From the NCBI GenBank assembly GCA_964627245.1, contig CAZVGS010000004.1:22806-86805 (forward strand): DNA of 64,000 nt, written 5' to 3'. The position numbers and the translations under genes are program-made. How positions within the stretch are numbered: the first letter of the stretch is position 1; each line of letters starts with the position of its first letter. This document shows, in pieces, positions 1-64,000 of this stretch. The notes beneath the pieces are model-generated. The model saw nothing but the letters and a program-made list of their open reading frames with translations, did not search any database and had not been told where the DNA came from. The stretch comes from an uncultured Gammaproteobacteria bacterium (GTDB lineage: Bacteria > Patescibacteriota > Microgenomatia > Levybacterales > GWA1-39-11).

Positions 1-2
1 TT

Positions 3-638
3 ATGGATGAGCTGACCAAATTCTTCCGACCGGAGCTTGTTAACAGGTTTGATGGTGTAGTCATCTTCAAGCCTTTAAGAAAAGAAGATATGAAAAAAAT
101 TGCAAAAATAAATATTGGCAAAACTGCAAAGCTCCTAAAGGAGCAAGGATATATTCTTGAGATAACAGAGCCAGCGCTTGAAAAGCTTGGAGATGAGGGT
201 TTTGATCCTGTTTATGGAGCGCGGCCACTAAGGCGCCTTATCCAAAATGCAATTGAAAATCCAATAAGTATTAAAATAATCGGACAAGAATTTATTGCCG
301 GGGATACAATACGTGTGGATTATGATGTGCAAAAAGGTGAATACGCTTTTCTAAAAATTACTCCCCAGCCCCAACAAGTTCAGGGGCAAGCACCATTACC
401 TGCCGATCCCAATCAACCCTCAATTCCCCCAACAAATGGTGCAGAAAATCCAATAAGCCAGACTCAACAACTTCCCCAGCTCCAAGGGATGATAGTAGAT
501 CCCTATACTCCGGTGCAAAATCCTATGGTGCCCGAGGCATTTAATCCGTTTGATGCTGACAATTCTTCACAATCATCAGTTCAGAATAACCCCCCGACAG
601 TTAACTCTGACGGGACTCAAATGCAGCCATCAAATTAA
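3..638 (+). CDS. C-terminal part of a Clp/Hsp100-family AAA+ ATPase (5'-truncated at window edge) with P/Q-rich disordered C-terminal tail
   Basis: ELVNRFDGVVIFKPLRKEDMKKIAK and C-terminal small-domain motifs typical of ClpB/ClpC D2. Nearly the same motif recurs in the 13103-15493 paralogue. The tail is Pro/Gln-rich. The ORF is open from the window start. Confidence 0.75.
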   Translation: MDELTKFFRPELVNRFDGVVIFKPLRKEDMKKIAKINIGKTAKLLKEQGYILEITEPALEKLGDEGFDPVYGARPLRRLIQNAIENPISIKIIGQEFIAGDTIRVDYDVQKGEYAFLKITPQPQQVQGQAPLPADPNQPSIPPTNGAENPISQTQQLPQLQGMIVDPYTPVQNPMVPEAFNPFDADNSSQSSVQNNPPTVNSDGTQMQPSN

Positions 639-641
639 CTT

Positions 642-1181
642 ATGGATTCTAATGTTAACCCTCCAGTTCAGGAACAGGCACCGTTAGAGGTTATTCCGCC
701 AGCACAGCAGCAGATTGAACAAAAAACAGCGTTTGGTAAGAAAAAAATTCTAATTATTGGCATAATAGTTTTTTTTCTCACTCTTATGGCGGGTGGAGGA
801 CTCTTGTTGTTTGTTGGCAATAACGCTAAAAAAACCCCAAACAATCCATCTAATACTTCAATGACAGCTACACCATCTCCGAAGACAGCTGAAAGTATTA
901 ATGAATTAATTGCGCTAAAAGCAAATGAGAAAACTAAGGTTCCAGGTTTGGAAATATACTTAACCTACATTGAATCAAACAACCCCAGCGAGGAATGTTT
1001 TGATTGTATTGCTTCAACAGCTGTCATAATTGAAAACGGAATAGAAACACAGGAACATGAGTATACGTGCGGTGGAATTGCTGGGGATTGTGTAAACTCT
1101 TTTGAAGAGTTTGGGTACGTTGTTGAACTCGTGCAAAAAATCGATAGCCAAACTATTCAAGTTCTTATAAAAAATAAATGA
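642..1181 (+). CDS. hypothetical membrane-anchored or secreted Cys-containing protein, translationally coupled to the downstream M4 protease
   Basis: N-terminal TM segment (ILIIGIIVFFLTLMAGGGLLLFV). Five Cys in the C-terminal half. The stop overlaps the next start (ATGA at 1178-1181). Confidence 0.5.
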   Translation: MDSNVNPPVQEQAPLEVIPPAQQQIEQKTAFGKKKILIIGIIVFFLTLMAGGGLLLFVGNNAKKTPNNPSNTSMTATPSPKTAESINELIALKANEKTKVPGLEIYLTYIESNNPSEECFDCIASTAVIIENGIETQEHEYTCGGIAGDCVNSFEEFGYVVELVQKIDSQTIQVLIKNK

Positions 1182-3139
1182 GTCTTCGCGAGTACAGTTC
1201 ACATATCAGAAGATGCACGCATAAACACTGGAAGATAATAACAGGAATTATTATTACCATTTTGTTTGTATTGGTTGGAATATTACCACAGCTTTTTTAT
1301 TCAGATAAAATATTTGATGCAAGCAAACTTACTTCATATTCAAAGATAAAAACGAGCGATAATAGAAGTTACTTTAATGTAAATAGCGAAAATGGCTATC
1401 TTTATAAATCAAATAAGATACATGAAGATGCTGTAAGGGATTTTTTAAGACAAAAATTTACAGATCAAGGTAAGTATATTGTTCCCGACGATATAGTGAA
1501 TAATAGCACCGTTATTAGAAGTGAAAAAAGTTCCAGTTTAACTAGTAACGAACACTATTTTCTAGAGCAGACATTAAATGGCATTCCTATATATGGCAGT
1601 TCTATCGTTGTCCATCTAAGAAATAAAAATGAAATATACTCAACATCAGGAAATATAATTTTAACAAAGGACACAACCTTACCTGTTTTATCAAAAGAAA
1701 GTGCAAAAGAAATAGCTTTAAATGATTCACTTATTTCTGTTCCATTACAGACATTTGTGATAAGAGATGAAAATACCATTTACTATAATAAAGGTTTACT
1801 TGAAGATGGGGAGGATTTTACAAACCGGATAGCCATTTCATTTTTTGTTGATTCTAATACTAAGCCAATTTATTACTCAACATTTTATATTGTTGATCTT
1901 GAGAATGGGGAAATATTATATAAAGAAGATCAATTGAAGGAATCGCTTAATAGAACAGTTTATAATTGCAGCGGCAGCAGTTGCAGCACTGCTGCAAGAA
2001 CAGAAGGGAGCTCATCGTCAGGAATTGCCGAAGCTGATTCTGCATACAATATTTTAGGAGATGTATATAATTTTTTCCTCCAAAGTTTTAATAGGGATAG
2101 CTTTGATGGAAATGGGGCCCCATATATTGCTTATGTCAATTTTCCAGGCATTAGTTCTATGCAATGTCCAAATGCTGCATGGACAGGTGCTGAGATGATC
2201 TTTTGTGCAGGGCTTGTAACTCCAGACATCTCATGGCATGAGCTTACTCATGCGATGACTAGCCGTACCGCAGGACTTAAATATGAAAAGCAGTCAGGTG
2301 CTCTTAACGAAAGCATCTCAGACATTTTTGCCACATCATCAGATAATAATTGGACAATAGGTGAAGGGTCAGCAATCGGTATTAAAAGAAGTGTAAGCGA
2401 TCCTCCATCAATACCAAAATCTCCAAGGCAGCCAGACAGATTATTTTCCAATTATTACTACTGCGGTGGATTGACAACGGTTTGCGACAAAAATGCCAAT
2501 GATATGTGCGGTGTACATATTAATAGTGGAATTATGAACAAAACATTTTACCTTATGACAGAAGGCGGAAACTTTAACGGATGTAATATATCAGGAATTG
2601 GCAGGAAAAGAAGTAATGACATAATATATTCAGCCTTAACAAACTATCTTACAAGTACGTCTAATTTTTATGACATGTATTCCTCAATTTTGCAGTCATG
2701 CGCAGATCTTTATGGATCAGGATCAGATATATGTAAGGAAGTTCAGAAGGCAGCTCAAGCAACAGAGCTGGACCAGCAAACCACAGGTTCGCAGGCAGGT
2801 CCTAGTTGTTCAGGCGCTGTAGCAAAACCTGCAACTTGCTCGGGAGCTCCAACCTCAGAACCTTTGCCAACATTGGCCGGGCTGCCCACCTCAACTCCAA
2901 CTCCTCCATTGGGTGCGACTTCAACTCCAACATTACCGCCCGGAACCACAGCAACTCCAACACCTACCCCGGTATCTGGGTCAGCTACTTCAACTCCAAC
3001 CCCTTCAGGCGGAATATTCAAGCCGAAGGGGACCCCAACTCCTACCCCTGATCAATATTTTAGTTGTGCACCGGACCCCAAATGTATAAGTAACGGAAAA
3101 AGTATTCAGCTATGTCCGCTTATATGTACTCCAAAGTGA
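1178..3139 (+). CDS. secreted/membrane-anchored zinc metalloprotease, thermolysin (M4) family, with Pro/Thr-rich linker and Cys-rich C-terminus
   Basis: HExxH motif (WHELTHAMT) followed by GALNESISDIFA, matching the thermolysin GxxNEAISD third zinc ligand. N-terminal TM anchor. C-terminal TPTPTP low complexity. Five Cys in the last 28 aa. Confidence 0.85.
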   Translation: MSLREYSSHIRRCTHKHWKIITGIIITILFVLVGILPQLFYSDKIFDASKLTSYSKIKTSDNRSYFNVNSENGYLYKSNKIHEDAVRDFLRQKFTDQGKYIVPDDIVNNSTVIRSEKSSSLTSNEHYFLEQTLNGIPIYGSSIVVHLRNKNEIYSTSGNIILTKDTTLPVLSKESAKEIALNDSLISVPLQTFVIRDENTIYYNKGLLEDGEDFTNRIAISFFVDSNTKPIYYSTFYIVDLENGEILYKEDQLKESLNRTVYNCSGSSCSTAARTEGSSSSGIAEADSAYNILGDVYNFFLQSFNRDSFDGNGAPYIAYVNFPGISSMQCPNAAWTGAEMIFCAGLVTPDISWHELTHAMTSRTAGLKYEKQSGALNESISDIFATSSDNNWTIGEGSAIGIKRSVSDPPSIPKSPRQPDRLFSNYYYCGGLTTVCDKNANDMCGVHINSGIMNKTFYLMTEGGNFNGCNISGIGRKRSNDIIYSALTNYLTSTSNFYDMYSSILQSCADLYGSGSDICKEVQKAAQATELDQQTTGSQAGPSCSGAVAKPATCSGAPTSEPLPTLAGLPTSTPTPPLGATSTPTLPPGTTATPTPTPVSGSATSTPTPSGGIFKPKGTPTPTPDQYFSCAPDPKCISNGKSIQLCPLICTPK

Positions 3140-3271
3140 CAAGACTCTAGCAATTAATGACTATAATTGCTAAAATATGGAACGGAAAAAGATTGTTTAA
3201 TGAATAAATTGTTTCACTGTTTCATTATTAAAACTTGGTATAGTAATTGAACAATCTAGCAATAATATACT

Positions 3272-4138
3272 ATGAATACTGATTATTACAAAACATTGGG
3301 TATCTCAAAGTCTGCAACGCAAGATGAAATAAAAAGAGCATATAGAAAACTTGCAGTAGAATATCATCCTGATAAAAACAAGACAAAAGAGGCTGAGGAA
3401 AAATTCAAGGAGATCAATCAAGCTTACGAAGTGTTGGGAAATCCTCAAAAAAGACAGCAGTACGATCAATTCGGTTCCCAAGCCTTTGAAAACGGAGGCC
3501 GTGGCGGTGCGGGCGGTCCTTTTGGCGGATTTGGGGGTCAGCAAGGACCTTTTTCTTACACTTATACCTCAAATGGTCAGGGGTATGATTTCGGGGGATT
3601 TTCGGACCCTTTCGATATATTTGAGCAGTTTTTTGGAGGAGCGTCTTCCCCATTTGGGAGAAGAAAACCAACATATTCTTTAAGAATTGACTTTATGGAT
3701 GCTGTTAAAGGTACGACCAAAACTGTTTCACTTGATGGAAAGAAAAAGGATATTAAAGTTCCGGCAGGAGTAAATGAGGGCTCAAGAATTCAATTCAATG
3801 ATTTTGACATAATAATATCGGTTTCCTCACACAATAAACTTAAGCGGGAGGGTTATGATATTATTTCTGAGCTTAAAATTCCAATGACAACGGCAGCCCT
3901 AGGAGGCATAGAGTCGGTTGAGACTGTATCAGGCAATGTGAAATTAAAAATTCCACAAGGAACACAGCCGGGTACTCTTATAAGAATAAAAGACAAAGGC
4001 GTTAAGAAAATTGGAGTTTCAGGACATGGAGACCACTATGTCAGAGTTCAGGTAGAGGTGCCTTCAAAACTTTCTTCAAAACAACGCGAAATACTTGAAG
4101 ATTTCTCTAAAGAATCAAATAAGAAGCGCTGGTTCTAA
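3272..4138 (+). CDS. DnaJ-class co-chaperone (J domain + G/F region, no Zn-finger; CbpA/type II-like)
   Basis: J-domain DYYKTLGISKSATQDEIKRAYRKLAVEYHPDKN with HPD motif. Gly/Phe-rich region. C-terminal substrate-binding domains without CxxCxGxG repeats. Confidence 0.85.
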   Translation: MNTDYYKTLGISKSATQDEIKRAYRKLAVEYHPDKNKTKEAEEKFKEINQAYEVLGNPQKRQQYDQFGSQAFENGGRGGAGGPFGGFGGQQGPFSYTYTSNGQGYDFGGFSDPFDIFEQFFGGASSPFGRRKPTYSLRIDFMDAVKGTTKTVSLDGKKKDIKVPAGVNEGSRIQFNDFDIIISVSSHNKLKREGYDIISELKIPMTTAALGGIESVETVSGNVKLKIPQGTQPGTLIRIKDKGVKKIGVSGHGDHYVRVQVEVPSKLSSKQREILEDFSKESNKKRWF

Positions 4139-4164
4139 TAGCTACCAATTCTTTTTATGTAAGT

Positions 4165-4196
4165 ACAAAAAAACAGCGTAAACGCTGTTAAATTTA
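4165..4196. terminator. bidirectional rho-independent terminator between convergent dnaJ-like gene and pilin gene
   Basis: Perfect inverted repeat AACAGCGT/ACGCTGTT (4172-4179 / 4182-4189). It is flanked by an A-run upstream and a T-rich run downstream. Confidence 0.6.
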
Positions 4197-4214
4197 TTGA
4201 TACTCTAAACAACC

Positions 4215-4691
4215 TTATCTTGTAACTGAAATTACTGCGCCTCCTTCAGCATCTGGAGCTGTTACAGTTACTCTTCCTGCTGCTGTCTGAAGAATTTCAT
4301 ATTGTGTGTCATAGTCTTCGCATCCATCTCCATCACCATCAACATCCCAAGCTCCTGTTTGTGGATCTACAGGTAGTTGTGCGATATATTGAGGGGCAAT
4401 ATCCGGACATAGGTCTACATCTCCACCGACTGTATCACTTCCAATATTTGTTGCTGTTGCCGGAATTGCTAGCGGCGTTAAATCACCATTATTATCGACT
4501 GCAAATTGCCATACACCGTTGAGGATAGCATTAACATCGCTTGCCCTTTGGGTGTTATTGGCTTGTTCAAATTGTCTTGCAGGATTTATGGCGATAAGAG
4601 TAATGGCAAGAAGGACAGCTAAGATTCCAATAACAACAAGAAGCTCAATAAGTGTAAACCCTTTTTGGAATTTAGCGCGGGCAGTTTTCAT
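4215..4691 (-). CDS. type IV pilin (prepilin with N-terminal methylation motif, C-terminal disulfide loop)
   Basis: N-terminus KGFTLIELLVVIGILAVLLAI (class III signal, Glu at +5). Two Cys near the C-terminus form the D-region. Confidence 0.85.
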   Translation of the reverse strand: MKTARAKFQKGFTLIELLVVIGILAVLLAITLIAINPARQFEQANNTQRASDVNAILNGVWQFAVDNNGDLTPLAIPATATNIGSDTVGGDVDLCPDIAPQYIAQLPVDPQTGAWDVDGDGDGCEDYDTQYEILQTAAGRVTVTAPDAEGGAVISVTR

Positions 4692-4762
4692 ATCTATTTA
4701 ATGATAACCATAATTAAAAAACCTTGTCAATAGGCAAATTTTGCCTCAAATACAACTCATGA

Positions 4763-5452
4763 TCACATTCGAAGAAGCATTATTCCAAGAATAGCAAAAA
4801 GAACAATAAAAATTCCCAACATAGTATAAAGTCTAACGTTTGGTTTTTTTGATTGTGTAGCACCTTTTTTATCTGGAAAATTTTGTGTTACTGTTTTAGT
4901 TCTTTCTACTGGAATCATATTAAATTGCTTTAGGTGATCGGTGCGCTTTAGAAGTTGTGATGCATTTTCGGTCGTCAAATTTCTTATTAAGCCTTGATCT
5001 TGTCCAAGCATCTGGTAAGGAATTACCCAGTCAATTGAGAAAAAGCACTTCTCGAATCCTAGTTTTAGTTCCCTGTATACATCATAGTTGGCTGCTATCA
5101 CTTTGACGTCTTTTTCAATTGTGTACTCTTTTGATAATGCGCTCTCGAATGGGACAGTATCCAAAAATTTATCAACCTCTTCCTTCAAATCTTCCCGGCT
5201 AAGATTCATAAAATCCTTTTCAAAAGTTATGTTGGGGGAGAGAAGCATTGTTATAGATGCAGGAGCTAATTGATATTGGTCTACAAAACTTTTTATCTGA
5301 TTTATCAGTGAAGCACCATTTATGACATCCATGTCTCTGACTGAAGTTGAGAGGAATGCAAGGCTTACGACAAGAGTTAGACCTGTTTCGTAAAAATAAA
5401 ATCCATTTTTATCCAGATACAAAAATCCTGGTTGTTTTTTTACAAAATCCAT
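4763..5452 (-). CDS. hypothetical tail-anchored membrane protein inside the pilus operon (possible pilus assembly accessory protein)
   Basis: C-terminal TM segment (LYTMLGIFIVLFAILGIMLL). Sits between pilin genes on the same strand. No recognisable motif. Confidence 0.45.
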   Translation of the reverse strand: MDFVKKQPGFLYLDKNGFYFYETGLTLVVSLAFLSTSVRDMDVINGASLINQIKSFVDQYQLAPASITMLLSPNITFEKDFMNLSREDLKEEVDKFLDTVPFESALSKEYTIEKDVKVIAANYDVYRELKLGFEKCFFSIDWVIPYQMLGQDQGLIRNLTTENASQLLKRTDHLKQFNMIPVERTKTVTQNFPDKKGATQSKKPNVRLYTMLGIFIVLFAILGIMLLRM

Positions 5453-5533
5453 ATTATGAAAATTTCTAAGTACTGTAATTTCTAATTAATCTAGGTTTAT
5501 AAATCAGGTCAATTAGGTTAATTAGTAATTTAT

Positions 5534-5905
5534 TCATATCTCCTTCCATGAAGTAGCAGTTAGAGTGTTATTACTCGTATCAACTATTACTTGTATTGTT
5601 CTTGTAAAATTATTGACGGTACCTTTTGATATAACCGTTTTTGGATTAGTTCCGTTAACAGTTATGACTGCTTCTCCATTCTCAATCGTAAGAGTCTCGC
5701 CACTATAATCCGGATCTCTTAGTAATTTAATCATAGCAGTTTCTGCGCCACTTTCCGCAATGTTTAATGAGTTTGAGCCTTGATAAACTTTATCTGTTCC
5801 TGTCGAACTGTTTATAACAAGAGCTATCGACGCAGTTGTAACAACGACCGCAATGACCATATATATAAGTAAAATTACCAGTGTTTGGCCTTTTTGTTTT
5901 CTCAT
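5534..5905 (-). CDS. minor pilin-like protein (degenerate prepilin N-terminus)
   Basis: N-terminus KGQTLVILLIYMVIAVVV resembles a prepilin leader plus hydrophobic helix but lacks Glu+5. 4-nt overlap with the upstream pilin gene. Confidence 0.5.
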   Translation of the reverse strand: MRKQKGQTLVILLIYMVIAVVVTTASIALVINSSTGTDKVYQGSNSLNIAESGAETAMIKLLRDPDYSGETLTIENGEAVITVNGTNPKTVISKGTVNNFTRTIQVIVDTSNNTLTATSWKEI

Positions 5906-6417
5906 CTTAAGCCTGCTGTTGTTTGAAAATTTTGTTCGTCGGCAATTCCTTCTTTTCTGATATTTCCGGAAATCGTAAAATTTATTCTGACGGTATCTTT
6001 TGCACTATCTGTTCCTACTTTCGTAAAAACCAAATCTGAGATAGATGATCCATAGCCGTTAAGATTGAACGTGCCACTTGGATTTGATGTCACTAAGTTC
6101 CCGCTGCTTGTTGAATATGTATGATTTTCGCCATTAATAACGAGTACCAAATTCGCTGAAGAACTGCCGAATAACGCAGGTTCAATTATTGAATCGGCTC
6201 TTCCGACATCATATATAAAGCGCGAATATATATATCTTCCATCATCGGCTACATTTGATGTATTTGTAGAACTTAGCTGATTTTCTATTATTGCAATAAA
6301 TATCTGCGTGAATATTACGATAAGAATTGTTAGAAGACCCATATATATAAGAAGTTCGACTAAAGTAAATCCCGATTGACTCTTAGCGGATGGATTGGAT
6401 TTATGTTCTTTCATCAT
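5902..6417 (-). CDS. minor (pseudo)pilin with prepilin-type N-terminal cleavage/methylation motif
   Basis: SGFTLVELLIYMGLLTILIVIF motif. ATGA overlap with the giant pilin-like gene. Confidence 0.8.
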   Translation of the reverse strand: MMKEHKSNPSAKSQSGFTLVELLIYMGLLTILIVIFTQIFIAIIENQLSSTNTSNVADDGRYIYSRFIYDVGRADSIIEPALFGSSSANLVLVINGENHTYSTSSGNLVTSNPSGTFNLNGYGSSISDLVFTKVGTDSAKDTVRINFTISGNIRKEGIADEQNFQTTAGLR

Positions 6418-9383
6418 GGCGAGTAGTTAAATGAAGTATCCAGTATTGTTGGCGTAACATTATTGTCGGTTGTCGAGAAAAACGCTTTGTATTTGACGCA
6501 CTGTGCCGGATTCTGAAATCCTGAAACACCGCTTAAAGGTATGCTTCCTCCTGTTGATGGAAAGCGAGTCGTGTTGGTGCCGTCGGGTCCTACAAAAGTG
6601 TAGGTTGAATTACTGCAAGACCCGCTAACAGGCAAGGTTGCTGCAACTTGAAACTCAAGAGTAGTGTTAGCAGGAGTTGTTGAGTTAACGCTCAGTCTGT
6701 TCAAAGCAACAACTGAGCCCAAATCTTGAATTGCAGATTCGTACGTCCCGGAGCTTAGATATGTACCATCAGGACCTCCTTGTATAATTTGAAGTTCGTT
6801 ATCGGCAGTGTTTCCTATCATATAAACGAATCTGTCTCCATCCAGTTCGGAAACCGACGTAAGATCATTAAATCCCGAGTCAAATTGAACTCCACCGCAG
6901 TAAGTTGGTGTCAACTCGTTACTTGTATTCAGTACTTGGTACTCGCGTGTATTATTTGAGTCAGATGTTCCGTCTTTTCCTACAAGAACAGCACGAAGAC
7001 CTTCAAAAACTGTAAGTGATCTCCGGGGGAACAGTTGGGCATCAGCACCGCTTCCATAGTAAAAGCCGCTTGTAGGTCCCGTTGAAGGACTTCCTGATAG
7101 AAATGACGGCGAATTTTTGTTGGAAGTATTTAGAATGTAAAATTGCATGCTATCAGGATCATTGTCATTGTTTGAGTCAATGCCGCCGTTTGAGGAAATA
7201 TAAGCTCTAGTTCCATCGCCAGTTCCATAAACCGAATTTGCTGCTTCTTCAGTTCCTGAATCGGAATTAAAATCATATGAGCTTATCCTTTTCCAATTAC
7301 TATTTCCGCCCGATATCCTTCCGCAAGCGCTGTCGCTGATAGCGGGGGAGGATGATGTCGTTGGAATGTCGGTAACGTTAACGATGTTAAATTCGGGATT
7401 TGTTCCGGCACCAACCGCAACATAAACATACGTATCAGTTCCAACCCTGACAGGATAAATGTCGTTGCTTGCATAAAGCTCTATATTTCCTCCATCAGAA
7501 CAATCAAGGTGTACAGGGGAAGTTGTATCAGACCAGCTTGTCCCCGTCTGGCCTTGGCTATATTTTCTATCAGTACCTGAACCCGGATTGCAGTCATAAC
7601 CGTCAAGCTGGATTCTACAGCCTATCATATCCAGTCCTTGCGAGGTTGTTTTGCCGTCAATGTTTGACAGATCAAAAACGTAAAGATAACCCCCCGAAGT
7701 TACGTACCCGCGGTCATTTAATACCGCAAGAGAAGTGCCCCCGTATCCGAAAGGCGCTTGGTCGTTGAGATCTCCCCCGCTGTAATGTATTTTGACAGCT
7801 GCCCAGTCGAGATAGAAATCCCGGGATGTACTGCTTGCAACATTAACAACTCTGAGCCTAAAGTTGGAATTGCTTAAGTCGCTTTCAGACCAACTGTGTC
7901 CCCAGTCATCAGAAGATCCACCGAGAGTGTAGGATGCTTCCGAGGTAGAGAGAGTAGGCGTTGATTGGGCATTTGTCCAGGTGTTTCCGCCATCCCAAGA
8001 TAGTTCAACGCACATTCTCGGGGAGTTTGAGGTACTGTCTACCCGAGCGTCAAGCCTTACTTCAATTCCCTCTATTGATGCACCCGAGGGAACAGGCAAG
8101 TTGTAATTGTAGTATCTGTGCTTATCCTTATCAGTCCCCGTGCAATTTGTTCCTGTGCCGTTACCGCTATTGCTGTCTATAGCAAAAGACCCGTTATCGG
8201 TATAGCCTCTATTCGCATTTGACTGAAAGCCATCATTATCTCCGCCATTGTCGTCAGTATTAGAACTTGGATTTTGAAATCCCGTATCGTGAGATCCGGC
8301 AGTATTGAACATGTTTGTATTGAAGAAAGTCTTGTATTTATAGATTCCGTTAATATAGTCTTGGTACTCGCCGTTATTAGTAGTGTCGTTACTGCCGTTA
8401 TTATCATCCACAAGTACTGCAATTACTTCGCGGTCAGCTTTTGAAGTTGCAATGAGAGCGTACATATTTTCAGAAGATGATCTGTAATATTGAATTGCAT
8501 TCGTTTTGTAATTATTGTCAATGCCGGGGCTCGTTGGAACCAGTCCGGGGTCGCTGTACTTTGCCGGATCAAGTGTAAATATGCCTCTAAGCGAAGGTGA
8601 GGGAATTTCCGTATCCGCAGTGACAAGTATATGCGACATTTTCACGGATGTTGAATCGGTGGGAGAAGTAGCAACAAAAGTCTGATTTGGGGTAGCAATG
8701 CTTGTAGCACTTGCAGTTGCAATGACTGCGACGGGAGGACCATCGGGAAGAGAAATTGTTGCAGAGGAAAAAGCAGGGGAGCACCATTGTCCTTTAGTGT
8801 TTGTAGATAGCCTTACTTCTCCGCCGGTTGCATCAGCAACTTCGGTAGTTGCGTAAATTCCCTCGTCAAAATCCTCAACGCTTGTTTGGGTTTGCGCTTC
8901 ATTTGCAAGATAGCGTGTAACGTATATAGTTGAATCAACAGAAGAATTATAGGGCTGACCCCAGGTAACACTTATATCAACGCGTTTTGTTGACGGATCA
9001 AGGCTTCCTCCTGTTTCGACGACAACTCCATTTGAGTCCCGGTAAACATCGCTTACAGTTATGCTTCTTGTAAAATCATTTATGGTTTCATCACCTGAAG
9101 CAAGGGACCAAGACGTGCCGGAAATTTGCGGGTGATAATCTCCATTCACAGCAAATATTCCCCATCCCTGATTTCTCACATTTCTCACAACTTCCTCTGC
9201 TTCTTTCATAAGAGCGATTGCCTGAACCCTTTGTCCTTGCTGTGCCTTGCCTTGTTTTGAGGAAATGAGTCCTGTCAGCAAAGCAGGCAGCATAATTGCC
9301 GTTATTGCTATTACTAACAATATCTCAACAAGCATTTGACCCCTGCTATTTTTGATTTTATTCGAAATTGGTAACTGTGCCAT
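6414..9383 (-). CDS. giant (989 aa) prepilin-like protein, S/T/N/G/D-rich; candidate pilus-tip adhesin / PilY1-analogous minor pilin
   Basis: N-terminus RGQMLVEILLVIAITAIMLPALL has Gly, a hydrophobic helix and Glu+5. The long remainder is low in hydrophobic residues and rich in Ser/Thr/Asn/Gly/Asp. Embedded in the pilB-pilC-pilin operon. Confidence 0.7.
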   Translation of the reverse strand: MAQLPISNKIKNSRGQMLVEILLVIAITAIMLPALLTGLISSKQGKAQQGQRVQAIALMKEAEEVVRNVRNQGWGIFAVNGDYHPQISGTSWSLASGDETINDFTRSITVSDVYRDSNGVVVETGGSLDPSTKRVDISVTWGQPYNSSVDSTIYVTRYLANEAQTQTSVEDFDEGIYATTEVADATGGEVRLSTNTKGQWCSPAFSSATISLPDGPPVAVIATASATSIATPNQTFVATSPTDSTSVKMSHILVTADTEIPSPSLRGIFTLDPAKYSDPGLVPTSPGIDNNYKTNAIQYYRSSSENMYALIATSKADREVIAVLVDDNNGSNDTTNNGEYQDYINGIYKYKTFFNTNMFNTAGSHDTGFQNPSSNTDDNGGDNDGFQSNANRGYTDNGSFAIDSNSGNGTGTNCTGTDKDKHRYYNYNLPVPSGASIEGIEVRLDARVDSTSNSPRMCVELSWDGGNTWTNAQSTPTLSTSEASYTLGGSSDDWGHSWSESDLSNSNFRLRVVNVASSTSRDFYLDWAAVKIHYSGGDLNDQAPFGYGGTSLAVLNDRGYVTSGGYLYVFDLSNIDGKTTSQGLDMIGCRIQLDGYDCNPGSGTDRKYSQGQTGTSWSDTTSPVHLDCSDGGNIELYASNDIYPVRVGTDTYVYVAVGAGTNPEFNIVNVTDIPTTSSSPAISDSACGRISGGNSNWKRISSYDFNSDSGTEEAANSVYGTGDGTRAYISSNGGIDSNNDNDPDSMQFYILNTSNKNSPSFLSGSPSTGPTSGFYYGSGADAQLFPRRSLTVFEGLRAVLVGKDGTSDSNNTREYQVLNTSNELTPTYCGGVQFDSGFNDLTSVSELDGDRFVYMIGNTADNELQIIQGGPDGTYLSSGTYESAIQDLGSVVALNRLSVNSTTPANTTLEFQVAATLPVSGSCSNSTYTFVGPDGTNTTRFPSTGGSIPLSGVSGFQNPAQCVKYKAFFSTTDNNVTPTILDTSFNYSP

Positions 9384-9846
9384 ATTTGTTAAGAGTAATA
9401 GTCTCGGTTGATCCGCTTGGAATATTTGTGATGGTTATAGAATTTGAACCGTCAATAAAATTTACTACCTCACCGCTATCTGACGCGAAAAGAACCGCAT
9501 CATTTTGAAATGTGGAGGAAAGACTGTATGACTCAGGAATCGGAACTGAAAAATTCGCCGTATCCGCCGGATTGTACTCTATACCATGAAACATTATATA
9601 TTGATCTGATAGGACTTTTATGCCGTAGTTGTCAGGTTCTCCCCGTCCTTCGGTGTCTCCAACCATAGCCTTTATTTGCTGAGTTTTGAGATCCGATATA
9701 AGGACAGTTGTTGCGGAACTGCTGGTTGCCACAATTTGTATATTTGACAAACTCACAATTCCTATTCCAAAAAGAAGAGACAATATTCCTATAACGAGCA
9801 TAAGCTCGATCAGCGTAAGTCCTCTTTGTCTTTCAAGTGCTTTCAT
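9358..9846 (-). CDS. type IV pilin / pseudopilin (prepilin N-terminal motif)
   Basis: RGLTLIELMLVIGILSLLFGIGIV motif. Sits directly downstream of pilC. Confidence 0.8.
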   Translation of the reverse strand: MKALERQRGLTLIELMLVIGILSLLFGIGIVSLSNIQIVATSSSATTVLISDLKTQQIKAMVGDTEGRGEPDNYGIKVLSDQYIMFHGIEYNPADTANFSVPIPESYSLSSTFQNDAVLFASDSGEVVNFIDGSNSITITNIPSGSTETITLNKYGTVTNFE

Positions 9847-10917
9847 CTAGCGTATACCAACCTGACCTATTAGACCGTAAATAGGTGCAATGATTGAGAG
9901 CATCATCCCTCCTACAAGTACGCCAACAAAAATAAGCATAATTGGTTCAAGAAGAGTAGTTAATGTCTTTAAGGTTTTGTCAACTTGATAGTCTAAATAT
10001 TCAGCTACATCTTTCATTGACTTATCAAGAGAACCGCTTTTTTCTCCTGCTTCCGTAATTTTTATCATAATACTCGGGAATACATCCTTGGCCTGCTTAA
10101 GTCCTTCGGATAGTTCGCTTCCTGCAAGAACAACCTCTTTGCAATGGAGAATAGATTTGGCAACGTCTTTTTTTAGGACTACATCCTGGGCAAGTTCAAG
10201 AGCTGCGGCAATCGGTATTCCGGCATTGAGCAGTAAATACAGGCTTCTGGCAAATCTTGTTATATCAATTTGCGTTGCCAATGTTGAAACAAGTGGAAGC
10301 ATAAATAAGAAATGCAAAAATTCCCTTTTTTTCTCCCTATACAAAACAAAAATTAAAACTGCAGTTATGACTGTCCCTAGAGCAACAAAAAGTGTGTAGT
10401 TTGTTACTAGTTGTGACAAACCGATCAGCATCTTGGTCGGTAAAGGCAGGTCTGCGTTAAGGCGTAAAAATACGTTTGATATTTTTGGCACAACAACTAT
10501 TAGTATCATAAGAAGTACTCCGGCAAAAACAAACATGATAAGTACAGGATATGTTAGCGCGCCTTTTATTTTATCTGTGAATTCGGAATCTTTTTTTATT
10601 GAAGATTTAAGATCTTCCAGGGTTACATCTAGAGTTCCCGCTTCTTCAGAAGCTTTTATGAGATTGACAGTTATATTGTCAAAGATTCTGGGAAATTTGG
10701 CGAAAGCATCCGCGACGTGATTTCCTTGAGAGAGATCTGCTTTTAACGATTCCAAAAATCGCCTCTGGTTGCCTTTGGCGTCTTCCAAAAGTGAATCAAC
10801 TACTTCAAGAATCGGAATTCCTGCAGCAAGCATAGTTGCAAGGTTGCTGACAAGACCAAGTTTGTCTGCAGTAGATATCCTTAATTTTTTTGGATCCGAG
10901 CTATTGAATAACTGCAT
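9847..10917 (-). CDS. pilC: type IV pilus assembly platform protein PilC (GspF family)
   Basis: Polytopic membrane protein with the duplicated GspF-type cytoplasmic domains. Lies immediately after pilB with a 5-nt gap. Confidence 0.85.
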   Translation of the reverse strand: MQLFNSSDPKKLRISTADKLGLVSNLATMLAAGIPILEVVDSLLEDAKGNQRRFLESLKADLSQGNHVADAFAKFPRIFDNITVNLIKASEEAGTLDVTLEDLKSSIKKDSEFTDKIKGALTYPVLIMFVFAGVLLMILIVVVPKISNVFLRLNADLPLPTKMLIGLSQLVTNYTLFVALGTVITAVLIFVLYREKKREFLHFLFMLPLVSTLATQIDITRFARSLYLLLNAGIPIAAALELAQDVVLKKDVAKSILHCKEVVLAGSELSEGLKQAKDVFPSIMIKITEAGEKSGSLDKSMKDVAEYLDYQVDKTLKTLTTLLEPIMLIFVGVLVGGMMLSIIAPIYGLIGQVGIR

Positions 10918-10922
10918 AGATA

Positions 10923-12611
10923 TTAAAGACTTTCAACTTTTGTCACGCGAAGGACTTCTTCAAGCGTGGTTACACCGCGCGCAACTTTATCCATACCATC
11001 GGCAAGCATTGTCGTCATTCCCTCCTCAACAGCTTTTTTTGCAATAACATCTGAGTCATTTTTAGCTGTAATAAGAGCTCTTACTTCTTTAGTTACTTCC
11101 AGAACTTCAAAAAGACCAAGCCTGCCGGAATATCCTGTCGAGTGGCAAATTTTGCACCCTTTACCTCTATAGAGCTTAATGCTTTCACTTTGACCGAAGT
11201 GATGCGTGATTACCGCAGGGGGTAAATTTTTTGCAAGGTCTGATCTTAGTATGGAATAAGACATTTTACACATGTCGCAAATTTTCCTGATAAGTCTTTG
11301 TGCGACAATAACATTGACGGTTGATGCGACAAGGAAAGGTTCAACTTTCATATCTATCAGACGGGGAAGAGCAGTTGCAGCATCATTTGTATGGAGCGTT
11401 GACAATACCAAATGTCCTGTCAAAGCTGCATTAACGGCGATGCCTGCGGTTTCGCTGTCTCTTATTTCTCCCACAAAAACAACATTCGGATCCTGCCGGA
11501 GTATGGAGCGCAGGCCATTTGCGAAAGTAAGGTCTGTTTTTTGGTTTACGTTGATTTGATTGACTCCTTTAATTCTATATTCCACTGGGTCTTCGATTGT
11601 TGTAATGTTTTTTTCCCTTGTATTTAGAATTTTAAGAATAGCGTAAATTGAAGTAGTTTTTCCGCTGCCTGTCGGGCCTGTTGAGAGAACCATGCCGTAG
11701 GATTTTGTGTATGCATTCGTTACTTTTTTAAGATCGCTTTCGCTCATCCCCAAGTCAATTAAGGAAAATTGTCTGAAGTGTGATGCAAGAAGTCTTAAAA
11801 CCGCTTTTTCTCCATCGGCAATCGGTAAGACAGAAACCCTGATATCCAAATTCTCTTCTTCAAGTTTTATGCGCATCTTTCCATCCTGAGGACTTAGATG
11901 TTCATCAGTCCTTAATTTAGACAAAATTTTTATTCTTGAGATGATTCTTTCGTGAAAGTTTTTTGGAAGGTACAAAACATCATGCAGTATCCCGTCGATC
12001 CTAAATCTTACAAGCGAGTCTTTTTCTTCAGGTTCTATATGAATGTCCGAGACCTTATCTTGATAACCGAATTCAACTAGAAGGTTCACAATTTTTTCAA
12101 TCGGGGCTGCATCAGTAACCTTTGATATATCAGAAATTCCCAGCTCTCTTTGAAGCAATTGTTCGAATGATCTTTGAAGATCGCGTTTGTATATCCTTAA
12201 AATATTTTCGATATCGCGTTCGGTAGTAAGATAGGGAATAACTTTTAGACTTGATTTTTTGCTTATGCCCGTTAGTACCTCTATTTTTCTGGGATCAACT
12301 ATTGCAACCTTGAGTCCCTGTTGGGTTCTTTCAAAAGGTATAACCTTGTGTTTTCTTGCAATTTTTTCGGGAACAATTCTAAAAACGTCTTCCGGTATGG
12401 AAATCTTGGAAAGTACAACGAATGGAATATGGAGGAAATCAGCAATAAGTATTCCCAGATTCTCGTCCGAAATCACATCTTTCTCGATCAACGCGTCGGC
12501 GAGTGTTACATTGGAGTTTTTTGCAAATTCTGCCAGTTCTTGAAGATCACGCTCAGTGGCAAGACCTGTTTTTAGAATTAATGCTCTGATCTGATCATCA
12601 GCTAGAACCAT
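10923..12611 (-). CDS. pilB: type IV pilus assembly ATPase PilB (GspE family)
   Basis: GspE N-domain. Walker A LSTGPTGSGKTTS. Asp box VGEIRD. His box. Tetracysteine Zn motif CDMC...CKIC. Confidence 0.9.
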   Translation of the reverse strand: MVLADDQIRALILKTGLATERDLQELAEFAKNSNVTLADALIEKDVISDENLGILIADFLHIPFVVLSKISIPEDVFRIVPEKIARKHKVIPFERTQQGLKVAIVDPRKIEVLTGISKKSSLKVIPYLTTERDIENILRIYKRDLQRSFEQLLQRELGISDISKVTDAAPIEKIVNLLVEFGYQDKVSDIHIEPEEKDSLVRFRIDGILHDVLYLPKNFHERIISRIKILSKLRTDEHLSPQDGKMRIKLEEENLDIRVSVLPIADGEKAVLRLLASHFRQFSLIDLGMSESDLKKVTNAYTKSYGMVLSTGPTGSGKTTSIYAILKILNTREKNITTIEDPVEYRIKGVNQINVNQKTDLTFANGLRSILRQDPNVVFVGEIRDSETAGIAVNAALTGHLVLSTLHTNDAATALPRLIDMKVEPFLVASTVNVIVAQRLIRKICDMCKMSYSILRSDLAKNLPPAVITHHFGQSESIKLYRGKGCKICHSTGYSGRLGLFEVLEVTKEVRALITAKNDSDVIAKKAVEEGMTTMLADGMDKVARGVTTLEEVLRVTKVESL

Positions 12612-12735
12612 AGGCAGTAATTGTTAGTACTTAAAGCCGGTTTTTCATACAAAAACCACAGCTTTGAAAAGCACAACTATGAGGTAATCATACTATATTC
12701 GAAGAGTATGGTACAAGAACATCCATCCTTGATTT

Positions 12736-13143
12736 ATGCGGATTTCCTGCCTAAACTGGGTTAAGGGGTATTGTGCCCAAATACTTTCGATGACTGCCTT
12801 TTTATATTACCCATTATTTCTAGTTGAATTCTGGTATAAAGACGTATTATTTGGTCTTATAAATTTTTTTGTCCGCTTTAACCGCTATGTAATTTCTCTA
12901 TTATCATTAGGTCTTTTAACAAGAACTTTTTTCAAGCCCTTAAAAAATGAATACAGAGAGGGCTTGGTTGTGTTCTCGATTTTTTTCGGAATGGCAATAA
13001 AGACGGTACTTATAAGTGTTTTATTAAGTATCGTTCTCATCTTTATTCTGATTGAGTGTTTGATAGTTGTATTGATAGCCTTTATCCCGGTAGCGCTTTT
13101 GTTTGTTGTATTGGGAAGCGATTCTCATGTTTGGTATGAATAA
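12736..13143 (+). CDS. small polytopic membrane protein (hypothetical); overlaps by 41 nt, in another frame, the hydrophobic N-terminus of the ClpC-like gene
   Basis: Three to four predicted TM helices. A long ORF in an AT-rich background. Whether it is a separate gene or a frameshift/fusion with 13103-15493 cannot be decided from sequence. Confidence 0.45.
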   Translation: MRISCLNWVKGYCAQILSMTAFLYYPLFLVEFWYKDVLFGLINFFVRFNRYVISLLSLGLLTRTFFKPLKNEYREGLVVFSIFFGMAIKTVLISVLLSIVLIFILIECLIVVLIAFIPVALLFVVLGSDSHVWYE

Positions 13144-15493
13144 ATATTATTTTCTATATTACTTTTTTGACAATCCGGTTATACGCTGGGTCAGGGTAGT
13201 AATTTTTCTTGGAGTTGGTTTGTTTGTTTACTTAAATCTTGAAAATCCCTTGCTTATTCTAAAATTATTGCCTGTGTATTTTGTTCTTATTCTTCAAGAA
13301 TTATTTATTCATTTCAAATTGGAGAATGCAAAGCCTCTTATGACAATCCATGATGATATAAATCATTCAATAGATACAGTCGAGTATAGAATGCGCTCTA
13401 TCCTTGAAAGAATAGACGACACTAAAAAGGTTATTCATGAAATTTCAGGTGACAGTGAAATTAAGTATTTATTAAGACTCTTAAATATAAATCCTGAAGT
13501 AACAGAAAACATTAATGAGGAAAATCTGCTTAGAAAAGCGTACACGTTAGTTATGAAAGTGGGAGGTAAGAATATCCACCCCATTGATATATTTGTTGCT
13601 TATTTAATTCTTCAGGATCAGATAACCAAGAATCTTTACAACAATGAAATAACCGAATTCGATGTGGTCACATTGCTTTCTTGGGTAAGAAGAAAATACA
13701 GAGTCGATATGCAAAAGCACGACGGGCTGCATTTCACAGGCAGCGGTGTTTTTGATTTTTTTGTATACGGCTGGAGCGCAGAGCTCTCGCGCTATGCTTC
13801 AAATTTCACAAGAGAAGTACTTTCTGGCAGACACCCAGAGCCTATCGGAAGAAATAGGGAATATGACCTTTTAGTAACTGCCTTATCCAAAAGTTCATCC
13901 AGTAACGCCTTGATTGTTGGTGAACCTGGAGTTGGAAAAACAACGCTTATATCCCAATTGGTTTTGGATTCAAATTTAGGCAATTTGCCCAATAAATTAT
14001 CAAACAAGATAGTTTTTAAATTTTCCCCTGAAAGATTACTTTCAGGTGTTAACAATCAAGGGGAGTTAGAGGAAAGATTAGTTAGTCTGATCTCTGAGTT
14101 ATATCATGCGGGGAATATTGTCGTTTACATTCCTAATATTGAAAATATTTTTGGCGGAGGAGGGCTTAGTATGGATTTGTCAGGTGCTTTAAGTGAATAC
14201 CTAAAAAGCAGTAGGATAAAAATAATTGGCAGTACAACTGAGGCATTTTATAAAGAATATATTTATCCAAAACAGGAATTAAAGGATCTATTTGATATAG
14301 TTGCGGTTAGAGAGCCAAATGAGGATGGTGCAATATTTATGCTTCTTGAGAAAGCTAATGAGATTGAGATGGAAAGTGGTGTCAAAATAAGCTTTGATGC
14401 AATAAAAAGCACATATTCATTGTCTGACTCATATATTAACGATGGAACGGTTCTTCCCGGGCGGGCAGTAAAACTTCTTGAGGATGTTGTGTCTTATGCA
14501 TCAATTCATGGAGACAGAAAAATAACAAAGAAAAATGTACAAAGCCTTGTTGAGGAAAAAACAAAAATTCTTCTGTCAGAACCGACTCAGGAAGAAAGTG
14601 AAGAACTTCTTAATCTTGAAACCGAACTTCATAAAGATGTTGTTTCTCAAAATGAAGCAATCAGTGCAATTGCCGATGCTATGAGAAGAATCAGAAGCGG
14701 AATTAGTAATGAAAAAAAACCGATTGCATCTTTTCTTTTTTTGGGTCCAACGGGTGTGGGTAAGACCGAAGCGGCGAAATCACTTGCCAAATCGTACTTT
14801 GGTGATGAAAAAAAAATGGTAAGGCTTGACATGACAGAATTTCAAAGTCCCGATTCGGCAAAAAGGTTAATTGAAGAAGGGGAAATATTTGTCGGCAAAG
14901 TTTTGGAAAACCCATTCACCGAGATACTTTTAGATGAATTTGAGAAAGCTGATCCGGATGTGCACAACCTGTTTCTTCAAATCCTTGATGAAGGGAGTAT
15001 GACCGATAGTTTGGGAAGGAGTATTTCATTTAAGAATTCAGTAATAATTGCTACTTCAAACGCCGGCAGTGAATTTATTAGAGAAACATACAGAAATTCA
15101 GCAGACCAGTTGGCATTTAAGGACAAACTAGTTGAAAAGATACTTAAAGATGGGATTTTCAGGCCAGAGCTTATTAACAGATTTGATGATGTAATTGCCT
15201 TCAAGCCACTTGAGAAAGAAGATGTCACAAAGGTTTCAAAGCTTTTCTTGGATGAGTTAGGCAGTAGGCTTTCTGAAAAACAAATAAACCTCTCTTATGA
15301 CGAAGCGGTGTGCGTATATATAGCTGAAAATGCTTACAGCATAGAATTTGGAGCAAGAAATATAAGAAGGTTTATCCAGCAATCCATAGAAAATCAAATT
15401 TCAAAGCTTATCCTTTCAAATGAGCTGAATAGTCAAGATACCGTGAAAATTTCAGTAGAGAATAACAGTCTTGTTATTGGTAAGCAAATTTAA
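13103..15493 (+). CDS. ClpC/ClpB-like double-ring AAA+ ATPase with hydrophobic (membrane-embedded?) N-terminal extension and degenerate D1 Walker B
   Basis: D1 Walker A IVGEPGVGKTTLISQL. D2 Walker A LFLGPTGVGKTEAAKSLA and Walker B ILLDEFEKADPDVHNLFLQILDEG. C-terminal ELINRFDDVIAFKPLEKEDV. The first ~75 codons are hydrophobic (2-3 TM) and the true start may be internal. The D1 region lacks an obvious hhhhDE Walker B. Confidence 0.8.
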   Translation: MLYWEAILMFGMNKYYFLYYFFDNPVIRWVRVVIFLGVGLFVYLNLENPLLILKLLPVYFVLILQELFIHFKLENAKPLMTIHDDINHSIDTVEYRMRSILERIDDTKKVIHEISGDSEIKYLLRLLNINPEVTENINEENLLRKAYTLVMKVGGKNIHPIDIFVAYLILQDQITKNLYNNEITEFDVVTLLSWVRRKYRVDMQKHDGLHFTGSGVFDFFVYGWSAELSRYASNFTREVLSGRHPEPIGRNREYDLLVTALSKSSSSNALIVGEPGVGKTTLISQLVLDSNLGNLPNKLSNKIVFKFSPERLLSGVNNQGELEERLVSLISELYHAGNIVVYIPNIENIFGGGGLSMDLSGALSEYLKSSRIKIIGSTTEAFYKEYIYPKQELKDLFDIVAVREPNEDGAIFMLLEKANEIEMESGVKISFDAIKSTYSLSDSYINDGTVLPGRAVKLLEDVVSYASIHGDRKITKKNVQSLVEEKTKILLSEPTQEESEELLNLETELHKDVVSQNEAISAIADAMRRIRSGISNEKKPIASFLFLGPTGVGKTEAAKSLAKSYFGDEKKMVRLDMTEFQSPDSAKRLIEEGEIFVGKVLENPFTEILLDEFEKADPDVHNLFLQILDEGSMTDSLGRSISFKNSVIIATSNAGSEFIRETYRNSADQLAFKDKLVEKILKDGIFRPELINRFDDVIAFKPLEKEDVTKVSKLFLDELGSRLSEKQINLSYDEAVCVYIAENAYSIEFGARNIRRFIQQSIENQISKLILSNELNSQDTVKISVENNSLVIGKQI

Positions 15494-15547
15494 GTATACT
15501 TAAATTTGCCTGTCTCGTAGAATGCATTTGTTACGGTCAGGTTACCT

Positions 15548-16543
15548 ATGAAATACGCATTTTTCGAACTAGAGACTTGGGAGAAAGAGTACTTTCAAAA
15601 AGAAATAAAAGATCATGAAATACTTTTCTTTGACGAGCCGTTATCCGAAAATACTCCTGGTATAGATACTTTTGAGGCAGTAGTTATTTTTATCCATTCC
15701 CAGATGAATAAAGAGTTTTTGGATAAAATGCCAAATCTCAAGCTCATCTCAACGATGTCTACCGGATTTGATCATATAGACATGGAAGAGTGTAGGAGAA
15801 GAGGAATTACAGTCTGCAATGTTCCCACGTACGGTGAAACGGTTGTTGCCGAGCACACTTTTGCATTACTCCTAAGCATCGCAAGAAAACTTCCCGAATC
15901 GATAGAAAGGGTTAAGAAAGGAAATTTTATGCCCGGAGGGCTTACAGGTTTTGAACTTCGAGGCAAAACAATAGGTGTTATTGGCGTAGGGAGTATCGGA
16001 ACGAATGTGATAAAAATTGCGAAGGGCTTTGGTATGAATGTTATTGTCTATAAAAGAACTCCCGATTATGCTTTAGAGAAGGACTTGGGGTGTAAATTTG
16101 TTGAATTGTCGGTTTTGTATCAGCAGTCGGATATTGTTTCGTTGCACATTCCGTATTCGAAAGAAACCCATCATTATTTAAATGATGAAGCTTTTTCACA
16201 AATGAAAGACGGAGTAGTAATTTTAAATACAGCAAGGGGCGGACTTATTGATACGGATGCTCTATTAAGATCTCTTGATAGCGGAAAAGTAAAAGCGGCA
16301 GGGTTGGACGTATTGGAAGAGGAACCTTTACTTGAAGAGGAGAAAGATCTGTTAACGAAAGACTTTGATAAAGACAAGCTTCTTACAGTTTTACAGGATC
16401 ACATGCTGGTCAATTACCCGAATGTGGTTATAACTCCGCACAATGCTTTTAACAGTCAGGAGGCTTTGAAAAAAATTATTGAAACAACTCACGAGAATAT
16501 TTCTTCTTTTGCAAGCGGGGTTCCTGCAAACGTTGTTTCCTAA
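15548..16543 (+). CDS. D-isomer-specific 2-hydroxyacid dehydrogenase family (NAD-dependent; D-lactate/glycerate/phosphoglycerate dehydrogenase-like)
   Basis: Rossmann fingerprint GKTIGVIGVGSIGTNVIKIAKGFGMNVIVY. A catalytic-domain His/Glu/Arg pattern is plausible. Confidence 0.8.
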   Translation: MKYAFFELETWEKEYFQKEIKDHEILFFDEPLSENTPGIDTFEAVVIFIHSQMNKEFLDKMPNLKLISTMSTGFDHIDMEECRRRGITVCNVPTYGETVVAEHTFALLLSIARKLPESIERVKKGNFMPGGLTGFELRGKTIGVIGVGSIGTNVIKIAKGFGMNVIVYKRTPDYALEKDLGCKFVELSVLYQQSDIVSLHIPYSKETHHYLNDEAFSQMKDGVVILNTARGGLIDTDALLRSLDSGKVKAAGLDVLEEEPLLEEEKDLLTKDFDKDKLLTVLQDHMLVNYPNVVITPHNAFNSQEALKKIIETTHENISSFASGVPANVVS

Positions 16544-16572
16544 GACATATCCCCTTATAATCCATACTAAAT

Positions 16573-17631
16573 ATGGATTTTGAAAAATATTTACAGCTTA
16601 CGCAAAATAAAATTAAGCTACACTTAAGAGAATTTATTGAAATTAAAAAGACAGAGAAAGCTCCAAAACTTTTTTCTGACCGGAAATACTTTGAGTCACT
16701 TGAAGAGTTTGTGTCACGCGGAAAACTTTTGCGCGGATCTCTTTTTATCCTAATGACCGAAGGATTTGGCGGCAAAGTTGATAAAAAAACACTTGATATT
16801 GCGTGTGCTATTGAGTTAACCCATTCCGCGCTTCTTATCCAGGACGATATTATTGATAAAGATAATTTAAGAAGGGGAGAAAAAACAATCCATGTAAAGT
16901 ACAAGGATATTGGTGAAGATGAAAAAGCATCTGATCCGTATCATTATGGAATGTCCTCTGCAGTAGTAATTTCAGATCTGGCATTTTTTCTTGCTTTTGA
17001 ATTGTTGGCAAATTGTGGCGGAGAAATTGTAATAAAAATTGTTAAATATTATTCAAAGGAAATCCAAAATGTCATTTTGGCCGAGGGAGTGGATTCCGCG
17101 TTTGGTCTAACAGACAAAAAAGCGAGCTTACAAGATATCGAGGATGTATATCTTTATAAGACTGCAAGATATACTTTTTCACTTCCATTTGAGTTGGCGG
17201 TCATTTTCACAAAAGGACCGGATGATGCCAGAAAGCTGATGGGCAAATTAGGGGAGTTGATGGGTATGGTTTTTCAAATAAAAGATGATGAGATGGGATT
17301 TCATGGAGATGAAAAAGAAATTGGCAAGCCGGTAGGGAGTGATATTCGCGAGGATAAAAAAACCATTATAAGACACTATTTATTTGAAAGTTCAACTATA
17401 AAAATAAAAGAAGAATTAGAAGGCATATTTGGTAATCAACAAATAGGACTTGAAGAAGTCTTGAGAGTTAGAGATATATATAAGGAATTATTAGTACAAG
17501 AATCAATTGATAAAGAGATAAAAAAATATATGGATCAGGCGTGGGAGATATACGAAGAAATCAAGCTGAAAAATGGATATAAAAAAATACTAAAAGAATT
17601 TTTAGAGTTTAATGTTAATAGATCTTCTTAA
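16573..17631 (+). CDS. polyprenyl (isoprenyl) diphosphate synthase, trans-type
   Basis: First Asp-rich motif LIQDDIIDKDNLRRG (DDxxD). Second Asp-rich motif FQIKDDEMG. Confidence 0.8.
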   Translation: MDFEKYLQLTQNKIKLHLREFIEIKKTEKAPKLFSDRKYFESLEEFVSRGKLLRGSLFILMTEGFGGKVDKKTLDIACAIELTHSALLIQDDIIDKDNLRRGEKTIHVKYKDIGEDEKASDPYHYGMSSAVVISDLAFFLAFELLANCGGEIVIKIVKYYSKEIQNVILAEGVDSAFGLTDKKASLQDIEDVYLYKTARYTFSLPFELAVIFTKGPDDARKLMGKLGELMGMVFQIKDDEMGFHGDEKEIGKPVGSDIREDKKTIIRHYLFESSTIKIKEELEGIFGNQQIGLEEVLRVRDIYKELLVQESIDKEIKKYMDQAWEIYEEIKLKNGYKKILKEFLEFNVNRSS

Positions 17632-17666
17632 TTTGAAATAAAAAATAGCTTCTATATAATATAGTT

Positions 17667-17999
17667 ATGGCAATTGTCATAAAATTATTCATCCTGGCAA
17701 TAGCAGTTTTTGTTGCATCTTATATTATTCCCGGTGTAACAATTGATTCAGTGACATCGCTTATTGTTATATCAATTGTCTTGGGCATTGTTAATGCTTT
17801 TATCAAGCCTATTCTTGTTTTTCTGACACTCCCATTGACTGTTTTAACTCTTGGTATTTTTCTTTTGCTGCTTAACGGTATATTAGTTTTACTGGTAAGC
17901 TCAATTGTTCCGGGATTTTATGTTGCGACTTTTTTCTCGGCAATACTATTTAGTATTGTTGTATCACTGGTTTCCTCGCTTCTATCCAAAGTTTCTTAG
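17667..17999 (+). CDS. small 4-TM membrane protein of the phage-holin-4/DUF360-like family
   Basis: Pattern ...NAFIKPILVFLTLPLTVLTLGIFLLLLNGILVLLVSSIVPGF is typical of PF04020-type proteins. Assignment is from memory of the motif. Confidence 0.55.
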   Translation: MAIVIKLFILAIAVFVASYIIPGVTIDSVTSLIVISIVLGIVNAFIKPILVFLTLPLTVLTLGIFLLLLNGILVLLVSSIVPGFYVATFFSAILFSIVVSLVSSLLSKVS

Positions 18000-18002
18000 T
18001 GT

Positions 18003-18440
18003 TTAGAGGTTTTTAATTTCCGCTTCAAGTGAGGCTTCAAGATCGGAAGAATCATCCAGCGGTTCTTCTTCCAATATTTCTTCATCAGTCGGCGCTAATG
18101 TAGGTGTTGGTGCGGTCTTGGTTGGTGTTGCGATTTGCGGTTGGGGAGTCTGTGACTCCTGACCTGTAGATGATTCCTGCACTATTTTATAAAAGAGGAA
18201 CCCAAGAATGACTATTAAAATTATCAAAATTACGGCAACTATCATAAGCCCGTTACCCTTCTTTTTTTCACCCGCAGGGGGCATTGTTGGTGCTGCAACC
18301 GGATTTTGCGGAGGAGGTGTTGGCATTATCGGAGATGGTGTCGCTGCTTGAGGTTGTGTTGGAGTTTGAACAGGTTGTGTTTGAGGAGCCTCTGGTACTG
18401 CTGAATTTGATTGTATTGGGTTTTGACTTTGGTTATCCAT
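18003..18440 (-). CDS. hypothetical single-pass membrane protein with Pro/Gln/Thr-rich flanks
   Basis: Central TM segment LMIVAVILIILIVILGFLFY flanked by PTQPQ-type low complexity. Confidence 0.45.
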   Translation of the reverse strand: MDNQSQNPIQSNSAVPEAPQTQPVQTPTQPQAATPSPIMPTPPPQNPVAAPTMPPAGEKKKGNGLMIVAVILIILIVILGFLFYKIVQESSTGQESQTPQPQIATPTKTAPTPTLAPTDEEILEEEPLDDSSDLEASLEAEIKNL

Positions 18441-18449
18441 ATAATTTAA

Positions 18450-19178
18450 TTATTCATCTGTTGCACTGGGTGTGGGTGTTGTATCTCTTCCCTCAAGTAT
18501 TTTTGCGCTTGAGAATGCTTTAACGACCGCTCTGTGTGCTGATAGGATTTTGTTAAATACTTCTTTAATATCAGTTATGTATTGCTTTATTGTTTCTCTA
18601 GCATCTGTCTTGAGGTTTGTTTCGTCTGTTATATCTAATGTGTAGTCTTTTTCAGCTTGTTCTGAAACGGCTGTTTTGGCACTTTCTATTGCTGTATTCG
18701 CATCAGTTATTAAAGAATTAAGAGCAGTAACATCCTTGTCATCCGCTTGAAGAGCTGTGGCCATTTCAGAAACTTTAGCAAGAATTGCTGTAAGTCTTTC
18801 AAGTCTTTCGCTCATTTGACTTGTTCTTTTAGCGTTGCTTTCATTAATCCTGGTATCTAAATTTTCAAGAATATTCTGCTTTCTTGTGTCTTTTATTCCT
18901 TGCAGTTTTTCCTTAAATGCGCTTCTTTCATCTGTCTTTTTGTTTTTCATAACATCCTTAGCCTGCATTGCTTTGTCTGTAGCGTTTGTTTTTAGGACTG
19001 CCGGCCTTACGGAGGATTTGTCAGCTGTTGTGACTGCTGTTTCCGTTTCGGTTGATGTGTCATCTACTGCAAATGAATTTGCCGGAAGTAGAGCAATCAC
19101 AAAAAAAGATAGTAGGACTAAAAAAATCTTACTCATATATTTATGATAGGTAAAAAAGAGAGTAGTTGTCAACCCCAT
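18450..19178 (-). CDS. hypothetical secreted alpha-helical/coiled-coil protein
   Basis: Signal peptide MSKIFLVLLSFFVIALLPANSFA. Charged helical repeats follow. Confidence 0.45.
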   Translation of the reverse strand: MGLTTTLFFTYHKYMSKIFLVLLSFFVIALLPANSFAVDDTSTETETAVTTADKSSVRPAVLKTNATDKAMQAKDVMKNKKTDERSAFKEKLQGIKDTRKQNILENLDTRINESNAKRTSQMSERLERLTAILAKVSEMATALQADDKDVTALNSLITDANTAIESAKTAVSEQAEKDYTLDITDETNLKTDARETIKQYITDIKEVFNKILSAHRAVVKAFSSAKILEGRDTTPTPSATDE

Positions 19179-19187
19179 GAGGTAAAT

Positions 19188-20324
19188 CTAAAGCTTGCCT
19201 GCTTTTATTTCACTTCTTAATTCCTCAACATACTTATTGAAATAGAAAAGATTATGAAATGTTAAAAGCTTTAGCGCAGTGATTTCTCCAGCTCTAAGAA
19301 GGTGGGTAATGTAATCTCTTTTGTAATTTGTACAGCTCAAGCATTCACACTTTTCATCAAGAGGCTTATTATCCTCAAGAAAAATAGATTTTCTCATGTC
19401 CAATCTTCCTTTTGAGGTAAATGCAATTCCGTGTCTTGCATAGTGGGTCGGTACTATGCAGTCAAAAGTATCAACGCCCGACTTCATGATTTCGGGGATG
19501 TCCTCCAAGTGTCCTATGCCCAGTAAGTGTCTGGGCTTATTCTCCGGTAAATGTGGAAGGGTGAATTCAAGCATATCACTCATTGTCCTTTTTTCATCCC
19601 CAAATTCTCCACCGATCCCAAACCCATCAAAGGGTAGAGAGCCAATAAACTTCGCACTTTCTGTCCTTAGTTCTTCAAATTTTCCTCCCTGGATAATGCC
19701 GTATAGTGCTTGGTTAGTTTTTTTAGAGTCCAAACAGACTTGTGCCCATCTATGGGTTTTTTCTAAGGATTTTTTAGTGTAATAATAGTCGGCAACAGGG
19801 CTTGTGCATTCATCAAAGGCAAATATTATATCCGCTCCGATTGCTTCCTGTATTTTTATTGATTCACGCGGACCTATAAATAACTTTTGTCCGTCTTTAG
19901 GACTTCTAAAAAAGACACCGTCTTCGGTTATTTTTACGTTTCTTGGCTTTTTATTGGAAGTAATTTTAAGATCCGATCTTTCTTTCAGGATTTTTCCAAC
20001 CCCGTGATCTCTTCCGAATCCGAGTGAGAAAACCTGAAACCCTCCGCTGTCTGTCATAAGAGGTCTGTCCCAATGCATGAATTTGTGAATTCCGCCCGCT
20101 TTTTTAAGAAATTTTTCGCCAGGCTTTAGGTGCAGATGGAAAGTATTTGAAATTAGAATTTGAGAGCCTGTAAGCTTGACTTCCTCGGATGTTAAAGTTT
20201 TGACAACCGCCTGCGTTGCAACGCCTACGAATGACGGCGTTTCAACCTCTCCGTGAGGAGTTTTTAAGATACCAATTCTGGCATTTGATTTTTTGGACTT
20301 GTAAGTAATATTAAAATCAATCAC
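19188..20324 (-). CDS. tgt: queuine tRNA-ribosyltransferase (tRNA-guanine transglycosylase)
   Basis: TIM-barrel Tgt motifs. Zn site CxCxxC...H (CECLSCTNYKRDYITHL). FDCIVPT motif. Confidence 0.85.
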   Translation of the reverse strand: MIDFNITYKSKKSNARIGILKTPHGEVETPSFVGVATQAVVKTLTSEEVKLTGSQILISNTFHLHLKPGEKFLKKAGGIHKFMHWDRPLMTDSGGFQVFSLGFGRDHGVGKILKERSDLKITSNKKPRNVKITEDGVFFRSPKDGQKLFIGPRESIKIQEAIGADIIFAFDECTSPVADYYYTKKSLEKTHRWAQVCLDSKKTNQALYGIIQGGKFEELRTESAKFIGSLPFDGFGIGGEFGDEKRTMSDMLEFTLPHLPENKPRHLLGIGHLEDIPEIMKSGVDTFDCIVPTHYARHGIAFTSKGRLDMRKSIFLEDNKPLDEKCECLSCTNYKRDYITHLLRAGEITALKLLTFHNLFYFNKYVEELRSEIKAGKL

Positions 20325-20366
20325 GAAGCGTATTGTATCAAACTTGAGGTGAAAAAACTTTCCTGC

Positions 20367-21155
20367 CTATCTTTTCTCAAAATAAAGAGTAACTGTTGAG
20401 GTGATGGTTTGGCTCCCGGGTTGTAAATCAGGAGTTATGCCGACATTCCCGCCGGCTCTTGTATCAAGTGACATTGCTGCTTCTTTACCGTAAAACATCG
20501 GTACGGGTCCAACACCAGACGAGGATTCGACAATGTTTACTATCTTGCCAAGCTTTATTCCAAGCTGTCCTGCAAGTCTTTGTGCCTCGGCTTTTGCATT
20601 TTCTATGGCCAGATCTCTGGCTTCCCTTTGATATTTCTCAGGTTCTTCAATTGAATAATTTGTTCCCATAACTTCATTTGCCCCGCCTTCGGTTCCTGCC
20701 TGTATTATCTCCGGCAGTTTTGATATATCATCAACTTTTACACTTACGGTTGCATTGCCGTTGTAACCGGATATTTCACCAGTTCCTCTCTCTGAATAAT
20801 CATAATTTGGATTTATTGAGTAATTAGAAGTTTTGATATCATCTTTGTTAATTCCGATTGCTGTCAGCCCACTCACAATATCATTATTAACAGTATTTAT
20901 TTTCTCCTGTGCTTCATTTATGGTGGATGCGTTATTTACGACGATACCAAGACTTACGGATGCATTATCAGGAGATGCATCGACTCTTCCTACACCGATA
21001 ACCGAGAGCTCTCCCGAAACAGATCTGTTAGCTACAGAAAGAGGGTATGAAATATTGAAATAGTTAACAAGCCAGAGAAAAAGAAAAGTCAAAATAAGAA
21101 TGCCTAAAAAATTAGCCAGAATTTTATTTTCTCTCAAAAAAGTTTTGTAATCCAC
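20367..21155 (-). CDS. SIMPL/BP26-family (DUF541) secreted or membrane-anchored protein
   Basis: N-terminal TM or signal sequence. Length and internal motifs are consistent with SIMPL proteins. Moderate, from memory. Confidence 0.55.
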   Translation of the reverse strand: MDYKTFLRENKILANFLGILILTFLFLWLVNYFNISYPLSVANRSVSGELSVIGVGRVDASPDNASVSLGIVVNNASTINEAQEKINTVNNDIVSGLTAIGINKDDIKTSNYSINPNYDYSERGTGEISGYNGNATVSVKVDDISKLPEIIQAGTEGGANEVMGTNYSIEEPEKYQREARDLAIENAKAEAQRLAGQLGIKLGKIVNIVESSSGVGPVPMFYGKEAAMSLDTRAGGNVGITPDLQPGSQTITSTVTLYFEKR

Positions 21156-21202
21156 GGGAATAGTTTACATTTAGTGGTAAAAAAAAGTCAATCATGAAAT
21201 TA

Positions 21203-24200
21203 CTAAAGTTCGTCTGTGTGGTATCTGGAATATATCATGTAGTAGACAACCGGGATGAAGAAAAGCATTATTGTTCCTGAGAAGAATAGTCCTGCAATTA
21301 TTGCACCTCCCAGGCCCTGCCATAAGGGATTGGTCAATGTAATAGGAAGCAGTCCAACCATAGTTGCAATTGAAGTAAGAGCTATCGGCTCAAGCCTTGA
21401 GGTTGACGCTTCAATAATCGCCTCAGTGAATTTCATACCCACTTCCTGATTTTTGACTATTTTATCAACAACTAAAATAGAATTCTTAACAACTATTCCG
21501 AATAATGCAAGTACACCAATAAGTGCCGGGAATGAAAGAGGGGTGTTAGTTAGAGCAAAAATTATAAGCACTCCTGTAATGGATAGTGGTATAACAAGCA
21601 TAACAATTAGAGCTCTTCTAAATGATCGAAATTGTAAAACCATTGTCGCAATGATAAGCAAGAATGAAAAAATCATGGCTTGCAGTATAGAGTTGACGGA
21701 ATTTTGGTTTTCTTCATTTACTCCTCCGGTTGCCCAGCCGTATCCTTCGGGAAGATTTAGAGAATCAGCATAATCTTCAAGGTTGCTATTTAGATCTGCA
21801 ATATTATTTCCTGCGACCACTCCAGCAGTAACCGATAATGTCCTATTTCCGTCCTCACGTGTTATGAGTGTCGGATTTGCTTTGAGCTCTAATTTTCCAA
21901 GAGAAAGAAGAGGAACAGACCCATTATCTGTTGGTATTGATATTCTTGAAATATCTTCAACGCTTTGAGTAGACTCGCTAAGTCTTATAGAAATATCTTC
22001 AGTAAGGTCAATTTCTCCGGGGATATTTATGGTATCTACTTCAAAACCGCTTGCAAAGATTCTTAGCCAAATGCCTAATTGATCAACGGTAATTCTATTT
22101 GCTGCTAACTTTGAATAGTCAGGCACAAACACTAATTTTGATGTCCCTGATTTTATGGATTTATCTATATTTGTTGTTCCTTGTAATGTAACCAGATAAT
22201 CCTGGATCTTGTCGGCATAACTATTCAGTACAGAAAGATCAGGACCAAATAACTTTATCTGCAGGTCTGCTCCGGCAGGCGGTCCGCCTGACACCTCATT
22301 TACGGAGATTTTCCCTTTATCGTAATTCACAAAGTCATTCCTTAGTTTTGCCGCAATTTCAGATGAACTTTTTGATCTATCTGAATTAAGAAGTATAGAA
22401 TATAAAACACTGTTCCCACCGCTTCCTCCGGGGCCCATTTCAGAAGAAAATCCCTGACCTGTCTCAAGAGTTAAAAACTCGGCTTCTTTTAATTTTTTGA
22501 GATTTTCCATAAAGACGAGTCCTTCTTCATGAACTGTCTTGAAGTTAGTTCCGGTTGGGAATTCTATAGAAACATATAAATTGTCTTCGTCTGTTTTCGG
22601 AAAAAATTCATTTTTAACAATTCCAAGCGGAACCAGTAAAAAGGAAAATATTAAAAATACAGAAACAAAAATAACAGTATTTTTTCTGCCCCGCTTAGAA
22701 TGAAGAATTCCTTCCAATACTTTTTGATAACGCCTCTCAATAATATTAAAGTGAATAAGACCATTGTCTAGAGCGCGTCGGTAGTCAAATTTTATGTCAA
22801 TCCTTTCTTTTATTCCTGGAAGCATTTTTCCCCATAATTTTGAGACAACAAATAGAAAGGCGATTACAGCCAGTATTTCAATAAGTACAATATTGGATTG
22901 AGGCAAAATAAAGACGAATAGAGAATAAAGAAGGGTCGTAAATAGCAGGATAATTAAGAGCACCTTTACTCTAAAAGGAACAATAGGCTTAAGTAAAAAG
23001 ACCATTAAAGGGACAGTAATAAAAATTGCAACAAAAAGTGAGCCCAAAAGTGTTGATGATACAACTATCGGAATCGGCTTGATAAATTCACCGATAATGC
23101 CGGTACCTAAAATAAGCGGTATAAATGCCCAGACAGTCGTAATGGTAGTTGTTAGTATCGCGACCTTAAAATCACGAAAAACGAGAAGTGCTGTTTCAAG
23201 CGGTGTAAATTTATGAGTTCTGTAGTAAGCGGTCATTGCGCTTATTACAACTATAGTGTCATCAACCAAAAGTCCAAGAGATAGAATCAATGAGAATGTT
23301 GCCAAGAAAGAAAACTCAATGTTTGTTGCCTGCATGACGAAAAATGTAATAAGAAAAGAAAAGGGCACTGACAGCATTGATATAAATGCTTGTCTTATTC
23401 CAAGAAAAATTAAAAGAACTACAAAAACCAGGGTTATGGTTATGAGAACGTCTCTTATTAGATGACCGAATTCCTCGTTCAATAATTCTGAAGAGTTGAT
23501 AATGGTTTTAACCTCAAAATCTGAGCCTTCACTTTTCAATTTTTCATCGATCAGCTCTTCAGCCTGATGTGTTGCCTCCTCTATGTTAATTGAAGTAACA
23601 CGGAAAACATTAAAACTTACCGATGGTCTGATGTCTCCATCCGACAAAACGTATGATTGATTTTGGTCCGGTTTTGAGATCTCTTTAACTTCAGATATAT
23701 CCCCAAGGGATACTATTTGACCTGCTACTGAAAGTTTTAAGTCGCGGATATCCCCGATATCAATCAATCCGGGATCAATCGTTAAAGAAAACTCAGAGGA
23801 GCTGGTTTTGACAATTCCTGCCGGAAAAGAACTGAGACTGCCTTTTATTACAGAGCTTAATTGAAGAGGATTGATTTCGTATGTTGAGATAGCTTCAGGC
23901 TTAAGTATGATTTGTATTTCTTGCTCATCAATTCCCGTAATGCTTACATTGTCAATTGTTGATAAATCCTCTAAATCATTCTTAAGGCTCCGTGCAAATC
24001 GGATAAGACTTGCCCTGTCATTATTTTCAGACACTAAATTAAATGTCCAAATCGGCTGGTTTTCGAAATCAAGTTTTATTACATTTGGATCTAGCGCGTC
24101 TTCTGGAAGATCATTTATTGATGTAACTGCCGAATTGACGTCGTCTCTTGCCTTATCGGGGTCTGTTCCTGATTCGAATTCAATTTGTATGACAGAAACA

Positions 24201-24511
24201 GAATCTCTTGAAGTAGATGTCACCTGCTTTACCTTATCAAGTCCTTCAATCGCATCTTCGATAGGTATCGTAATTAGCGACTCGATATCAGACGGACTGC
24301 CCCCCGGCAGAACCGTTGAAACTATAACTAGAGGTATATTTATCGTCGGATTTAATTTTCTCGGAAGGGATACGTAAGCAGAGACCCCAAGGGCTATTAC
24401 GGTCAGAACAACGATAACAACAAGTCTAAAGTTAGTTAGATATTTTGCAAAAAAAGACTTTAAGAGACTATTGTCAAATTTTAATTGTTGTAGATATTTG
24501 GAAGTACTCAT
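21203..24511 (-). CDS. RND-superfamily efflux transporter permease (AcrB/HAE-like, 1102 aa)
   Basis: 12-TM topology with two large extracytoplasmic loops. Conserved TM4 motif LVDDTIVVISAM (AcrB LVDDAIVVVEN). Confidence 0.85.
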   Translation of the reverse strand: MSTSKYLQQLKFDNSLLKSFFAKYLTNFRLVVIVVLTVIALGVSAYVSLPRKLNPTINIPLVIVSTVLPGGSPSDIESLITIPIEDAIEGLDKVKQVTSTSRDSVSVIQIEFESGTDPDKARDDVNSAVTSINDLPEDALDPNVIKLDFENQPIWTFNLVSENNDRASLIRFARSLKNDLEDLSTIDNVSITGIDEQEIQIILKPEAISTYEINPLQLSSVIKGSLSSFPAGIVKTSSSEFSLTIDPGLIDIGDIRDLKLSVAGQIVSLGDISEVKEISKPDQNQSYVLSDGDIRPSVSFNVFRVTSINIEEATHQAEELIDEKLKSEGSDFEVKTIINSSELLNEEFGHLIRDVLITITLVFVVLLIFLGIRQAFISMLSVPFSFLITFFVMQATNIEFSFLATFSLILSLGLLVDDTIVVISAMTAYYRTHKFTPLETALLVFRDFKVAILTTTITTVWAFIPLILGTGIIGEFIKPIPIVVSSTLLGSLFVAIFITVPLMVFLLKPIVPFRVKVLLIILLFTTLLYSLFVFILPQSNIVLIEILAVIAFLFVVSKLWGKMLPGIKERIDIKFDYRRALDNGLIHFNIIERRYQKVLEGILHSKRGRKNTVIFVSVFLIFSFLLVPLGIVKNEFFPKTDEDNLYVSIEFPTGTNFKTVHEEGLVFMENLKKLKEAEFLTLETGQGFSSEMGPGGSGGNSVLYSILLNSDRSKSSSEIAAKLRNDFVNYDKGKISVNEVSGGPPAGADLQIKLFGPDLSVLNSYADKIQDYLVTLQGTTNIDKSIKSGTSKLVFVPDYSKLAANRITVDQLGIWLRIFASGFEVDTINIPGEIDLTEDISIRLSESTQSVEDISRISIPTDNGSVPLLSLGKLELKANPTLITREDGNRTLSVTAGVVAGNNIADLNSNLEDYADSLNLPEGYGWATGGVNEENQNSVNSILQAMIFSFLLIIATMVLQFRSFRRALIVMLVIPLSITGVLIIFALTNTPLSFPALIGVLALFGIVVKNSILVVDKIVKNQEVGMKFTEAIIEASTSRLEPIALTSIATMVGLLPITLTNPLWQGLGGAIIAGLFFSGTIMLFFIPVVYYMIYSRYHTDEL

Positions 24512-24517
24512 GCATTG

Positions 24518-26020
24518 CTATTTGTTAATTTTTACAATTTCTCCTTCGATGACATTTCTCGAGAGAATTACCTGGTCTTTCTTGGAAAGACCTTTGATAA
24601 CCGTTACGTATCCGCCGGTTACACTTCCCAATTCCACCTTTTTGGACGAAGCTTTTCCATTTTCAGCAACATATACATAGGCTTCGTCTTGTGTTTGGAA
24701 AACACTGTCTACCGGAATAAAGGGGTAAGGACTTTCCAAATTTTGACTTATCGGCAAAGTTACAGAAATAAATGAATTGTCGGTGAAATAACTTTTGTAA
24801 TTCTCATCGATAGCAAAAAGTACAGAATAGAGTTGACCGTCTGTTGCTTCGGATGAAATATATGAGGGAGTTGCATCAATAACTTTCCCGTTTACAAAAA
24901 GTTTTGACTTAGAAATTACTGAGACTTTGTCTGCTGTTTCTTTCGAAACCTTAGCATCAACTACAACTTCCCCAGTCGAGCCTGAGAACGTAACCAGAGT
25001 CATTCCCGGTGTGACATTGTCTCCAACCTTAACATGAATTTTTTGAACTGTACCGGCAAATGGGGACGATGGGTACATGTTGGCTTCTTGTATCTTTGCA
25101 AGCTGTAGAGATATGCCAGACGTTTTAAGACTCATCTCAAGACCTTTTTGCTGAAGATCAAGCTGGGCAAGCGCAATATCTTTGCTAATTCTTCCAAGAT
25201 CAACGGCCGCATCATCTTCATTCGTCTGATATTCATTTGCTCTGAGTGAGGCTTGAAGCTGATTGTTCCCTGCCTGCAGCTGAGCTTGAATTTGCTGAAG
25301 GCTTAATATTTGTGCAGGATCCCCATTTGACTGTTCTAGGGATTGTATGTTTGATTTGACAGTATTCAAAATCTCAGAATTCAAATTTATCAAGGTTCTT
25401 GTTTCATCAATGGATACACTTGTTATGTCGCGAAGCGTGTCTGAATTCTCACTTTGTCTATTTGCAAGATCCCTTTGCCTTTCAATAAGTCCTTTTTGAA
25501 TATCGTATGTCTCTTTAGTATTTTGATAAGTGAGGGCTGCAAGCTGTCTCTGAAGCGATGCTGCATTTCCACCCTGATAATTTGATGAAAGGCTGATGAT
25601 TGTTTTGCCTTTTGCAAGTTCTTGTCCCTCTAAAGCATTGATTGATGAGATAATTCCAGGACTTTGGGCAACAATTTTTATGACTCCGCCTTTTTTGACT
25701 TTTCCCTGTACGGTTATTTTTGCATTTTCTCCTATATTAAAAACGTCTACATTTTTAGCTTCGGTTCTCGTTTCAATTTTGGGAGCTTTTACACTAAAAA
25801 TTGTGCTTCCAAGAAAAATAATTATAAACAATGTTATTAGTGCTATAAAAAATGAAGTGAAAGGCTTTTTCTGTGCAAAGACTATCGTCTTTTGATAGCG
25901 ATTTTTTGCTTCAAATTTTTTAATTCTTGAGTCTACTGTTTTTTTGATATCACCAAACTTTGAGAAGCGGTTGACCGGGGCAGATCTTTTTGAGCTTGGC
26001 AACCTTTTTGGTGTTGCCAT
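24518..26020 (-). CDS. efflux periplasmic adaptor (membrane fusion protein, HlyD family) paired with the RND pump
   Basis: N-terminal TM. Biotinyl/lipoyl-like hairpin (GVIKIVAQSPGIISSINALEGQELAKGKTIISL). Long coiled coil. Beta-barrel C-terminus. Confidence 0.75.
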   Translation of the reverse strand: MATPKRLPSSKRSAPVNRFSKFGDIKKTVDSRIKKFEAKNRYQKTIVFAQKKPFTSFFIALITLFIIIFLGSTIFSVKAPKIETRTEAKNVDVFNIGENAKITVQGKVKKGGVIKIVAQSPGIISSINALEGQELAKGKTIISLSSNYQGGNAASLQRQLAALTYQNTKETYDIQKGLIERQRDLANRQSENSDTLRDITSVSIDETRTLINLNSEILNTVKSNIQSLEQSNGDPAQILSLQQIQAQLQAGNNQLQASLRANEYQTNEDDAAVDLGRISKDIALAQLDLQQKGLEMSLKTSGISLQLAKIQEANMYPSSPFAGTVQKIHVKVGDNVTPGMTLVTFSGSTGEVVVDAKVSKETADKVSVISKSKLFVNGKVIDATPSYISSEATDGQLYSVLFAIDENYKSYFTDNSFISVTLPISQNLESPYPFIPVDSVFQTQDEAYVYVAENGKASSKKVELGSVTGGYVTVIKGLSKKDQVILSRNVIEGEIVKINK

Positions 26021-26068
26021 ATTAAGTATCAGATTGTAGCAGTTGCAAGCCTCAAAAACAAGAGATAT

Positions 26069-27280
26069 TTACTCGTATCTAAGTGCATCTATTGGCGACA
26101 ATCTTGCGGCGCGACGGGCGGGGTAAAGTCCAAAAACAATTCCAACAAGCGTTGATACACCAACAGCAATTAGGATGGCAGGTACACTCACGACGAATGG
26201 GATTCCTGCAATTAAAGACACGAGCCATGCTCCGCCAATTCCTATTGAAATTCCAATAAGTCCGCCTATAAGAGTCATGACTACTGATTCCATCAAAAAT
26301 TGGGTTAAGATGTCTTTTTGTTTTGCGCCGATTGCCTTTAAGAGTCCTATTTCTTTTGTTCGCTCTGTAACTGATACAAGCATTATATTCATGACTCCAA
26401 CTCCTCCAACTACGAGTGAAATTCCTGAGATACCTGCTATCATGGCTGTTAATAGTCCGGTAATTGTTTGGACAGTTGATAATATATCCTGAGCGCTTGA
26501 TATTTGAAAATCGTTCTCATCATCTTCATCTAAATTGTGTTGTTCGCGGAGCAGTGCTTCAACATCTTCAATTGTTTGGTTGATGCTATCCTGATCATAG
26601 ACACTAATATCAATTTCCTGGAGTCTTTCTTCACCAAGTATCTCATTTGTTACAATATCAATTGGAATAAAAAGAGATTTGTTTAGAAAGCTTCCCGCAA
26701 GAGCGCTTGAAGAATTAAGAACACCTGTTACTCTAAATATACGTCCGCCAATTCTAAGGGTTTCACCAACCGGATTCGTATCTTCTCCGAAAAAGTTCTC
26801 TGATACATCTGTTCCAATAACAGCAATTCTTTCAGATGATAGAACTTGTTCTTCCGTAATAAATTCTCCATAAATCATATCGGGCCGAAAAATTTCTAAC
26901 GCCTCATGGGTTGATCCATAAACAAGATACTCATCTTCTTGTCCATTTGCCTGCACTTTTGTGGAAGCCATGGCGAAAGGAGCGATATTCCTGATATTGG
27001 TTAATGAAGTGTTGTTTCTTATAATTTCAAGATCATCAAAAGTAAGAGATGTGGATCCGGCAATTGCACTTATTTGACTTGTCCCGGGATTTATTTGAAA
27101 ATAGTCCGTTCCAAATTGTGCAAGTTCATTAGTTATAAATTTAACAGCACCTTGACCGATGGAATAAATGAGAATAACCGAAGTTATTCCAATAATAATT
27201 CCAAGCATAGTCAAGGAAGTTCTCATTTTGTTGACTCTTAAAGCTTGAATTGCGCTTATGAAGATTTCTCTATATTCCAT
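26069..27280 (-). CDS. ABC transporter permease, MacB/FtsX family (MacB periplasmic core domain + 3 C-terminal TMs)
   Basis: N-terminal TM, ~220-aa extracytoplasmic domain, then the FtsX-type TM bundle. Adjacent to its ATPase. Confidence 0.8.
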   Translation of the reverse strand: MEYREIFISAIQALRVNKMRTSLTMLGIIIGITSVILIYSIGQGAVKFITNELAQFGTDYFQINPGTSQISAIAGSTSLTFDDLEIIRNNTSLTNIRNIAPFAMASTKVQANGQEDEYLVYGSTHEALEIFRPDMIYGEFITEEQVLSSERIAVIGTDVSENFFGEDTNPVGETLRIGGRIFRVTGVLNSSSALAGSFLNKSLFIPIDIVTNEILGEERLQEIDISVYDQDSINQTIEDVEALLREQHNLDEDDENDFQISSAQDILSTVQTITGLLTAMIAGISGISLVVGGVGVMNIMLVSVTERTKEIGLLKAIGAKQKDILTQFLMESVVMTLIGGLIGISIGIGGAWLVSLIAGIPFVVSVPAILIAVGVSTLVGIVFGLYPARRAARLSPIDALRYE

Positions 27281-27288
27281 ATGACTTT

Positions 27289-27996
27289 TTAAATCTTTCT
27301 GCCATTTTGTATGTCGCTTACAATTTTCCCGTCGACCAGTTTTATAACTCTTTTTGCGAAGGCTGCAATATCATGCTCGTGAGTAATTATTATTATTGTT
27401 TTTCCATCTTCGTTCAGTTTTTTCATAAAGCTCATTATTTCATGTGATGTTTTGCTGTCCAGGTTTCCCGTCGGCTCATCGGCAAGGATTATGGATGGAT
27501 TCATGACAAGTGCACGGGCAATTGCTACTCTCTGAATTTGACCACCTGAAATACGGTTGGATAAATTATTGGCTTTATCTGCAATTCCAACTCTCTCTAA
27601 AGACTGCATAGCTCTTAAGTTTCTCTCCTTTTCGTCAATTCCTGCATACATCATGGGTTTTTCTACATTCTTAATAACTGTTGTTCTTGAGAGAAGGTTA
27701 AATGATTGGAAAACAAATCCAATCTCCCGGTTTCTTATTTCAGCCAGTTGGTCCTCTGTGTAGCTTGAAATGTTTTTTCCTTTAAGGCGATATTTACCAT
27801 CAGTTGGTACATCTAGAGCTCCCAGAATATGCATGAGAGTGGATTTTCCACTACCCGATGGTCCCATTATGGCGACGAATTCACCTTCATAAATCTTAAG
27901 GCTAATGCCATTAATTGCCCGATAAACTTCATCCTCACCAATCGGATATTCTTTAATTATTTTTTCAAGTTCAATTAAAAGAGGTTCTTTTGGCAT
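27289..27996 (-). CDS. ABC transporter ATP-binding protein (MacB/LolD-type)
   Basis: Walker A GPSGSGKSTL. Signature LSGGQIQRVAIARAL. Walker B ILADEPTGNLD. H-loop. Confidence 0.9.
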   Translation of the reverse strand: MPKEPLLIELEKIIKEYPIGEDEVYRAINGISLKIYEGEFVAIMGPSGSGKSTLMHILGALDVPTDGKYRLKGKNISSYTEDQLAEIRNREIGFVFQSFNLLSRTTVIKNVEKPMMYAGIDEKERNLRAMQSLERVGIADKANNLSNRISGGQIQRVAIARALVMNPSIILADEPTGNLDSKTSHEIMSFMKKLNEDGKTIIIITHEHDIAAFAKRVIKLVDGKIVSDIQNGRKI

Positions 27997-28004
27997 TTCA
28001 TTTG

Positions 28005-29270
28005 TTAGCTTCCGAATAATCCCGGTCTTTGAATATTTTCGTTGGAAAGAGTAGATATTACTTCTTGTCCTTCGGATAAGCCTTTTAGTATTTGTGTTTT
28101 TTCTGTACCACGCACGCCGGTAACAACAGGAATATATTTGAATTTTTCAGGTCTTGAGTTGTCCGGCACTCTTACTGCCCGTCCTCCTTGGTATGGTTTA
28201 ACAGAAGCATTACTGACACTCAAAACATTCTCAAGCTTTTGAGTCGTAATCTCAACATCTGTCGTCATCCCTTGCTTGATTTTATTATCTGAGTCAAGAA
28301 TTGTGATAAATGTTTTGTATGACACAACGCCTTGGTTGTCTGTTCCGACAGCATCAACTCTATCCACCATCCCTTTGTATTTTTTATTTGATATGGCATT
28401 TATTTCAATCTCTGCATTTTGTCCCGGCTGGACTTTCGTTATGTCAGTTTCTGATAGTTCTAATAATATTTCATTCTTGTAGTGAGACATAAGAATTAAT
28501 GACGGAGCAGTTGAGGTGCCTGTAAGAGAAATACTCTTAATAGATACTGAGCTCCCTGTTGTTATAGCAAGGTTTACAATTGTTCCATTGACTGGTGCTG
28601 TAACAGTTGCATCTTGTGTAGCCATATATAGTGCATGGGTTGATGCAACCGAGGATTGTGCTTGTGCAATTGCAGTCTGTTGATCTTTGTATTCTTTTTC
28701 GGCGGCTAACCATGTATCTTGAGCGATTTGAAATTCGGCAGCTTCCCTATTTTTTTCGTCAGGAGTATCATCACTTTTTTCGTATGTTGAATTTGTAGCA
28801 AGATTTCTGAAAGAATCCCATTGGGCATACATGGATGCTCTTAAAGAATTAGCAGCTGTTTGAACCGTATTTAGTGAATTTACGGCAGCCAAGTAATTTG
28901 CTTGTGCCTGGCGCTTTTCCTGTTCTGTTGCACTGCTTTTTACTACAAATAATTTTTCACCTTCTTCTACATACATCCCGTTCTTGACATAGGTTTCAGT
29001 TATGATTCCGTTTGATGGAGAGTAGACATCAATCCTTCCACTTGAGACGACATTTCCCGATTCTGTAACAGTTTCGACAATATCACTTTTTGCTACTTTT
29101 TCTAATGTGTATGGGGGAGGTTTGGTTGCATTTCCTATGATACTTGCGACAAAGGAAAATCCGATTGTGATAATAATTATAATAAGAATTTTTTTCTTTA
29201 GAGATCTTTTTTTGAACCATTCCCATGGTTTTGAGAGAAGAGTCTTAAGACCATTTATTTTTTTTCTCAT
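28005..29270 (-). CDS. efflux periplasmic adaptor (HlyD/MacA-like) of the ABC-type exporter
   Basis: N-terminal TM ILIIIIITIGFSFVASIIG. Coiled-coil hairpin. Barrel-sandwich architecture. Confidence 0.75.
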   Translation of the reverse strand: MRKKINGLKTLLSKPWEWFKKRSLKKKILIIIIITIGFSFVASIIGNATKPPPYTLEKVAKSDIVETVTESGNVVSSGRIDVYSPSNGIITETYVKNGMYVEEGEKLFVVKSSATEQEKRQAQANYLAAVNSLNTVQTAANSLRASMYAQWDSFRNLATNSTYEKSDDTPDEKNREAAEFQIAQDTWLAAEKEYKDQQTAIAQAQSSVASTHALYMATQDATVTAPVNGTIVNLAITTGSSVSIKSISLTGTSTAPSLILMSHYKNEILLELSETDITKVQPGQNAEIEINAISNKKYKGMVDRVDAVGTDNQGVVSYKTFITILDSDNKIKQGMTTDVEITTQKLENVLSVSNASVKPYQGGRAVRVPDNSRPEKFKYIPVVTGVRGTEKTQILKGLSEGQEVISTLSNENIQRPGLFGS

Positions 29271-29359
29271 ACATATATATTAACATTTAATATTAACATT
29301 GAAGGACACTTCTTAAAACTCTATTTTTCAAATAATGCTATAACGCCTCTTGACACAGT

Positions 29360-30202
29360 TTGATGCGTTTGCTAATATCCACAATTACAACTGCCCCGTT
29401 ACTCGGGGCATTTTTTGTAAATATGACAACACAAAATCAAATAACAGCGTCAAAAAAAGTTGCGCTAACTCTCACCCTTCCGACAATAAATTTTTCGGCA
29501 CTTGCTGTAAAAACCAAAGTTCTTTTATCAAATATTTACAGACCGCTTTCCCAGAATGCCTCAAAAACCGTAAGTGAAGCTTCCTCAAAAGCAAGAAGTT
29601 TTAAGCTTCCAAATCTTAAGGACAAATTCAAATTTAACAAAAGGAGTATCAAATTTATTTTTCCTGCTGTAATTGGGATAGTTATAATTATTTCAATTGT
29701 TTCAATAGTAAGATCGTTTCCTGATGCTCAAAGCAGACCGGTTAATGATAGCAAAGACGTATCCCAAAATGCATTGACAACAATAAATTTGGATAGAAAA
29801 TTCGCTTTTCCATTAAAAGATGAAAACGGTAAAGAGGTAGGGAAATTTGATTATATTATCCAGACATCACAGCTTCAGAGCCAAATTATTGTAAAAGGAC
29901 AAAGAGCAACCGCAATTGACGGAAAGGTTTTTCTAATCCTAAATCTTAAAATAACAAATAATTTAGAACAAACAATACAGCTTAATACTCGAGACTATCT
30001 AAGGTTTATTGTTAAAAGCAATGAAAATGAGCAGTTAGCGCCTGATATTCACAATGATCCTGTCGAAGTTCAGGCAATTTCGACAAAATACACAAGAGTC
30101 GGTATTACAATAGATGAGGTAGATGCTAAAAAACTAATTCAACTTAAGGTTGGTGAAATTGGAGGAGAAAAGCAGAATATTGATCTTAATTTTAAGTACT
30201 AA
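29360..30202 (+). CDS. hypothetical single-pass membrane protein with extracytoplasmic beta-rich domain (DUF4352-like?)
   Basis: TM FIFPAVIGIVIIISIVSIV. C-terminal domain loosely resembles DUF4352. The start codon is uncertain (29360 or 29423). Confidence 0.45.
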   Translation: MMRLLISTITTAPLLGAFFVNMTTQNQITASKKVALTLTLPTINFSALAVKTKVLLSNIYRPLSQNASKTVSEASSKARSFKLPNLKDKFKFNKRSIKFIFPAVIGIVIIISIVSIVRSFPDAQSRPVNDSKDVSQNALTTINLDRKFAFPLKDENGKEVGKFDYIIQTSQLQSQIIVKGQRATAIDGKVFLILNLKITNNLEQTIQLNTRDYLRFIVKSNENEQLAPDIHNDPVEVQAISTKYTRVGITIDEVDAKKLIQLKVGEIGGEKQNIDLNFKY

Positions 30203-30238
30203 TAAGACAGTCTAAGTTTTGATTTTTTCAAAAACACA

Positions 30239-30439
30239 ATGGCACAAAGTACGCAAAAAAAAATTCCGCAACACCTGCTTTCCGAAATTAAAGATGCGTT
30301 GGAAAGTGTCAAATTTGGAAGTATCGAAATCTTCGTTCAAAATAGTGTTGTTACGCAAATTACAGTTAGAAATATCCACAAGACAAGCGTTGAAATAGAA
30401 AAAAGCTCAAATATAGAAAATACAATTAAAGCAATATAG
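30239..30439 (+). CDS. small YezD/DUF2292-like protein
   Basis: LSEIKDALESVKFGSIEIFVQNSVVTQITVRNIHKTS matches the YGSVxIxIQDGxVVQIE-type signature of DUF2292. Assignment is from memory. Confidence 0.5.
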   Translation: MAQSTQKKIPQHLLSEIKDALESVKFGSIEIFVQNSVVTQITVRNIHKTSVEIEKSSNIENTIKAI

Positions 30440-30467
30440 CAATATTGTAATAAGTTCCAAATAGGGC

Positions 30468-30496
30468 TTGACAGTAATCTATATATATTATATAAG
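30468..30496 (+). promoter_or_regulatory. sigma70-type promoter (TTGACA-N17-TATAAG) upstream of the first repeat-protein gene
   Basis: TTGACA at 30468-30473. 17-nt spacer. TATAAG at 30491-30496. Confidence 0.5.
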
Positions 30497-30522
30497 TTAG
30501 ACAAATCGAAAGAGCTGACCGC

Positions 30523-30578
30523 AAACGGAGGCTTCTTCACACAATTTAGTTTTGTGTGCGGAAGTCTCCGTTTTTTTG
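30523..30578 (+). promoter_or_regulatory. long leader hairpin followed by U-tract (intrinsic-terminator/attenuator-like) between the promoter and the start codon of repeat-protein gene 1
   Basis: AACGGAGGCTTC (30524-30535) pairs with GAAGTCTCCGTT (30561-30572), with one G-U wobble. The loop contains an inner CACACAA/TTGTGTG stem. TTTTTTT follows. Confidence 0.55.
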
Positions 30579-30666
30579 TTTCTTGGGGCTACCGGAAATA
30601 AAAATAGGCGGGAGAGATGAAGTGCTCTTGAAAAAGAAATCTTATACAAAAGGAGGTGAAATAAAT

Positions 30667-31887
30667 ATGACAAATTTCAAAAAACAAATCGTTTCAGCAG
30701 CAGCAGCAGGAGCTATGCTTCTTAATGTAGCAGTTCCAGCGTTCGCTTCTACTGAAATCGTAATTTCAGGAAATGGTGCAGATTCTTCTAACTGGTCAAC
30801 AGTTAGCCAATCAAACACCAATTCCGTTACACAAAATAACTCAGCAAACGTTACCAATAATGTAGACGCAGATGCATCAACTGGTGGCAATGACGCTAAC
30901 TTCAATACTGGAGGAGACGTTAATGTTGACACTGGAGATGCGACAACTGACGTTAAGGTTGCCAATGCTCTTAATAGCAATTCTGCAGATGTAGATTGCT
31001 GTGGAGCAGGTAATACTGACGTTGAAATTTCCGGAAACGGAGCAGATTCTGTAAATGGAGTTTCCGTTGGATCTTCCAACACAACTTCTGTTTCTCAGAA
31101 CAATAAAGCAAACGTCAAAAACAATATTGATACGGATGCTAAGACTGGTTACAACGATGCAAATTCCAATACTGGAGGAGACGTTACTGTCAATACCGGA
31201 ATTGCAAAAGCTAGCGCTACTGTTGCTACAATAGCTAACGTTAACTCAGCAAAAGTTGGAGGAGGACTTGGTTTATCTAACCCTTCTGCAAAATTTGTAA
31301 TCTCAGGAAATGGAGCAAATTCAAATAACTCCATTCAAGCAGGACTCACAAATGTTACCGCCGTAGAGCAAGATAACAGTGCTCATGTTAAGAATAACGT
31401 TGATGCAGATGCATCAACTGGTGGTAATGACGCTAACTTTAACACCGGAGGAGAAGTAACTATCGACACCGGAGATGCGACAACTGATGTTGACGTTGCT
31501 AACGCCGTTAACTTCAACCACGCAGATGTTGATTGCGGGTGTCTTATGGATGTCCTTGCAAAAGTCGCCGGAAACGGAGCTGATACAAAAAACATCATTA
31601 CTTTAGGTCTTGCTAATGTGCAATCAATGGCACAGGACAACGGAGCTTGCCTATACAACGATGTAGATGGAGAAGCAAAGACCGGTGATAATGACGCGAA
31701 CTCCAACACTGGAGAAGCTGATACTGATCCAACTGTTAACACCGGAAACGCTACATCAAATACTGATGTAGAAAATGAAGGTAATGTTAATAATGTTGGT
31801 GGACTTTTCAGCATGCCTGAAATGCCTGATGTCGATTTCGACTTCAGTTTTGCATTTCTTTGGGCTTGGTTTGGAATGTCAGTTTAA
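30667..31887 (+). CDS. secreted tandem-repeat protein, paralogue 1 (four ~90-aa N/T/G/D-rich repeats with Cys pairs; hydrophobic C-terminus)
   Basis: SD AAAGGAGGTGA 8 nt upstream of the ATG at 30667. Signal peptide MTNFKKQIVSAAAAGAMLLNVAVPAFA. Repeats share ISGNGADS...NVTNNVDADASTGGNDANFNTGGDV..DTGDATTDV...DCC/DCGC. The ORF-track start at 30556 is an upstream extension. Confidence 0.75.
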   Translation: MTNFKKQIVSAAAAGAMLLNVAVPAFASTEIVISGNGADSSNWSTVSQSNTNSVTQNNSANVTNNVDADASTGGNDANFNTGGDVNVDTGDATTDVKVANALNSNSADVDCCGAGNTDVEISGNGADSVNGVSVGSSNTTSVSQNNKANVKNNIDTDAKTGYNDANSNTGGDVTVNTGIAKASATVATIANVNSAKVGGGLGLSNPSAKFVISGNGANSNNSIQAGLTNVTAVEQDNSAHVKNNVDADASTGGNDANFNTGGEVTIDTGDATTDVDVANAVNFNHADVDCGCLMDVLAKVAGNGADTKNIITLGLANVQSMAQDNGACLYNDVDGEAKTGDNDANSNTGEADTDPTVNTGNATSNTDVENEGNVNNVGGLFSMPEMPDVDFDFSFAFLWAWFGMSV

Positions 31888-32012
31888 TTTGGTTAATGTA
31901 GGGTGAATTGCTAGCACTTCGGCAGGACACCCTACAACCAAAATAGGAATAGATAGAAGATAAAAAATATAGAAAACAATTTAATAATAGGACAATTAAA
32001 AAATAAATAATT

Positions 32013-34229
32013 ATGAATATTGGACAACTCAAAAAATTAATAGCTTCATTTTTGATATTGGTACTATTAACTGGAAAATTGGTTTTAATCCCAGTTGCGG
32101 TATATGCGGAGGATGCGCCAACGCCTCCTGAAAATACAATGGTTGCGCCAACCGCGCCAACCGCGCCAACGCCTCCTGAAAATACAATGGTTGCGCCAAC
32201 CGCGCCAACCGCGCCAACGCCTCCTGAAAATACAATGGTTGCGCCAAACGCGCCAACCGCGCCGGAAGCACCAACTGGGCCAAACTCTTCCGAAGAACAG
32301 GCAATCCAATCAGCAGTAAATGAGCAGCCTCAAGAGGGAGGTAGTGGATCAGGAAATGTTGGAGATACAGCTATTAATACTGGAGATGGTAACAATAGCG
32401 GTTACATTAACAACACTGGAAACAACAATTTAGCAACCGGTTTTTGCCCAACATGCGCCGGAAGTGCAACTGTTGCAAATACAGGTAACGGAGCAGGATC
32501 AACAAATAATGGTTCAGCAACCACAACTACAAACAATAATCTTGGGCAGGGAAACAGCGCAGTTGTTGCAAACGACCTTAATCAAGCAACAGTAACAGGT
32601 GGAAATAACGCTTCATATAATGTAGGCAACTCATCTATAACAACCGGGGATGCAAATGTAACAGGAACAATCATTAACTCTATTAATACCAACGTTGATG
32701 GTGTAATGGTCAGTGAATTTAACATCGCAGATGATCATACTGGGGATATAATTTTAGACTTTGCTGCAAATTGTGTACAAGGCTGTAACGGACAAAGCAT
32801 TGCTAATAACACTGGAAATGGAGATGGATCAACAAATACTGCAGCAACCGACACAACGACTAATAACACTACAAATCAAACAAATGATGCTAATGTTTCA
32901 AATGGCATGACACTTGTTGCTAACTCCGGAGATAATGACTCAAGCTTTAATACAGGTGGCAACTCATCTATAACAACCGGGGATGCTAATGTGTCAGCAA
33001 ATGCTGTTACTCTTGCAAATAACAACTTTGCCGGAGACGTAATATACGGAGTAGTAAATATATTTGGAGATTTAATTGGAGACATAATACTTACTCAAGA
33101 GATGATGGATACTATCTGCGGAGGAACATGCACAGGATCAACAACTGCTATCAACTCTGATAATGGTGCAAATTCCACAAATACTGCTAACGCAACGAAT
33201 ACTACAAACAATAACACTTTCCAATCAAATGATGCGGATATCAGTAACCTTTTGACAGTTGATGCAACAACCGGAGGTAATAACACAAGCTATAACACAG
33301 GTGGAAACTCAAGCATGACGACTGGTGATGCAAATGTGGATGTAAATGTACTTAATATTGCCAATATGAACCTTGCAGGCGGCACATACTGGTTAGTACT
33401 TGTGAATGAGGCAGGAAACTGGATCGGGAAGATAATGGGTGGGCAAGAAGGTTCAAATGTCGCAGGATCTTCTCTAATGGAATTTCTTATCGACCCAATA
33501 ACCGGTGCAGTAACTGCTATGACAAGCGGAAACGGCAACAATTCAACCAATACTTCAACAGCAAACAACACTACCAATAACACAATTAACCAAACAAATA
33601 ACGCAGTTATCAACAACAACTTGAATCTCACAGCAAATACAGGTGGAAATGATGCAAATTACAATACGGGTGGTAACTCAAACATCGTAACAGGGGATGC
33701 TAACATAGTTGCAAATATAGTTAATTTTGTTAACAACAATATAGTAGGTGACGGAAAATTGGTTGTCACGGTTATCAATGTATTCGGAAGCTGGTTTGGG
33801 GACTTTATTGGACCGGGACAGACGAAGACTGCTTCGACTGCACATGAGTCAAATAACCAACAGCAAGTTGCCGTAAATACTAATAACTCTAATAGCAATC
33901 CAAACAATTCTTTCTCAACTGTTGCAGGAGCAGCAGGGTCAGCACAAGTAGAGAGTCAGGTCAGCGGTACGGTTGGGGCTGCAAAAAGCAAAGCTTTTGC
34001 ATTTGGTAATGTTCAAGGATCAAATACATCTAATAAGACCAATTCTGAAGCTACTGTTGCAAAAAGCGTAGGGCAAGACGGTTCTGCGGCAGTAGCTGAT
34101 AAAAAACTGACTATAAATCTAGCATGGTTATTACTTGCACTTCCTTTAACAGGGTTTGCACTTCTGATTAAAAAATCATTTGTACCTGTCCAAAGACTCG
34201 CGATTCGGGGAATAAATATCTTCTTATGA
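32013..34229 (+). CDS. secreted tandem-repeat protein, paralogue 2 (738 aa; N-terminal Pro-rich 16-aa x3 repeats then 6+ N/T/G-rich repeats; C-terminal LPLTG-containing hydrophobic tail)
   Basis: Signal peptide. APTPPENTMVAPTAPT x3. Repeated skeleton NTGNG.GSTNT...NQ.N.A.V.N...A.TGGN...NTGGNSSITTGDANV. Cys pairs GFCPTCAG, CVQGCNG, CGGTCTG. C-terminus ...LAWLLLALPLTGFALLIKKS. Confidence 0.75.
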   Translation: MNIGQLKKLIASFLILVLLTGKLVLIPVAVYAEDAPTPPENTMVAPTAPTAPTPPENTMVAPTAPTAPTPPENTMVAPNAPTAPEAPTGPNSSEEQAIQSAVNEQPQEGGSGSGNVGDTAINTGDGNNSGYINNTGNNNLATGFCPTCAGSATVANTGNGAGSTNNGSATTTTNNNLGQGNSAVVANDLNQATVTGGNNASYNVGNSSITTGDANVTGTIINSINTNVDGVMVSEFNIADDHTGDIILDFAANCVQGCNGQSIANNTGNGDGSTNTAATDTTTNNTTNQTNDANVSNGMTLVANSGDNDSSFNTGGNSSITTGDANVSANAVTLANNNFAGDVIYGVVNIFGDLIGDIILTQEMMDTICGGTCTGSTTAINSDNGANSTNTANATNTTNNNTFQSNDADISNLLTVDATTGGNNTSYNTGGNSSMTTGDANVDVNVLNIANMNLAGGTYWLVLVNEAGNWIGKIMGGQEGSNVAGSSLMEFLIDPITGAVTAMTSGNGNNSTNTSTANNTTNNTINQTNNAVINNNLNLTANTGGNDANYNTGGNSNIVTGDANIVANIVNFVNNNIVGDGKLVVTVINVFGSWFGDFIGPGQTKTASTAHESNNQQQVAVNTNNSNSNPNNSFSTVAGAAGSAQVESQVSGTVGAAKSKAFAFGNVQGSNTSNKTNSEATVAKSVGQDGSAAVADKKLTINLAWLLLALPLTGFALLIKKSFVPVQRLAIRGINIFL
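32115..32270 (+). repeat. three tandem copies of a 48-nt coding repeat (encodes APTPPENTMVAPTAPT) inside paralogue 2
   Basis: Unit GCGCCAACGCCTCCTGAAAATACAATGGTTGCGCCAACCGCGCCAACC repeats at 32115, 32163 and 32211. The third copy is slightly diverged. Confidence 0.85.
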
Positions 34230-35341
34230 TGAAAAAGGCTGCACTTTTTGTGGCCTGCCTAATCCTAAATTTAGCATTTGTTTCAAAGGCGCAAGCAGAA
34301 CAGATAGTTATAGAAGTAACCAACAACGGGGGCAGTTCTTCTAATGAAGTTAATACAGTTCAGCAATCAACAACTCAAGTTAACCAAAGCAATGAGGAAA
34401 ATATAGAAAATAACGTTGATAATAACGCAAATACAGGTAATAACGACGCCTCTTCGAATATGGGTGGGAACGCAAATATCAATACCGGAGACATTAATTT
34501 AACAACAAATGTTAGTAATGAGAATATTAACTCAAATAGCGTTACTATTGACACCTGCTGCAATCAAGGGAGTCAGATAAGGGTGAGTGGAAATGGGGAA
34601 AATTCAACTAATGTTATTTCTGCTAATAATTACAACACAGCATCATCATTCCAAAAAAATTCGACAAATATCTCAAATAACATAAATATTTATGCTAATA
34701 CTGGATACAATAAAGCTTCGTATAACGGTGGAGATACATCTATTGTAACGGGAAATATAAAGGCTAATACGGCTGTCATCAACAAAAATATTAATAATAG
34801 TTTTGCATCAATCGATAGTTTTGTGGGTAGCGCAATTATCAAAATATCCGGGAATGGAGCAGGTTCTGAGAATGTTGTCTATCTTGGTCAAAGTAACTCG
34901 GCAAATTCTGAAGTAGTAAATATTGCAAACATCATAAATAACATTGATCAAATTCTAAATACTGGAGGAAATGAAGCACTAAAAAATATAGGCGACGTTG
35001 CAGTTATTACAGGAGATATTGAAAGCAATATAACTGTCGAAAATGAAAATATCAACAGCAGTATTGCTGATATAGATTGTGCCTGTGATGACCCGGAGGA
35101 TCCACCTACGCCTCCAACTCCGCCGGTTTTGCCAACAAATCCATCGATAACACCTGATGTATCTTACGTTCAACCATCTTCAGGGAATTCTGATGGGGGA
35201 TCCTCAGCCGGCAGTACGCTTCCTGCCACTGGAACCACAATTCCATACACTTTGATTGCAACACTTATTCTATTTTTTCTTCTCCTTTCAGGACTGTATC
35301 TGCGCTTCCATTTAGCAAATGCACCACCTGCACGAGTTTAG
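34226..35341 (+). CDS. secreted tandem-repeat protein, paralogue 3, with C-terminal LPATG sortase sorting signal
   Basis: Signal peptide MMKKAALFVACLILNLAFVSKAQA. N/T/G-rich repeats carry the TGNNDASSNMGGNANINTGDINL pattern and CC / CAC Cys pairs. C-terminus is PTPPTPP linker, LPATG, hydrophobic TLIATLILFFLLLSGLYL, then RFH. ATGA overlap with paralogue 2. Confidence 0.8.
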   Translation: MMKKAALFVACLILNLAFVSKAQAEQIVIEVTNNGGSSSNEVNTVQQSTTQVNQSNEENIENNVDNNANTGNNDASSNMGGNANINTGDINLTTNVSNENINSNSVTIDTCCNQGSQIRVSGNGENSTNVISANNYNTASSFQKNSTNISNNINIYANTGYNKASYNGGDTSIVTGNIKANTAVINKNINNSFASIDSFVGSAIIKISGNGAGSENVVYLGQSNSANSEVVNIANIINNIDQILNTGGNEALKNIGDVAVITGDIESNITVENENINSSIADIDCACDDPEDPPTPPTPPVLPTNPSITPDVSYVQPSSGNSDGGSSAGSTLPATGTTIPYTLIATLILFFLLLSGLYLRFHLANAPPARV

Positions 35342-35353
35342 TTTTCAAACCGC

Positions 35354-35376
35354 AAAAACCCCGAAAGGGGTTTTTT
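35354..35376 (+). terminator. rho-independent terminator after the LPATG protein gene
   Basis: AAAAACCCC GAAA GGGGTTTTTT hairpin with a U-tract. Confidence 0.75.
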
Positions 35377-35447
35377 GATGGTTTGGATAACTTATCCTGA
35401 GCATGCCGAAGGGTTGATTTATCCACATTTTTTGGTAGTATCGCAAC

Positions 35448-36005
35448 ATGAGTAAAAAAATACAAAAAAGAATTGGGGAAGCAATGATAACAACTGCCAT
35501 TTTAGGCTTAACTTCTATTTATTATCCATATGTAAAAGAATTATTATTTCCAGCAGTCTATACCGTTGAAGAAAAGAGAAGCGTTGAGTTTTCCATAGAA
35601 ATCCCGTCATTAAATGTTTTCTCGAAAGTTATTGAGAGGGTTGATGCATTTAATAAAGATATTTATATAGAGGAACTCAAGAAAGGTGTTGCGCATGCAA
35701 AGAATTCAAAGCTTCCTGGGGAGGGTGGAACTGTGTACCTTTTTGCACATTCATCAGATGTTCCATGGAGAATAACGCGCTACAATACTGCCTTTTTCAA
35801 GCTTGAGAATGTAAAAAATGGGGATAAAATTTTGATAAACAGAAATGGAGAAAAGTTTGAGTACGAAGTGTTTGATAAAAAAGTTGTCTGGCCTAATGAA
35901 GTAGAGTATCTAAAAGAGGATCAGGGGGATATTTTGATACTTCAGACCTGTACGCCTATTGGAACGGACCTGCAGAGGCTTTTGGTTATTGCAAAACCCA
36001 CCTAA
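35448..36005 (+). CDS. sortase (transpeptidase) family protein
   Basis: N-terminal TM anchor. His in LFAHSSD. Active-site Cys in ILQTCTP (TLxTC motif). Downstream Arg in DLQRLLV. Adjacent to the LPATG substrate. Confidence 0.8.
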   Translation: MSKKIQKRIGEAMITTAILGLTSIYYPYVKELLFPAVYTVEEKRSVEFSIEIPSLNVFSKVIERVDAFNKDIYIEELKKGVAHAKNSKLPGEGGTVYLFAHSSDVPWRITRYNTAFFKLENVKNGDKILINRNGEKFEYEVFDKKVVWPNEVEYLKEDQGDILILQTCTPIGTDLQRLLVIAKPT

Positions 36006-36088
36006 GAATTAAGTATTAAGAATTTATTTCTTATATACTAACTTTTAAAACCTTTAGTGGTGGTTGTAATCAATACTATGGATTACAA

Positions 36089-36116
36089 TAACCCCCCTCG
36101 GGCAAGGAGGGGGTTA
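36089..36116. terminator. GC-rich hairpin between convergent sortase gene and paralogue 4 (bidirectional terminator)
   Basis: CCCCCCTC ... GAGGGGG stem (36093-36099 / 36107-36113) with a 7-nt loop. Flanked by AT-rich sequence. Confidence 0.6.
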
Positions 36117-36140
36117 TGCGTTTCAATCGAATTGAAACAT

Positions 36141-36734
36141 TTAGTTAGTGTTAGTAGATCCACCAACTTCTACTCCAACTGCATTACTTGCGTCTCCAGT
36201 TGTTATGGAGTTGTTTCCGCCTGAATTGAAGCTAGAGCTGTTTCCTCCGGTACTTGAGCTTGTACTTACCCAAGTGTTGACCACGCTGGTGTTATTTTGA
36301 GTTACGGAATTTGAATTCCACTCAAAAATTCCAACATGATTGGAGCTTCCTGGTCCATTTCCGGAAATAGTCACGTCGTTTGAAGAGCCGGATTCACAAC
36401 CGCAATCATTTGAATTGGTGTTGGTTCCTCCGGTTACAGATACGCCGACTACATTTGAAGCACTGCCGGTCATGATGGTATTTGTGCCACCCATGTTAAA
36501 GCTTGACGAATTGTATCCGGTTTTAGCCTTTGCATTTACTCCGGTATTTACAACAGTTGTATTATTTTGAGTAACACTTTTTTTGGCCACAGTTGTTACA
36601 TGTGCTTTATTCCAGGACCATGCGCTGTTATTTTTTATTGTTACAGTGTTTGCAGCAAATGATGCCGGTGCTACCACTGACGCCATCATCGCTCCGATTG
36701 CAAGACCTGATGTTATTTTTTGCTTTATATTCAT
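36141..36734 (-). CDS. secreted tandem-repeat protein, paralogue 4 (197 aa, two repeats, CGC Cys cluster)
   Basis: SD GGGGGTGA before the ATG. Signal peptide MNIKQKITSGLAIGAMMASVVAPASFA is homologous to that of paralogue 1. Repeats carry VTQNNT.VVNT...TGGNSSSFN.GG...TGDASNAVGV. Confidence 0.75.
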   Translation of the reverse strand: MNIKQKITSGLAIGAMMASVVAPASFAANTVTIKNNSAWSWNKAHVTTVAKKSVTQNNTTVVNTGVNAKAKTGYNSSSFNMGGTNTIMTGSASNVVGVSVTGGTNTNSNDCGCESGSSNDVTISGNGPGSSNHVGIFEWNSNSVTQNNTSVVNTWVSTSSSTGGNSSSFNSGGNNSITTGDASNAVGVEVGGSTNTN

Positions 36735-36798
36735 TTATTTCACCCCCTTTCAATTGAAATCTGCCTGCCAAATTTCTTTTGGAATTAGTATCACCGCA

Positions 36799-36828
36799 CA
36801 AAAAAACCCTTCGACAAGCTCAGGGTTT
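36799..36828 (-). promoter_or_regulatory. hairpin + U-tract in the 5' leader (minus strand) of paralogue 4; attenuator/terminator-like
   Basis: On the minus strand AAACCCT-N11-AGGGTTT is followed by TTTTTTT. It lies ~70 nt upstream of the start codon at 36734. Confidence 0.45.
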
Positions 36829-37059
36829 ATAAGTGTTTGTAAGTTGTTACTAACATAGGCAGTTCAAAAGTATTTATTGCCTCATCTGGCTTACGCTCAT
36901 AATCGGCAGTTCAAAAAAACAACGGAATTAATTCTGTGGGGGCAAGAAACCATGTTCATTATATGATTTGCATTGCCAGACCTGTCAAGACTAACAATCT
37001 ATATACAATTGTTTGTTAAGATATCATACGAAAGAAGTAAGAGATTTAGCCTATATTCC

Positions 37060-37089
37060 TTGACTTCTAAGGCTAATTTCTGCTAAAAT
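37060..37089 (+). promoter_or_regulatory. sigma70-type promoter (TTGACT-N18-TAAAAT) ending 8 nt before the nusA ATG (leaderless or near-leaderless mRNA)
   Basis: TTGACT at 37060-37065. TAAAAT at 37084-37089. ATG at 37098. Confidence 0.45.
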
Positions 37090-37097
37090 AGATAGCA

Positions 37098-38171
37098 ATG
37101 GTGGAAGCAAGACTTGCCACCATTTTTTGTACAATGCCGGCAATACAAAGAAGCGAGTTTGCTCTCGCACTTAACCAAATAGCTCAGGAAAGGGCTGTTG
37201 ATCCCGAAATTATTCTTGAGAGTATAAAGTCTGCGATTTTAGCAGCTTATAAAAAAGACCATGTCGCACCTCATGTAGAGGAAGTAAGTGAGGAAGAGGC
37301 TGAAAAAGAAGCCGAAAAATATGGCGCAGAGATAAATCCGAATACCGGTGAGACAAAGATTGTATACGACGGGAAAGATGTAACTCCTCCCGGGTTTGGC
37401 CGGATAGCAACCCAAACAGCCAAGCAGGTATTACTCCAAAAAATACGGGAACGCGAAAAAGATGCGATCATGGCCGAATACACCAAAAGAATAGGGACGG
37501 TTGTAAATGGTATGATACTGCGTTTTGCAGGGAGTGCAATAGTAGTTGATATTGGAAAAGCTGAAGCAATTATTCCCCAAAATCATAGAATTCAGAATGA
37601 AAATTATTATCTGAATAAAAAAATCGCTGTCTACATTGTTGAAATTGCAGATGATGAAAAGCGTGGCCGGGAAATAATTGTATCAAGAACCCACAATGGA
37701 CTTTTAGAAGGACTTTTCAGAAGGGAAGTACCGGAAGTTGCATCTGGCAGTGTTGTTATTAAGGAAATAATGCGTGAGCCGGGGTCAAGAGCAAAGATTG
37801 CTGTTACCTCTGATCAGTCAGGCATAGATCCTGTCGGTTCATGTGTAGGACAAAAAGGAGTAAGGATCCAGGCAGTAATTGATGCTGTAGACGGACTTGA
37901 AAAAATTGATGTAATCCAATGGAGCGGAGACCCGGTCCGTTATATAACAAACGCTTTGTCTCCGGCAAAAAATCTTACTATCGAAATAAAAGAAAAGGAC
38001 AAGGTGGCTGTAGTCAAAGCCCCTAAGGAAGAACTACCGTTAATAATTGGAAAAGAAGGACAAAATGTAAGGCTTGCGTCAAAGCTTACTGGATACAGTA
38101 TAGATGTTGAAGGAATTGAAACGCCTGTCGAGGAGGCAAAAGCTTCACCTGACAAAAAAAATGAAGCTTAA
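37098..38171 (+). CDS. nusA: transcription termination/antitermination factor NusA
   Basis: N-terminal NusA domain (IAQERAVDPEIILESIKSAILAAYKK), S1 domain, two KH domains. No C-terminal acidic repeats. Confidence 0.85.
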   Translation: MVEARLATIFCTMPAIQRSEFALALNQIAQERAVDPEIILESIKSAILAAYKKDHVAPHVEEVSEEEAEKEAEKYGAEINPNTGETKIVYDGKDVTPPGFGRIATQTAKQVLLQKIREREKDAIMAEYTKRIGTVVNGMILRFAGSAIVVDIGKAEAIIPQNHRIQNENYYLNKKIAVYIVEIADDEKRGREIIVSRTHNGLLEGLFRREVPEVASGSVVIKEIMREPGSRAKIAVTSDQSGIDPVGSCVGQKGVRIQAVIDAVDGLEKIDVIQWSGDPVRYITNALSPAKNLTIEIKEKDKVAVVKAPKEELPLIIGKEGQNVRLASKLTGYSIDVEGIETPVEEAKASPDKKNEA

Positions 38172-38258
38172 ATTTTTAATTTTTAATTTTGAATTTTTAT
38201 TGAAAATTACAAATTTTGAATTTGACATTAGTAGAATGTTAAGCACCAAACAAAATAT

Positions 38259-39734
38259 ATGGAATTACAAAATGACGTTTCTGAAAAACAAAACCAATCA
38301 AAATTATACCCCCCTGTTGTATCTGTCCTAGGACATGTAGATCACGGCAAAACAACACTCCTTGATACTATCAGAAAAAGTAATGTCGCAACGGGTGAAG
38401 CCGGGGGAATAACACAGGCTATCGGAGCTTCAAAAATAGAAATAACCCACGAAGGTAAAAAAAGATTTATCACTTTCATAGATACTCCGGGTCATGAAGC
38501 ATTTTCCAACATGCGTTCTCATGGGGTGAGCGCCTCAGATATAGTATTGCTTGTTGTGGCGGCTGACGACGGGATCAAGCCTCAAACCAAAGAATCGATA
38601 GACATGATACTAAAGTCAGAAAGCCCTTATATTGTAGTAATAACCAAAACGGACGCTCCCGGTGCAAATATTGAGAAAGTTAAGCAAGAGCTGGCAAAAG
38701 CAGGCGTTCTGCTTGAGGGACTAGGCGGAAATGTTCCATTTGTTGCAGTAAGTGCCAAAACAGGAGACAAAATTGCGGACCTTTTGGATCTTATTGTTAT
38801 TGTTTATGATTTTTCAGAAATTAAGAAGGATGCAAAAGACGCTTTCAGCGGGGTCGTAATTGAGGCAAAACTTGATAAGAGAAGGGGAATACTTGCCTCT
38901 CTTATCGTTAAAAAAGGCAAAATATCCATAGGTGACAAAGTATTCACCGATAGAAAAGAGGTTGGAAAAATTAGAGCACTGGTCGATACGGTTGGAGTAT
39001 CGGTTAAGGAAGCATATCCGGGGGATGCGGTTGAAGTTATGGGTCTTTCCGAGGTTTTGTCAGCAGGGGAAGTTATCAATACCATAACTGCAGGACATGT
39101 TAAGCAAGAAACTGCGGTTGGCACTCATACAACGGCAGATCTTATGAAGATACTTGCAACCAAAGCAAATGAAAAACTTCCGGTCATCATAAAAACACAG
39201 ACAAGCGGAGAATTTGAAGCAATATTAGCTTCCCTCCCTCAAAATGTTGAGGTTGTTTTTGAGGGAAGAGGTGAGATTTCCGCTTCCGACGTCTTAATGG
39301 CAAAGGATTTCGGGGCTATAATTGTCGGATTTAACGTAAAGATTGAAAAGCAGGCAGCGACATTAGCAGAATCCAACAAAACCTTTTTTAGAACCTACAA
39401 CATTATTTACAATCTCTTAGACGAGTTGGAGGATGCTGCTCAGCTGTTGATCGAAAGAGCGAGCAGGAAAATATTGGGAAAAGCGCAAATATTGGCTTCA
39501 TTTGAGGGAAATGAAGGCAAAATTATAGGTGCCCGTATAACAGAAGGTAGACTTTCGGTAGGGGATAAGGTAGTAATCGTGCATGGAGATAATGAAAGTC
39601 CTGAATGTAAAATAACTTCACTCAAGCAAGGCAAAAAAGACATTAAAGAGCTTGGAAAGGGAAATGAGTGCGGATTTATGATAGACACCGAAGTTGACTT
39701 TACTATAGGTGATATGGTATTATCCTGCGGATAG
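38259..39734 (+). CDS. infB: translation initiation factor IF-2 (short form: G domain + domains II-IV, no long N-terminal region)
   Basis: G1 VSVLGHVDHGKTTLLD. G3 DTPGHEAF. G4 TKTD. C-terminal beta-barrel domains. Confidence 0.85.
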   Translation: MELQNDVSEKQNQSKLYPPVVSVLGHVDHGKTTLLDTIRKSNVATGEAGGITQAIGASKIEITHEGKKRFITFIDTPGHEAFSNMRSHGVSASDIVLLVVAADDGIKPQTKESIDMILKSESPYIVVITKTDAPGANIEKVKQELAKAGVLLEGLGGNVPFVAVSAKTGDKIADLLDLIVIVYDFSEIKKDAKDAFSGVVIEAKLDKRRGILASLIVKKGKISIGDKVFTDRKEVGKIRALVDTVGVSVKEAYPGDAVEVMGLSEVLSAGEVINTITAGHVKQETAVGTHTTADLMKILATKANEKLPVIIKTQTSGEFEAILASLPQNVEVVFEGRGEISASDVLMAKDFGAIIVGFNVKIEKQAATLAESNKTFFRTYNIIYNLLDELEDAAQLLIERASRKILGKAQILASFEGNEGKIIGARITEGRLSVGDKVVIVHGDNESPECKITSLKQGKKDIKELGKGNECGFMIDTEVDFTIGDMVLSCG

Positions 39735-39824
39735 CCTTTGTAATTGAGCAGGACAAGCAAAGCTTGGCCTCAAGTTGAATAGAACGATCTAAGTTTGAAA
39801 TAATATAGGCTTATTCATAAAAAT

Positions 39825-41165
39825 ATGAATCCGAACATTACGCAGGAAATAAATCTTTTAAGAGAACTTCTAAATAGCCAAGGAGATCTTGGTATAGTTA
39901 TAGGATCACATCAAAATCTCGATACTTATGCCGCAGGACTTTCTTTGTACGCTTCTTTAAAAGCTTCCGGTAAAAAAGTACAGATCATCTCAAAAAAGGC
40001 TCCGACAGTTGAGGTAAGTAATCTTGTCGGAATAGACAAGGTTAGGGATAGTTTTGTTTCTGGAAATAATTCAAAACTCGTTATTTCCCTTCCTTATATT
40101 AAGGGTGAGGTTGAAAAAGTATTATTTACTGAATTCCCAAATCCTCAAAATCCTACAAATATTAATTTTCATTTGACCGCTGCTGAGGGAAAAAGTATAA
40201 CTCCATTTTCACTTTCAGATGTCAAGCTTCTATGGGAGGGAGGCGCCCCCGGAGCAGTTATCACAATTGGTGTTTCTTACATCGATGAATTGGCAGGAAT
40301 AGCTGATGATCCTCAAATAAAAATTGTTAATATTGATAATTTTTCTGGTAGCTCGCGGTTTGGTGATGTTGTTCTTGTTGATGAGTCTTTTTCTTCACTC
40401 TCTGAAGTATCTGCAAAAATCATAAAAGACTTGGCTTTGCCGGTTGATATCGATTCTGCACAAAATGTTTTGGACGGAGTACTTTTTGCAACAAGAAATT
40501 TCACAAAACCAAATACTTCTCCTTTAGCTTTTGAAGCAGCTTCGACTGCAATGTATAACGGTGCGCGGAGAAATGATGAAAAAGTGGATGTAAGACAGGA
40601 GCAAAGGCAAAATCCAAGACCCCAAAGGTACCAAGATAGGCAAGACGATCAAAGAGGAACTGTTCAGCAAAAGCAGCGAGTGGGAGATACTGATTTTCCT
40701 GCAATGCACATGCAGGGTTCAAGGAACCAGGGAGATGATAGAAGACAAAGAAATCAGCAGAGGGGACAGGAAGAAAGGGGCAGAAGACCTCAAAATCAGC
40801 CTCAAACTAGACAATTTCAAGACAGAAGCCAAAGACCCCAGCAGGCTTTTGGGCAAAACCCTAAAGATATCGAGGAATTGATGAGAAAGATAAATGAGGA
40901 AAATATGAAGAAACAACAACCAAGAAGAGATGATAGACAGCAACCTGTAAGAGTGCAAGAGGATGTAAGGGAAGATGAATTTGAGGAAAAGCAAAATGAA
41001 TTTACAAATCCTCAGATCCAAGATGCTCAAATTGTGGATGACAGAAGACAGGTCCAAGATGACTTTGAGCCTGAGCAAGCACCCTACACTCCTCCGGATC
41101 CGTCAGAAGTGCCTGATGACTGGTTGACCCCAAAAGTCTTCAAAAGCTCCAAAAGGAATAATTAG
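39825..41165 (+). CDS. DHH-family (NrnA-like) phosphoesterase homologue with degenerate DHH motifs and ~190-aa Arg/Gln/Asp-rich disordered tail
   Basis: IVIGSHQNLDTYAAGLSLYASL aligns to the NrnA HxNPDGDAxGS motif, but the Asp residues are replaced. Positioned where rbfA-neighbouring nrnA sits in other bacteria. Tail RQEQRQNPRPQRYQDRQDDQRG... Confidence 0.5.
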   Translation: MNPNITQEINLLRELLNSQGDLGIVIGSHQNLDTYAAGLSLYASLKASGKKVQIISKKAPTVEVSNLVGIDKVRDSFVSGNNSKLVISLPYIKGEVEKVLFTEFPNPQNPTNINFHLTAAEGKSITPFSLSDVKLLWEGGAPGAVITIGVSYIDELAGIADDPQIKIVNIDNFSGSSRFGDVVLVDESFSSLSEVSAKIIKDLALPVDIDSAQNVLDGVLFATRNFTKPNTSPLAFEAASTAMYNGARRNDEKVDVRQEQRQNPRPQRYQDRQDDQRGTVQQKQRVGDTDFPAMHMQGSRNQGDDRRQRNQQRGQEERGRRPQNQPQTRQFQDRSQRPQQAFGQNPKDIEELMRKINEENMKKQQPRRDDRQQPVRVQEDVREDEFEEKQNEFTNPQIQDAQIVDDRRQVQDDFEPEQAPYTPPDPSEVPDDWLTPKVFKSSKRNN

Positions 41166-41300
41166 GTTTTGTATGTCTAAAAATGGTGAGAATTCCTGGG
41201 GGATCTTTTGATAGATATGGAAAGTTACATATTTCTAACGGTTTGATCCCTTTAGTTAGCCGGCCAAATTTGGGGGGCAGATCTTCTCAGAGGATAGACA

Positions 41301-41329
41301 TTGCATTGCAGGCTCAGATTTTGTATAAT
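41301..41329 (+). promoter_or_regulatory. sigma70-type promoter TTGCAT-N17-TATAAT ending 7 nt before the rpsO ATG (leaderless mRNA predicted)
   Basis: TTGCAT 41301-41306. Extended -10 TGTATAAT 41322-41329. ATG at 41337. Confidence 0.55.
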
Positions 41330-41336
41330 ATCGGCT

Positions 41337-41606
41337 ATGCCATTAACGACTGACGAAAAAACAAACATAATTAAAGATAATGCAGTAATAGACGGAGACA
41401 CAGGATCTCCGGAAGTGCAGATTGCTCTTCTTACTCATAAGATCACAAAATTAACGGATCACCTTAAAATCCATCAAAAAGACTTTCATAGTAGACGCGG
41501 GTTACTAAATATGTTATCAAAGAGAAGAAGGCTATTTAACTTTTTAGTTAAAGTTGACACTAACCGTGCCGAAGGTATCGGGAAAAAAGTCGGTCTTGCA
41601 AAGTAA
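41337..41606 (+). CDS. rpsO: 30S ribosomal protein S15
   Basis: MPLTTDEKTNII..GDTGSPEVQIALLTHKITKLTDHLKIHQKDFHSRRGLLNMLSKRRRLFNFL is the canonical S15. The ORF-track start at 41301 is an upstream extension. Confidence 0.85.
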   Translation: MPLTTDEKTNIIKDNAVIDGDTGSPEVQIALLTHKITKLTDHLKIHQKDFHSRRGLLNMLSKRRRLFNFLVKVDTNRAEGIGKKVGLAK

Positions 41607-41658
41607 CTAAATAATCCACAAATTCTTGTTGGTTGTTGGGGTGTAAAAATATAAATTA

Positions 41659-44049
41659 ATGAAAAAAGTTTCAAAATCTTTTGAATTGAGAGGAAAGAAT
41701 ATTTCTTTCGAGACAGGAACGCTTGCGTCCTTGTCTACATCCAGTGTTTTGGCACGGATGGGAGATACTGTAGTTCTTGCAACTGTTACCATGGGCAGGA
41801 ATGATACTACATTGGACTACTTCCCTCTTTCAGTTGAGTATGTGGAGCATCTGTATGCCGGCGGAAAAATAAAAGGATCCCGTTGGGTTAAGCGTGAAGG
41901 AAGACCGTCCGATGACTCAATTCTAACCGGAAGACTTATCGACCGCTCAATACGCCCTCTATTTCCCAAAGAACTTAAAAAAGACATTCAAGTGATAGTT
42001 AACGTTTTATCTTCAGACGGGGTGAATGATGCGGATATTCTGTCAATTAATGCAGTAAGCGCAGCCCTTGCCGCTTCAAAAATTCCATGGAACGGACCTG
42101 TTGGAGCTTCAAGAATTGGTCTTAACCGCGAAACACAAGAATTGGCTGTAAATCCTGAAATGGCAACGGAGATAGACTTGGATTTTGTTTTGACAGCATC
42201 TGCTAATGGAAATACCGTTATGGTTGAGGCAGGAGCAAACCAGGTTGGAGAAGACATTGCCCTGCAAGCAGTGAAAATGGCAAAAGAGGCAAATTCGGAG
42301 ATGATTGAATTTATTAACGCTTTTGCAAAAGAAGTAGGAGAGAAAAAAGATGAAGTTGTAAAAGACGAGGAAAAATCCAAATACGTTGCTCTGGTAGATA
42401 AATCTTACAAGAAAAACATAGTAGATGTTTTGGAAGGTGAATTGGGAGAAAATGTGTCAGGTGATCTTCAAAAAATTGCCGATCTAATTGCAGAAGAAGA
42501 AAGCAAAAAGGCAAAACAAGGAGAAACAGTCGACAAGAAAAAGATATTTGAAGCAGTTGACTATGTATTCAAAAGAATAATCCGCGAGAATATTGTTGAC
42601 AAAGAAAAAAGATTTGACGGGCGAAAAATTGATGAGATAAGACCTCTTTCTTCTCAGGTTAGTTTTATTCCAAGAGTTCATGGATCGGCACTTTTCCAAC
42701 GCGGACAAACACAAGTTTTATCCATTGCAACTCTTGCGTCTAGTTCATTCGGACAGCTCATTGAGACGCTTGAAGGCGAGGAAACAAAGCGTTACATGCA
42801 TCACTACACTTTTCCTCCTTTCTCAGTAGGTGAGACGGGAAGAATAGGCAGTCCTTCAAGACGCGAAATCGGACACGGAGCGCTAGCTGAAAGGGCTATT
42901 GAAGCAGTACTTCCTACAGCCGAGGAATTCCCTTACGCAATAAGAGTAGTGAGTGAGGTTTTGTCTTCAAACGGCTCAACTTCAATGGCTTCAACCTGCG
43001 GATCAACTTTGGCACTTATGGATGCCGGAGTTCCGATAAAAGCACCTGTTGCAGGAATTGCAATCGGGCTCATGACTTTGGACAAAAAGTACAAGATTTT
43101 GACAGACATTATTGGTCTTGAAGACTTTGCAGGAGATATGGACTTTAAGGTTGCTGGAACAGAAAAAGGCATTACGGCCATTCAATTAGACGTTAAGGTT
43201 GATGCTTTGACTGATGAGATGATTGCTGAAGTTTTTGACCGCGCTCGCAAGGCAAGAATGGAAATTCTAAAAGTCATGCTAAAAGCACTTCCTGAGTCAA
43301 GAGCCGAAGTAAGCAGTTTTGCTCCAAAGATAAAGATGATAAAGATTGATCCTGAAAAAATAGGCGGAGTTATTGGATCAGGCGGAAAAGTTATTAAAAA
43401 TATTATTGCTATGACAGGTGCTCAGGTTGATGTTGAGGACGACGGATCTGTAAGTATATCGGCAGTTGATGATGAAGCTGTTAAGAAAGCTGTTGAATGG
43501 GTTGAGGGATTGACTCATGATGTTGAGCCCGGTGAAGTTTATGACGGAACGGTTAAGAGAATGATGAATTTTGGAGCATTTGTTGAGATATTACCAGGAA
43601 AAGAAGGACTTGTTCATGTATCCGAGATGTCAACTGACTATGTCCAGTCACCTGAGGATGTTGTTGAGATAGGACAAAAAGTAAAAGTAAGGGTTAAGGA
43701 AATTGATGATATGGGAAGAATTAATTTATCTATGAAATTTGGAGAGGATGCAGACAAACCATCTAAAAGACCGGAAGGGTCTGAGGGCGGAAATGGAGAT
43801 AGAGGAGGACGCGGAGGAGACAGAGGTCCAAGAGGCGGCGGCGGAAGACCCGGCGGAGGGTTTTCGCGGGGAGGACCCCCAAGAAGCGGTGGAGGCGGAT
43901 TTTCCAGAGGCGGAGGGCCTAGGCGTGATTTTGGTGGAGGACAGAGACCTTCAAGCGTTGGAAGAAGTTTTGGCGGAGGAAGAAGAAGCAGCGGAATTGA
44001 TAAAAAACCAACCTACGAAGGCGGACGGCGCGACGACTGGAGAGGTTAG
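41659..44049 (+). CDS. pnp: polynucleotide phosphorylase (PNPase) with ~90-aa C-terminal Arg/Gly-rich (RGG/FSRGG) tail
   Basis: Two RNase PH domains, KH and S1 domains. After the S1 domain comes GNGDRGGRGGDRGPRGGGGRPGGGFSRGGPPRSGGGGFSRGGGPRRDFGGG... Confidence 0.9.
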   Translation: MKKVSKSFELRGKNISFETGTLASLSTSSVLARMGDTVVLATVTMGRNDTTLDYFPLSVEYVEHLYAGGKIKGSRWVKREGRPSDDSILTGRLIDRSIRPLFPKELKKDIQVIVNVLSSDGVNDADILSINAVSAALAASKIPWNGPVGASRIGLNRETQELAVNPEMATEIDLDFVLTASANGNTVMVEAGANQVGEDIALQAVKMAKEANSEMIEFINAFAKEVGEKKDEVVKDEEKSKYVALVDKSYKKNIVDVLEGELGENVSGDLQKIADLIAEEESKKAKQGETVDKKKIFEAVDYVFKRIIRENIVDKEKRFDGRKIDEIRPLSSQVSFIPRVHGSALFQRGQTQVLSIATLASSSFGQLIETLEGEETKRYMHHYTFPPFSVGETGRIGSPSRREIGHGALAERAIEAVLPTAEEFPYAIRVVSEVLSSNGSTSMASTCGSTLALMDAGVPIKAPVAGIAIGLMTLDKKYKILTDIIGLEDFAGDMDFKVAGTEKGITAIQLDVKVDALTDEMIAEVFDRARKARMEILKVMLKALPESRAEVSSFAPKIKMIKIDPEKIGGVIGSGGKVIKNIIAMTGAQVDVEDDGSVSISAVDDEAVKKAVEWVEGLTHDVEPGEVYDGTVKRMMNFGAFVEILPGKEGLVHVSEMSTDYVQSPEDVVEIGQKVKVRVKEIDDMGRINLSMKFGEDADKPSKRPEGSEGGNGDRGGRGGDRGPRGGGGRPGGGFSRGGPPRSGGGGFSRGGGPRRDFGGGQRPSSVGRSFGGGRRSSGIDKKPTYEGGRRDDWRG

Positions 44050-44085
44050 AGGAAGCGTTTAGTTGTTAGGGTTTAGCGTTTAGTT

Positions 44086-44916
44086 TTAAGAATTCCCAAG
44101 TAGATAGCAAGCACTCTCCATTACTCTGTTAAATTTTCCATTGAATTCCTTAATAGTATCCCAATATGGCTTTCGGGTTGCCTGATCCATTATTAGTCCC
44201 CTGTTATATTCAATTTGAATTCCGACGACTTCGTTTCCGAAGTTGTTTTTAGGATTTGTATAATTTTGCATTATAAACCCTCCTTTATATGATGTGTTGA
44301 TTTCGACTTCATCAAGCTCTAGACTGAATTCTTTTGCGATATTTGATCTTACATTTTGAATAAATTCTGCAGAGCACGAGGCATATCCATTTGCAGGATC
44401 AACTCCTCCTGTTATTGACTTACCAAAGTTTGAAAGAATAAATTTCGGCATGGTTCTATTCTCCCCTGGTAATTTTCTATCCCTTTTGCCTGTTTTTAAG
44501 TTAAAATCTCCCGTATCGTGCTGATCCCAAAGAATGACCTTGTCAAAACCCTTCTCCTTTGAACTTTTTATCAAGCGTCTTATCTCATCATGATAAGGAT
44601 CCCAGTATGTCTTAAAACAGTATTCTTTCTCATCATCTGTTAATTCCTGACCTTTTTTCCATATAGCATTTCCATGGAAATCATTGAGCTTGAATAAAGA
44701 AGAATCCCTTGGCTGGTTGAGACTGCCAAGCCCTCGGATTGCTAGAGACTTTAAGTTGCCCAAAGCTTCGGGATGATATGAGGTATCAGCGGTATACATA
44801 TCCGTAAATTCACCAATATACCATGGATCCAAAATTATCCGGTCTGCAAAATTATGAAAGTCATCGCTATTGTGAGGCGCAGAAGTAATAAGAGGTAAAA
44901 CCATAATTGGCTTCAT
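44086..44916 (-). CDS. N-formylglutamate amidohydrolase-like (FGase family) zinc hydrolase, putative
   Basis: The N-terminal LPLITSAPHNS segment resembles the FGase hExxH-containing metal-binding start. Weak, from memory. Confidence 0.35.
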   Translation of the reverse strand: MKPIMVLPLITSAPHNSDDFHNFADRIILDPWYIGEFTDMYTADTSYHPEALGNLKSLAIRGLGSLNQPRDSSLFKLNDFHGNAIWKKGQELTDDEKEYCFKTYWDPYHDEIRRLIKSSKEKGFDKVILWDQHDTGDFNLKTGKRDRKLPGENRTMPKFILSNFGKSITGGVDPANGYASCSAEFIQNVRSNIAKEFSLELDEVEINTSYKGGFIMQNYTNPKNNFGNEVVGIQIEYNRGLIMDQATRKPYWDTIKEFNGKFNRVMESACYLLGNS

Positions 44917-44976
44917 TATATAATAAGTTTGCTTAATACTTAATTCTAATGCCTTAATTCTTGCTATAATTGATGT

Positions 44977-46113
44977 ATGGATTCTGCCCAGAAAACAGTA
45001 GATGGTAGTCAGGAGTTAGGAGCTGGAAACAATAACTCTCAAAACCCGGATTCTAATTCCCAAATTTCAAAACTTGAGACTTTGATAGTCAACGCAAAGT
45101 TACCTGAGGATTTAAATCAATCTGCAAAAGCGATGGTAGCTCGCCTCAAGATTGTAAAAGATCAACCCTCTTTTTATACAGAATATGACACTATTTCAAG
45201 ATATGTCACTTGGATAACAGCGCTTCCCTGGGGAAAAAAGTCCGAAGATATTTTAGATCTTTCACATGCCAAGCAGGTTTTGGATCACAATCACTACGGC
45301 CTTGAGGTTGTAAAAGAGCAGATTTTAGAATTCTTATCAATTATGATTTTGACAAAAGCCCGCGCCGGTCAGCAGGGAAGTGATATCATTGCAAGGGCTC
45401 CGATACTGTCTCTTGTGGGTCTTGCGGGGGTCGGTAAAACAACGATTGCATATTCAATTGCTGAGGCTTTGGGCAGGAAAATTGAAAGAATCCCATTTGG
45501 TGGAATGGGTAGCGCAAGCCAACTAAGAGGCAAATCCAGACTTTATTCAGATAGCGAACCCGGTTATGTGATAAAAGCCCTAAGACGAGCAGGTACTTCA
45601 AATCCGGTTATATTACTCGATGAAATAGATAGAGTTAGTGAGGAAGCAAGAGCAGATATTATGGGTGTGTTGGTAGAACTTCTGGATCCTTTGCAGAATA
45701 AAGCATTCACAGACCACTTCATAGACTATCCGGTAGATCTTTCACAAGTACTTTTTATTGCTACTTCAAATAATACCAAAGACATTTCAACCGCTGTTGT
45801 TGATAGGCTGGAGATAATCCAAATGCCATCATATACCGATGATGAAAAAACGGTTATTGGTAAGACTTATGTACTGCCAAAGGTAATGAAAGAGTCAGGT
45901 TTGACGCCCAACGAATTTGCTATAGCTGATGATGTTTGGCCTGAAGCAATAGTTAGGCCTTTGGGATACGACCCGGGAATAAGAGGTTTGCAGCGCGTTT
46001 TGCAGGGGATTGTTAGAAAAACCGTATACTACATGATGATCGGTAAAATTCCCCAAGGACAGAGATTTGTTGTGACCAATGAGAATGTAAAGAATTTTGT
46101 TTCGGCGTGGTAG
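44977..46113 (+). CDS. Lon-like AAA+ ATPase module without N-terminal LAN domain and without S16 peptidase domain
   Basis: Colinear with Lon: LVGLAGVGKTTIAYSIAEALGRK..RIPFGGMG..QLRGKSRLYSDSEPGYVIKALRRAGTSNPVILLDEIDRV...LDPLQNKAFTDHFIDYPVDLSQVLFIATSNN...VDRLEIIQMPSYTDDEK. The ORF ends after the alpha-helical lid. Confidence 0.75.
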   Translation: MDSAQKTVDGSQELGAGNNNSQNPDSNSQISKLETLIVNAKLPEDLNQSAKAMVARLKIVKDQPSFYTEYDTISRYVTWITALPWGKKSEDILDLSHAKQVLDHNHYGLEVVKEQILEFLSIMILTKARAGQQGSDIIARAPILSLVGLAGVGKTTIAYSIAEALGRKIERIPFGGMGSASQLRGKSRLYSDSEPGYVIKALRRAGTSNPVILLDEIDRVSEEARADIMGVLVELLDPLQNKAFTDHFIDYPVDLSQVLFIATSNNTKDISTAVVDRLEIIQMPSYTDDEKTVIGKTYVLPKVMKESGLTPNEFAIADDVWPEAIVRPLGYDPGIRGLQRVLQGIVRKTVYYMMIGKIPQGQRFVVTNENVKNFVSAW

Positions 46114-46240
46114 GTGGCGGGTCCTGTCTCAGCCCGTCCCATTTGCGCGCCGTCTCGCCCGCTCTGCTTACAAAAAAATATTGTTCGTTTGCTCGAGATG
46201 TTCAATGGGACCCTGGACTGAGCCACCCGCATTGGTTTTG
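46114..46240 (+). ncRNA. GC-rich structured element (candidate small RNA, rnj leader element or strong terminator) between Lon-like gene and rnj
   Basis: About 65% GC in a ~37% GC genome. 5' GGTGGCGGGTCC pairs with 3' GGGACCC...GCCACC. The interior is AT-rich. No convincing ORF. Confidence 0.35.
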
Positions 46241-46280
46241 AGATTTGAGTTGTGAGTTTTATGCAATATAATTAAGTCAA

Positions 46281-47960
46281 ATGGAAAGTAATAATAATGC
46301 AAGTCCGCTTAACTCCGTAACGGTTCTGCCGTTAGGAGGTATAGGGTCGGTTACCAAGAATATGTATTTATATATTTTTGGCAACGAAATACTAATCGTC
46401 GATTGTGGAATGGGTTTTCCCGATGCCAATACACCCGGTGTAGACTTTCTAATTCCTGACATAACGCATCTTAAGAAATTGGTTACGCAAGGCAAAAAAA
46501 TTGTGGGTCTTTTACTTACTCACGGGCACGAAGATCATATAGGAGGCGTTCCTTTCGTTCTTGACCAGCTCCCAAGTTTTCCTATATATGCAACCCCCCT
46601 GACAGCGGCATTTACAAATGAAAAATTGAAAGATTTTGGGCTTAATCAGCGGGTTGTTGAGGTTAAATTCAAGAAGGATTTTAGGCTTGGTGCATTTATG
46701 GTCCGATTTTTGCATATCACGCATAGTGTCATGGATACTTCAAATATTTTTATAAAAACCCCTGTTGGTAACTTTTATCACGGCAGTGACTATAAATTTG
46801 ACCTAACACCTCCCGATGATAAGCCGACAGATATGCATGGGATAGCAGAAACAGCACGAGAGGGAGTAATGTGCATGATGTCTGACTGCCTGGGAGCAGA
46901 ACGCGAAGGGCATAGTAAATCCGAGCGAAAAATTACCGATAAATTTGAAGAAGAGATGAGAAGGTCTAAGGGAAAGGTTTTTATAAGTACCTATTCTTCA
47001 AATATTTCACGCATGAACCAAGCCATCGAGGCCGCAATAAAATTTAATAGAAAAGTGTGCTTTATGGGAAGATCTTTTGCAAAGGCGAGGGATATCGGTA
47101 GGCAATTGGGGTATATGAAACTGCCTCAAAATATGGAAATAAAGTCCCAGCAGGCAGGATCAATGGATCCGTCAAAAGTAATGATCTTAATTCCCGGGAG
47201 TCAGGCACAAGAAGAGTCTGCTCTTGTCAGAGTTGCAAATGATAATGACCGGGATCTTAGAATTGAGAAAAACGACACTGTTATTTTTTCAGCGGATCCA
47301 ATACCCGGGAATGAAGTAAATATTTATAGTCTGATTGATACTATTTCAAAAAAAGGCGCCCGTGTTATACATTCCGACATGTCAGATGAATTTCATGTGT
47401 CAGGTCATGGATCTCAAAATGACATAAAACTTCTTGCAACTTTGACAAGACCAAGATACGCATTTCCAATAGGCGGAAATTACCGTCACATGCTGGCGTT
47501 CAAAGGATTGATGAGGGACCTTGGAATGCGTGAGCAGGATATAGTTCTTCCTGAATACGGACAGGAAGTCGTTTTTTTCAAAGGCTCTTTCCGCTATGGA
47601 GCAAAAATTCCTTTGGCAACTGTTTATGTAGATGAGATAACAGGCGAGGAGATGGAAAAATTTGTGCTTTTGGACCGCCAAAAGATAGTAAAAGAAGGAA
47701 TAATGATAATTATGGTTGAGGTAGAGGCTGATAGTGGAAAGATTGTTGAGAAGCCTGATGTTATTGTCAGAGGCGTTGCTTTTCCCGAGAAGGATGGGTT
47801 TGTTGAAAAGTTGGGTAGTGAGTTGAGCCGAAGCATGTCTCAAAAGAGTGGTAGGGCCAATTCTGCTCTTTACAGAAAGACTATCCAAAGAACGGCAGAA
47901 AATCTTTTGTACAAAATGAAGCGCGAACCCCTAGTTATCCCTGTTGTTATTGAAGTGTAG
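46281..47960 (+). CDS. rnj: ribonuclease J (metallo-beta-lactamase / beta-CASP RNase)
   Basis: LLTHGHEDHIGGVPF motif. Beta-CASP motifs. C-terminal domain. 559 aa. Confidence 0.9.
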   Translation: MESNNNASPLNSVTVLPLGGIGSVTKNMYLYIFGNEILIVDCGMGFPDANTPGVDFLIPDITHLKKLVTQGKKIVGLLLTHGHEDHIGGVPFVLDQLPSFPIYATPLTAAFTNEKLKDFGLNQRVVEVKFKKDFRLGAFMVRFLHITHSVMDTSNIFIKTPVGNFYHGSDYKFDLTPPDDKPTDMHGIAETAREGVMCMMSDCLGAEREGHSKSERKITDKFEEEMRRSKGKVFISTYSSNISRMNQAIEAAIKFNRKVCFMGRSFAKARDIGRQLGYMKLPQNMEIKSQQAGSMDPSKVMILIPGSQAQEESALVRVANDNDRDLRIEKNDTVIFSADPIPGNEVNIYSLIDTISKKGARVIHSDMSDEFHVSGHGSQNDIKLLATLTRPRYAFPIGGNYRHMLAFKGLMRDLGMREQDIVLPEYGQEVVFFKGSFRYGAKIPLATVYVDEITGEEMEKFVLLDRQKIVKEGIMIIMVEVEADSGKIVEKPDVIVRGVAFPEKDGFVEKLGSELSRSMSQKSGRANSALYRKTIQRTAENLLYKMKREPLVIPVVIEV

Positions 47961-49317
47961 GCTTTTGGTGCTACAATTTCTCAAAGTGGTAGAAATTGAA
48001 GTCGAAAACATGAGGCATTCGGATGCACTTTCCGCGGAATACCTCTCCTCTAGAAGAATCCGAGTTTCTCTTAATGTTTTTGGAGCATTGCATGCGGGAA
48101 TTCCAGGTCCCGACCTGAAAGAAACTGTTGGAAATTCTACTTCAGTCTCTTTTGAATTACCATCAATTGTTGTTGCCTCTTTTCAAGAAGGAGAGATGAC
48201 TCAGGCGGATAACAATCCCTTTTGGAGAGATCTTTTGTCACTTAATGAAAACGCTGTTGGAGTAAATGATAATAGACCAGCAACTATCGGTATTCGAGTT
48301 GTGGATGATAGAGTCAAAAAAGAACACACTGTGCCGAGAAATTTTCCGGATACTGTTGTAAGCAGTAGGGCCTTAGCAGCCAGAGACATCGCAAGGGGAA
48401 CAATTACATCTAGTGAGTTTATAGATCAACTTAGGGTTCAGGATAAAGGGTTTGGGCAAGCATACCCTTCGAGAGCCTATCTTATGGAAGATGGAAAGGA
48501 ATTTTATGTCAATGTTAACCGTCCAATTGAAAATGATTTATTGTCAGCCCTTTATGTAAGCGGGAGATATATGCTACCTGTTGAATATTATTTGACTCGC
48601 GGCGAGGAAATTTTTGGAAGTAATATCGGTGGTTTGCATGGCATAGAGATTGCGCAAATTGCGATGAGTCATCTGATACGAACCCAGGTAGATAGGGTAC
48701 AAATAAAATCTATGCTTAAGAATCTTCGAAGGGTTGTACGAGACACGCAGGATGGAGGTCATGTAGTGCATACACATGTAGGAGGAGCGACTCACAATCT
48801 CAACCTCTTATCCATTTTAGAAAACGTGGTTGGAGAAAACGCGCAAATACAAATTCATGACCTGCGAGATAGTAGAATGCCAGATCTGGTGCCTGATAGA
48901 CTTACCATTTTTGAAAGGTACGCAAAGGCAAAAGACGTATTGGATGCAGTAAAAATAATTGACGGTCAGGTTCTTGTTGATGTTGAAAGCACCGACAGAA
49001 TCTTAAAACAGGTTGTGTCTGATAATTTTGATGTATTGATGGCTTTTGGTGAAAGGGAATTAGCTGCCAGAGATTATGAAACAGCAGTCCCAAAGTCTGA
49101 TAACAGCGCCGAGATCGAGTATTTTGTAATACGCTCACTTTTATGGATGATAGATCCGGAAGACATTCGATTAATTGGAAAAGTAGACAGAGAATATCCG
49201 GAAAAACTAGCAGCATTTATTTTAAGAAAACATCCGGATAAAAAAGAAAAAGTCATTGAAACCATGACGAAATATGTATCAAGACAAAGCAATTTTCCAC
49301 TAGATGATAGTGAGTAG
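47944..49317 (+). CDS. hypothetical protein (compositionally atypical, Arg/Val/Asp/Gly-rich); probable start at 48010
   Basis: Long ORF with visibly higher GC and different amino-acid usage than its neighbours. No motif recognised. Confidence 0.5.
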   Translation: MLLKCRLLVLQFLKVVEIEVENMRHSDALSAEYLSSRRIRVSLNVFGALHAGIPGPDLKETVGNSTSVSFELPSIVVASFQEGEMTQADNNPFWRDLLSLNENAVGVNDNRPATIGIRVVDDRVKKEHTVPRNFPDTVVSSRALAARDIARGTITSSEFIDQLRVQDKGFGQAYPSRAYLMEDGKEFYVNVNRPIENDLLSALYVSGRYMLPVEYYLTRGEEIFGSNIGGLHGIEIAQIAMSHLIRTQVDRVQIKSMLKNLRRVVRDTQDGGHVVHTHVGGATHNLNLLSILENVVGENAQIQIHDLRDSRMPDLVPDRLTIFERYAKAKDVLDAVKIIDGQVLVDVESTDRILKQVVSDNFDVLMAFGERELAARDYETAVPKSDNSAEIEYFVIRSLLWMIDPEDIRLIGKVDREYPEKLAAFILRKHPDKKEKVIETMTKYVSRQSNFPLDDSE

Positions 49318-49340
49318 TTGTAGTATAGGTGGGGCAAGTT

Positions 49341-49691
49341 TTAACCTCTGAATTTGGATCTAATTCCTTGAATGACCGCATCTGCTTTTGCCTTAAATCT
49401 CGCGTTAGAAAAAGAACCGTTTACCTCACTCATCATCTCTCGCCATAGTGCACTTCCTCCCGCATCTTGCGGACGTGCTATTTTTTCTTTTAAAAAATTA
49501 AGGTCCTCTTGGGAAAGCTCGAGAACAGGATTGTCAGGAAGATTTTCGTGATCTTCAAATTGGTCAAGCATGGCGCCCATGAGTTTTCCAATTCTTGAAG
49601 AGCTGTGAAATTTTGAAAGTCCTTTGAAGGATCCATCTTGTCTTAGTGCATCCAATTCTGCTTGGTACGAAGGCCGTAGGCCTTCTGCCAA
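49341..49691 (-). CDS. hypothetical protein (116 aa), convergent partner in the same atypical-composition island
   Basis: ORF with elevated GC. No recognisable domain. Confidence 0.4.
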   Translation of the reverse strand: MAEGLRPSYQAELDALRQDGSFKGLSKFHSSSRIGKLMGAMLDQFEDHENLPDNPVLELSQEDLNFLKEKIARPQDAGGSALWREMMSEVNGSFSNARFKAKADAVIQGIRSKFRG

Positions 49692-49878
49692 ATAAGAAAA
49701 AACAGGCGTCTTAAGCCTACAGGATAAGTGGTTTCTTGCACAGGTTCTATATCAGGCGAATTCTCCGGTCCATCCATAAGTTAATAATATACCTTTTTAA
49801 AATGAGTAAACAATGAGAAAAACTAGCGTATCCCTCCTTGTTTCATCAGCTCTAAATACATTACAATGAAATAAGTTT

Positions 49879-51585
49879 ATGGATACTGCTCGTCCATCTC
49901 TTTCTTGTGCCTACTTCTCCATGGAATTTATGCTGGAGTCGGATATCCCGACATATGCGGGAGGCCTTGGGGTATTGGCAGGGGATCTGATGCGCTCATG
50001 TGCTGACCTGCGCGAGCCAGTTGTTGGAGTTTCGTTAGTATATTCAGACACTATTTACAGGCAAGTAATTACTTCGGAGGGAGAGCAGGACTATGAGGCG
50101 CTTCTTTGGCATAAAAATGACCAGCTAACTAAATTGCCGAATAGAATAGAACTTACTATCCGCGGAGAGAAAGTAATAGTCGGGTTGTGGCGCTATGATA
50201 TTACGGGAATTGACGGATTTGTAGTCCCTGTTTATTTACTTGATACTGATTTTTTAGATAATTCTTTCTATGCACGAAGTCTTACTCAAAATTTATATTC
50301 TGGTGACTTGAGGCTTGATCAGGAAGTTTTGCTGGGTATTGGCGGAGTCAAGATGTTACGAGCACTTGGGTATCACGATGTAAAAACTTTCCATATGAAT
50401 GAGGGTCACGCATCTTTTGTGCCTTTAGGCTTGCTTCCTGAAAAGAATTTTTCTGATGAGGATGTAAAAAAACTTTGCGTTTTTACTACGCATACTCCAA
50501 TTCCTGAGGGACATGATAAATTTTCATATGATCATGCGCATAAAGTTGCGGGAGACATCCTTCCATGGCACATTCAGGATTTGGCTTCAAAAGAGGAGCT
50601 TCATATGACCAAATTAGGCATGAGTCTATCAAAATATATTTTTGGAGTAAGTCAAAAGCACGGAAAGGTATCTCAGCAAATGTTTCCTCAATACAAAATC
50701 GGCTCTATAACAAATGGGGTTCATCACAGGACTTGGATAGGGACCGAGCTTGCAAATTTATATGATAAATATTTACCCGAATGGATTCATGATCCAAATG
50801 TTTTGAAAGATACAATAGGGGTAATTCCGGATGAGGAATTATGGAAAGCTCATCAGGAAGAAAAAGCAATACTTCTTGACCACGTCAACAACCACCTAAC
50901 TTCAATTTTAAGTGATGAGGAGAAAGACAATCCTCCGGAACACATACAATTTGAGCAGGATACTTTGACCATTTCACTTGCTCGCCGCCTCGTGCCATAC
51001 AAAAGGCCATTGTTGATTTACTCAGACATTGAGAGATTACTTAAAATCGGTGAGGGCAAATTGCAGATCATCCAGTGCGGCAGGGCAGCCCCTGGGGACG
51101 AGTCGGCAAAGGGAATTGTCGGACAAATTATAGACATATCAAAAAAATTACGCGGGAAAATCCACGTGTGTTATTTGGAGAATTATTCACCTCTTTTAGC
51201 AAGGCAGTTAGTGCGCGGGTCTGATCTATGGCTAAATACTCCAACAAGACCCTTAGAGGCGTCTGGAACGTCTGGCATGAAAGCTGCCATGAATGGAGTT
51301 TTGAATTTTTCTGTACTTGATGGATGGTGGATTGAAGGATATCAGATGGACAGTGAGGCGGGATTTTCGATAGGACCAAATGATGAGAGTTTGCATCCGC
51401 AAAATGATGATAAGCAGGATATTGATGATATGTACAATAAGCTTGAGAACGAGATAATTCCTCTTTACTACAATAATAAAAAAGATTGGATATTACGCAT
51501 GAAGCACGCAATAACCCTCGGCGCCTACTTTAATACACATAGGTGCATTAAAGAATACAAAGAAAAAGCGTGGAATAAAAATTAA
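49879..51585 (+). CDS. glgP: alpha-glucan (glycogen/maltodextrin) phosphorylase, short GT35 form
   Basis: N-terminal SCAYFSMEFMLESDIPTYAGGLGVLAGD. EASGTSGMKAAMNGVLNFSVLDGWW pyridoxal-phosphate region. Confidence 0.85.
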   Translation: MDTARPSLSCAYFSMEFMLESDIPTYAGGLGVLAGDLMRSCADLREPVVGVSLVYSDTIYRQVITSEGEQDYEALLWHKNDQLTKLPNRIELTIRGEKVIVGLWRYDITGIDGFVVPVYLLDTDFLDNSFYARSLTQNLYSGDLRLDQEVLLGIGGVKMLRALGYHDVKTFHMNEGHASFVPLGLLPEKNFSDEDVKKLCVFTTHTPIPEGHDKFSYDHAHKVAGDILPWHIQDLASKEELHMTKLGMSLSKYIFGVSQKHGKVSQQMFPQYKIGSITNGVHHRTWIGTELANLYDKYLPEWIHDPNVLKDTIGVIPDEELWKAHQEEKAILLDHVNNHLTSILSDEEKDNPPEHIQFEQDTLTISLARRLVPYKRPLLIYSDIERLLKIGEGKLQIIQCGRAAPGDESAKGIVGQIIDISKKLRGKIHVCYLENYSPLLARQLVRGSDLWLNTPTRPLEASGTSGMKAAMNGVLNFSVLDGWWIEGYQMDSEAGFSIGPNDESLHPQNDDKQDIDDMYNKLENEIIPLYYNNKKDWILRMKHAITLGAYFNTHRCIKEYKEKAWNKN

Positions 51586-51697
51586 CAGTTGGGAGTCAGG
51601 AGTTGGTATTCATGCCTTTCCGCGTAACTTGATAATCGCCTCAAATTTAACTATTATAGTAGAATGATAATTGCCTTAAAATAGGGTTATTTTTAAT

Positions 51698-53875
51698 ATG
51701 GCAAAGAAAAGAAAAACTAAAAAAAGAGGCTCTTACAAAAGAAGAAGCTCGGGATTTAAGCTCAAGAAGGGTACTGTCTATACACTATCGGCAGTAAGTC
51801 TTGTTTTTACTGCAATTGCCTGTGCTTTGTCATACACAAGAAGCGGGAGCGCTTTTATCTCAGTTAACGATTTGTTGATAAATTTCTTCGGCTTTTTCTC
51901 ATTTTTGATACCGATTGTCTGTGTGTTGGTGGCATTATTTATACTTCAAATGAAAAACAGCCTTTCCCGCCCGAATATTTCGATCGGATTTATTGTCTTT
52001 ACAATTTCTGTTCTTGGGCTTTTTCAAAGCGGGATGGTTGGTCATGACCTTTTCTTTTACATGTCGTCCTTAACGGGAACTCTTTTATCAGTTATGATTT
52101 TTGCGTTGGGTATTTTTATTGGATTTGTAATATGTATGAATTTGTCATTTACCGAGATAGGAATGTTTTTATTTGATAGCATTAAAAATGCCAGCGGAGG
52201 TTTGGGTAAGGCAACCGTACCACTGCTTAAGACAAAAGATAAATTTGCAACTGAGATGAGGGAAATGAAAATTAAGGGTATTGATGACGATGTCAAAATT
52301 TCGGAAGCAAAAATTGAAACAGCTGCACCCGCAAAATCTGCGGCTCCATCTACTCCTCTTTCTAAAAAAGGCGTATTACCTGAGGAGATGATATTGAATA
52401 AACCTTTGGAAATGGGGATGTGGGAGTACCCTCCTTTTTCACTTTTGACAGAAAATAAAGACAGGAAAAGAGATACAGGGGATGTTAAGAGGATTGCTGC
52501 AGAAATTGAAAAAACACTTCACGATTTCAATGTCAAAGCACAGGTTGCTGAAATAAATGTTGGCCCTTCAGTTACACAATACGCAATAAGAATTCCTTCA
52601 GGGACCAAATTAAGCAGAATTACATCACTTTCCAATGACCTGGCTTTGGCAACCGAGGCTCCCGGTGGACAGATAAGAATTGAGGCGCCAATTCCCGGAA
52701 GAAACTTGGTGGGTATAGAGATTCCGAATAAGTCACTCGAATTTGTAGCTTTAAGAACCATGCTTGAGTCAAAAAGGATGCAGGAAGCAAAATCAAAACT
52801 CGTTGTGCCGTTGGGGCTTAATGTGTCCGGAGATCCTGTCGTTGCGGATATTTCAAAGATGCCTCACGTATTAATTGCGGGTACAACAGGTTCGGGAAAA
52901 TCCGTTATGGTTAATGCTTTTATTACGTCAATTTTGTTCCGTGCATCTCCCTCCGAAGTGAAATTTATCATGATCGATCCTAAAAGGGTTGAGCTGACAG
53001 GTTATAATGATATTCCACACCTTTTGTCCCCTGTTATAGTTGAGGCTGATCAGTCTGTGAGCGCTTTGAAATGGGCTCTTAAGGAAATGGATAAAAGGTA
53101 TACGAAATTTGCTGAGGCCGGGGTTAAGAATATTGATGGGTACAATGAATTGGCAGGCTTTCAGGCGATTCCATATATCGTGATAGTCATGGATGAGCTG
53201 GCTGACCTTATGGCTCTGGCTCCAGTTGAGGTTGAGGACAGCATCGCGCGTCTTGCTCAAATGGCAAGAGCCACAGGAATTCATCTTGTTTTGGCAACGC
53301 AAAGGCCTTCGGTAGATGTTATAACCGGACTTATCAAAGCTAATATTCCATGTAGAATTGCTTTCAATGTTTCATCAGGAATTGACTCAAAAGTTATAAT
53401 CGACGGTCCCGGAGCGGAAAAGCTTTTGGGAAAAGGAGATATGCTCTACGTTCCTCCGGATCAGGCAAAACCTACAAGAATTCAAGGAACATTTGTTAGT
53501 GACCAGGACGTAAAAAGACTAACAAACTTCATTAAGTCAAAGGGAATACCTGTAGAGTACACACAAGAAGTTGTTCAGCAGGCGGTCAATATCAAAGGCA
53601 GAGGCGGAGTATTATCCACTGATGGAGGGGGGGATGGAGGACGCGATGATTTGTTTGAGAGTACCGTCAGAATGATTTCTCAGCACGACAGGGCATCGGC
53701 CTCTCTTATTCAAAGAAGACTTCAAGTTGGTTTCAACAGAGCTGCCAGGCTATTAGAGCAGCTCGAAGAAGCGGGCGTTGTCGGACCTGCCGATGGATCA
53801 AAACCTAGGGATGTATTGGTTAGAAATGCGGATGAGTTTCTTAACGGCCCCACAACAATCGAATCCGTTGAATAA
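51698..53875 (+). CDS. ftsK: DNA translocase FtsK/SpoIIIE
   Basis: Four N-terminal TMs and a linker. Motor with Walker A AGTTGSGKSV and Walker B. C-terminal winged-helix gamma domain RASASLIQRRLQVGFNRAARLLEQLEEAGVVGP. Confidence 0.9.
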   Translation: MAKKRKTKKRGSYKRRSSGFKLKKGTVYTLSAVSLVFTAIACALSYTRSGSAFISVNDLLINFFGFFSFLIPIVCVLVALFILQMKNSLSRPNISIGFIVFTISVLGLFQSGMVGHDLFFYMSSLTGTLLSVMIFALGIFIGFVICMNLSFTEIGMFLFDSIKNASGGLGKATVPLLKTKDKFATEMREMKIKGIDDDVKISEAKIETAAPAKSAAPSTPLSKKGVLPEEMILNKPLEMGMWEYPPFSLLTENKDRKRDTGDVKRIAAEIEKTLHDFNVKAQVAEINVGPSVTQYAIRIPSGTKLSRITSLSNDLALATEAPGGQIRIEAPIPGRNLVGIEIPNKSLEFVALRTMLESKRMQEAKSKLVVPLGLNVSGDPVVADISKMPHVLIAGTTGSGKSVMVNAFITSILFRASPSEVKFIMIDPKRVELTGYNDIPHLLSPVIVEADQSVSALKWALKEMDKRYTKFAEAGVKNIDGYNELAGFQAIPYIVIVMDELADLMALAPVEVEDSIARLAQMARATGIHLVLATQRPSVDVITGLIKANIPCRIAFNVSSGIDSKVIIDGPGAEKLLGKGDMLYVPPDQAKPTRIQGTFVSDQDVKRLTNFIKSKGIPVEYTQEVVQQAVNIKGRGGVLSTDGGGDGGRDDLFESTVRMISQHDRASASLIQRRLQVGFNRAARLLEQLEEAGVVGPADGSKPRDVLVRNADEFLNGPTTIESVE

Positions 53876-53895
53876 ATATTTTACTTTTCAATCTT

Positions 53896-54522
53896 ATGCG
53901 CAGGATCTCGGAAATTTTACAGGATAAGAGACTAGAGTTAGGGTATTCTCTGGAGCATGTTGTGAAGGTTACAAAAATAAGAAAAGAATACTTGATTGCA
54001 ATTGAAGACGGTAGATATAATGCGCTTCCGTCGGAAAGTTATGCATTGGGTTTTATTAAAAATTACGCATCATATCTTGGGATCGACAAAAATAAAGCCT
54101 CAGCTCTTTTTAGAAGGGAGTATGAAGGGTCAAAAGGGAAAGTCATTCCATCATTTGCTGCGAAAGGTAAGAATATTAGAAAAGTAGTTCTTCTTACACC
54201 CAGAAATATCATAATTTCTTTGGTAATTTTTGTGGTTCTTGGATATATCGCATTTCAATACAATTCATTCTTTTTTGGTCCAAGACTTGAGGTTATTTCT
54301 CCCAAAGAAAATGTTGTTGTCAAAAATAATATTCTTGATGTTGAGGGAAAGACCGATCCTTACGCGACAGTTCTTATCAATAGCGAAGAGTCTTATGTAG
54401 CGCTTGACGGAACTTTCAAAAAAACGATTTATTTATTTGAAGGTGAGAGACAAATCATAATAGATGCCAAAAACCGGTATGGTAAAAACACCCGAAAAAC
54501 TGTGAATGTTAAAGTGCGTTGA
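53896..54522 (+). CDS. rodZ: RodZ-like cytoskeleton protein (XRE-type HTH + TM + C-terminal domain)
   Basis: HTH LGYSLEHVVKVTKIRKEYLIAIEDGRYNALPSESYALGFIKNYASYLGID. A single TM follows. Confidence 0.65.
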   Translation: MRRISEILQDKRLELGYSLEHVVKVTKIRKEYLIAIEDGRYNALPSESYALGFIKNYASYLGIDKNKASALFRREYEGSKGKVIPSFAAKGKNIRKVVLLTPRNIIISLVIFVVLGYIAFQYNSFFFGPRLEVISPKENVVVKNNILDVEGKTDPYATVLINSEESYVALDGTFKKTIYLFEGERQIIIDAKNRYGKNTRKTVNVKVR

Positions 54523-54633
54523 TGGTTAAGGTTTGTACTGATTTGAGCAGGTATGAATATCTTGATTTTGAATTTTTCACATGTTAGGCTGATAAACTAC
54601 CAGGATTAATAAAAAGATTTTGGCAGGATTAAT

Positions 54634-54897
54634 ATGATAGATACTGTCCAAGCTGTTCTTCTTTTCGTAATTGTTCTGCTTACTATTCTTTTCGTTGTTC
54701 TTGGGGTTCAGGTTTTCTATATTCTACGGGATTTGCGCCAGACAATCAGGCGCACAAATAACATTTTAGAAGATGTCGAAAATCTTTCAGAAGGGATGTC
54801 GAATTCATTTGAATCGGTTTCGGGAATTTTTGGCGGTGCATCAACATTTAAGTCTGTGGTGAATCTAATTTCTATGTTTCGAAAAAAGAAGGAGTAG
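54634..54897 (+). CDS. small DUF948-like membrane protein
   Basis: N-terminal TM plus coiled-coil LRDLRQTIRRTNNILEDVENL. From memory of the family. Confidence 0.45.
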   Translation: MIDTVQAVLLFVIVLLTILFVVLGVQVFYILRDLRQTIRRTNNILEDVENLSEGMSNSFESVSGIFGGASTFKSVVNLISMFRKKKE

Positions 54898-54899
54898 GT

Positions 54900-55199
54900 A
54901 TGAATGAAAAAAAAGGACCGAACGGATTTTTGATAGGGCTTTTAATTGGAGGTGCTGTTGGCGCACTTATTAGCACAAAAAAAGGAAGAAAAATACTTAA
55001 AGATATTGCTGATTACGGGCTTGATTATGTGGGAAATACAATTTCAATGGATGATATTGAATCTATATTGAATGAGGAGGAAGAGGAGGAAGTGATGAAA
55101 GGCGAGGTAGAGGCTGAGGAAAATACTGAGACAAAATCACAAAATCATGAAGAACCGTCGCGAAGAAAAAGACTTTTTAAGGGAATTAATCGCAAATAA
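54900..55199 (+). CDS. YtxH-like small protein
   Basis: GFLIGLLIGGAVGALISTKKGRKILKDI matches the YtxH signature. Acidic C-terminus. Confidence 0.5.
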   Translation: MNEKKGPNGFLIGLLIGGAVGALISTKKGRKILKDIADYGLDYVGNTISMDDIESILNEEEEEEVMKGEVEAEENTETKSQNHEEPSRRKRLFKGINRK

Positions 55200-55271
55200 T
55201 TGCAGGTTGAAGAATTTTATTACATGAATTATAGTTATTAAAACTGCTTTGAGCAGTTTTTTTGTATAAAA

Positions 55272-56066
55272 ATGAATTTCACCGATAAGCTGAAAAAAAA
55301 GTGGGATCAAAAGAAATTTGTAAGTATAGGTCTTGATCCGGTTGTTGAAAAACTTCCAAAAGGTGTAAAGAGTTTTTTTGAATTCAATAAAGAAATAATT
55401 GACGCAACATATGACCAGGTTGCGGTCTACAAGCCAAATTCGGCATTTTATGAAGCTGAGGGGGCAAAGGGAATTGAAGAACTAAAAAAAACTACGGACT
55501 ACATAAATAAAAAATATCCCGATAATTTTATACTTTTGGATGCAAAAAGGGCAGATATTGGAAACACAAATAAAGGTTATGTTAAGTATGCATTTGAATA
55601 TTTAGGAGCTGATGCTATAACAGTCCATCCGTATTTAGGACAAGATGCAATAGAGCCCTTTACTCTAAACAAAAATAAAGGTATTTTTGTATTGTGCAGA
55701 ACCTCAAATCCGGGAGCTTCTGAATTCCAGGACTTAGAAGTAAGGGGCGTAACTCTTTATGAGAAAGTAGCTTTTCAATCTGTCAGAAAATGGAATACAA
55801 ATGATAACGTAGGTTTGGTGGTCGGAGCAACATATCCAATAGAATTATCTAAAATCAGAAAGATAGCAAAAGACATACCAATTTTAATTCCAGGCATAGG
55901 AGCTCAGGGCGGAGATTTGGAGGAGTCAGTTAAGGCTGTTGAGAAGAACTTTATAATTAGTGCTTCAAGAAGTATAATTTTCGCGTCGGGTGGTCCCGAT
56001 TTTGCGCAAGCGGCAAGAGCAGAAGTTATCAGGCTTTCTGATGAGATAATCAAACATATTAAATGA
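55272..56066 (+). CDS. pyrF: orotidine 5'-phosphate decarboxylase (type 2)
   Basis: LDAKRADIGNT signature. Confidence 0.85.
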   Translation: MNFTDKLKKKWDQKKFVSIGLDPVVEKLPKGVKSFFEFNKEIIDATYDQVAVYKPNSAFYEAEGAKGIEELKKTTDYINKKYPDNFILLDAKRADIGNTNKGYVKYAFEYLGADAITVHPYLGQDAIEPFTLNKNKGIFVLCRTSNPGASEFQDLEVRGVTLYEKVAFQSVRKWNTNDNVGLVVGATYPIELSKIRKIAKDIPILIPGIGAQGGDLEESVKAVEKNFIISASRSIIFASGGPDFAQAARAEVIRLSDEIIKHIK

Positions 56067-56731
56067 ATGTAAAAAAAGAGCTTGAAAAAGTAGGGTGTCT
56101 TTATAGCGGGCATTTTGTCGGAGTAAGCGGAAAGCATTTGGCCGGATATTGCAATATAGATCCTCTGCTTCCTCATGTTAACTTAGTAAGTAAGATGATC
56201 AGAATGCTCGTTTCAAATTTTAGGGATCTAAATGTAGAGACTGTTGTTTCTCCCGCTGTTGGAGCGATTCCTTTTTCACACTGGGGAGCATATCATTTAT
56301 CAAAAATGACCAAAAAAGAAGTGAAAGGAGTTTGGGCGGACAAAGTCAAAAGCGCTGAAAAAAAAGCTTTTGTATTTGAAAGACAAGGATTTATTGAGGC
56401 CGTTAGGGGAAAAAGAGTTTTAATTTTAGAAGACATAATAAATCAAATGTTTTCAATCAAAGCAACAATTGAGACGGTCGAAAAAGCTGGCGGAAAAATT
56501 GTAGGAGTTGGTTGTGTAGCCGCAAATAGGGGAGTAACAAAAGATGCTATGAAAGTAGCAAAATTCGTAAATCTAGTAGATATTTTTTATGATGTTTGGA
56601 CACCAGAGGAATGTAAAAAAACGGGACTTTGTAGTAAGAAAATGCCTATTGTTGCAGATGTTGGACATGGGGATGAATATAAAGAAAAAAACCCAAAATA
56701 TGAAGGGGGTTACATCAGGCTCCTAAAGTAA
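56063..56731 (+). CDS. pyrE: phosphoribosyltransferase, probable orotate phosphoribosyltransferase (divergent PRPP motif)
   Basis: Type I PRT fold with PRPP-binding-like VLILEDIINQMFSIKAT. 4-nt overlap with pyrF. Confidence 0.55.
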   Translation: MNVKKELEKVGCLYSGHFVGVSGKHLAGYCNIDPLLPHVNLVSKMIRMLVSNFRDLNVETVVSPAVGAIPFSHWGAYHLSKMTKKEVKGVWADKVKSAEKKAFVFERQGFIEAVRGKRVLILEDIINQMFSIKATIETVEKAGGKIVGVGCVAANRGVTKDAMKVAKFVNLVDIFYDVWTPEECKKTGLCSKKMPIVADVGHGDEYKEKNPKYEGGYIRLLK

Positions 56732-56745
56732 AAAGCTCACAAATC

Positions 56746-57735
56746 ATGAAAAAAGTTGCGGTACTCGGTGGCGGAACAGGAACTTTCACAGTGCTTTCAT
56801 CTTTAGTAAATAAAAACTATGATCTTTCGGCACTGCTTACTATGGTTGATGATGGGGGGTCGAATAAAGTGCTAAGGGATGAATTTGGGCTACTGCCAAC
56901 ATCAGGGATAAGACTTGCTATGGTAGCTCTTTCTTCAGAGCCTTCACTTCTGCGAGAGTTATTCACTTACCGTTTTAACAAAGGAACAGGCATTAGTGGC
57001 ATGACTTTTGGAAATCTTTTCCTAGCAGCGGTTACTGACATTGTCGGTTCTCAGGAAAAGGCTATTGAGACAACCAGTAAATTATTATCAGTCAAGGGAA
57101 AAATAGTCCCTGTTTCATATGAAGATGTGAAATTGGTTGCCGAATTTGAGAATGGGTTAAAAGTAGTTGGAGAGCATGCAATTGATGAGCCGAAGCACGA
57201 CGGAAAATTAAGAATTACCAATCTTACAACTCAGCCTAGGGCAGTTATTAGTGAGCAGGCAAAAGAAGAAATTCTTAATGCAGACGCAATAATAATTGGA
57301 CCGGGGGATTTTTACACTAATACTATCTCAGATCTGATAATTGAGGGAGTCGTTGAATCAATTCAAAATTCTCATGCAAAAGTAATTTTTGTTACAAATC
57401 TAATGACGAAATATGGAGAAGCTTACAACTACAAAGTTTCGGACTACTTAAATGACCTGGCTAGATATATGCCAATTGAAAGAATAGATACTATTCTTAT
57501 CAACAATGACATCAGTTATCCAAAAAAAGTAATGGAAAAATATGAGAAGGAGCATTCAATTCCTGTTGAGGATGATTTAGATAAATCAAACTTGCAAATT
57601 AAGGCAGAAATTGTAAGATCTCCATTGCTTCTTAAGAAAGAAATAAAGGCTCAGGATGGGGACATCTTAAAAAGAAGTATGATAAGACATAGCCAAAAAA
57701 AGTTGGGAGTGGCATTGGCAAAAATTATCGGATGA
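56746..57735 (+). CDS. yvcK: YvcK/CofD-family (UPF0052) gluconeogenesis-factor-like protein
   Basis: VAVLGGGTGTFTVLSSL...LLTMVDDGGS motif. Confidence 0.8.
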   Translation: MKKVAVLGGGTGTFTVLSSLVNKNYDLSALLTMVDDGGSNKVLRDEFGLLPTSGIRLAMVALSSEPSLLRELFTYRFNKGTGISGMTFGNLFLAAVTDIVGSQEKAIETTSKLLSVKGKIVPVSYEDVKLVAEFENGLKVVGEHAIDEPKHDGKLRITNLTTQPRAVISEQAKEEILNADAIIIGPGDFYTNTISDLIIEGVVESIQNSHAKVIFVTNLMTKYGEAYNYKVSDYLNDLARYMPIERIDTILINNDISYPKKVMEKYEKEHSIPVEDDLDKSNLQIKAEIVRSPLLLKKEIKAQDGDILKRSMIRHSQKKLGVALAKIIG

Positions 57736-57736
57736 T

Positions 57737-58354
57737 ATGACCAAAGACGAGAAAGTAAAAAAAATTGTTTCGGTTCTAAAAAAACTATATCCCAATCCCA
57801 AGACACCACTCAACCATAGTAACCCTTGGGAGCTTTACGTTGTTGTCGCGCTTTCCGCCCAGCAGACTGATGTCGGAGTTAATAAAGTGACGGAAACACT
57901 TTTTCAAAAGTACAAAAAACTAGATGACTATAAAAAAGCGAGTCTTGAGGAGTTTGAATCTGATATTCGGTCAATAAATTTTTACAAAGGAAAGGCAAAG
58001 GCCATTAAAAAAGCTGCCGACATCGTTTCGGAAAAATATGGAGGAAAACTTCCTGAAACAATGGATGAGCTACTAGCATTACCATTTATAGGACGAAAGA
58101 CAGCAAATGTAATTTTGCAGGAGGCTTTTGGAAAAACGGAAGGCATTGTTGTTGACACCCATGTAAAGCGGTTGAGTAATTTGTTTGGTTTAACTTCCCA
58201 AAAAGAACCTGTAAAAATTGAAAAAGATCTTATAGAAATAGTTGATAAATCTCACTGGCGGGAATTTGGGTTAGGTTTAATTTACTATGGACGGGAGCAC
58301 TGTAAAGCAGCTTGTCTTCATCAGAAATGCCCTTTGAATCTCTACATGAATTAA
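57737..58354 (+). CDS. nth: endonuclease III (HhH-GPD base-excision glycosylase)
   Basis: HhH-GPD LPFIGRKTANVILQEAFG. C-terminal Cys cluster HCKAACLHQKC. Confidence 0.8.
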   Translation: MTKDEKVKKIVSVLKKLYPNPKTPLNHSNPWELYVVVALSAQQTDVGVNKVTETLFQKYKKLDDYKKASLEEFESDIRSINFYKGKAKAIKKAADIVSEKYGGKLPETMDELLALPFIGRKTANVILQEAFGKTEGIVVDTHVKRLSNLFGLTSQKEPVKIEKDLIEIVDKSHWREFGLGLIYYGREHCKAACLHQKCPLNLYMN

Positions 58355-58356
58355 TT

Positions 58357-58635
58357 ATGGAAAATGAAAAGAGACAAGAAACAAGAAGAGAATTTGTAGC
58401 TTCTGTAAAAGATCTATTATCACAAGGTGATGTTTTTGGATTAGATCCGATTATCTTAAGAGTGGGTTCGAGGGATTTGTCAGTTTCGGTCACTGATAAA
58501 GAAAAAAAAATAGTCAGAACAGCTTTTTATGAGAAAAGTGATGAAGGATACGTTTTTCTTGAAGCAGACCACGTGTATCATCCATTTGAAAACGGGATAT
58601 TGAAGCACGATGCGCTTCATACTTTTCATAAATAA
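58357..58635 (+). CDS. hypothetical protein (93 aa)
   Basis: ATG lies 2 nt after the nth stop. No motif recognised. Confidence 0.4.
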   Translation: MENEKRQETRREFVASVKDLLSQGDVFGLDPIILRVGSRDLSVSVTDKEKKIVRTAFYEKSDEGYVFLEADHVYHPFENGILKHDALHTFHK

Positions 58636-58641
58636 ACAATC

Positions 58642-59127
58642 ATGATTTATTGGTTTTTTGGATATCCTGGGGTGGGAAAAGACTATTGTGCGATGAAGCT
58701 TGCGCAAATTTGCAATATTTCCCACATTGATGCGGATGAATATTTGACTGATAGAGAAAAAAAGAAACTAGTTGAGGGTAAATTTACAACAAAAGATAGA
58801 TTGATAAAACTTAAGCGGATAGTTATAGATCTTCAAAGCATCAACAGTTTCAATTCGTTTACAATCGGAGATTCTTTACCAGACAATGCTTCCAGAGAAT
58901 TTGTTCTTAATTCTCTTGGGGAAAACGTAAAACTTATTCATGTTACTTCTCCAAGTTATCTTCATAAAAAGAGAATGAAAAGAAGAAAAAAACATTTTTT
59001 TACTTTGGATTTGTTGGATTCTTATATAAGTAATAATTGGGAAGATATAGAGGTTAGACATTTAGAATTTAATAATATTCCGTCAAAAGACTGGGAGGAG
59101 AGATTGTTTGCTCTAGTCAGTATATAG
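58642..59127 (+). CDS. P-loop nucleotide/nucleoside kinase-like protein
   Basis: Walker A FFGYPGVGKDYCAMKL at the N-terminus. AAA_33/gluconokinase-like size. Confidence 0.55.
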   Translation: MIYWFFGYPGVGKDYCAMKLAQICNISHIDADEYLTDREKKKLVEGKFTTKDRLIKLKRIVIDLQSINSFNSFTIGDSLPDNASREFVLNSLGENVKLIHVTSPSYLHKKRMKRRKKHFFTLDLLDSYISNNWEDIEVRHLEFNNIPSKDWEERLFALVSI

Positions 59128-59201
59128 CCTCAAAGTTTTTGCTTCAACCTGGCACAGCGGCCAAAAACAAAAGGTTCTGTGTCAAGTTCAGGATGATTTA
59201 A

Positions 59202-59357
59202 ATTTTAGATGGGAGAAGAAAGAAAAAAATAATTGCAGCCTTAAAAAACTATTTTCCAAGCGAAAACACCACAAAATTATCCAAATCTTTGGGAGTTTTA
59301 TGGTTGCATGCATTCTCTGCTCAATAGACTTATGTTGGAGTAAATAAAATTATCAAT
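59202..59357 (+). pseudogene. decayed duplicate fragment of the N-terminus of endonuclease III (nth)
   Basis: Translation KKIIAALKNYFPSENTTKLSKSLGVLWLHAFSAQ*TYVGVNKIIN aligns to Nth residues 7-52 (KKIVSVLKKLYPNPKTPL...WELYVVVALSAQQTDVGVNKV). It has an in-frame stop and no start codon. Confidence 0.65.
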
Positions 59358-59468
59358 TAGTGTTTAGGTATAAGAATTTGAAAGGCTAACGAAATGTTAA
59401 ATTTGAGGGCTTTGAAAAGGAGTTAGTATTAATAATCCCTATAAAGGAGAAGTTAAGGTTATAAAAAG

Positions 59469-59903
59469 CTAACTACTCTGCCTAGTCTTCTGTTCTTTAC
59501 CATTCTCTATTGCTCCGACAACTCCGCATGCACCAATCAATACAGTGGGTAATCCGAATAATAGGGCTATATTAGCGTTGTCTTGATAATTCTCATAACT
59601 CGCATCTAGGCTTGGAAGAAGTACAACCTGATTTTCTGATAACCGGATTGATCTTGAGTTAACGAGTTTATGCTTAACTTGGAATATTAAATTTATGTAT
59701 GTTTCTCTTTGTTCATCTGTTAATTCAACCAATTCTCCTTTATTTTCACTGTTAAATCTTGAAAATTCTGATTTTATCTTTCCATAGCTTTGGTGAGTTT
59801 CATAGCTTTGGTAGACAGTGCCTCCCAGACAAGCCATTCCTAATAGGTAGACGGTGCTCATTGCAACATCTCTTTTTGTGGTTTTGTATCTCTCCAAATT
59901 CAT
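59469..59903 (-). CDS. hypothetical membrane protein (144 aa)
   Basis: Two predicted TM segments. No homology recognised. Confidence 0.4.
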   Translation of the reverse strand: MNLERYKTTKRDVAMSTVYLLGMACLGGTVYQSYETHQSYGKIKSEFSRFNSENKGELVELTDEQRETYINLIFQVKHKLVNSRSIRLSENQVVLLPSLDASYENYQDNANIALLFGLPTVLIGACGVVGAIENGKEQKTRQSS

Positions 59904-60006
59904 ACCAGCATTTTATCATATATACAAATTTGGGTGATTTAGTTTATAAATTGTCTAGGTCGCGATACATCCCATAACGCTTTATAGATTTTGAAGGGAC
60001 GATACA

Positions 60007-60202
60007 ATGACAAATATAAAAGATCTTTTTAAATCAGCAAACATTGTACTTAAAGTGTCTCCTGATGATGTTATAGGATCAGCGCTTGAAAATGCAAAAA
60101 AGCAGTCACGACCTTGTTTTTGTATATGACGGAAAAGTTTTTTTGGGATTTATTTCTGAGTCGATACAAAAGTTAATGGAAGAAATATTATTCCAATTTT
60201 AA
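60007..60202 (+). pseudogene. frameshifted small CBS-domain gene
   Basis: Frame 1 gives MTNIKDLFKSANIVLKVSPDDVIGSALENAKKQS and stops at 60127. The +1 frame continues LVFVYDGKVFLGFISESIQKLMEE, a typical CBS C-terminal half, up to 60202. The shift lies next to a T8 homopolymer. Confidence 0.5.
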
Positions 60203-60329
60203 GGGAGGCTTCTGAGAAAATCGGCAATCAAATAAAATTAAATCACAAAAAAGTACCGCTAGATTTAGAATAAGAAAAAACCTCATTGGTCTCGAGTTTG
60301 TTGCCTCAATCTGATACAATAGGCGCTAC

Positions 60330-62219
60330 ATGAAAGCTTCAGAAATACTTAATAAATATATTGCTTTCTTTGAAAAAAGAGGACACACAAGGATTGAGAA
60401 TTCTTCACTCGTCCCCTTAAATGATCCGACAACTTTATTTACCTCTTCTGGTATGCAGCCGTTAGTACCTTTTCTTTTGGGTGAAACCCATCCTCAAGGA
60501 GTAAGACTTGTTAATGCCCAAAATTGTTTTCGCGCGCAAGACATTGATGAAATAGGAGACAACAGACATACGACTTTTTTCAGGATGCTAGGCAACTGGT
60601 CGTTGGGTGATTATTTTAAAAAAGAACAAATTCCATGGTTTTTCGAATTTTTGACTAATAAAGTAGAAGGGATTGGTCTTGACCCCAACAGGCTATACGT
60701 GACAGTATTTGCAGGTTCTAAATCCATTGAAAAAGACACAGAAAGCTATGAAATTTGGAAAGGTTTGTTTGAGAAAAAGGGAGTAAATATGGATGGAAGA
60801 ATTTCAGAATATGGTGTTGAAAAAAATTGGTGGTCTAGGGCTGGTATTCCTGAAAATATGCCTGTTGGTGAACCTGGAGGACCTGACTCTGAGGTTTTTT
60901 ATGATTTTGGATCGGACGAGCGAAGCGAAGGAGATCGCCCGCGCGGCGAAGCCGAAGACCGGCGTGGCGGCTTGGGGATTCACGAACTCTCCCCATATGC
61001 ATCTGAAAAGTGTCACGTAAATTGTGATTGCGGAAGATACCTAGAAATAGGCAATTCAGTATTCATGCAGTACATAAAAACAGAAAATGGGTTTGAAAAT
61101 TTACCAAAACAAAATGTTGATTTTGGAGGAGGTCTCGAGCGTCTTGTTGCCGCATCCGAGAACAAACAGGACGTTTTTGAAACATCTTTGTTTGCACCTA
61201 TTATTCAAACAATCATAAATACTACTGCAAAGGATTATCAAAAAAATTCTTCCGAAATGAGGATAATTTTGGATCACATGACAGCTTCATGTTTTATGAT
61301 TTCAAATAGCATTAAGCCTTCCAATAAAGAACAGGGTTATGTCTTAAGACGTCTAATCCGACGGGGACTGGATAATTTTTATCTTCTGAACGGCGATACG
61401 ATAGTGTCTGTGGTTGAGAAGATTGTTGAGCAGTACTCGGACACAGATATTGTTTTAAGAGAAAAGTTTGAAGAAATTAAAAATACAATTCTTGAGGAAG
61501 AAGCATCTTATCAAAAGGCTTTGTCCGGCGGGAAAAAACTGATAGAGAAAGAGGTCGCAAAGTTGAAGGATGAAGTAAAAGTGGGAGACGAACTGAAAGG
61601 ATTAACACTAATTTCTGCAGACACTGCTTTTAAGGCAATTACATCCTACGGACTTGGACCAACTCAGCTTGAAAGTTTGGGATACACTTTTGATAGAAAA
61701 GAATTAGCTGAAAAAATAAAAGAACATCAAGATCTTTCGAGAAAAGGAGCAAGTCAAAAATTTGCCGGAGGCCTTGCGGATCATTCAGAATTGACTGTCA
61801 AAGGTCATACCGCAACTCACCTAATGCACCAAGCAATAAGGGATATATTAGGAGACAAGGTTCATCAATCGGGGAGCAATATAACCTCAGAAAGGGTCAG
61901 GTTTGATTTTAACTGTGATGAAAAATTGTCTGAGGAGCAAATAAGACAAGTTGAGGAAACAGTAAGAAAAAAGATTGAGGAGGATTTGCCTGTTCATTTT
62001 GAGATAATGACCCTTTCAAAAGCGAAGTCTTTGGGAGCAATTGGATTATTTGACGAAAAATATACTGAGAATGTAAAGATATATTTTATAGGGGATTATT
62101 CAAAAGAGTTTTGTGGAGGCCCACATGTTGAGCACACCAACCAGATAAAATCTTTTGATATACTAAAGGAAGAAAGCGCATCACGTGGTGTGAGGCGTAT
62201 CTATGCTAAAGTAACATGA
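60330..62219 (+). CDS. alaS: alanine--tRNA ligase, short form (catalytic + tRNA-recognition + editing domains, no C-Ala domain) with a GC-rich Arg/Gly/Glu-rich in-frame insertion
   Basis: N-terminal motifs HTRIENSSLVP..DPTTLFTSSGMQP and FRMLGNWSLGDYFK. CDCGRYLEIGNSVFMQY region. Editing-domain HxxxH...CGGPHV. Insertion SDERSEGDRPRGEAEDRRGGLG encoded by 60905-60990. Confidence 0.85.
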   Translation: MKASEILNKYIAFFEKRGHTRIENSSLVPLNDPTTLFTSSGMQPLVPFLLGETHPQGVRLVNAQNCFRAQDIDEIGDNRHTTFFRMLGNWSLGDYFKKEQIPWFFEFLTNKVEGIGLDPNRLYVTVFAGSKSIEKDTESYEIWKGLFEKKGVNMDGRISEYGVEKNWWSRAGIPENMPVGEPGGPDSEVFYDFGSDERSEGDRPRGEAEDRRGGLGIHELSPYASEKCHVNCDCGRYLEIGNSVFMQYIKTENGFENLPKQNVDFGGGLERLVAASENKQDVFETSLFAPIIQTIINTTAKDYQKNSSEMRIILDHMTASCFMISNSIKPSNKEQGYVLRRLIRRGLDNFYLLNGDTIVSVVEKIVEQYSDTDIVLREKFEEIKNTILEEEASYQKALSGGKKLIEKEVAKLKDEVKVGDELKGLTLISADTAFKAITSYGLGPTQLESLGYTFDRKELAEKIKEHQDLSRKGASQKFAGGLADHSELTVKGHTATHLMHQAIRDILGDKVHQSGSNITSERVRFDFNCDEKLSEEQIRQVEETVRKKIEEDLPVHFEIMTLSKAKSLGAIGLFDEKYTENVKIYFIGDYSKEFCGGPHVEHTNQIKSFDILKEESASRGVRRIYAKVT

Positions 62220-62291
62220 CAGTTTGTAGTTGATGGTTGGTAGATTTAACTCTTCTAGCTATTAACTGCAAACTACTAACTACAAACTAAT

Positions 62292-64000
62292 ATGCGACTG
62301 CCTGCCATACCATTTTTAACCAGATCTGTACAAACAGAATTTTTCTTAGCTTTAATATTTGAATCTGATAAGGTAAGCTCGATTCTTTTTAAGGAGCAGG
62401 AGAAAAAACTTCTTATTCTTGGCTCGGTCGAGGCACCCATTGACCTTGAAAGCGCATCTGCCGAAGAATTAATAGTTGCCTGTGACAAAGTAATATCAAA
62501 AATTGAAGATAATTTACCCGAGAATGCAAATTTGGAAAAAACAATATTTGCGACTCCATATTCTTGGGTCGAGGAGGGAAAAATAAAGCCGGATAGACTG
62601 GCAATACTTAAAAAATTAAGCGAAGAACTTGCTTTAACGCCGATGGGATTTATTATATCGGTTGAGGCAATAATTGCATTTCATCAAAAAAAAGAAGGAG
62701 CTCCTGTAAATGGAATTTTTGTAGAAATTTCAGAAAAATATTTAAGTGCATATATCGTTAGATCCGATAACATTATTGATGTTCAGACGGGTTCGATTGA
62801 CGGATCTGTTGAGTCAACTGTTGAAAGATTGCTTGCGCAAGTTACAAAACTTGACGTTTTGCCTTCAAAGATTGTTCTTCTTTACAATAAAGAAGCTGAA
62901 GAAATTTCACAAAGATTTTTATCGCACCACTGGACCAAAGATTTGCCTTTCATGCATTTGCCTCAAGTTTCAATTCTCGAGAAAGGATTTGAGAGTGAGG
63001 CAATTATTAGCGGGGTTGCTTCACAGTTGAATGCTGATGTTGGCGGTGATATTTCAACCGAAACCGAAGCAATGCAGTATGAAGAGTCAGGTCTTGTAGA
63101 AGTATCATCGGATGATTTTGGATTTGCGGCTGATGAGGACATCGCGTTTAAGAAGGAAGAGTCGGAGAGTAAAGTAGATGAAAACATTGCCATGGCTGAC
63201 GATTTTGAATTTAGTAAAGAAGAAGTACCGGTCAAGCCAATCTTAAGACACCACGATGATAACCCTTCGGCAAGTCCGGACGAATCGGAATTTGAGGAGG
63301 ATATTCCTGAAAAATTCGGTGGTTCTACAGGTTTTTTTGCAGGTAAAATTGGATCTTACTTTTCGGCTTTTTTAACTCCTAAATCAATTTTTGGAATTGT
63401 AAATAACTTTAAGAATTTCCGAAAATTCATAATTCCCTTCTGCGCGCTTATTGTTGTAGTTGTTCTCTTGATTTCATACTACTCATTTATAGTGCAGGCA
63501 AAGGTAATCGTTTTTACCGATCAAAAGGCATTTTCCGAAAATGCAATGAATATAACTCTTACATCCTCTGGTGAGTCCTCATTTGAGGATAAAGTGTTGA
63601 AAATACAAACAATTGAGCAGAGCGCTTCGGGAGAGCAATCTCAGGAAACAACAGGTGTCAAAGACACGGGCGAAAAGGCAACAGGCAGTCTAACTATTTT
63701 TAACAAGACCGAAAAACCAAAACAGCTTGATAGAGGAACGACGGTAGTATCATCCAACAATCTTGAATTTACATTGGATGATTCGGTAAATATAGCATCA
63801 ACAAGCTCTTTTTCAACTTCATTTTCAAGTGCTCAAGCAAAAGTTACCGCTTCACGATTCGGGAAGGAATACAACCTACCGTCCCAAACCAATTTTACTG
63901 TTGAAGGAGAATCCTCATCCGATATATTCGGAAAAAATGACCAAGCATTTTCGGGAGGATCGAAAGAACAGATACAGGTAGTTTCAAAGAAAGATCTTCA
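62292..64000 (+). CDS. hypothetical large membrane-anchored protein (3'-truncated at window edge; not in supplied ORF track)
   Basis: I translated 62292 to 64000 codon by codon in this frame and found no stop. One TM helix (IIPFCALIVVVVLLISYYSFIV) around 63430-63500. Acidic linker before it. Confidence 0.6.
   Translation, partial: MRLPAIPFLTRSVQTEFFLALIFESDKVSSILFKEQEKKLLILGSVEAPIDLESASAEELIVACDKVISKIEDNLPENANLEKTIFATPYSWVEEGKIKPDRLAILKKLSEELALTPMGFIISVEAIIAFHQKKEGAPVNGIFVEISEKYLSAYIVRSDNIIDVQTGSIDGSVESTVERLLAQVTKLDVLPSKIVLLYNKEAEEISQRFLSHHWTKDLPFMHLPQVSILEKGFESEAIISGVASQLNADVGGDISTETEAMQYEESGLVEVSSDDFGFAADEDIAFKKEESESKVDENIAMADDFEFSKEEVPVKPILRHHDDNPSASPDESEFEEDIPEKFGGSTGFFAGKIGSYFSAFLTPKSIFGIVNNFKNFRKFIIPFCALIVVVVLLISYYSFIVQAKVIVFTDQKAFSENAMNITLTSSGESSFEDKVLKIQTIEQSASGEQSQETTGVKDTGEKATGSLTIFNKTEKPKQLDRGTTVVSSNNLEFTLDDSVNIASTSSFSTSFSSAQAKVTASRFGKEYNLPSQTNFTVEGESSSDIFGKNDQAFSGGSKEQIQVVSKKDL

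What the first reader, a model, noticed from the sequence alone, without database searches (positions are those of the whole stretch)
4215..12611. Type IV pilus operon with a 989-aa prepilin-like protein and four prepilin-signature genes but no pilD/pilT/pilMNO in the window
pilB, pilC, a pilin, a 989-aa pilin-like protein, two minor pilins, a tail-anchored unknown protein and a distal pilin are packed on one strand with 4-nt overlaps.

The 989-aa protein has a genuine class-III signal/helix (G..LVE with Glu+5). An enormous Ser/Thr/Asn/Gly-rich globular part follows. This would be a candidate tip adhesin or DNA-binding competence pilin in a lineage thought to depend on pili for host attachment and DNA uptake.

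The 229-aa tail-anchored protein (4763-5452) has no precedent I can name among PilM/N/O and may be a lineage-specific assembly factor.

The prepilin peptidase and retraction ATPase must lie elsewhere.
Basis: partly seen in the sequence, partly recalled or inferred. Interest (0 to 1): 0.55.

Follow-up and report, generated by a model that had tools for sequence, protein, structure and literature searches.

The report
Pilus operon with giant propeller pilin
This is a real type IV pilus gene cluster from an ultrasmall (Microgenomates-type) bacterium, in which one pilus subunit carries a roughly 820-residue beta-propeller head that probably sits at the pilus tip as an adhesin; this design is already known from related bacteria, so the case is interesting but not unprecedented.

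Summary
Window 4215-12611 (minus strand) carries pilB, pilC, five pilin-like genes and a 229-aa membrane protein. No prepilin peptidase, PilT or sequence-detectable PilM/N/O lies in the 64 kb or in about 15 kb of extra flank.

The 989-aa protein is a modular minor pilin:
- Its class III signal (Gly-1, Glu+5) is kept in 65/65 orthologs.
- It matches no Pfam, NCBIfam or PDB sequence family.

The same eight-gene order recurs in most of 74 Microgenomates-type genome loci. The giant pilin is as conserved as PilC (median 57% vs 58.5%).

The 123-aa pilin never has Glu+5 (0/47), as in GspK. The 158-aa distal pilin, with its own promoter and terminator, is the likely major pilin.

The tip-adhesin reading is supported and a DNA-receptor reading is not (pI 4.4). 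The closest precedents are modular pilins, Saccharibacteria PilX2 and PilY1. Verdict: new member of a known kind, moderate interest.

The parts
10923..12611 (-). pilB: extension ATPase (562 aa) with an N-terminal MshEN/N1-type domain, a Walker A motif and a tetracysteine motif
   Evidence: Pfam T2SSE 8.7e-128 and MshEN 1.5e-13. NCBIfam PilB 2.7e-159 and GspE 5.2e-155, both below the equivalog cut-offs. Sequence.
9847..10917 (-). pilC: inner-membrane platform protein (356 aa, two T2SSF domains)
   Evidence: Pfam T2SSF 1e-47 with 2 stretches. GspF and PilC NCBIfam hits of 1e-72 to 1e-60.
9358..9846 (-). Minor pilin, 162 aa (QRG|LTLIE); occupies the GspH/FimU-like position
   Evidence: N_methyl 4.3e-6. 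TIGR02532 3e-5 and a weak GspH hit. Glu+5 in 44/48 orthologs. Weak E. coli GspH and GspI hits fall on this class.
6414..9383 (-). Giant modular minor pilin, 989 aa, 105 kDa, pI 4.4, with 10 invariant Cys
8874..9383 (-). Giant pilin, residues 1-170: a 15-residue leader, the class III cleavage motif RG|QMLVE, a long alpha1 helix (15-72) and an antiparallel beta-sheet (81-166). This is the pilin module.
   Evidence: DSSP of the model. Gly-1 and Glu+5 in 65/65 orthologs and Gln+1 in 56/65. E20 and P33 are invariant.
8301..8858 (-). Giant pilin, residues 176-361: linker and the first blades of the seven-bladed beta-propeller
7764..8300 (-). Giant pilin, residues 362-540: beta-sandwich domain inserted into the propeller, with an Asp-box-like SWDGGNTW at residue 462. 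It is an optional module that is missing from the roughly 810-aa orthologs.
   Evidence: Orthologs of about 810 aa lack residues ~362-539, apart from about three residues that the alignment places inside the gap. Motif. No significant Pfam match.
6729..7763 (-). Giant pilin, residues 541-885: the remaining propeller blades, the most conserved part (69% mean identity to the query)
6417..6728 (-). Giant pilin, residues 886-989: C-terminal beta-sandwich with a nearly invariant last dozen residues (T977, P978, D982, N986, S988, P989)
5902..6417 (-). Minor pilin, 171 aa (SG|FTLVE); occupies the GspJ/PilW-like position
   Evidence: N_methyl 1.2e-6. Glu+5 in 46/49 orthologs. Weak E. coli GspJ hits fall on this class.
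5534..5905 (-). Minor pilin-like protein, 123 aa (KG|QTLVI) without Glu+5; GspK/PilX-like candidate for the cap of the tip complex
   Evidence: The +5 residue is T, I, M, S, V or L and never E in 47 orthologs, and Gln+1 occurs in 41/47. N_methyl only 0.015.
4763..5452 (-). GspL/PilM-like platform protein, 229 aa: a cytoplasmic actin-like (two RNase-H-like subdomains) domain at 7-177, a disordered basic linker at 183-203, and a C-terminal transmembrane helix at 206-228
4215..4691 (-). Probable major pilin, 158 aa (KG|FTLIE), with two Cys in the C-terminal part
   Evidence: Best N_methyl hit, 1.5e-8. GspG and ComGC are the best full-family hits. Phe+1 in 52/53 and Glu+5 in 51/53 orthologs. Present in 1-3 tandem copies in relatives.
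4701..4730 (-). Near-consensus sigma-70-type promoter (TTGACA-18-TATCAT, 11/12) directly upstream of the 158-aa pilin gene
   Evidence: This is a consensus match only; the total number of promoter-like sites in the region is not above the shuffled expectation.
4172..4189 (-). Intrinsic-terminator-like hairpin plus T-run that ends the operon

Best explanation
**What it is.** The region encodes the core of a type IV pilus machine of a monoderm-like Patescibacteria (Microgenomates/Levybacteria-type) cell.

**Proposed mechanism (inferred by analogy with the T4aP and T2SS tip complexes):**
1. A prepilin peptidase encoded elsewhere cleaves the five pilin-like proteins after the conserved Gly.
2. The four minor subunits (162 aa, the 989-aa giant, 171 aa, and the 123-aa subunit that lacks Glu+5) form a priming complex on the PilC platform.
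3. The Glu-less 123-aa subunit caps this complex.
4. The giant pilin inserts through its N-terminal pilin module and displays a head of about 820 residues. The head is a seven-bladed propeller with an inserted beta-sandwich and a C-terminal beta-sandwich.
5. PilB polymerises the 158-aa major pilin underneath and pushes the tip complex outward. PilB would be held at the membrane by the 229-aa GspL/PilM-like protein, whose cytoplasmic domain would contact the N-terminal domain of PilB as GspL contacts GspE.
6. No outer-membrane secretin is present, so a 90-kDa head can be carried at the tip.
7. The head most likely binds a surface ligand, probably a glycan, on a partner cell or substrate.

**Shown versus inferred.** Shown: gene content, signal motifs, predicted folds, and conservation of gene order and sequence. 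Inferred: processing, tip location, the PilB-GspL-like contact, and the ligand.
For: - **Machinery.** PilB and PilC are assigned with very strong HMM scores.
- **Class III signal motifs.** They are conserved across orthologs. The giant has Gly-1 and Glu+5 in 65/65, and the 123-aa class has Glu+5 in 0/47 (N-termini).
- **Extracellular character.** Ten invariant Cys and 39% Gly/Ala/Ser/Thr content fit an exposed extracellular protein.
- **Modular head.** The inserted domain is a discrete module that is absent from the roughly 810-aa orthologs.
- **Conserved operon.** The order PilB-PilC-162-giant-171-123-GspL-like-major pilin recurs in most of 74 distinct genome loci.
- **Major pilin.** The 158-aa gene has its own near-consensus promoter and a terminator, and relatives carry tandem copies.
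- **Precedents.** Modular pilins are described in PMC8179133. TM7x PilX2, a propeller-bearing minor pilin, is required for efficient host binding (PMC11623550). PilY1 is displayed on the minor-pilin tip complex (PMC7541494; bioRxiv 10.64898/2026.09.18.752573).
Against: - No prepilin peptidase or PilT was found in about 80 kb around the operon or within 10 kb of it in any related locus, so processing and retraction are unverified.
- The giant pilin does not reach any pilin HMM threshold in Pfam or NCBIfam.
- In this window an SD-like AGGGG precedes the internal Met17. A start there would remove the cleavage site.
- The giant is as conserved as PilC (median 57% vs 58.5% over 29 loci). That is atypical for a host-specific adhesin and could instead point to a structural or priming role.
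- The link between the 229-aa protein and GspL/PilM rests on predicted fold only. hhalign against E. coli GspL gives probability 0.7%.
- No ligand information exists.
Confidence: 0.65

Rival explanations
1. The giant pilin is mainly a biogenesis factor rather than a host-specific adhesin. In this reading it is a PilY1-like primer or stabiliser covalently fused to a core minor pilin. It is needed to nucleate the tip complex and to open a path through the cell wall and S-layer, and it is conserved because its partners are the cell's own machinery and envelope.
For: - Its conservation is at machinery level (57% against PilC 58.5% and PilB 65%), while the small minor pilins lie at 39-46%.
- The propeller is its most conserved part.
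- Its position among the four minor pilins is fixed in most of the 74 loci.
- PilY1 is required for pilus biogenesis through its contact with the GspK-like minor pilin (bioRxiv 10.64898/2026.09.18.752573; PMC7541494).
- The last 12 residues of the giant are nearly invariant.
Against: - In TM7x the propeller pilin PilX2 is not needed for filament extrusion but is needed for host binding (PMC11623550).
- An optional inserted sandwich domain and lectin-type fold neighbours fit ligand binding.
- The two roles are not mutually exclusive.
Confidence: 0.2
2. The operon builds a short competence (DNA-uptake) pseudopilus, and the giant pilin is the DNA receptor.
For: - There is no pilT near the operon in the window or in any related locus, as in Com systems.
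- The single-operon layout of ATPase, platform and pilins resembles comG.
- Patescibacteria commonly encode comEC and dprA (PMC9938205).
- dprA lies 3 kb downstream in one subclade.
Against: - The giant protein and each of its domains are acidic (pI 4.05-4.78; 57 Lys+Arg against 106 Asp+Glu).
- dprA is adjacent in only 4 of the 75 related loci searched and is absent from the window.
- PilB is a full-length PilB/GspE type with an N-terminal domain and scores below the ComGA cut-off.
- No known DNA-binding pilin fold was matched.
Confidence: 0.08
3. The 989-aa protein is not a pilus subunit. It is a signal-anchored cell-surface enzyme or binding protein (for example a glycosidase-like propeller) that merely shares a hydrophobic N-terminus with pilins.
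For: - It has no pilin HMM hit.
- The best Foldseek hits include a neuraminidase and galactose oxidase.
- An internal start with an SD-like sequence is possible in this window.
Against: - Gly-1 and Glu+5 are invariant in 65 orthologs, many of which cannot start downstream.
- The model has a pilin-type helix plus sheet.
- The gene is embedded between pilin genes with 4-nt and 26-nt overlaps, in a conserved order.
- No enzyme family is matched by sequence, and identity to the fold neighbours is only 9%.
Confidence: 0.04
4. The locus is a type II secretion-like system that uses a pseudopilus to push proteins across the envelope.
For: - The gene order mimics gspE-F-H-I-J-K-L, with the G-like pilin moved to the end.
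- The 229-aa protein is closest in fold to GspL.
- NCBIfam GspE and GspF hits are nearly as good as the PilB and PilC hits.
Against: - No GspC, GspD secretin or GspM was found.
- All GspE, GspF, GspG and GspH scores are below the equivalog cut-offs.
- This lineage is thought to lack an outer membrane (general knowledge).
- A 90-kDa head on a pseudopilin has no T2SS counterpart.
Confidence: 0.03

Closest known systems
Modular type IV pilins (Streptococcus sanguinis PilB with a vWA module and PilC with a lectin module; concept of Raynaud et al. 2021, PMC8179133; PMC9934059)
   Same: - An N-terminal pilin module with a class III signal peptide is fused to bulky functional module(s).
- The protein is encoded among the minor pilins of a monoderm T4P operon.
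- It is expected to be exposed at the tip and to mediate adhesion.
   Different: - The appended part here is far larger (about 820 aa against about 300-400).
- It consists of a seven-bladed propeller with a nested sandwich plus a C-terminal sandwich.
- It has no database signature, so it would have been missed by the InterPro survey in that paper.
Nanosynbacter lyticus TM7x PilX2 and PilX1 (Saccharibacteria T4P-2 and T4P-1; PMC11623550)
   Same: - Same superphylum.
- Each is the largest pilin of its locus. PilX2 carries a seven-bladed beta-propeller and PilX1 a jelly-roll-like sandwich.
- Both are candidate tip adhesins, with a role in host binding shown for PilX2.
   Different: - PilX1 and PilX2 were reported to lack a predicted PilD signal peptide, and the PilX2 propeller has RCC1 repeats. 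The protein here has an invariant Gly-1/Glu+5 motif and no RCC1 or any other Pfam match.
- Here both module types sit in one protein.
- TM7x loci contain recognisable PilM/N/O, PilD and PilT, whereas this locus does not.
PilY1/PilC tip adhesin of T4aP (Pseudomonas, Neisseria, Myxococcus; PMC7541494, PMC11525922, bioRxiv 10.64898/2026.09.18.752573)
   Same: - A large protein of about 1000 aa with a seven-bladed propeller.
- It is associated with a set of four minor pilins, including a Glu5-less GspK-like one.
- It is proposed to prime assembly and to sit at the tip.
   Different: - PilY1 is not a pilin. It has a Sec signal and is held by a C-terminal plug strand bound to PilK. Here the propeller is covalently fused to a pilin module.
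- The PilY1 family model (PF05567) is not matched.
GspL (T2SS) and PilM/PilN (T4aP), with their fused forms such as MshI of the MSHA pilus (the MshI comparison is from general knowledge)
   Same: The 229-aa protein has an actin-like cytoplasmic domain followed by one transmembrane helix. Its closest solved folds are the GspL cytoplasmic domain and PilM. It is encoded right after the GspK-like pilin, as gspL follows gspK.
   Different: - There is no detectable sequence similarity.
- The domain is minimal (about 175 aa).
- The protein ends 1-2 residues after the membrane helix, so it has no periplasmic ferredoxin-like domain. Longer relatives carry a LytR_C domain there instead.
GspK / PilX-type minor (pseudo)pilin
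   Same: The 123-aa protein has the Gly cleavage site and the hydrophobic helix but never Glu+5, and it is the last minor pilin gene in the set.
   Different: It is much smaller (123 aa against about 330 for GspK) and lacks the alpha-domain insertion. No similarity of the globular part was detectable.

Membership tests
Type IV pilins (class III signal peptide proteins): the 989-aa protein | Short basic leader ending in Gly, then a hydrophobic segment of about 20 residues with Glu at +5 | tested here: met
   The motif reads MAQLPISNKIKNSRG|QMLVEILLVIAITAIMLP. Gly-1 and Glu+5 occur in 65/65 orthologs. E20 and P33 are invariant.
Type IV pilins (class III signal peptide proteins): the 989-aa protein | Match to the N-terminal methylation-site models (PF07963 / TIGR02532) | tested here: not met
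   There is no Pfam hit at E <= 0.1, and the only NCBIfam hit is ComGE at 0.057. One ortholog (P0049) carries a precomputed PF07963 hit. Gln at +1 instead of Phe or Met probably lowers the score.
Type IV pilins (class III signal peptide proteins): the 989-aa protein | Pilin fold: an extended alpha1 helix packed on an antiparallel beta-sheet | tested here: met
   The AlphaFold model has a helix at 15-72 and strands at 81-166, with pLDDT about 80-90 for the sheet. This is a prediction only.
Type IV pilins (class III signal peptide proteins): the 989-aa protein | Cleavage and N-methylation by a prepilin peptidase, and incorporation into the filament | not testable with these tools
   No peptidase gene lies in the window or its flanks. 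Proteomics of pili is needed.
Modular pilins (Raynaud et al. 2021) | A pilin module fused to at least one additional folded module that is not part of the pilin fold | tested here: met
   Propeller, inserted sandwich and C-terminal sandwich follow the pilin module. The insert is present or absent as a unit among orthologs.
PilY1/PilC family | C-terminal PilY1-type propeller recognised by the family model (PF05567 / IPR008707) | tested here: not met
   No Pfam family is matched by the whole protein or by its pieces.
PilY1/PilC family | Seven-bladed beta-propeller fold | tested here: met
PilY1/PilC family | A non-pilin protein (Sec signal) attached non-covalently to the minor-pilin complex | tested here: not met
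   The protein carries a class III pilin N-terminus.
GspL / PilM: the 229-aa protein | Sequence match to T2SSL, GspL_C or PilM family models, or to a reference member | tested here: not met
   No Pfam or NCBIfam hit. hhalign of the family profile against E. coli GspL gives probability 0.7%. phmmer with GspL and HofM finds nothing.
GspL / PilM: the 229-aa protein | Actin-like (RNase-H-like subdomains) cytoplasmic fold | tested here: met
GspL / PilM: the 229-aa protein | Bitopic topology: cytoplasmic domain, one transmembrane helix, then a periplasmic ferredoxin-like domain (GspL) | tested here: inconclusive
   The cytoplasmic domain and the transmembrane helix (206-228) are present, but the protein ends after the helix. 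Relatives of 350-430 aa have an extra C-terminal domain, and in several of them it matches LytR_C.
GspL / PilM: the 229-aa protein | Binding to the N-terminal domain of the assembly ATPase | not testable with these tools
   No multimer prediction was available. The operon position is conserved.
Type IVa pilus system | PilB-type ATPase, PilC platform, and major plus minor pilins | tested here: met
Type IVa pilus system | PilD peptidase, PilT retraction ATPase, PilM/N/O(/P/Q) | tested here: not met
   None was found in the window, in its flanks, or within 10 kb of the operon in the related loci. The rest of the genome could not be searched.
Type II secretion system | Secretin GspD and GspC, with GspE-M at equivalog level | tested here: not met
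   There is no secretin or GspC. All Gsp NCBIfam scores are below their cut-offs.
Com (competence) pilus | Short ComGA ATPase, ComGB, and ComGC-G pilins at equivalog level | tested here: not met
   ComGA scores 247.8 bits (cut-off 300) and covers only residues 179-442 of a 562-aa PilB-type protein. ComGB scores 144.7 (cut-off 240). The pilin hits are far below their cut-offs.

The most novel reading that the evidence does not exclude
The giant pilin could be a covalent fusion of a PilY1-like tip and priming factor to one of the four core minor pilins. It would be fixed across the whole class Microgenomatia and held under machinery-level constraint. Together with a minimal GspL-type platform protein and a gspE-F-H-I-J-K-L-like gene order, this would define a distinct, streamlined lineage of type IV filament. 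Its tip would recognise one conserved ligand (for example a cell-wall glycan common to many hosts, or the cell's own envelope during extrusion) rather than strain-specific receptors.
Probability: 0.25. Interest if true: 0.6.

Novelty: new member of a known kind. Interest (0 to 1): 0.4.

Why it matters
- **Biology.** Patescibacteria make up a large share of bacterial diversity, and almost all are uncultured. Pili are the leading candidates for how they find and hold partner cells.
- **A concrete target.** This family gives Microgenomates a single, highly conserved protein of about 1000 aa with confident predicted domains. It can be expressed and tested on glycan arrays or used as an antigen or probe.
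- **Annotation.** The supposedly missing PilM/N/O function is probably supplied by a fold-level GspL/PilM relative that sequence models do not detect. This matters for automated counts of pilus genes in these genomes.
- **Public records.** Many public gene calls truncate the giant pilin at an internal Met and so hide its pilin signal.

Tried and rejected
- **Sequence searches for the giant protein.** All were empty or insignificant:
  - Pfam, NCBIfam and PHROGs.
  - Its four pieces against Pfam at E <= 10.
  - phmmer and profile searches against PDB sequences.
- **Fold libraries.** The afdb50 fold library was not available. All three fold searches were then spent on PDB libraries, so the individual domains could not be searched separately.
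- **Which minor pilin is which.** Local hhalign compared the globular parts of the five pilin families with each other and with E. coli GspG, H, I, J and K. Nothing was significant. The best results were giant pilin module vs the 123-aa class (probability 11%) and major pilin vs GspG (9%). The H/I/J/K labels therefore rest on gene order, the Glu+5 pattern and weak N-terminal hits only.
- **229-aa family against E. coli GspL.** hhalign was not significant.
- **Search for pilD.** A motif regex written from memory and phmmer with E. coli GspO found nothing in the window or in the roughly 80 related and flanking loci that were searched.
- **Search for pilT.** phmmer with PilB found only PilB itself.
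- **Extending the contig.** Look-ups of edge genes gave about 8 kb and 7 kb of extra flank without pilus genes. The remaining part of the 100-kb NCBI contig and the complete genomes of relatives (CP064967.1, OZ246394.1) could not be read.
- **Competence link.** dprA is adjacent in only 4 of the 75 related loci searched, so a conserved link to competence genes was rejected.
- **Enzyme reading.** This was considered because of the Foldseek hits to neuraminidase and galactose oxidase. It was rejected because TM-scores are 0.2-0.29, identity is 9% and there is no family match.

Full report
**1. What is in the sequence**

Window 4215-12611 holds eight co-directional minus-strand ORFs.
- PilB (10923-12611) matches T2SSE at 8.7e-128 and has an MshEN-type N-terminal domain. 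Its best NCBIfam models are PilB (2.7e-159) and GspE (5.2e-155), both below the equivalog cut-offs. Walker A and a CxxC...CxxC motif can be read in the sequence.
- PilC (9847-10917) has two T2SSF domains.
- Three small ORFs (162, 171 and 158 aa) carry the canonical G|(F/L)TL(I/V)E signature and pass the N_methyl threshold.
- The 989-aa ORF reads RG|QMLVE.
- The 123-aa ORF reads KG|QTLVI, so it has no Glu+5.

Gene junctions are 4-nt overlaps at 5902-5905 and 6414-6417, a 26-nt overlap at 9358-9383, and one direct abutment.

Pfam scans of every other ORF of at least 110 aa in the window found no prepilin peptidase, no second T2SSE ATPase and no PilM/N/O family. phmmer with PilB and with E. coli GspO, GspL, GspM and HofM/N/O agrees. 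Contigs that extend the window by about 8 kb and 7 kb add none of these genes.

**2. Source lineage**

Homologs of the giant protein and the related loci are named Levybacteria, Woesebacteria, Roizmanbacteria, Gottesmanbacteria, Shapirobacteria, Microgenomates or Patescibacteria. The closest named relative, at 67% identity, is a Levyibacteriota MAG. Many MAG records with the same operon are titled "uncultured Gammaproteobacteria", which looks like a labelling artefact.

**3. The giant protein**

*Homologs and N-terminus*
- It has 395 detectable homologs. The best 120 are full-length, 955-1035 aa apart from one 865-aa sequence, and at least 50% identical (all but one at 55% or more).
- Their N-termini keep (K/R)-G-Q-x-L-(I/V)-E behind leaders of variable sequence.
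- In 65 orthologs from genome loci, Gly-1 and Glu+5 are invariant and Gln+1 occurs in 56.
- Public gene calls for this very sequence start at Met17 (973 aa). An AGGGG formed by the Arg-Gly codons sits just upstream of that Met. In most orthologs that position is Leu, Ser or Thr, so the family must start upstream.

*Predicted structure* (67-sequence alignment; pLDDT 84.1, pTM 0.61)
- Residues 15-72: long helix.
- Residues 81-166: antiparallel sheet. Together with the helix this is the pilin module.
- Residues about 199-885: beta-rich region.
- Residues 886-988: C-terminal sandwich.

*Fold matches*
- The best Foldseek matches are V. cholerae neuraminidase, galactose oxidase and several phage tail proteins. 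The two enzymes are propellers decorated with sandwich domains. TM-scores are low.

*Modularity and chemistry*
- Orthologs fall into two size classes. The roughly 810-aa class lacks essentially residues 362-539, which marks that stretch as a nested, optional beta-sandwich. It contains an Asp-box-like SWDGGNTW.
- All ten Cys are invariant.
- The protein is acidic throughout, with pI 4.36.
- No Pfam, NCBIfam, PHROGs or PDB sequence family is matched, whole or in pieces.

**4. The 229-aa protein**

A profile search of 1.8 billion representative proteins finds 1283 relatives. Many are 350-430 aa, with the query covering their first 225 residues or so. Several of these long forms have a C-terminal LytR_C domain.

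The AlphaFold model (pLDDT 85.6) shows three parts:
- two RNase-H-like beta-beta-beta-alpha-beta-alpha units (residues 7-177);
- a disordered basic linker;
- a transmembrane helix (residues 206-228).

It is therefore a fold-level GspL/PilM analogue with a GspL-like topology but, in this clade, no extracytoplasmic domain. The suggestion that it is an assembly factor is supported.

**5. Conservation of the operon**

A scan of one genome per species returned 74 distinct loci. In most of them the order is PilB-PilC-162-giant-171-123-GspL-like-major pilin, with one to three tandem copies of the major pilin. Exceptions:
- In a few loci pilB-pilC sit about 6 kb away.
- Three loci place the giant after the small minor pilins.

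Median identity to the window proteins over 29 complete loci:

| Protein | Median identity |
|---|---|
| PilB | 65% |
| PilC | 58.5% |
| Giant pilin | 57% |
| Major pilin | 54.5% |
| 123-aa pilin | 46% |
| 171-aa pilin | 40% |
| 162-aa pilin | 39% |
| GspL-like protein | 29% |

The giant pilin is thus as constrained as the machinery, which is unusual for an adhesin. The 123-aa class never has Glu+5 (0/47), as in GspK, whose E. coli copy reads G|VALLIV.

Weak N-terminal hits place E. coli GspG on the 158-aa class, GspJ on the 171-aa class and GspH/I on the 162-aa class. With the GspL-like gene following the Glu-less pilin, the order resembles gspE-F-H-I-J-K-L. This is an inference, because the globular parts give no significant profile matches.

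**6. The major pilin**

The 158-aa gene has four properties that point to it as the major subunit:
- It has the best pilin HMM scores, with GspG and ComGC as its best families.
- It has a near-consensus promoter in the 71-nt gap upstream (TTGACA-18-TATCAT).
- It has a hairpin plus T-run downstream.
- It is duplicated in relatives.

**7. Mechanism proposed**

After cleavage by a peptidase encoded elsewhere, the four minor subunits would nucleate on PilC. The Glu-less 123-aa subunit would sit on top, and the giant would be anchored by its pilin module. PilB, tethered by the GspL-like protein, would add major pilins beneath. With no secretin to pass, the 90-kDa head can ride at the tip and bind a ligand. 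A glycan is the most likely ligand, given the propeller-plus-sandwich architecture.

Shown here: the gene set, the motifs, the predicted folds and the conservation. Inferred: processing, tip location, the PilB contact and the ligand.

The high conservation keeps open a PilY1-like priming role (PMC7541494; bioRxiv 10.64898/2026.09.18.752573). A DNA-receptor role is disfavoured by the acidic surface composition and by the lack of conserved linkage to dprA.

**8. Comparison with what is known**

- Modular pilins are widespread, including very large ones in Patescibacteria (PMC8179133).
- In Saccharibacteria TM7x, the largest pilins of two pilus systems carry a jelly-roll-like domain (PilX1) or a seven-bladed propeller (PilX2). 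PilX2 is needed for efficient host binding but not for filament extrusion (PMC11623550).
- PilY1 is the classical propeller tip protein, but it is not a pilin.

The protein here fits the modular-pilin definition and fails the PilY1 family tests. It works like a PilY1 fused to a minor pilin. It is a new, signature-less and widely conserved member of a known kind, not a new kind of system.

**9. Verdict**

The operon is real and well resolved. One claim (the unprecedented 229-aa protein) is overturned and one (a DNA-binding pilin) is weakened. Interest is moderate (0.4).

Noticed in passing
window 30556-36734: A sortase gene (35448-36005, Pfam Sortase 4.9e-25) is flanked by secreted proteins with no Pfam match. 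The 738-aa protein (32013-34229, with proline-rich PTAPTAPTPPENTMVA repeats) ends in LPLTG plus a hydrophobic tail. The 371-aa protein (34226-35341) ends in LPATG plus a hydrophobic tail and basic residues. This is a second, sortase-dependent surface-protein or pilus locus in the same window.
   Followed up: partly
window 9335-9383 (start of the giant pilin gene): Public gene calls for this exact protein start at the internal Met17 (973 aa, P0001), which removes the leader and Gly-1. The Arg-Gly codons AGG GGT form an SD-like AGGGG just upstream of that Met, which probably misleads gene callers. Several orthologs in the database are truncated in the same way.
   Followed up: yes
L053, L057, L060, L065, L072, L075, L079 (match at about 10001-12440 in each): A subfamily of the giant pilin of about 800-830 aa lacks essentially residues 362-539 of the window protein, which is the inserted beta-sandwich. 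The rest stays 55-63% identical. One ortholog (L008) has about 150 extra residues at the C-terminus.
   Followed up: partly
P0190, P0194, P0196, P0198, P0208 and others; L002 14044-15084: The GspL/PilM-like protein occurs in short forms (220-240 aa, as in the window), medium forms (270-285 aa) and long forms (344-430 aa). Several long forms carry an extracytoplasmic LytR_C domain (PF13399, up to 36 bits). This is not the ferredoxin-like domain of GspL or PilN.
   Followed up: partly
giant pilin residues 977-989 (window 6417-6455): The last dozen residues (TPxLxDxxxNYSP) are nearly invariant, although the C-terminal domain is otherwise the least conserved part of the head. This recalls the 12-residue C-terminal plug of PilC/PilY1 that binds the GspK-like minor pilin (bioRxiv 10.64898/2026.09.18.752573). 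In the monomer model the segment is a strand of the sandwich. No complex prediction was possible.
   Followed up: no
L008-L081 record titles: Dozens of MAG records that carry this Patescibacteria-type operon are titled 'uncultured Gammaproteobacteria bacterium' or 'Pseudomonadales'. This is probably placeholder or erroneous taxonomy in the public records.
   Followed up: no
window 12736-15493: A 135-aa hydrophobic protein and a 796-aa ClpB-like AAA+ protein (AAA_2, ClpB_D2-small) with a strongly hydrophobic N-terminal extension are transcribed divergently from pilB. A second ClpB-type gene ends at window position 638 (932 aa in L006).
   Followed up: no
L007 1960-4438 (about 3-5 kb left of the window start): A 110-aa protein with a weak T4SS_pilin (PF18895) hit lies next to proteins of 714 and 640 aa with no Pfam match, just outside the window. 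This may be part of a conjugation-type system.
   Followed up: no
window 1178-3139: A thermolysin-like M4 metallopeptidase (FTP propeptide, Peptidase_M4 and M4_C domains) with an N-terminal membrane anchor lies two genes from the end of the operon. It is not conserved next to the operon in the relative L002.
   Followed up: no
L002 18917-20008; also L021, L027, L049: dprA lies about 3 kb downstream of the pilin module in one subclade only (4 of the 75 related loci searched). In that subclade pilB-pilC are separated from the pilin genes by a response regulator, a histidine kinase and other genes.
   Followed up: yes

Follow-up and report, generated by a model that had tools for sequence, protein, structure and literature searches.

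Positions 12790-15493 of the window, the 64,000-nucleotide stretch of DNA that was analysed, hold a conserved two-gene unit in which the gene for a small membrane protein, here called the partner, is followed by that of a membrane-anchored Clp-like ATPase. The features of this unit, and of a Clp paralogue at the start of the window, are as follows.

3-638, + strand: C-terminal 211 aa of a canonical Clp paralogue (D2-small domain and ~90-aa P/Q-rich tail)
12790-13143, + strand: small membrane partner gene, 117 aa, start set by homologues
13136-13143, + strand: start/stop overlap ATGAATAA, 8 nt, read directly from the sequence
13136-15493, + strand: Clp/Hsp100-like double-ring AAA+ ATPase, membrane-anchored, 785 aa plus stop
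13175-13321, + strand: two TM helices of the ATPase (aa 14-33 and 38-62), from hydropathy and AF2 helices
13358-13705, + strand: helical N-domain of the ATPase, divergent Clp_N-like (aa ~75-190), from hhalign
13919-13945, + strand: D1 Walker A GEPGVGKTT, retained (alignment)
14051-14059, + strand: D1 pore-loop position, non-aromatic NNQ instead of KYR (alignment)
14120-14137, + strand: degenerate D1 Walker B, VVYIPN against canonical hhhhDE (alignment)
14282-14293, + strand: D1 arginine fingers lost, KDLF instead of (E/Q)RRF, RR becoming DL (alignment)
14744-14767, + strand: D2 Walker A GPTGVGKT, Lys in 72/72
14864-14917, + strand: truncated D2 pore-loop-1 region, RLIEEGEIFVGKVLENPF, 18 aa against the canonical 27 aa, GYVG absent
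14924-14950, + strand: intact D2 Walker B ILLDEFEKA, D and E in 72/72
15053-15187, + strand: D2 sensor-1 TSNAG, short linker at the ClpP-loop position and arginine finger in NRFD (alignment, AF2)
15350-15358, + strand: D2 sensor-2 GAR (alignment)

The preliminary description of this DNA reported two mechanical open reading frames, 13103-15493 (796 aa from a TTG start) and 12736-13143 (135 aa, from ATG 12736), with Walker A motifs in D1 and D2 and a Walker B motif in D2, all of which are present in the ORF listing and alignment. Homologues shorten both frames. The ATPase is assigned to ATG 13136 (785 aa), as its homologues begin at M-x-N-x-YYFLYYFFDN, and the partner to ATG 12790 (MTAFLYYP..., 117 aa), 18 codons inside the longer frame. 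Because both starts were corrected in this way, the overlap of the two genes in different frames, itself correctly noted, is the 8 nt ATGAATAA instead of 41 nt. An alternative ATPase start at ATG 13127 is also possible.

Overlapping frames of this kind, together with the fused versions known in other lineages, could mean that a single membrane-anchored Clp gene has been broken in two by a frameshift, be it programmed, an error of sequencing or the mark of a pseudogene, and the preliminary description had left the choice between two genes and one split gene undecided. The junction, however, recurs with 100% identity in a separately assembled metagenome (L001), and the partner directly precedes the ATPase in 80/80 species-level loci, 77 of which have stop/start junctions. 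A stop followed by an ATG, mostly as ATGA or with a gap of 1-3 nt, is kept in five close loci as well as in the species-level set; in the latter, the two genes overlap as ATGA in 34 loci and are fused in one, and each of the three frame relations occurs. Homologous ATPases also share the same starting Met. Simple read-through in the window would retain the first TM helix of the ATPase, which is missing from the natural partner-ATPase fusions of a few lineages (P0101, P0104, P0108 and L082). A frameshift in any of its forms is accordingly given almost no credence, and the partner and ATPase genes are predicted to be translationally coupled through ATGAATAA. That both proteins are fused in some lineages argues that they work together.

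A promoter and terminator scan of the locus returned matches only at chance level, and no convincing inverted repeats were found in the intergenic region. TTGAAA-16-AATCAT at 12664-12691 is a candidate promoter only. A CIRCE/HrcA operator search of the window found no site, and thus no direct regulatory tie to the heat-shock regulon.

The partner consists of an aromatic, amphipathic N-terminal half and a hydrophobic C-terminal block of ~50 aa (aa 57-115), with space for about two helices; the 135-aa protein with 3-4 TM segments that had been proposed gives way to a 117-aa protein in which Kyte-Doolittle hydropathy shows this one block and not 3-4 clear TM segments. In an AF2 model of P0108, one of the natural fusions, residues 56-124 come out as a single unbroken helix, which does not settle the packing or topology of the partner, and the TM count in partner-ATPase fusions is odd. 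Conservation is concentrated in a motif, TFFKPLKNEYRxGLVxFS, that is 100% conserved among 121 aligned homologues, and in the residues K71, E89 and P100, which are invariant in the same alignment. Homologues of the partner fall into 1165 clusters, with at least 25 matches apparently from contigs that also gave ATPase matches, and no match to the partner was found in Pfam, NCBIfam or PADLOC.

As first described, the ATPase is a double AAA+ protein of the ClpB/C kind that has a hydrophobic N-terminal extension, which homologues show to be translated and conserved. Pfam matches comprise AAA_2 (PF07724, 5.8e-40), ClpB_D2-small (PF10431, 5.8e-22), AAA_lid_9 and the D1 P-loop; the AF2 model has a pLDDT of 87.4, and Foldseek matches it to ClpC, ClpB and ClpA protomers with a target-normalised TM-score of ~0.8. 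The order that follows the anchor, namely N-domain, D1 (large domain plus AAA_lid_9), D2 (AAA_2) and D2-small, is that of ClpB, ClpC and ClpA, to which the ATPase is 31-34% identical, and its D2 most closely resembles that of ClpB. The ATPase differs from all three in its two N-terminal TM helices and its obligate small membrane partner gene; moreover, its D1 has lost the Walker B motif, the arginine fingers and the tyrosine of the pore, its D2 has lost GYVG, and a ClpP-docking tripeptide is absent.

The anchor itself is kept at the protein level in >100 full-length homologues of 32-89% identity, so that the open hydrophobic stretch is, as had been argued, not a product of chance. Of the 2-3 hydrophobic helices originally counted, two are of TM length and the third is a short amphipathic helix (hydropathy, AF2). 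A start past the hydrophobic region had been contemplated; homologues place ATG 13136 before the helices. Glu55 in TM2 is invariant in a 70-sequence alignment. The N-domain that follows has no match to Pfam Clp_N (PF02861), and the alignment of the ATPase with ClpA begins at ClpA residue 83; hhalign nonetheless relates it to the Clp_N of canonical CPR Clp proteins (probability 76%, E 2e-5, 85 columns).

Motifs of the two rings were called by alignment to ClpB and ClpC structures and to the canonical in-genome paralogue. By this alignment D1 is degenerate: it retains the P-loop but has lost the acidic pair of Walker B, the two arginine fingers and the tyrosine of the pore loop. An intact D1 Walker B overlooked in the preliminary description is not found, since the alignment has YIPN where the canonical sequence has FIDE (DE to PN); the degeneracy extends beyond what was claimed there, to the arginine fingers and the pore-loop tyrosine. 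Loss of the Walker B and arginine-finger motifs is family-wide. The Walker A Lys is K in 69/72 and R in 3/72 species-level sequences, the Walker B Asp position holds Pro in 61/72, the second Walker B position holds E or D in about half, in which residual D1 activity is possible, and an aromatic residue at the pore loop occurs in 3/117 cluster representatives and is absent from the residues listed for the 72 species-level sequences.

D1 motifs that are gone and pore loops that are degenerate might also be expected of a paralogue in decay, a scaffold or pseudo-enzyme of no catalytic importance that is heading for loss. Against this, the D2 catalytic K, D, E, N and R are each present in 72/72 species-level sequences and the sensor-2 R in 71/72, with conservation in 115-117 of 117 cluster representatives; the partner motif, the ATPase TM hairpin and the N-domain are under strong purifying selection; and a full-length ATPase ORF is kept in >100 lineages. 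Decay is therefore considered improbable.

The elements by which Clp proteins grip and hand on their substrates are reduced or missing. The AF2 model reduces the D2 pore-loop region to a turn of 4 residues that joins helices 574-580 and 585-591, and across the family this loop is highly variable in length and sequence. The tetrapeptide IFVG (aa 584-587) was considered as a retained D2 pore motif and is probably coincidental; a relative of 89% identity carries IFVD, this position has hydrophobic-x-[DE]-K as its consensus in the family, and AF2 puts IFVG inside a helix. Neither the M-domain of ClpB, a long coiled coil within the small domain of D1, nor the short M-domain of ClpC, the MecA site, has a counterpart: ClpC residues ~420-468 and ClpB residues ~440-520 are unmatched, the ClpB alignment being split in two, whereas the M-less paralogue aligns ungapped at this position and the single-stretch alignment with ClpA, which likewise lacks an M-domain, agrees. 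The stretch carrying the ClpC VGF loop is gapped against the ATPase, AF2 shows a 3-residue turn there, and the family consensus at the ClpP-loop position is [ED]-G-[VKI], as opposed to the hydrophobic-G-hydrophobic tripeptide of ClpA (IGL).

Hsp100/Clp motors are soluble threading machines, and the ATPase could be an ordinary one tethered to the membrane. Like FtsH or Msp1, it would then act as an extractor or disaggregase, drawing membrane or aggregated proteins through its pore and possibly passing them to ClpP or cooperating with DnaK/DnaJ. Its overall fold and ClpB/ClpC-type D2 are consistent with such a role, as is the adjoining position of a canonical Clp gene and of hrcA-grpE-dnaK-dnaJ. 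In addition, some relatives keep Tyr-Val/Ile in the D2 loop, an aromatic-hydrophobic dipeptide (as in PGEEYVPN) being found in between roughly a quarter and a third of the family (18/72 species-level sequences and 41/117 of another set), and the ATPase of the window has F585-V586-G587. Ancestral or sister forms with the dipeptide may have retained substrate threading. For the ATPase of the window, however, a threading role is held to be unlikely: its D1 pore loop lacks an aromatic residue, its D2 pore loop is shortened by a third from 27 residues, the IGL/VGF loop and M-domain are absent, a degenerate D1 would probably be unable to add hydrolysis, and none of the conserved neighbours of the pair is a protease gene. 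The term unfoldase, used in the preliminary description, is for the same missing elements (both aromatic pore loops, M-domain and ClpP loop) a doubtful one. Current annotations read 'ATP-dependent Clp protease ATP-binding subunit' or 'hypothetical protein'; as the protein has no element for docking to ClpP, the former name probably misleads.

Members of the ATPase family occur only in Patescibacteria (Levybacteria and other Microgenomates). An exhaustive profile search with the TM/N module recovered only 70 of 1.84 billion representatives, the full-length ones being 778-832 aa; a word-indexed search in which the N-terminal 248 aa served as query gave only four truncated matches and overstated the rarity of the family relative to full-length and exhaustive profile searches. 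The ATPase scores well below the cutoff of every named NCBIfam Clp family (ClpB, ClpA, ClpV, ClpK and ClpG), with 432 bits against 1232 for TIGR03346 (ClpB), 393 against 993 for TIGR02639 (ClpA) and 339.6 against 884.95 for TIGR03345 (ClpV/TssH); the chaperone, pilus and housekeeping neighbours of the pair also differ from the T6SS context of ClpV/TssH. The ATPase and its partner are an undescribed variant of the well-known ClpB/ClpC machine, and a literature search of incomplete coverage found nothing on membrane-anchored bacterial Hsp100 proteins or on this family.

The paralogue fragment at 3-638 with its P/Q-rich tail is, as recognised earlier, the C-terminus of a canonical Clp protein, which in full is 932 aa long with Clp_N and the P/Q-rich tail and was recovered at full length in L012/L013. 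The position of the pair beside this gene and hrcA-grpE-dnaK-dnaJ suggests a role in membrane proteostasis. Members of the family usually adjoin dnaK/dnaJ. Over 80 loci, DnaJ lies upstream in 27, DnaK upstream in 15 and NusA downstream in 35, a synteny with dnaK/dnaJ and nusA that could be merely conserved housekeeping gene order.

Two further explanations are raised by the neighbours and by database matches. A pilB-pilC-pilin cluster neighbours the pair in the window and in its nearest relatives, transcribed in the divergent direction, as might be expected if the ATPase were an accessory of this type IV pilus or competence apparatus. PilB is nevertheless nearby in only 12/80 species loci, all twelve of them close relatives, and distant members have DnaJ upstream and 2-hydroxyacid dehydrogenase or NusA downstream without pilus genes. 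Because the flanks are shared without it, the pilus cluster looks like an insertion, and there is little reason to favour a pilus function. The second explanation, that the ATPase serves in phage defence like the ClpB-like DolB of Dodola, or belongs to some other mobile accessory system, stems from a PADLOC match to DolB (E 2.6e-34). This match spans only generic Clp D2 sequence, and the partner has none; moreover, from species to species the pair keeps one syntenic place among housekeeping genes (dnaK/dnaJ ... nusA/infB), and the loci inspected showed neither mobile-element genes nor further defence genes next to it. A defence role is regarded as highly improbable.

We infer instead, at a probability of roughly 0.55, that the two-gene operon encodes a Patescibacteria-specific, membrane-embedded AAA+ machine that is driven by D2 and acts with the partner. 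The ATPase would form a hexamer held at the membrane through its two N-terminal TM helices, in which the D1 ring would bind nucleotide without hydrolysis and serve in assembly or regulation, like NSF-D2 or p97-D1, with D2 as the sole motor. The small protein would be an obligate membrane partner or adaptor touching the TM hairpin and the Clp_N-like domain, and ATP turnover at D2 would remodel either the partner or a membrane-associated client, with no polypeptide threading into ClpP and no DnaK cooperation via an M-domain.

In NSF, p97/Cdc48 and Pex1/Pex6, one nucleotide-binding ring with little or no hydrolysis stabilises the hexamer and the other ring is the motor, the same division of labour as proposed here, although these proteins are soluble members of the classical AAA clade that keep aromatic pore loops in their active rings. 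In FtsH, Msp1/ATAD1 and Bcs1, N-terminal TM anchors hold a hexameric or heptameric AAA+ ring at the membrane, where it acts on membrane proteins, and Bcs1 illustrates that such a ring can work without canonical threading. These are likewise membrane-anchored AAA+ rings, but each is a single classical-clade ring with no Clp-type D1-D2 body and no such partner, and FtsH has in addition a protease domain and a pore loop of sequence MFVG.

Torsins are Clp/Hsp100-related AAA+ proteins with no aromatic pore loops; a hydrophobic segment at the N-terminus associates them with membranes, and they act together with the small membrane-spanning partners LAP1/LULL1 (PMC5425593). The likeness to the ATPase, a membrane-associated Clp relative with no aromatic pore loops and a small membrane partner, is by analogy only, as a PDB search with D2 gave no Torsin match at E<=0.01. 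Torsins also have one module that borrows the arginine finger of the cofactor, whereas the ATPase has two rings and its own D2 NRFD finger (72/72), and they belong to the eukaryotic ER and nuclear envelope, whereas the ATPase is bacterial and faces the cytoplasm.

A more tentative and rather doubtful extension is that the pair is a bacterial counterpart of such non-threading membrane AAA+ machines, of the Torsin-LAP1 or Bcs1-like type. Hexamer and partner would then make up a ring of roughly 24-36 membrane helices, its conformation driven by D2 alone and its channel without gripping loops, which might gate a conduit, or assemble or disassemble a membrane or cell-surface complex found only in the ultra-small episymbiotic Patescibacteria. 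The functional core might comprise the partner KNEYRxGLVxFS loop, K71 and E89 together with Glu55 of ATPase TM2. A membrane-integral Clp that is driven by one of its rings, without the conserved pore tyrosines and with a dedicated partner would widen the known roles of the Clp scaffold, and would offer a prokaryotic system for how pore-loop-less Clp relatives such as Torsins turn ATP hydrolysis into work. For the biology of Patescibacteria, the pair flags a conserved lineage-specific component next to core chaperone genes.

Two reading frames in the window, in different frames, specify a small membrane protein (here the partner) and a membrane-anchored Clp/Hsp100-like AAA+ protein (the ATPase). 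Both exist as first described, in the ORF listing as 135 codons (12736-13143) and as 796 codons with a TTG start (13103-15493), with starts that homologues correct to yield shorter products. The N-terminus M-x-N-x-YYFLYYFFDN, common to four close homologues and later to more than 100 full-length ones, aligns with the window ATG at 13136 and therefore gives an ATPase of 785 aa; the ATG at 13127, used by public gene calls, is a possible alternative start. Partner homologues open with M-x-AFLYYP, corresponding to the window ATG at 12790 and a protein of 117 aa. The true overlap is 8 nt (ATGAATAA, 13136-13143), in place of the 41 nt noted originally.

12790-13143, plus strand: partner, small membrane protein
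13136-15493, plus strand: ATPase, membrane-anchored double-ring AAA+ protein

The preliminary description also raised the possibility of a single gene split by a frameshift, a reading that the junction sequences contradict. Over 701 nt across the junction, the window matches an independent Logan assembly (L001) at 100% identity, and in four related loci (L003-L006) a stop and a start part the partner from the ATPase, with relative frames that differ among loci. A survey for the partner gene, with one genome per GTDB species, yielded 80 loci, and a Clp-like ORF of this family directly follows the partner on the same strand in all 80. The junctions comprise ATGA overlaps (n=34) and 1-nt gaps (n=12), and nearly all others fall in the range of -32 to +7 nt, with each of the three frame relations represented. 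Because of the L001 identity, the stop/start junctions and the 80-locus survey, the sequences identify two genes rather than a frameshifted one.

The two genes, one for a small membrane protein and the other for a Clp-type ATPase with a membrane anchor, form a conserved unit that is coupled in translation and in some cases fused. Fusion is seen in a single surveyed locus (L082), and natural fusions in the databases (P0101, 872 aa; P0104, 819 aa; P0108, 821 aa) run from the partner module through one hydrophobic helix to the N-domain and the two AAA+ modules, D1 and D2. Such 'Rosetta stone' evidence suggests that the two products act together. The partner family consists of 1165 clusters of ~100-125 aa, annotated as hypothetical proteins and with no Pfam domain, and at least 25 of the partner matches listed lie on contigs equal in size to those of ATPase matches. 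Among 121 aligned sequences, 98-100% conservation is found at P8, F14-W15, N31, S39, T46, F48, P50, K52-N53-E54-Y55-R56, G58-L59-V60, F62-S63, G67, K71, E89 and P100, and Y16 and K49 are 91% conserved. Only residues 57-115 pass the Kyte-Doolittle transmembrane threshold. The conserved Lys and Arg residues all precede residue 72, so that the motif loop would be cytoplasmic by the positive-inside rule. This prediction conflicts with the fusions, where one hydrophobic helix follows the partner module, as against two in the split ATPase, resulting in an odd helix count; an AlphaFold2 (AF2) model of P0108 did not settle the conflict.

By fold and by D2, the ATPase is a member of the Clp/Hsp100 superfamily. 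Pfam matches include AAA_2 (5.8e-40), ClpB_D2-small (5.8e-22), AAA_lid_9 and the D1 P-loop, with no match to Clp_N, and the nearest solved structures are Thermus thermophilus ClpB and Bacillus subtilis ClpC (~1e-103). The protomers that Foldseek retrieved, those of ClpC, ClpB and ClpA, share 31-34% identity with the ATPase, at a target-normalised TM-score of ~0.8. An AF2 model built from a 70-sequence alignment (pLDDT 87.4, pTM 0.76) predicts the following N-terminal architecture, the N-domain of which aligns with Clp_N of canonical candidate-phyla (CPR) Clp proteins at an hhalign probability of 76% (E 2e-5).

aa 3-11: short helix
aa 14-33 and 38-62: two helices of transmembrane length
aa ~78-187: helical N-domain
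between the N-domain and the D1/D2 modules: linker, modelled at lower confidence

The clearest comparison for D1 is the canonical Clp paralogue of the same genome, which is 33% identical to the ATPase.

Walker A: intact in both (GEPGVGKTT)
Walker B: LLFIDE in the paralogue, VVYIPN in the ATPase
Arginine fingers: QRRFQ in the paralogue, KDLFD in the ATPase
Pore loop: SHRGEFE in the paralogue, NNQGELE in the ATPase

The degenerate D1 suspected from the sequence is borne out across 72 species-level ATPase sequences, where Pro replaces the Walker B Asp in 61, no Arg occupies the arginine-finger positions and no aromatic is among the residues listed at the pore position; the P-loop Lys is retained in 69. 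In D2, the Walker A Lys, Walker B Asp-Glu, sensor-1 Asn and arginine finger are each present in 72/72 and the sensor-2 Arg in 71/72. Catalytic residues are retained in D2 only. The D2 pore-1 loop is not conserved, being 27 aa in the canonical protein as against 18 aa in the ATPase (RLIEEGEIFVGKVLENPF), where the AF2 model has only a four-residue turn linking helices 574-580 and 585-591. Across the family this region spans 15 to 27 residues rich in Gly, Ser and acidic residues; an aromatic-hydrophobic pair is left in 18/72 species-level sequences and 41/117 cluster representatives, and GYVG in just one of the 72. No M-domain is present, ClpC ~420-468 and ClpB ~440-520 being unmatched in alignments, and no [ILV]-G-[FL] tripeptide for ClpP docking occurs in the stretch from sensor-1 to the arginine finger. 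The ATPase lacks the hallmarks of ClpB, ClpC or ClpA function, namely pore tyrosines, M-domain and ClpP loop. NCBIfam scores fall far under the cutoffs for ClpB, ClpA, ClpV, ClpK and ClpG, and the ATPase differs from ClpB, ClpC, ClpA and ClpV in the traits defining each of the four.

This anatomy would surprise a AAA+ specialist and yields testable predictions, with function inferred from sequence. The ATPase may form a hexamer in which D1 would be a nucleotide-binding structural ring and D2 the sole motor, acting by remodelling rather than threading, with the partner as a putative membrane adaptor or client. The window protein and the rest of its clade offer the strongest case against threading; relatives in which 'EEY[VI]P' persists, such as P0098 with 'EEYVP', offer a weaker one. 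It is synteny that points to a possible role in membrane proteostasis. The nearest functional analogues are Torsin with LAP1/LULL1, membrane-associated Clp relatives without pore loops that work with transmembrane cofactors (PMC5425593); no specific Torsin homology was found. A further analogy is with double-ring AAA+ proteins in which one of the rings is structural. In the literature searched, neither a membrane-anchored bacterial Hsp100 nor this family is described, and the database names of the family are generic.

Among 1.84 billion representatives at 50% identity, only 70 carry the module of transmembrane helices plus N-domain, and those of full length measure 778-832 aa. Where a source is named, it is Candidatus Levybacteria/Levyibacteriota, Woykebacteria, Microgenomates, Parcubacteria or 'Patescibacteria group'. 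Many GTDB representative records among the surveyed loci (L014-L093) carry this Patescibacteria-type locus under the title 'uncultured Gammaproteobacteria bacterium', and a few are titled Methylomirabilota, Sulfotelmatobacter, Limnocylindrales, Lysobacterales or Nanoarchaeia; these titles are probably placeholder or mis-binned labels. In remoter relatives from Patescibacteria (32-39% identity, 804-941 aa), N-terminal transmembrane helices and a degenerate D1 are likewise present and GYVG is missing. A wider Patescibacteria Clp-like radiation among database relatives (P0111-P0124, 804-941 aa) has varied N-terminal transmembrane arrangements, lacks GYVG and shows a degenerate Walker B in D1, so that the family seen in the window may belong, as one branch, to a larger group of membrane-anchored proteins; one member, P0122, combines a zinc-ribbon-like CxxC...CxxC start with Pfam Clp_N.

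Downstream of the pair, NusA is found in 35/80 loci, and upstream, DnaJ in 27/80 and DnaK in 15/80. In L007, hrcA-grpE-dnaK-dnaJ precedes a fused partner-ATPase gene and nusA-infB, a context that L010 resembles. Loci L008 and L009 have the order canonical Clp, small protein, S8 protease, DnaJ, partner, ATPase, 2-hydroxyacid dehydrogenase and polyprenyl synthase; the window has the same order, but with an M4 protease and with dnaJ separated from the pair by a type IV pilus cluster.

4215-12611, minus strand: type IV pilus cluster, with several N_methyl pilins, a 989-aa pilin-like protein, PilC and PilB

The cluster appears, from gene order, to be an insertion in the window lineage, and PilB is present in only 12/80 loci, every one among closer relatives. 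In some relatives this region additionally includes Hpt and response-regulator genes. The island of canonical Clp, small transmembrane protein, secreted protease and DnaJ is conserved (642-4138 in the window; 499-6629 in L008/L009), with a protease that varies by lineage, M4 thermolysin-like with a Thr/Pro-rich C-terminus in the window and S8 subtilisin-like in L008/L009. At the window start, the Clp with a Pro/Gln-rich tail was correctly recognized in the preliminary description.

3-638: canonical paralogue, C-terminus, a ClpB-type D2-small domain followed by ~90-100 P/Q-rich residues
1508-4306 of the related locus L012: canonical paralogue, full length

Although 'canonical', this paralogue is atypical, without an M-domain and with SHR for KYR in the D1 pore loop; Walker B, arginine fingers and GYVG are intact, and D2 carries a ~60-aa P/Q/A-rich insert exactly at the site of the ClpP-docking loop of ClpA/ClpC. 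GC skew is positive in almost all 2-kb steps from ~14 kb to the window end (14001-64000), the cumulative value rising from 0.06 to 2.5.

Follow-up and report, generated by a model that had tools for sequence, protein, structure and literature searches.

Streptomyces chaplins are divided between ChpA-C, which are anchored by a class E sortase, and ChpD-H, which are free. The anchored long forms hold the free short forms, and the chaplins are thought to co-assemble into a surface layer (PMC5618241). LPXTG-anchored beta-helix adhesins (PfbA of S. pneumoniae and the binding region of the L. reuteri SRRP) are also among the closest known systems. In curli, CsgB acts as the nucleator and CsgA is the major subunit, and in Gram-positive pili of class C (SpaA-type) a sortase gene lies beside that of its LPXTG substrate, as in the locus described here. 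Pam pili (PamA/PamB) are CPR-restricted, Sec-exported filaments with paired cysteines that are reported from Microgenomatia as well (bioRxiv 10.64898/2026.03.03.709456).

The present locus lies in a 64-kb stretch of Microgenomates DNA (the window, to which all coordinates refer) and encodes four paralogous secreted proteins, P1-P4, adjoining a sortase. The best explanation of the locus as a whole, at a probability of about 0.55, is that it forms the core of a Microgenomates-wide cassette for a surface structure. As in the chaplins, a single family of paralogues includes members with a sortase signal and secreted members without one, and cysteine pairs are conserved (PMC5618241). The likeness is in system architecture only, and Pfam Chaplin/DUF320 (PF03777) gave no match at E ≤ 1. 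Chaplin domains are hydrophobic amyloid units and have about 50 aa, whereas the cassette unit has 80-120 aa, is rich in N, G, T and D, and is predicted to form solenoid rods. Unlike the chaplins, the cassette includes a transmembrane (TM)-anchored paralogue, P2, forms one tightly conserved locus that carries its own sortase, and belongs to a CPR host. Structurally, the P1 and P3 models came closest to the RTX beta-roll, curli CsgA and FapC, which have N/G/Q-rich imperfect repeats, and no motif or profile match to RTX, curlin or FapC was found. Their units have 9, 18 or 22 residues, whereas the cassette unit has 88 aa in about five coils; RTX and curli proteins are exported by T1SS or CsgG, and the cassette proteins by Sec with a sortase in a monoderm-like cell. 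Unlike SpaA-type pili, the cassette has no pilin-motif Lys, CnaB fold, set of several LPXTG proteins, sortase lid or C-terminal sortase TM segment. Pam pilins are two-domain Ig-like proteins with donor-strand exchange and chaperone-usher-like partners, whereas the cassette, with its repeat solenoids and sortase, is set apart by the Pam description.

Gene order and conservation of the cassette

The cassette genes, in their conserved order, were as follows.

29423..30202, plus strand: U280, a DUF4352-like membrane protein (ORF), first gene of the conserved cassette
30239..30439, plus strand: small cytoplasmic DUF2292 (YezD/OscA-like) protein of 66 aa (Pfam DUF2292, 1.1e-9)
30667..31887, plus strand: P1, with a signal peptide and four repeats of 88-91 aa
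32013..34229, plus strand: P2, with a signal peptide, a half unit and four repeats of 110-123 aa
34226..35341, plus strand: P3, with a signal peptide, three repeats of 87-90 aa, and CC and CxC pairs
35448..36005, plus strand: sortase of 185 aa (Pfam Sortase, 4.9e-25)
36141..36734, minus strand: P4, with a signal peptide, two repeats and one CxC pair

The P1-P4 and sortase ORFs had been listed in an earlier sequence-only reading, and all five were found at these positions, as was the ATGA overlap between P2 and P3. The U280 and DUF2292 genes, the P1 leader RNA and the intrinsic terminator between P3 and the sortase gene were absent from that reading. It had also suggested a reduced-genome bacterium, which agrees with the CPR host, and a comparison of the repeat together with the sortase in relatives. 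This comparison showed conserved synteny in most of 80 species-level Microgenomates loci with near-constant protein lengths, and the gene order was seen in Levy-, Woese-, Gottesman-, Ames-, Davies-, Chisholm- and Roizmanbacteria. The class-wide cassette, the four secreted paralogues, the dedicated sortase and the conserved RNA hairpin make the cassette a strong candidate for a main surface structure of Microgenomates cells. A literature search found no description of the cassette or its repeat proteins.

In U280 a cytoplasmic N-terminal part is joined through a single TM segment to an extracellular domain with weak likeness to DUF4352, which was matched by 6/25 orthologues (best E 8e-4, every match sub-threshold). 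Its longest ORF starts at TTG 29360, with ATG 29423 the likely start, and it gave no match to PDB sequences. A U280 homologue was located directly 5' of DUF2292-P1 in 82/85 loci. The DUF2292 gene, second in the cassette and immediately 5' of the P1 promoter and leader, was present in 79/85 loci; its product scored 4.4e-7 with NCBIfam OscA, below cutoff.

Repeat family and predicted fold

A repeat profile made from the window's own units was run on the ORFs of the window. Four units were identified in P1, four full units and a half unit (residues 94-145) in P2, three in P3 and two in P4, with per-unit E-values of 1e-22 to 1e-33, and no ORF in the 64-kb window beyond P1-P4 was matched. The N/G/T/D-rich unit was 79-123 aa long. 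The earlier count of 2-8 copies is hence replaced by 2 to 4.5, with no protein having 8, and the earlier unit length of ~70-95 aa held for P1, P3 and P4 (79-91 aa) but not for P2, where each full repeat is lengthened by a hydrophobic insertion of ~25 aa. Paralogy of the four genes, as first proposed, was confirmed by this common profile and by BLASTP. P1 aligned with P3 at 40% identity over 291 aa (E 5e-33), with P4 at 40% over 179 aa (E 7e-22) and with P2 at 32% over 317 aa (E 7e-15), while shuffled controls gave a top score of 25 bits. The P1-P4 pairwise alignment (P1 with P4) starts at residues 2-3, in line with the homologous signal peptides seen previously.

The repeat gave no match in Pfam, NCBIfam or PDB sequences, which bears out its earlier placement outside any named domain. 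The family was widespread in Microgenomates, with 3108 clusters at 50% identity matching at E ≤ 1e-3, and across the class each paralogue kept an almost fixed copy number, repeat count and length. The reported cysteine pairs (CC, CxC, CxxC and CxxxC) were present and kept in orthologues, mostly in even counts (P1 4, P2 4-6, P3 4 and P4 2), and the conserved skeleton positions and cysteine pairs were common to all four proteins. CPR genomes are enriched in MdbA-like oxidoreductase and VKOR (PMC6744442). Sequons were numerous, as had been noted; however, their density exceeded composition only marginally in P2 (34 vs 24.2 in shuffles, with 0.013 of shuffles reaching the observed number) and not in P1 (7 vs 11.3), P3 (9 vs 11.9) or P4 (8 vs 9.1). 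Composition accounts for this density, and the glycosylation once suggested from it was not upheld.

Independent AlphaFold (AF2) models of P1 and P3 were both all-beta and matched one beta-solenoid set (RTX, SufD, CsgA, FapC, CARP and RsaA), with weak and generic likeness (Foldseek TM-scores ~0.06). This structure prediction, also proposed earlier, points to a beta-solenoid-like fold for the repeat. The 88-residue unit showed a hydrophobicity sub-period of ~15-17 residues and a conservation period of 2. The statement that the repeat is not RTX was right by motif, although in structure RTX beta-rolls are among the closest matches. That P1-P4 are Ca-binding RTX-like matrix proteins or other non-structural solenoids (ice-binding or enzyme-like), with a sortase link for P3 only, is very improbable. 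G, N and D abound in the repeat turns (TGGNDAN, NTGGD), and Ca-dependent antifreeze proteins and alginate epimerase R-modules were among the weaker structural matches, both in favour of such a role. However, the solenoid likeness is as weak as these scores indicate, no GGxGxD nonapeptide or Pfam HemolysinCabind match was found, the proteins carry Sec signal peptides and not a T1SS C-terminal signal, and a catalytic domain is absent.

P3 and the adjacent sortase

The C-terminal part of P3 consisted of a Pro-rich linker, LPATG (residues 332-336, nt 35219-35233), a TM helix of ~23 hydrophobic residues followed by YLRFH, and a conserved G.YLR......P tail. The sorting signal recognised earlier was thus found in full, and its three parts (LPXTG-like motif, hydrophobic stretch and positive tail) were kept in orthologues. 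No other ORF of the 64-kb window carried such a signal, and each related locus had one. Generic anchor HMMs on P3 were sub-threshold (E 0.24).

The neighbouring gene encodes a sortase, as had been read, based on the Pfam match and on its catalytic His (LFAHS), Cys168 (ILQTC) and Arg177, which aligned with those of 8t28 (E 1.5e-11); the nearest solved structures were of class C. TIGR01076 scored 63 bits (cutoff 39), while NCBIfam sortase class models were all below cutoff, the best being class C NF033745 (69.6 bits vs 160). The only membrane segment is N-terminal. LPxTG was paired with (I/V)LQTC in 40/40 loci and a GLSxTSG-like signal with TL(F/Y)TC in 19/19. This co-variation of sorting signal and active site (59/59 loci) is partly confounded by phylogeny, and both types occurred in Woesebacteria-labelled MAGs. 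Given the conserved tripartite signal and the co-variation, the adjacent sortase very probably acts on P3. One further feature was located between the two genes.

35354..35376, plus strand: predicted intrinsic terminator AAAAACCCCgaaaGGGGTTTTTT between P3 and sortase

This terminator was missed by the automated scan because its stem has only 4 G-C pairs, and with it P3 and the sortase gene would not be simply co-transcribed.

The sequence-only reading had proposed a sortase-anchored or sortase-polymerised fibre. Anchoring agrees with the P3 signal and the co-variation, but polymerisation was not supported, with no conserved Lys, a single LPXTG protein and a missed class C cutoff. A covalent SpaA/RrgB-type pilus, in which P3 and possibly other paralogues would be joined head-to-tail by Thr-Lys isopeptide bonds, is highly improbable, even though the sortase gene adjoins its substrate gene and the sortase is closest to class C, the pilus class, among both solved structures and NCBIfam models. 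Each locus has one sorting-signal protein, so a second LPXTG partner is lacking, and the best-conserved Lys reached 56% in 80 aligned P3 sequences (that of the window and 79 homologues). No CnaA/CnaB or pilin Pfam match was found, the predicted fold is a solenoid and not Ig-like, and the sortase has no C-terminal TM segment. In addition, ~20 residues separate its membrane segment from strand beta1, too few to accommodate a lid (DP[WFY]). Assignment as a pilus-polymerising class C system was rejected by the score, lid and TM segment of the sortase and by the Lys, Cna domains and LPXTG count of its candidate pilins.

P2 and P4

Three further features belong to the P2 and P4 genes.

32115..32263, plus strand: tandem DNA repeat of 48 bp, 3.1 copies, 99% identity (Tandem Repeats Finder)
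36092..36113, no strand assigned: GC-rich hairpin where the sortase and P4 genes converge, reported by the automated scan for the minus strand
36735..36990, minus strand: P4 leader, with TTGACA-19 nt-TATAAT at ~36958-36988 (sequence reading)

P2 was arranged as a Pro-rich N-terminal extension (APTPPENTMVAPTAPT, encoded by the tandem repeat), the repeats, an N/S/A-rich spacer of ~100 aa and a C-terminal 'INLAW' TM anchor with a basic tail. Orthologues kept INLAW, the TM segment and the K/R tail at a median identity of 51%. The LPLTG pointed out in the P2 tail is present, but it lies inside the TM segment and is unconserved in 75 orthologues, which argues against a sorting signal.

The P4 sequence had no anchor of any kind. 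Its Shine-Dalgarno sequence is strong (GGGGGTG), and a P4-type gene of ~200 aa was found on the opposite strand 3' of the sortase gene in 40 loci. The hairpin between the convergent genes is probably a bidirectional terminator. The P4 leader contained a terminator-like hairpin, AAACCCTGAGCTTGTCGAAGGGTTTTTTT (~36797-36826), with a motif match at 36808-36824; covariance model R1, built for the P1 leader, gave no match there, and one related locus (L021) carried the P1-type leader motif on its P4-type gene.

P1 and its leader RNA

The longest P1 ORF starts at GTG 30556; GGAGGTG precedes ATG 30667, and full-length orthologues (406-420 aa) begin at the equivalent of this ATG. The CC and CxC pairs are placed after repeats 1 and 3, and the C-terminus is a short conserved hydrophobic peptide (consensus FSFNFAALWAFFGM), with no LPXTG and no full TM segment. 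P1 and P2 shared the top conservation within the cassette. Between close relatives P1 diverged fast (59% identity vs 88% for NusA), which would equally fit a protein facing the environment or a host. P1 and P4 each had a consensus Shine-Dalgarno sequence and their own promoter-like element. The elements flanking P1 were as follows.

30468..30496, plus strand: promoter-like element TTGACA-17 nt-TATAAG (sequence reading; kept in near relatives by alignment)
30514..30625, plus strand: structured, conserved P1 leader RNA (RNAalifold and covariance model R1)
31898..31935, plus strand: GC-rich hairpin GTAGGGTG...CACCCTAC without U-run, 3' of P1 (sequence reading)

The promoter-like element, which would serve P1, escaped the automated scan, whose rule requires a T at position 6. 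The leader combines an invariant GCUGACCGC with a hairpin of 21 bp whose base (AAACGGAGGC/GCCUCCGUUU) does not vary and whose upper stem co-varies, plus a U-run and then a conserved GAAGUGC; hairpin and U-run together therefore look like an intrinsic terminator. R1 scored 80.5 bits at this site and matched 75 times at E ≤ 2e-5, at one site in each matched locus and always just 5' of P1, among the 81 sequences searched (window and 80 loci). Stem cells were paired in 94% vs 81.5% in shuffles, double changes were present at 14 pairs and the fold z-score was -4.6. Rfam gave no gathering-threshold hit in the window, and only chance-level hits at E ≤ 10 in 30430-30680. The hairpin is probably an attenuator or stabiliser of P1 output, and this unlisted class-wide element with clear covariation may be a new regulatory RNA. 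The hairpin 3' of P1 is possibly an mRNA 3' stabiliser or partial terminator.

Proposed assembly

P1-P4 would be exported by Sec and fold into rods of the 80-120-aa repeat, differing mainly in how they are retained at the cell. P3 would be cleaved at LPATG by the dedicated sortase next to it and joined covalently to peptidoglycan, for which the perfect co-variation of signal and active site gives indirect support, while P2 would be held in the membrane by its C-terminal TM helix behind the ~100-aa spacer. P1 is probably the most highly expressed paralogue, its output being set separately by its own promoter and leader hairpin. The homologous repeat domains may associate with one another, so that P3 and P2 would hold in place, and might also template, a coat or fibril consisting mainly of P1; P4 would be an unanchored minor or terminal component, and the conserved close cysteine pairs would lock the assembly by disulfides. 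The three distinct conserved C-terminal endings and one free form support this model, and a wall-tethered assembly of the four paralogues with a chaplin-like organisation is somewhat favoured by the analysis.

P1-P4 could instead be independent monomeric adhesins for host cells or substrates, the anchors only setting their distance from the wall and the genes being clustered by tandem duplication rather than joint assembly. Fast evolution of P1 between close relatives, the recently expanded tandem repeat at the distal end of P2, and the host-attached life ascribed to CPR bacteria (PMC11623550) would fit this explanation. It is nevertheless unlikely: adhesins usually vary, whereas the number, repeat count and length of these paralogues are near-fixed class-wide, the four proteins have skeleton positions and cysteine pairs in common, and P1 and P4, anchored to neither wall nor membrane, would not stay with the cell if they acted alone.

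A more specific form of the wall-tethered assembly is tentative. It would be a new monoderm surface polymer in which P1 (with P4) solenoids stack end-to-end or side-by-side on the homologous P3 (wall) and P2 (membrane) templates, locked by vicinal-cysteine disulfides. Such a polymer might be the coat or fibrils seen on Microgenomates cells, with its output metered by a new attenuator-type leader possibly read by the DUF2292 protein.

Significance for Microgenomates

Microgenomates are a large uncultured part of the CPR, and their envelope proteins are almost entirely annotated as 'hypothetical'. A near-universal Microgenomates sortase family had already been noted (PMC6744442), and its substrate had not been assigned. 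The analysis pairs this sortase with a neighbouring conserved substrate and its three paralogues, all from a repeat family that lacks annotation, and describes two co-evolving sortase/signal types, of which the GLSxTSG-like motif was unreported before. If P1-P4 form the main coat or fibrils, cryo-ET and proteomics could be aimed at them, as could the capture of cells by antibody or affinity methods, and they would also supply a new solenoid repeat for structural study.

Repeat proteins and their genes

The locus encodes four paralogues (P1 to P4), all of them exported and all members of a single repeat family that has no annotation. They belong to a fixed, class-wide gene set, hereafter the cassette, within which P1 is under separate, structured control. 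All the ORFs named in the sequence-only reading were present. The cassette genes are as follows:

29423-30202 (+), U280, single-pass membrane protein with a weakly DUF4352-like ectodomain
30239-30439 (+), DUF2292/YezD-like cytoplasmic protein of 66 aa
30667-31887 (+), P1, secreted repeat protein
32013-34229 (+), P2, secreted repeat protein
34226-35341 (+), P3, secreted repeat protein
35448-36005 (+), sortase
36141-36734 (-), P4, secreted repeat protein

The best start of P1 was the ATG at 30667, which has GGAGGTG 8 nt upstream. A 406-aa protein of identical sequence begins at the equivalent position, as do hundreds of full-length P1 orthologues, and P1 was therefore read from this codon. The ATGA overlap between P2 and P3 was also found as described.

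The four proteins were cut into units and aligned, and the resulting profile was run on every ORF of the window. It counted 4 units in P1, 4 full units and a half unit in P2, 3 in P3 and 2 in P4 (per-unit E 1e-22 to 1e-33), so that the 2-8 copies proposed earlier were too many, and no further ORF in the 64 kb matched. Unit length was 79-91 aa, except in P2, where a hydrophobic insertion in each unit brings it to 110-123 aa. The unit consensus was xIxISGNGAxSxNx...VxQxNxAxVxNxVxxxAxTGGNDAxxNTGGxxxIxTGDAxxxVxVxNxxNxNxAxVDCxC. The proposed paralogy was borne out by BLASTP scores far above those of shuffled controls, and BLASTP likewise supported the homology of the P1 and P4 signal peptides. The close cysteine pairs noticed from the sequence are real (CC, CxC, CxxC and CxxxC after particular units); they are kept in orthologues of P1, P2, P3 and P4 alike, and their numbers are mostly even. 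The N-x-S/T sequons, described earlier as very dense, occurred at the density expected from composition, with P2 alone marginally above it, and N-glycosylation was dropped on this ground. The Pro-rich N-terminal extension of P2 is encoded by a 48-bp tandem repeat at 32115-32263 (3.1 copies, 99% identity), apparently a recent one whose length may vary. The P2 called in the related contig L003 has 667 aa; in L001 and L002, which are relatives of L003, it has 732 aa.

Scans of P1-P4 with Pfam and NCBIfam assigned no family, PDB sequences gave zero matches to the P1 profile or the single-repeat profile, and no phage genome gave a tblastn match to P1. At E<=1e-3, a single-unit profile searched against 1.84 billion representatives matched 3108 clusters (50% identity), of which 2164 remained at E<=1e-10. 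By length, the matches form three classes, P1-type proteins of about 410-430 aa, others of about 500 aa, and P2-type proteins of about 720-800 aa; members of 8-10 units are rare. Named members come from Microgenomates lineages, and one 9-unit protein is labelled Parcubacteria (P0243, MBI4127555.1; 1183 aa, 9 matched repeat stretches). Its MAG carries the label Parcubacteria group, so the repeat may also occur outside Microgenomates.

The AlphaFold2 model of P1 was all-beta (pLDDT 73.9, pTM 0.64). That of P3 was weaker (pLDDT 65.5); its Pro-rich linker is disordered and it has a helix at the C-terminus. Foldseek against PDB returned no significant match. The 88-residue unit showed hydrophobicity sub-periods of 15-17 residues and a conservation period of 2, and conserved G/N turns lie about 17-18 residues apart within it. 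These sub-periods and the turn spacing fit about five two-sided coils per unit. With moderate confidence, a beta-solenoid-like rod was taken as the working fold.

Conservation of the cassette

Orthologue look-ups, together with a scan that took one genome per species (231 confirmed relatives, 80 kept), gave a total of 85 loci, which were re-annotated by BLAST against the proteins of the window. The conserved order was U280, DUF2292 protein, P1, P2, P3-type protein, sortase and, on the opposite strand, P4-type protein. The positions of U280 and the DUF2292 gene were as conserved as those of the repeat proteins in about 80 loci. The cassette was present in MAGs named Levy-, Woese-, Gottesman-, Ames-, Davies-, Chisholm- and Roizmanbacteria. 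Many of the cassette-bearing MAGs (L006, L008, L009, L012 and others) are titled 'uncultured Gammaproteobacteria bacterium', which on a Microgenomates-type cassette looks like a placeholder or mislabel.

Protein lengths were almost constant across loci, with median identities to the window of 53% for P1, 51% for P2, 45% for the sortase, 41% for P3 and 39% for P4. Among close relatives P1 changed faster than NusA (59% versus 88% identity), and P1 identity levelled off near 50%; the skeleton is rigid and the remaining positions are variable. The flanking efflux genes and nusA-infB were common only to the nearer relatives, so the efflux block at 21203-29270 is probably outside the system. This block (-), directly upstream of the cassette, comprises an AcrB-type transporter, two HlyD-type adaptors and a MacB-type ABC pump. 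Type IV pilus genes (PilB-like T2SSE, PilC-like T2SSF) adjoin a 989-aa ORF without a Pfam match at 6414-12611 (-) and represent a second surface-appendage system within the window.

Sortase, sorting signals and anchoring

As had been read from the sequence, P3 carries the LPATG motif followed by a hydrophobic stretch and then a basic tail, and it is the sole ORF of the window with such a signal. The following gene was confirmed as a sortase with His, Cys and Arg all in place. Across the related loci, two types of P3 signal were found. Type one has LPxTG, a TM segment and a conserved G.YLR......P tail, and was paired with a sortase carrying (I/V)LQTC.P.GT..RLL in 40 of 40 loci. Type two has GL(S/A)x(T/A)(S/A)(G/S), a TM segment and a basic tail, often in a shorter protein, and was paired with a TL(F/Y)TCSGF.D.KRL sortase in 19 of 19 loci (e.g., L017, L020, L021, L031, L047 and L068). 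The GL(S/A)x(T/A)(S/A)(G/S) motif is not known to occur with the described sortase classes A-F. Taken as raw counts of loci, signal and sortase types thus agreed without exception in 59. Phylogeny alone is unlikely to explain the pairing because both types occur in MAGs labelled Woesebacteria. Of the evidence for the predicted processing of P3 by the neighbouring sortase, this co-variation is the strongest, and the enzyme and P3 appear to form a dedicated sortase-substrate pair.

The sortase reached no NCBIfam class model at cutoff, and its nearest solved relatives were class C enzymes (E 1.5e-11). It has neither space for a lid nor a C-terminal TM segment, and no conserved lysine was present in P3 orthologues. 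These features, the presence of only one substrate in each locus and a fold that is not Ig-like argue against a covalent pilus; lysine conservation, substrate number and sortase class were the grounds for rejecting it. A sortase family has been noted as nearly ubiquitous in Microgenomates (PMC6744442).

The C-termini of the other paralogues differed. In P2 orthologues, a conserved (I/V)NLAW opens a TM helix that is followed by K/R residues at the C-terminus. The LPLTG in the P2 tail was not conserved in orthologues and was rejected as a second sortase signal. In P1 orthologues the C-terminal end is a short hydrophobic peptide (consensus FSFNFAALWAFFGM) that falls below the length of a typical TM segment and lacks a basic tail, and no C-terminal feature was found in P4. 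The four C-termini therefore point to one scaffold in wall-linked, membrane-anchored, weakly hydrophobic-tailed and free versions.

Leader RNA and expression signals

The signals around the cassette genes were as follows:

29350-29410, promoter-like TTGACA-17-TAATAT and, at once, a strong terminator-like hairpin (TGCCCCGTTACTCGGGGCA plus T-run), at the U280 5' edge
30514-30625 (+), conserved structured P1 leader RNA
35396-35412 (+), 17-nt hairpin motif CCUGAGCWUGYCGAAGG in the sortase leader
36808-36824 (-), the same motif in the P4 leader

The element at the U280 edge falls inside the longest-ORF extension of U280. P1 is preceded by a promoter-like TTGACA-17-TATAAG (+) and a leader that spans about 170 nt. 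P3 and the sortase gene are separated by a clean intrinsic terminator, and the convergent sortase and P4 genes by a GC-rich hairpin. The P4 leader has its own promoter-like element and terminator-like hairpin. No tRNA or other RNA genes were found in the window. The 17-nt motif occurred exactly twice in 64 kb (0 expected) and gave 12 matches with up to 2 mismatches in 1.2 Mb of related loci, sporadically ahead of P1, P2, sortase or P4 and in other places; it was dropped as a locus-specific element for this sporadic distribution.

In 74 related loci the P1 leader RNA occupies the corresponding position, about 40-250 nt upstream of P1; it is more conserved than the P1 coding sequence. It consists of an invariant GCUGACCGC, a 21-bp hairpin, a U-run and a conserved GAAGUGC. 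The basal ten pairs of the hairpin (AAACGGAGGC/GCCUCCGUUU) are invariant and the upper eleven co-vary. Double changes occurred at fourteen pairs, 94% of cells were paired versus 81.5% in shuffles, and the covariation score was 0.463 versus 0.209, with slid controls <=0.15. It matched no Rfam family. A covariance model found the leader in 75 of 81 sequences (the window and 80 loci), one per locus and always just upstream of P1. Elsewhere in 1.25 Mb it was found only in a Gottesmanbacteria locus, where a weaker copy (ACCGCAAACGGAGGC...GCCTCCTTTT; L021:13406-13524, -) directly precedes a P4-type gene; the element is thus not exclusive to P1. No shared leader motif was found upstream of P4, P2 or the sortase in the window.

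The element looks like an intrinsic terminator within the leader and is probably an attenuator or else a 5' stabilising hairpin for the P1 mRNA. The invariant hairpin base and flank suggest a trans-acting factor, for which the DUF2292 protein is a candidate by position alone. U280 and the DUF2292 protein could have a role in assembly or as a leader regulator.

Proposed assembly and comparison with known systems

The paralogues may assemble with one another, at a probability of roughly 0.55: P3 and P2 would tether a coat or fibril in which P1 is the chief constituent and P4 a lesser one, and the cysteine pairs would form disulfides that stabilise it. CPR genomes are enriched in MdbA-like oxidoreductases and VKOR (PMC6744442). 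The main rival, that P1-P4 are independent adhesins, was considered rather unlikely. For the tethered coat or fibril, the closest precedent in organisation is the chaplins, whose free short forms are thought to be held in the surface layer by sortase-anchored long forms (PMC5618241); chaplins and P1-P4 have no sequence relationship. The Pam pili already described in CPR (bioRxiv 10.64898/2026.03.03.709456) are different, Ig-like pili, unlike the predicted solenoids of the cassette, and were set apart by fold and by operon content as given in their description.

No description of such a cassette turned up in the paper library searched on CPR/Patescibacteria sortase systems and on beta-solenoid repeats. 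Sortases with LPXTG substrates are already known as a kind of system, and surface proteins that fold as beta-solenoids are known too. New are the family to which the repeats belong, an architecture of four paralogues with graded anchoring and its near-universal conservation in one CPR class, and also the second sorting-motif/sortase pair and the leader RNA.
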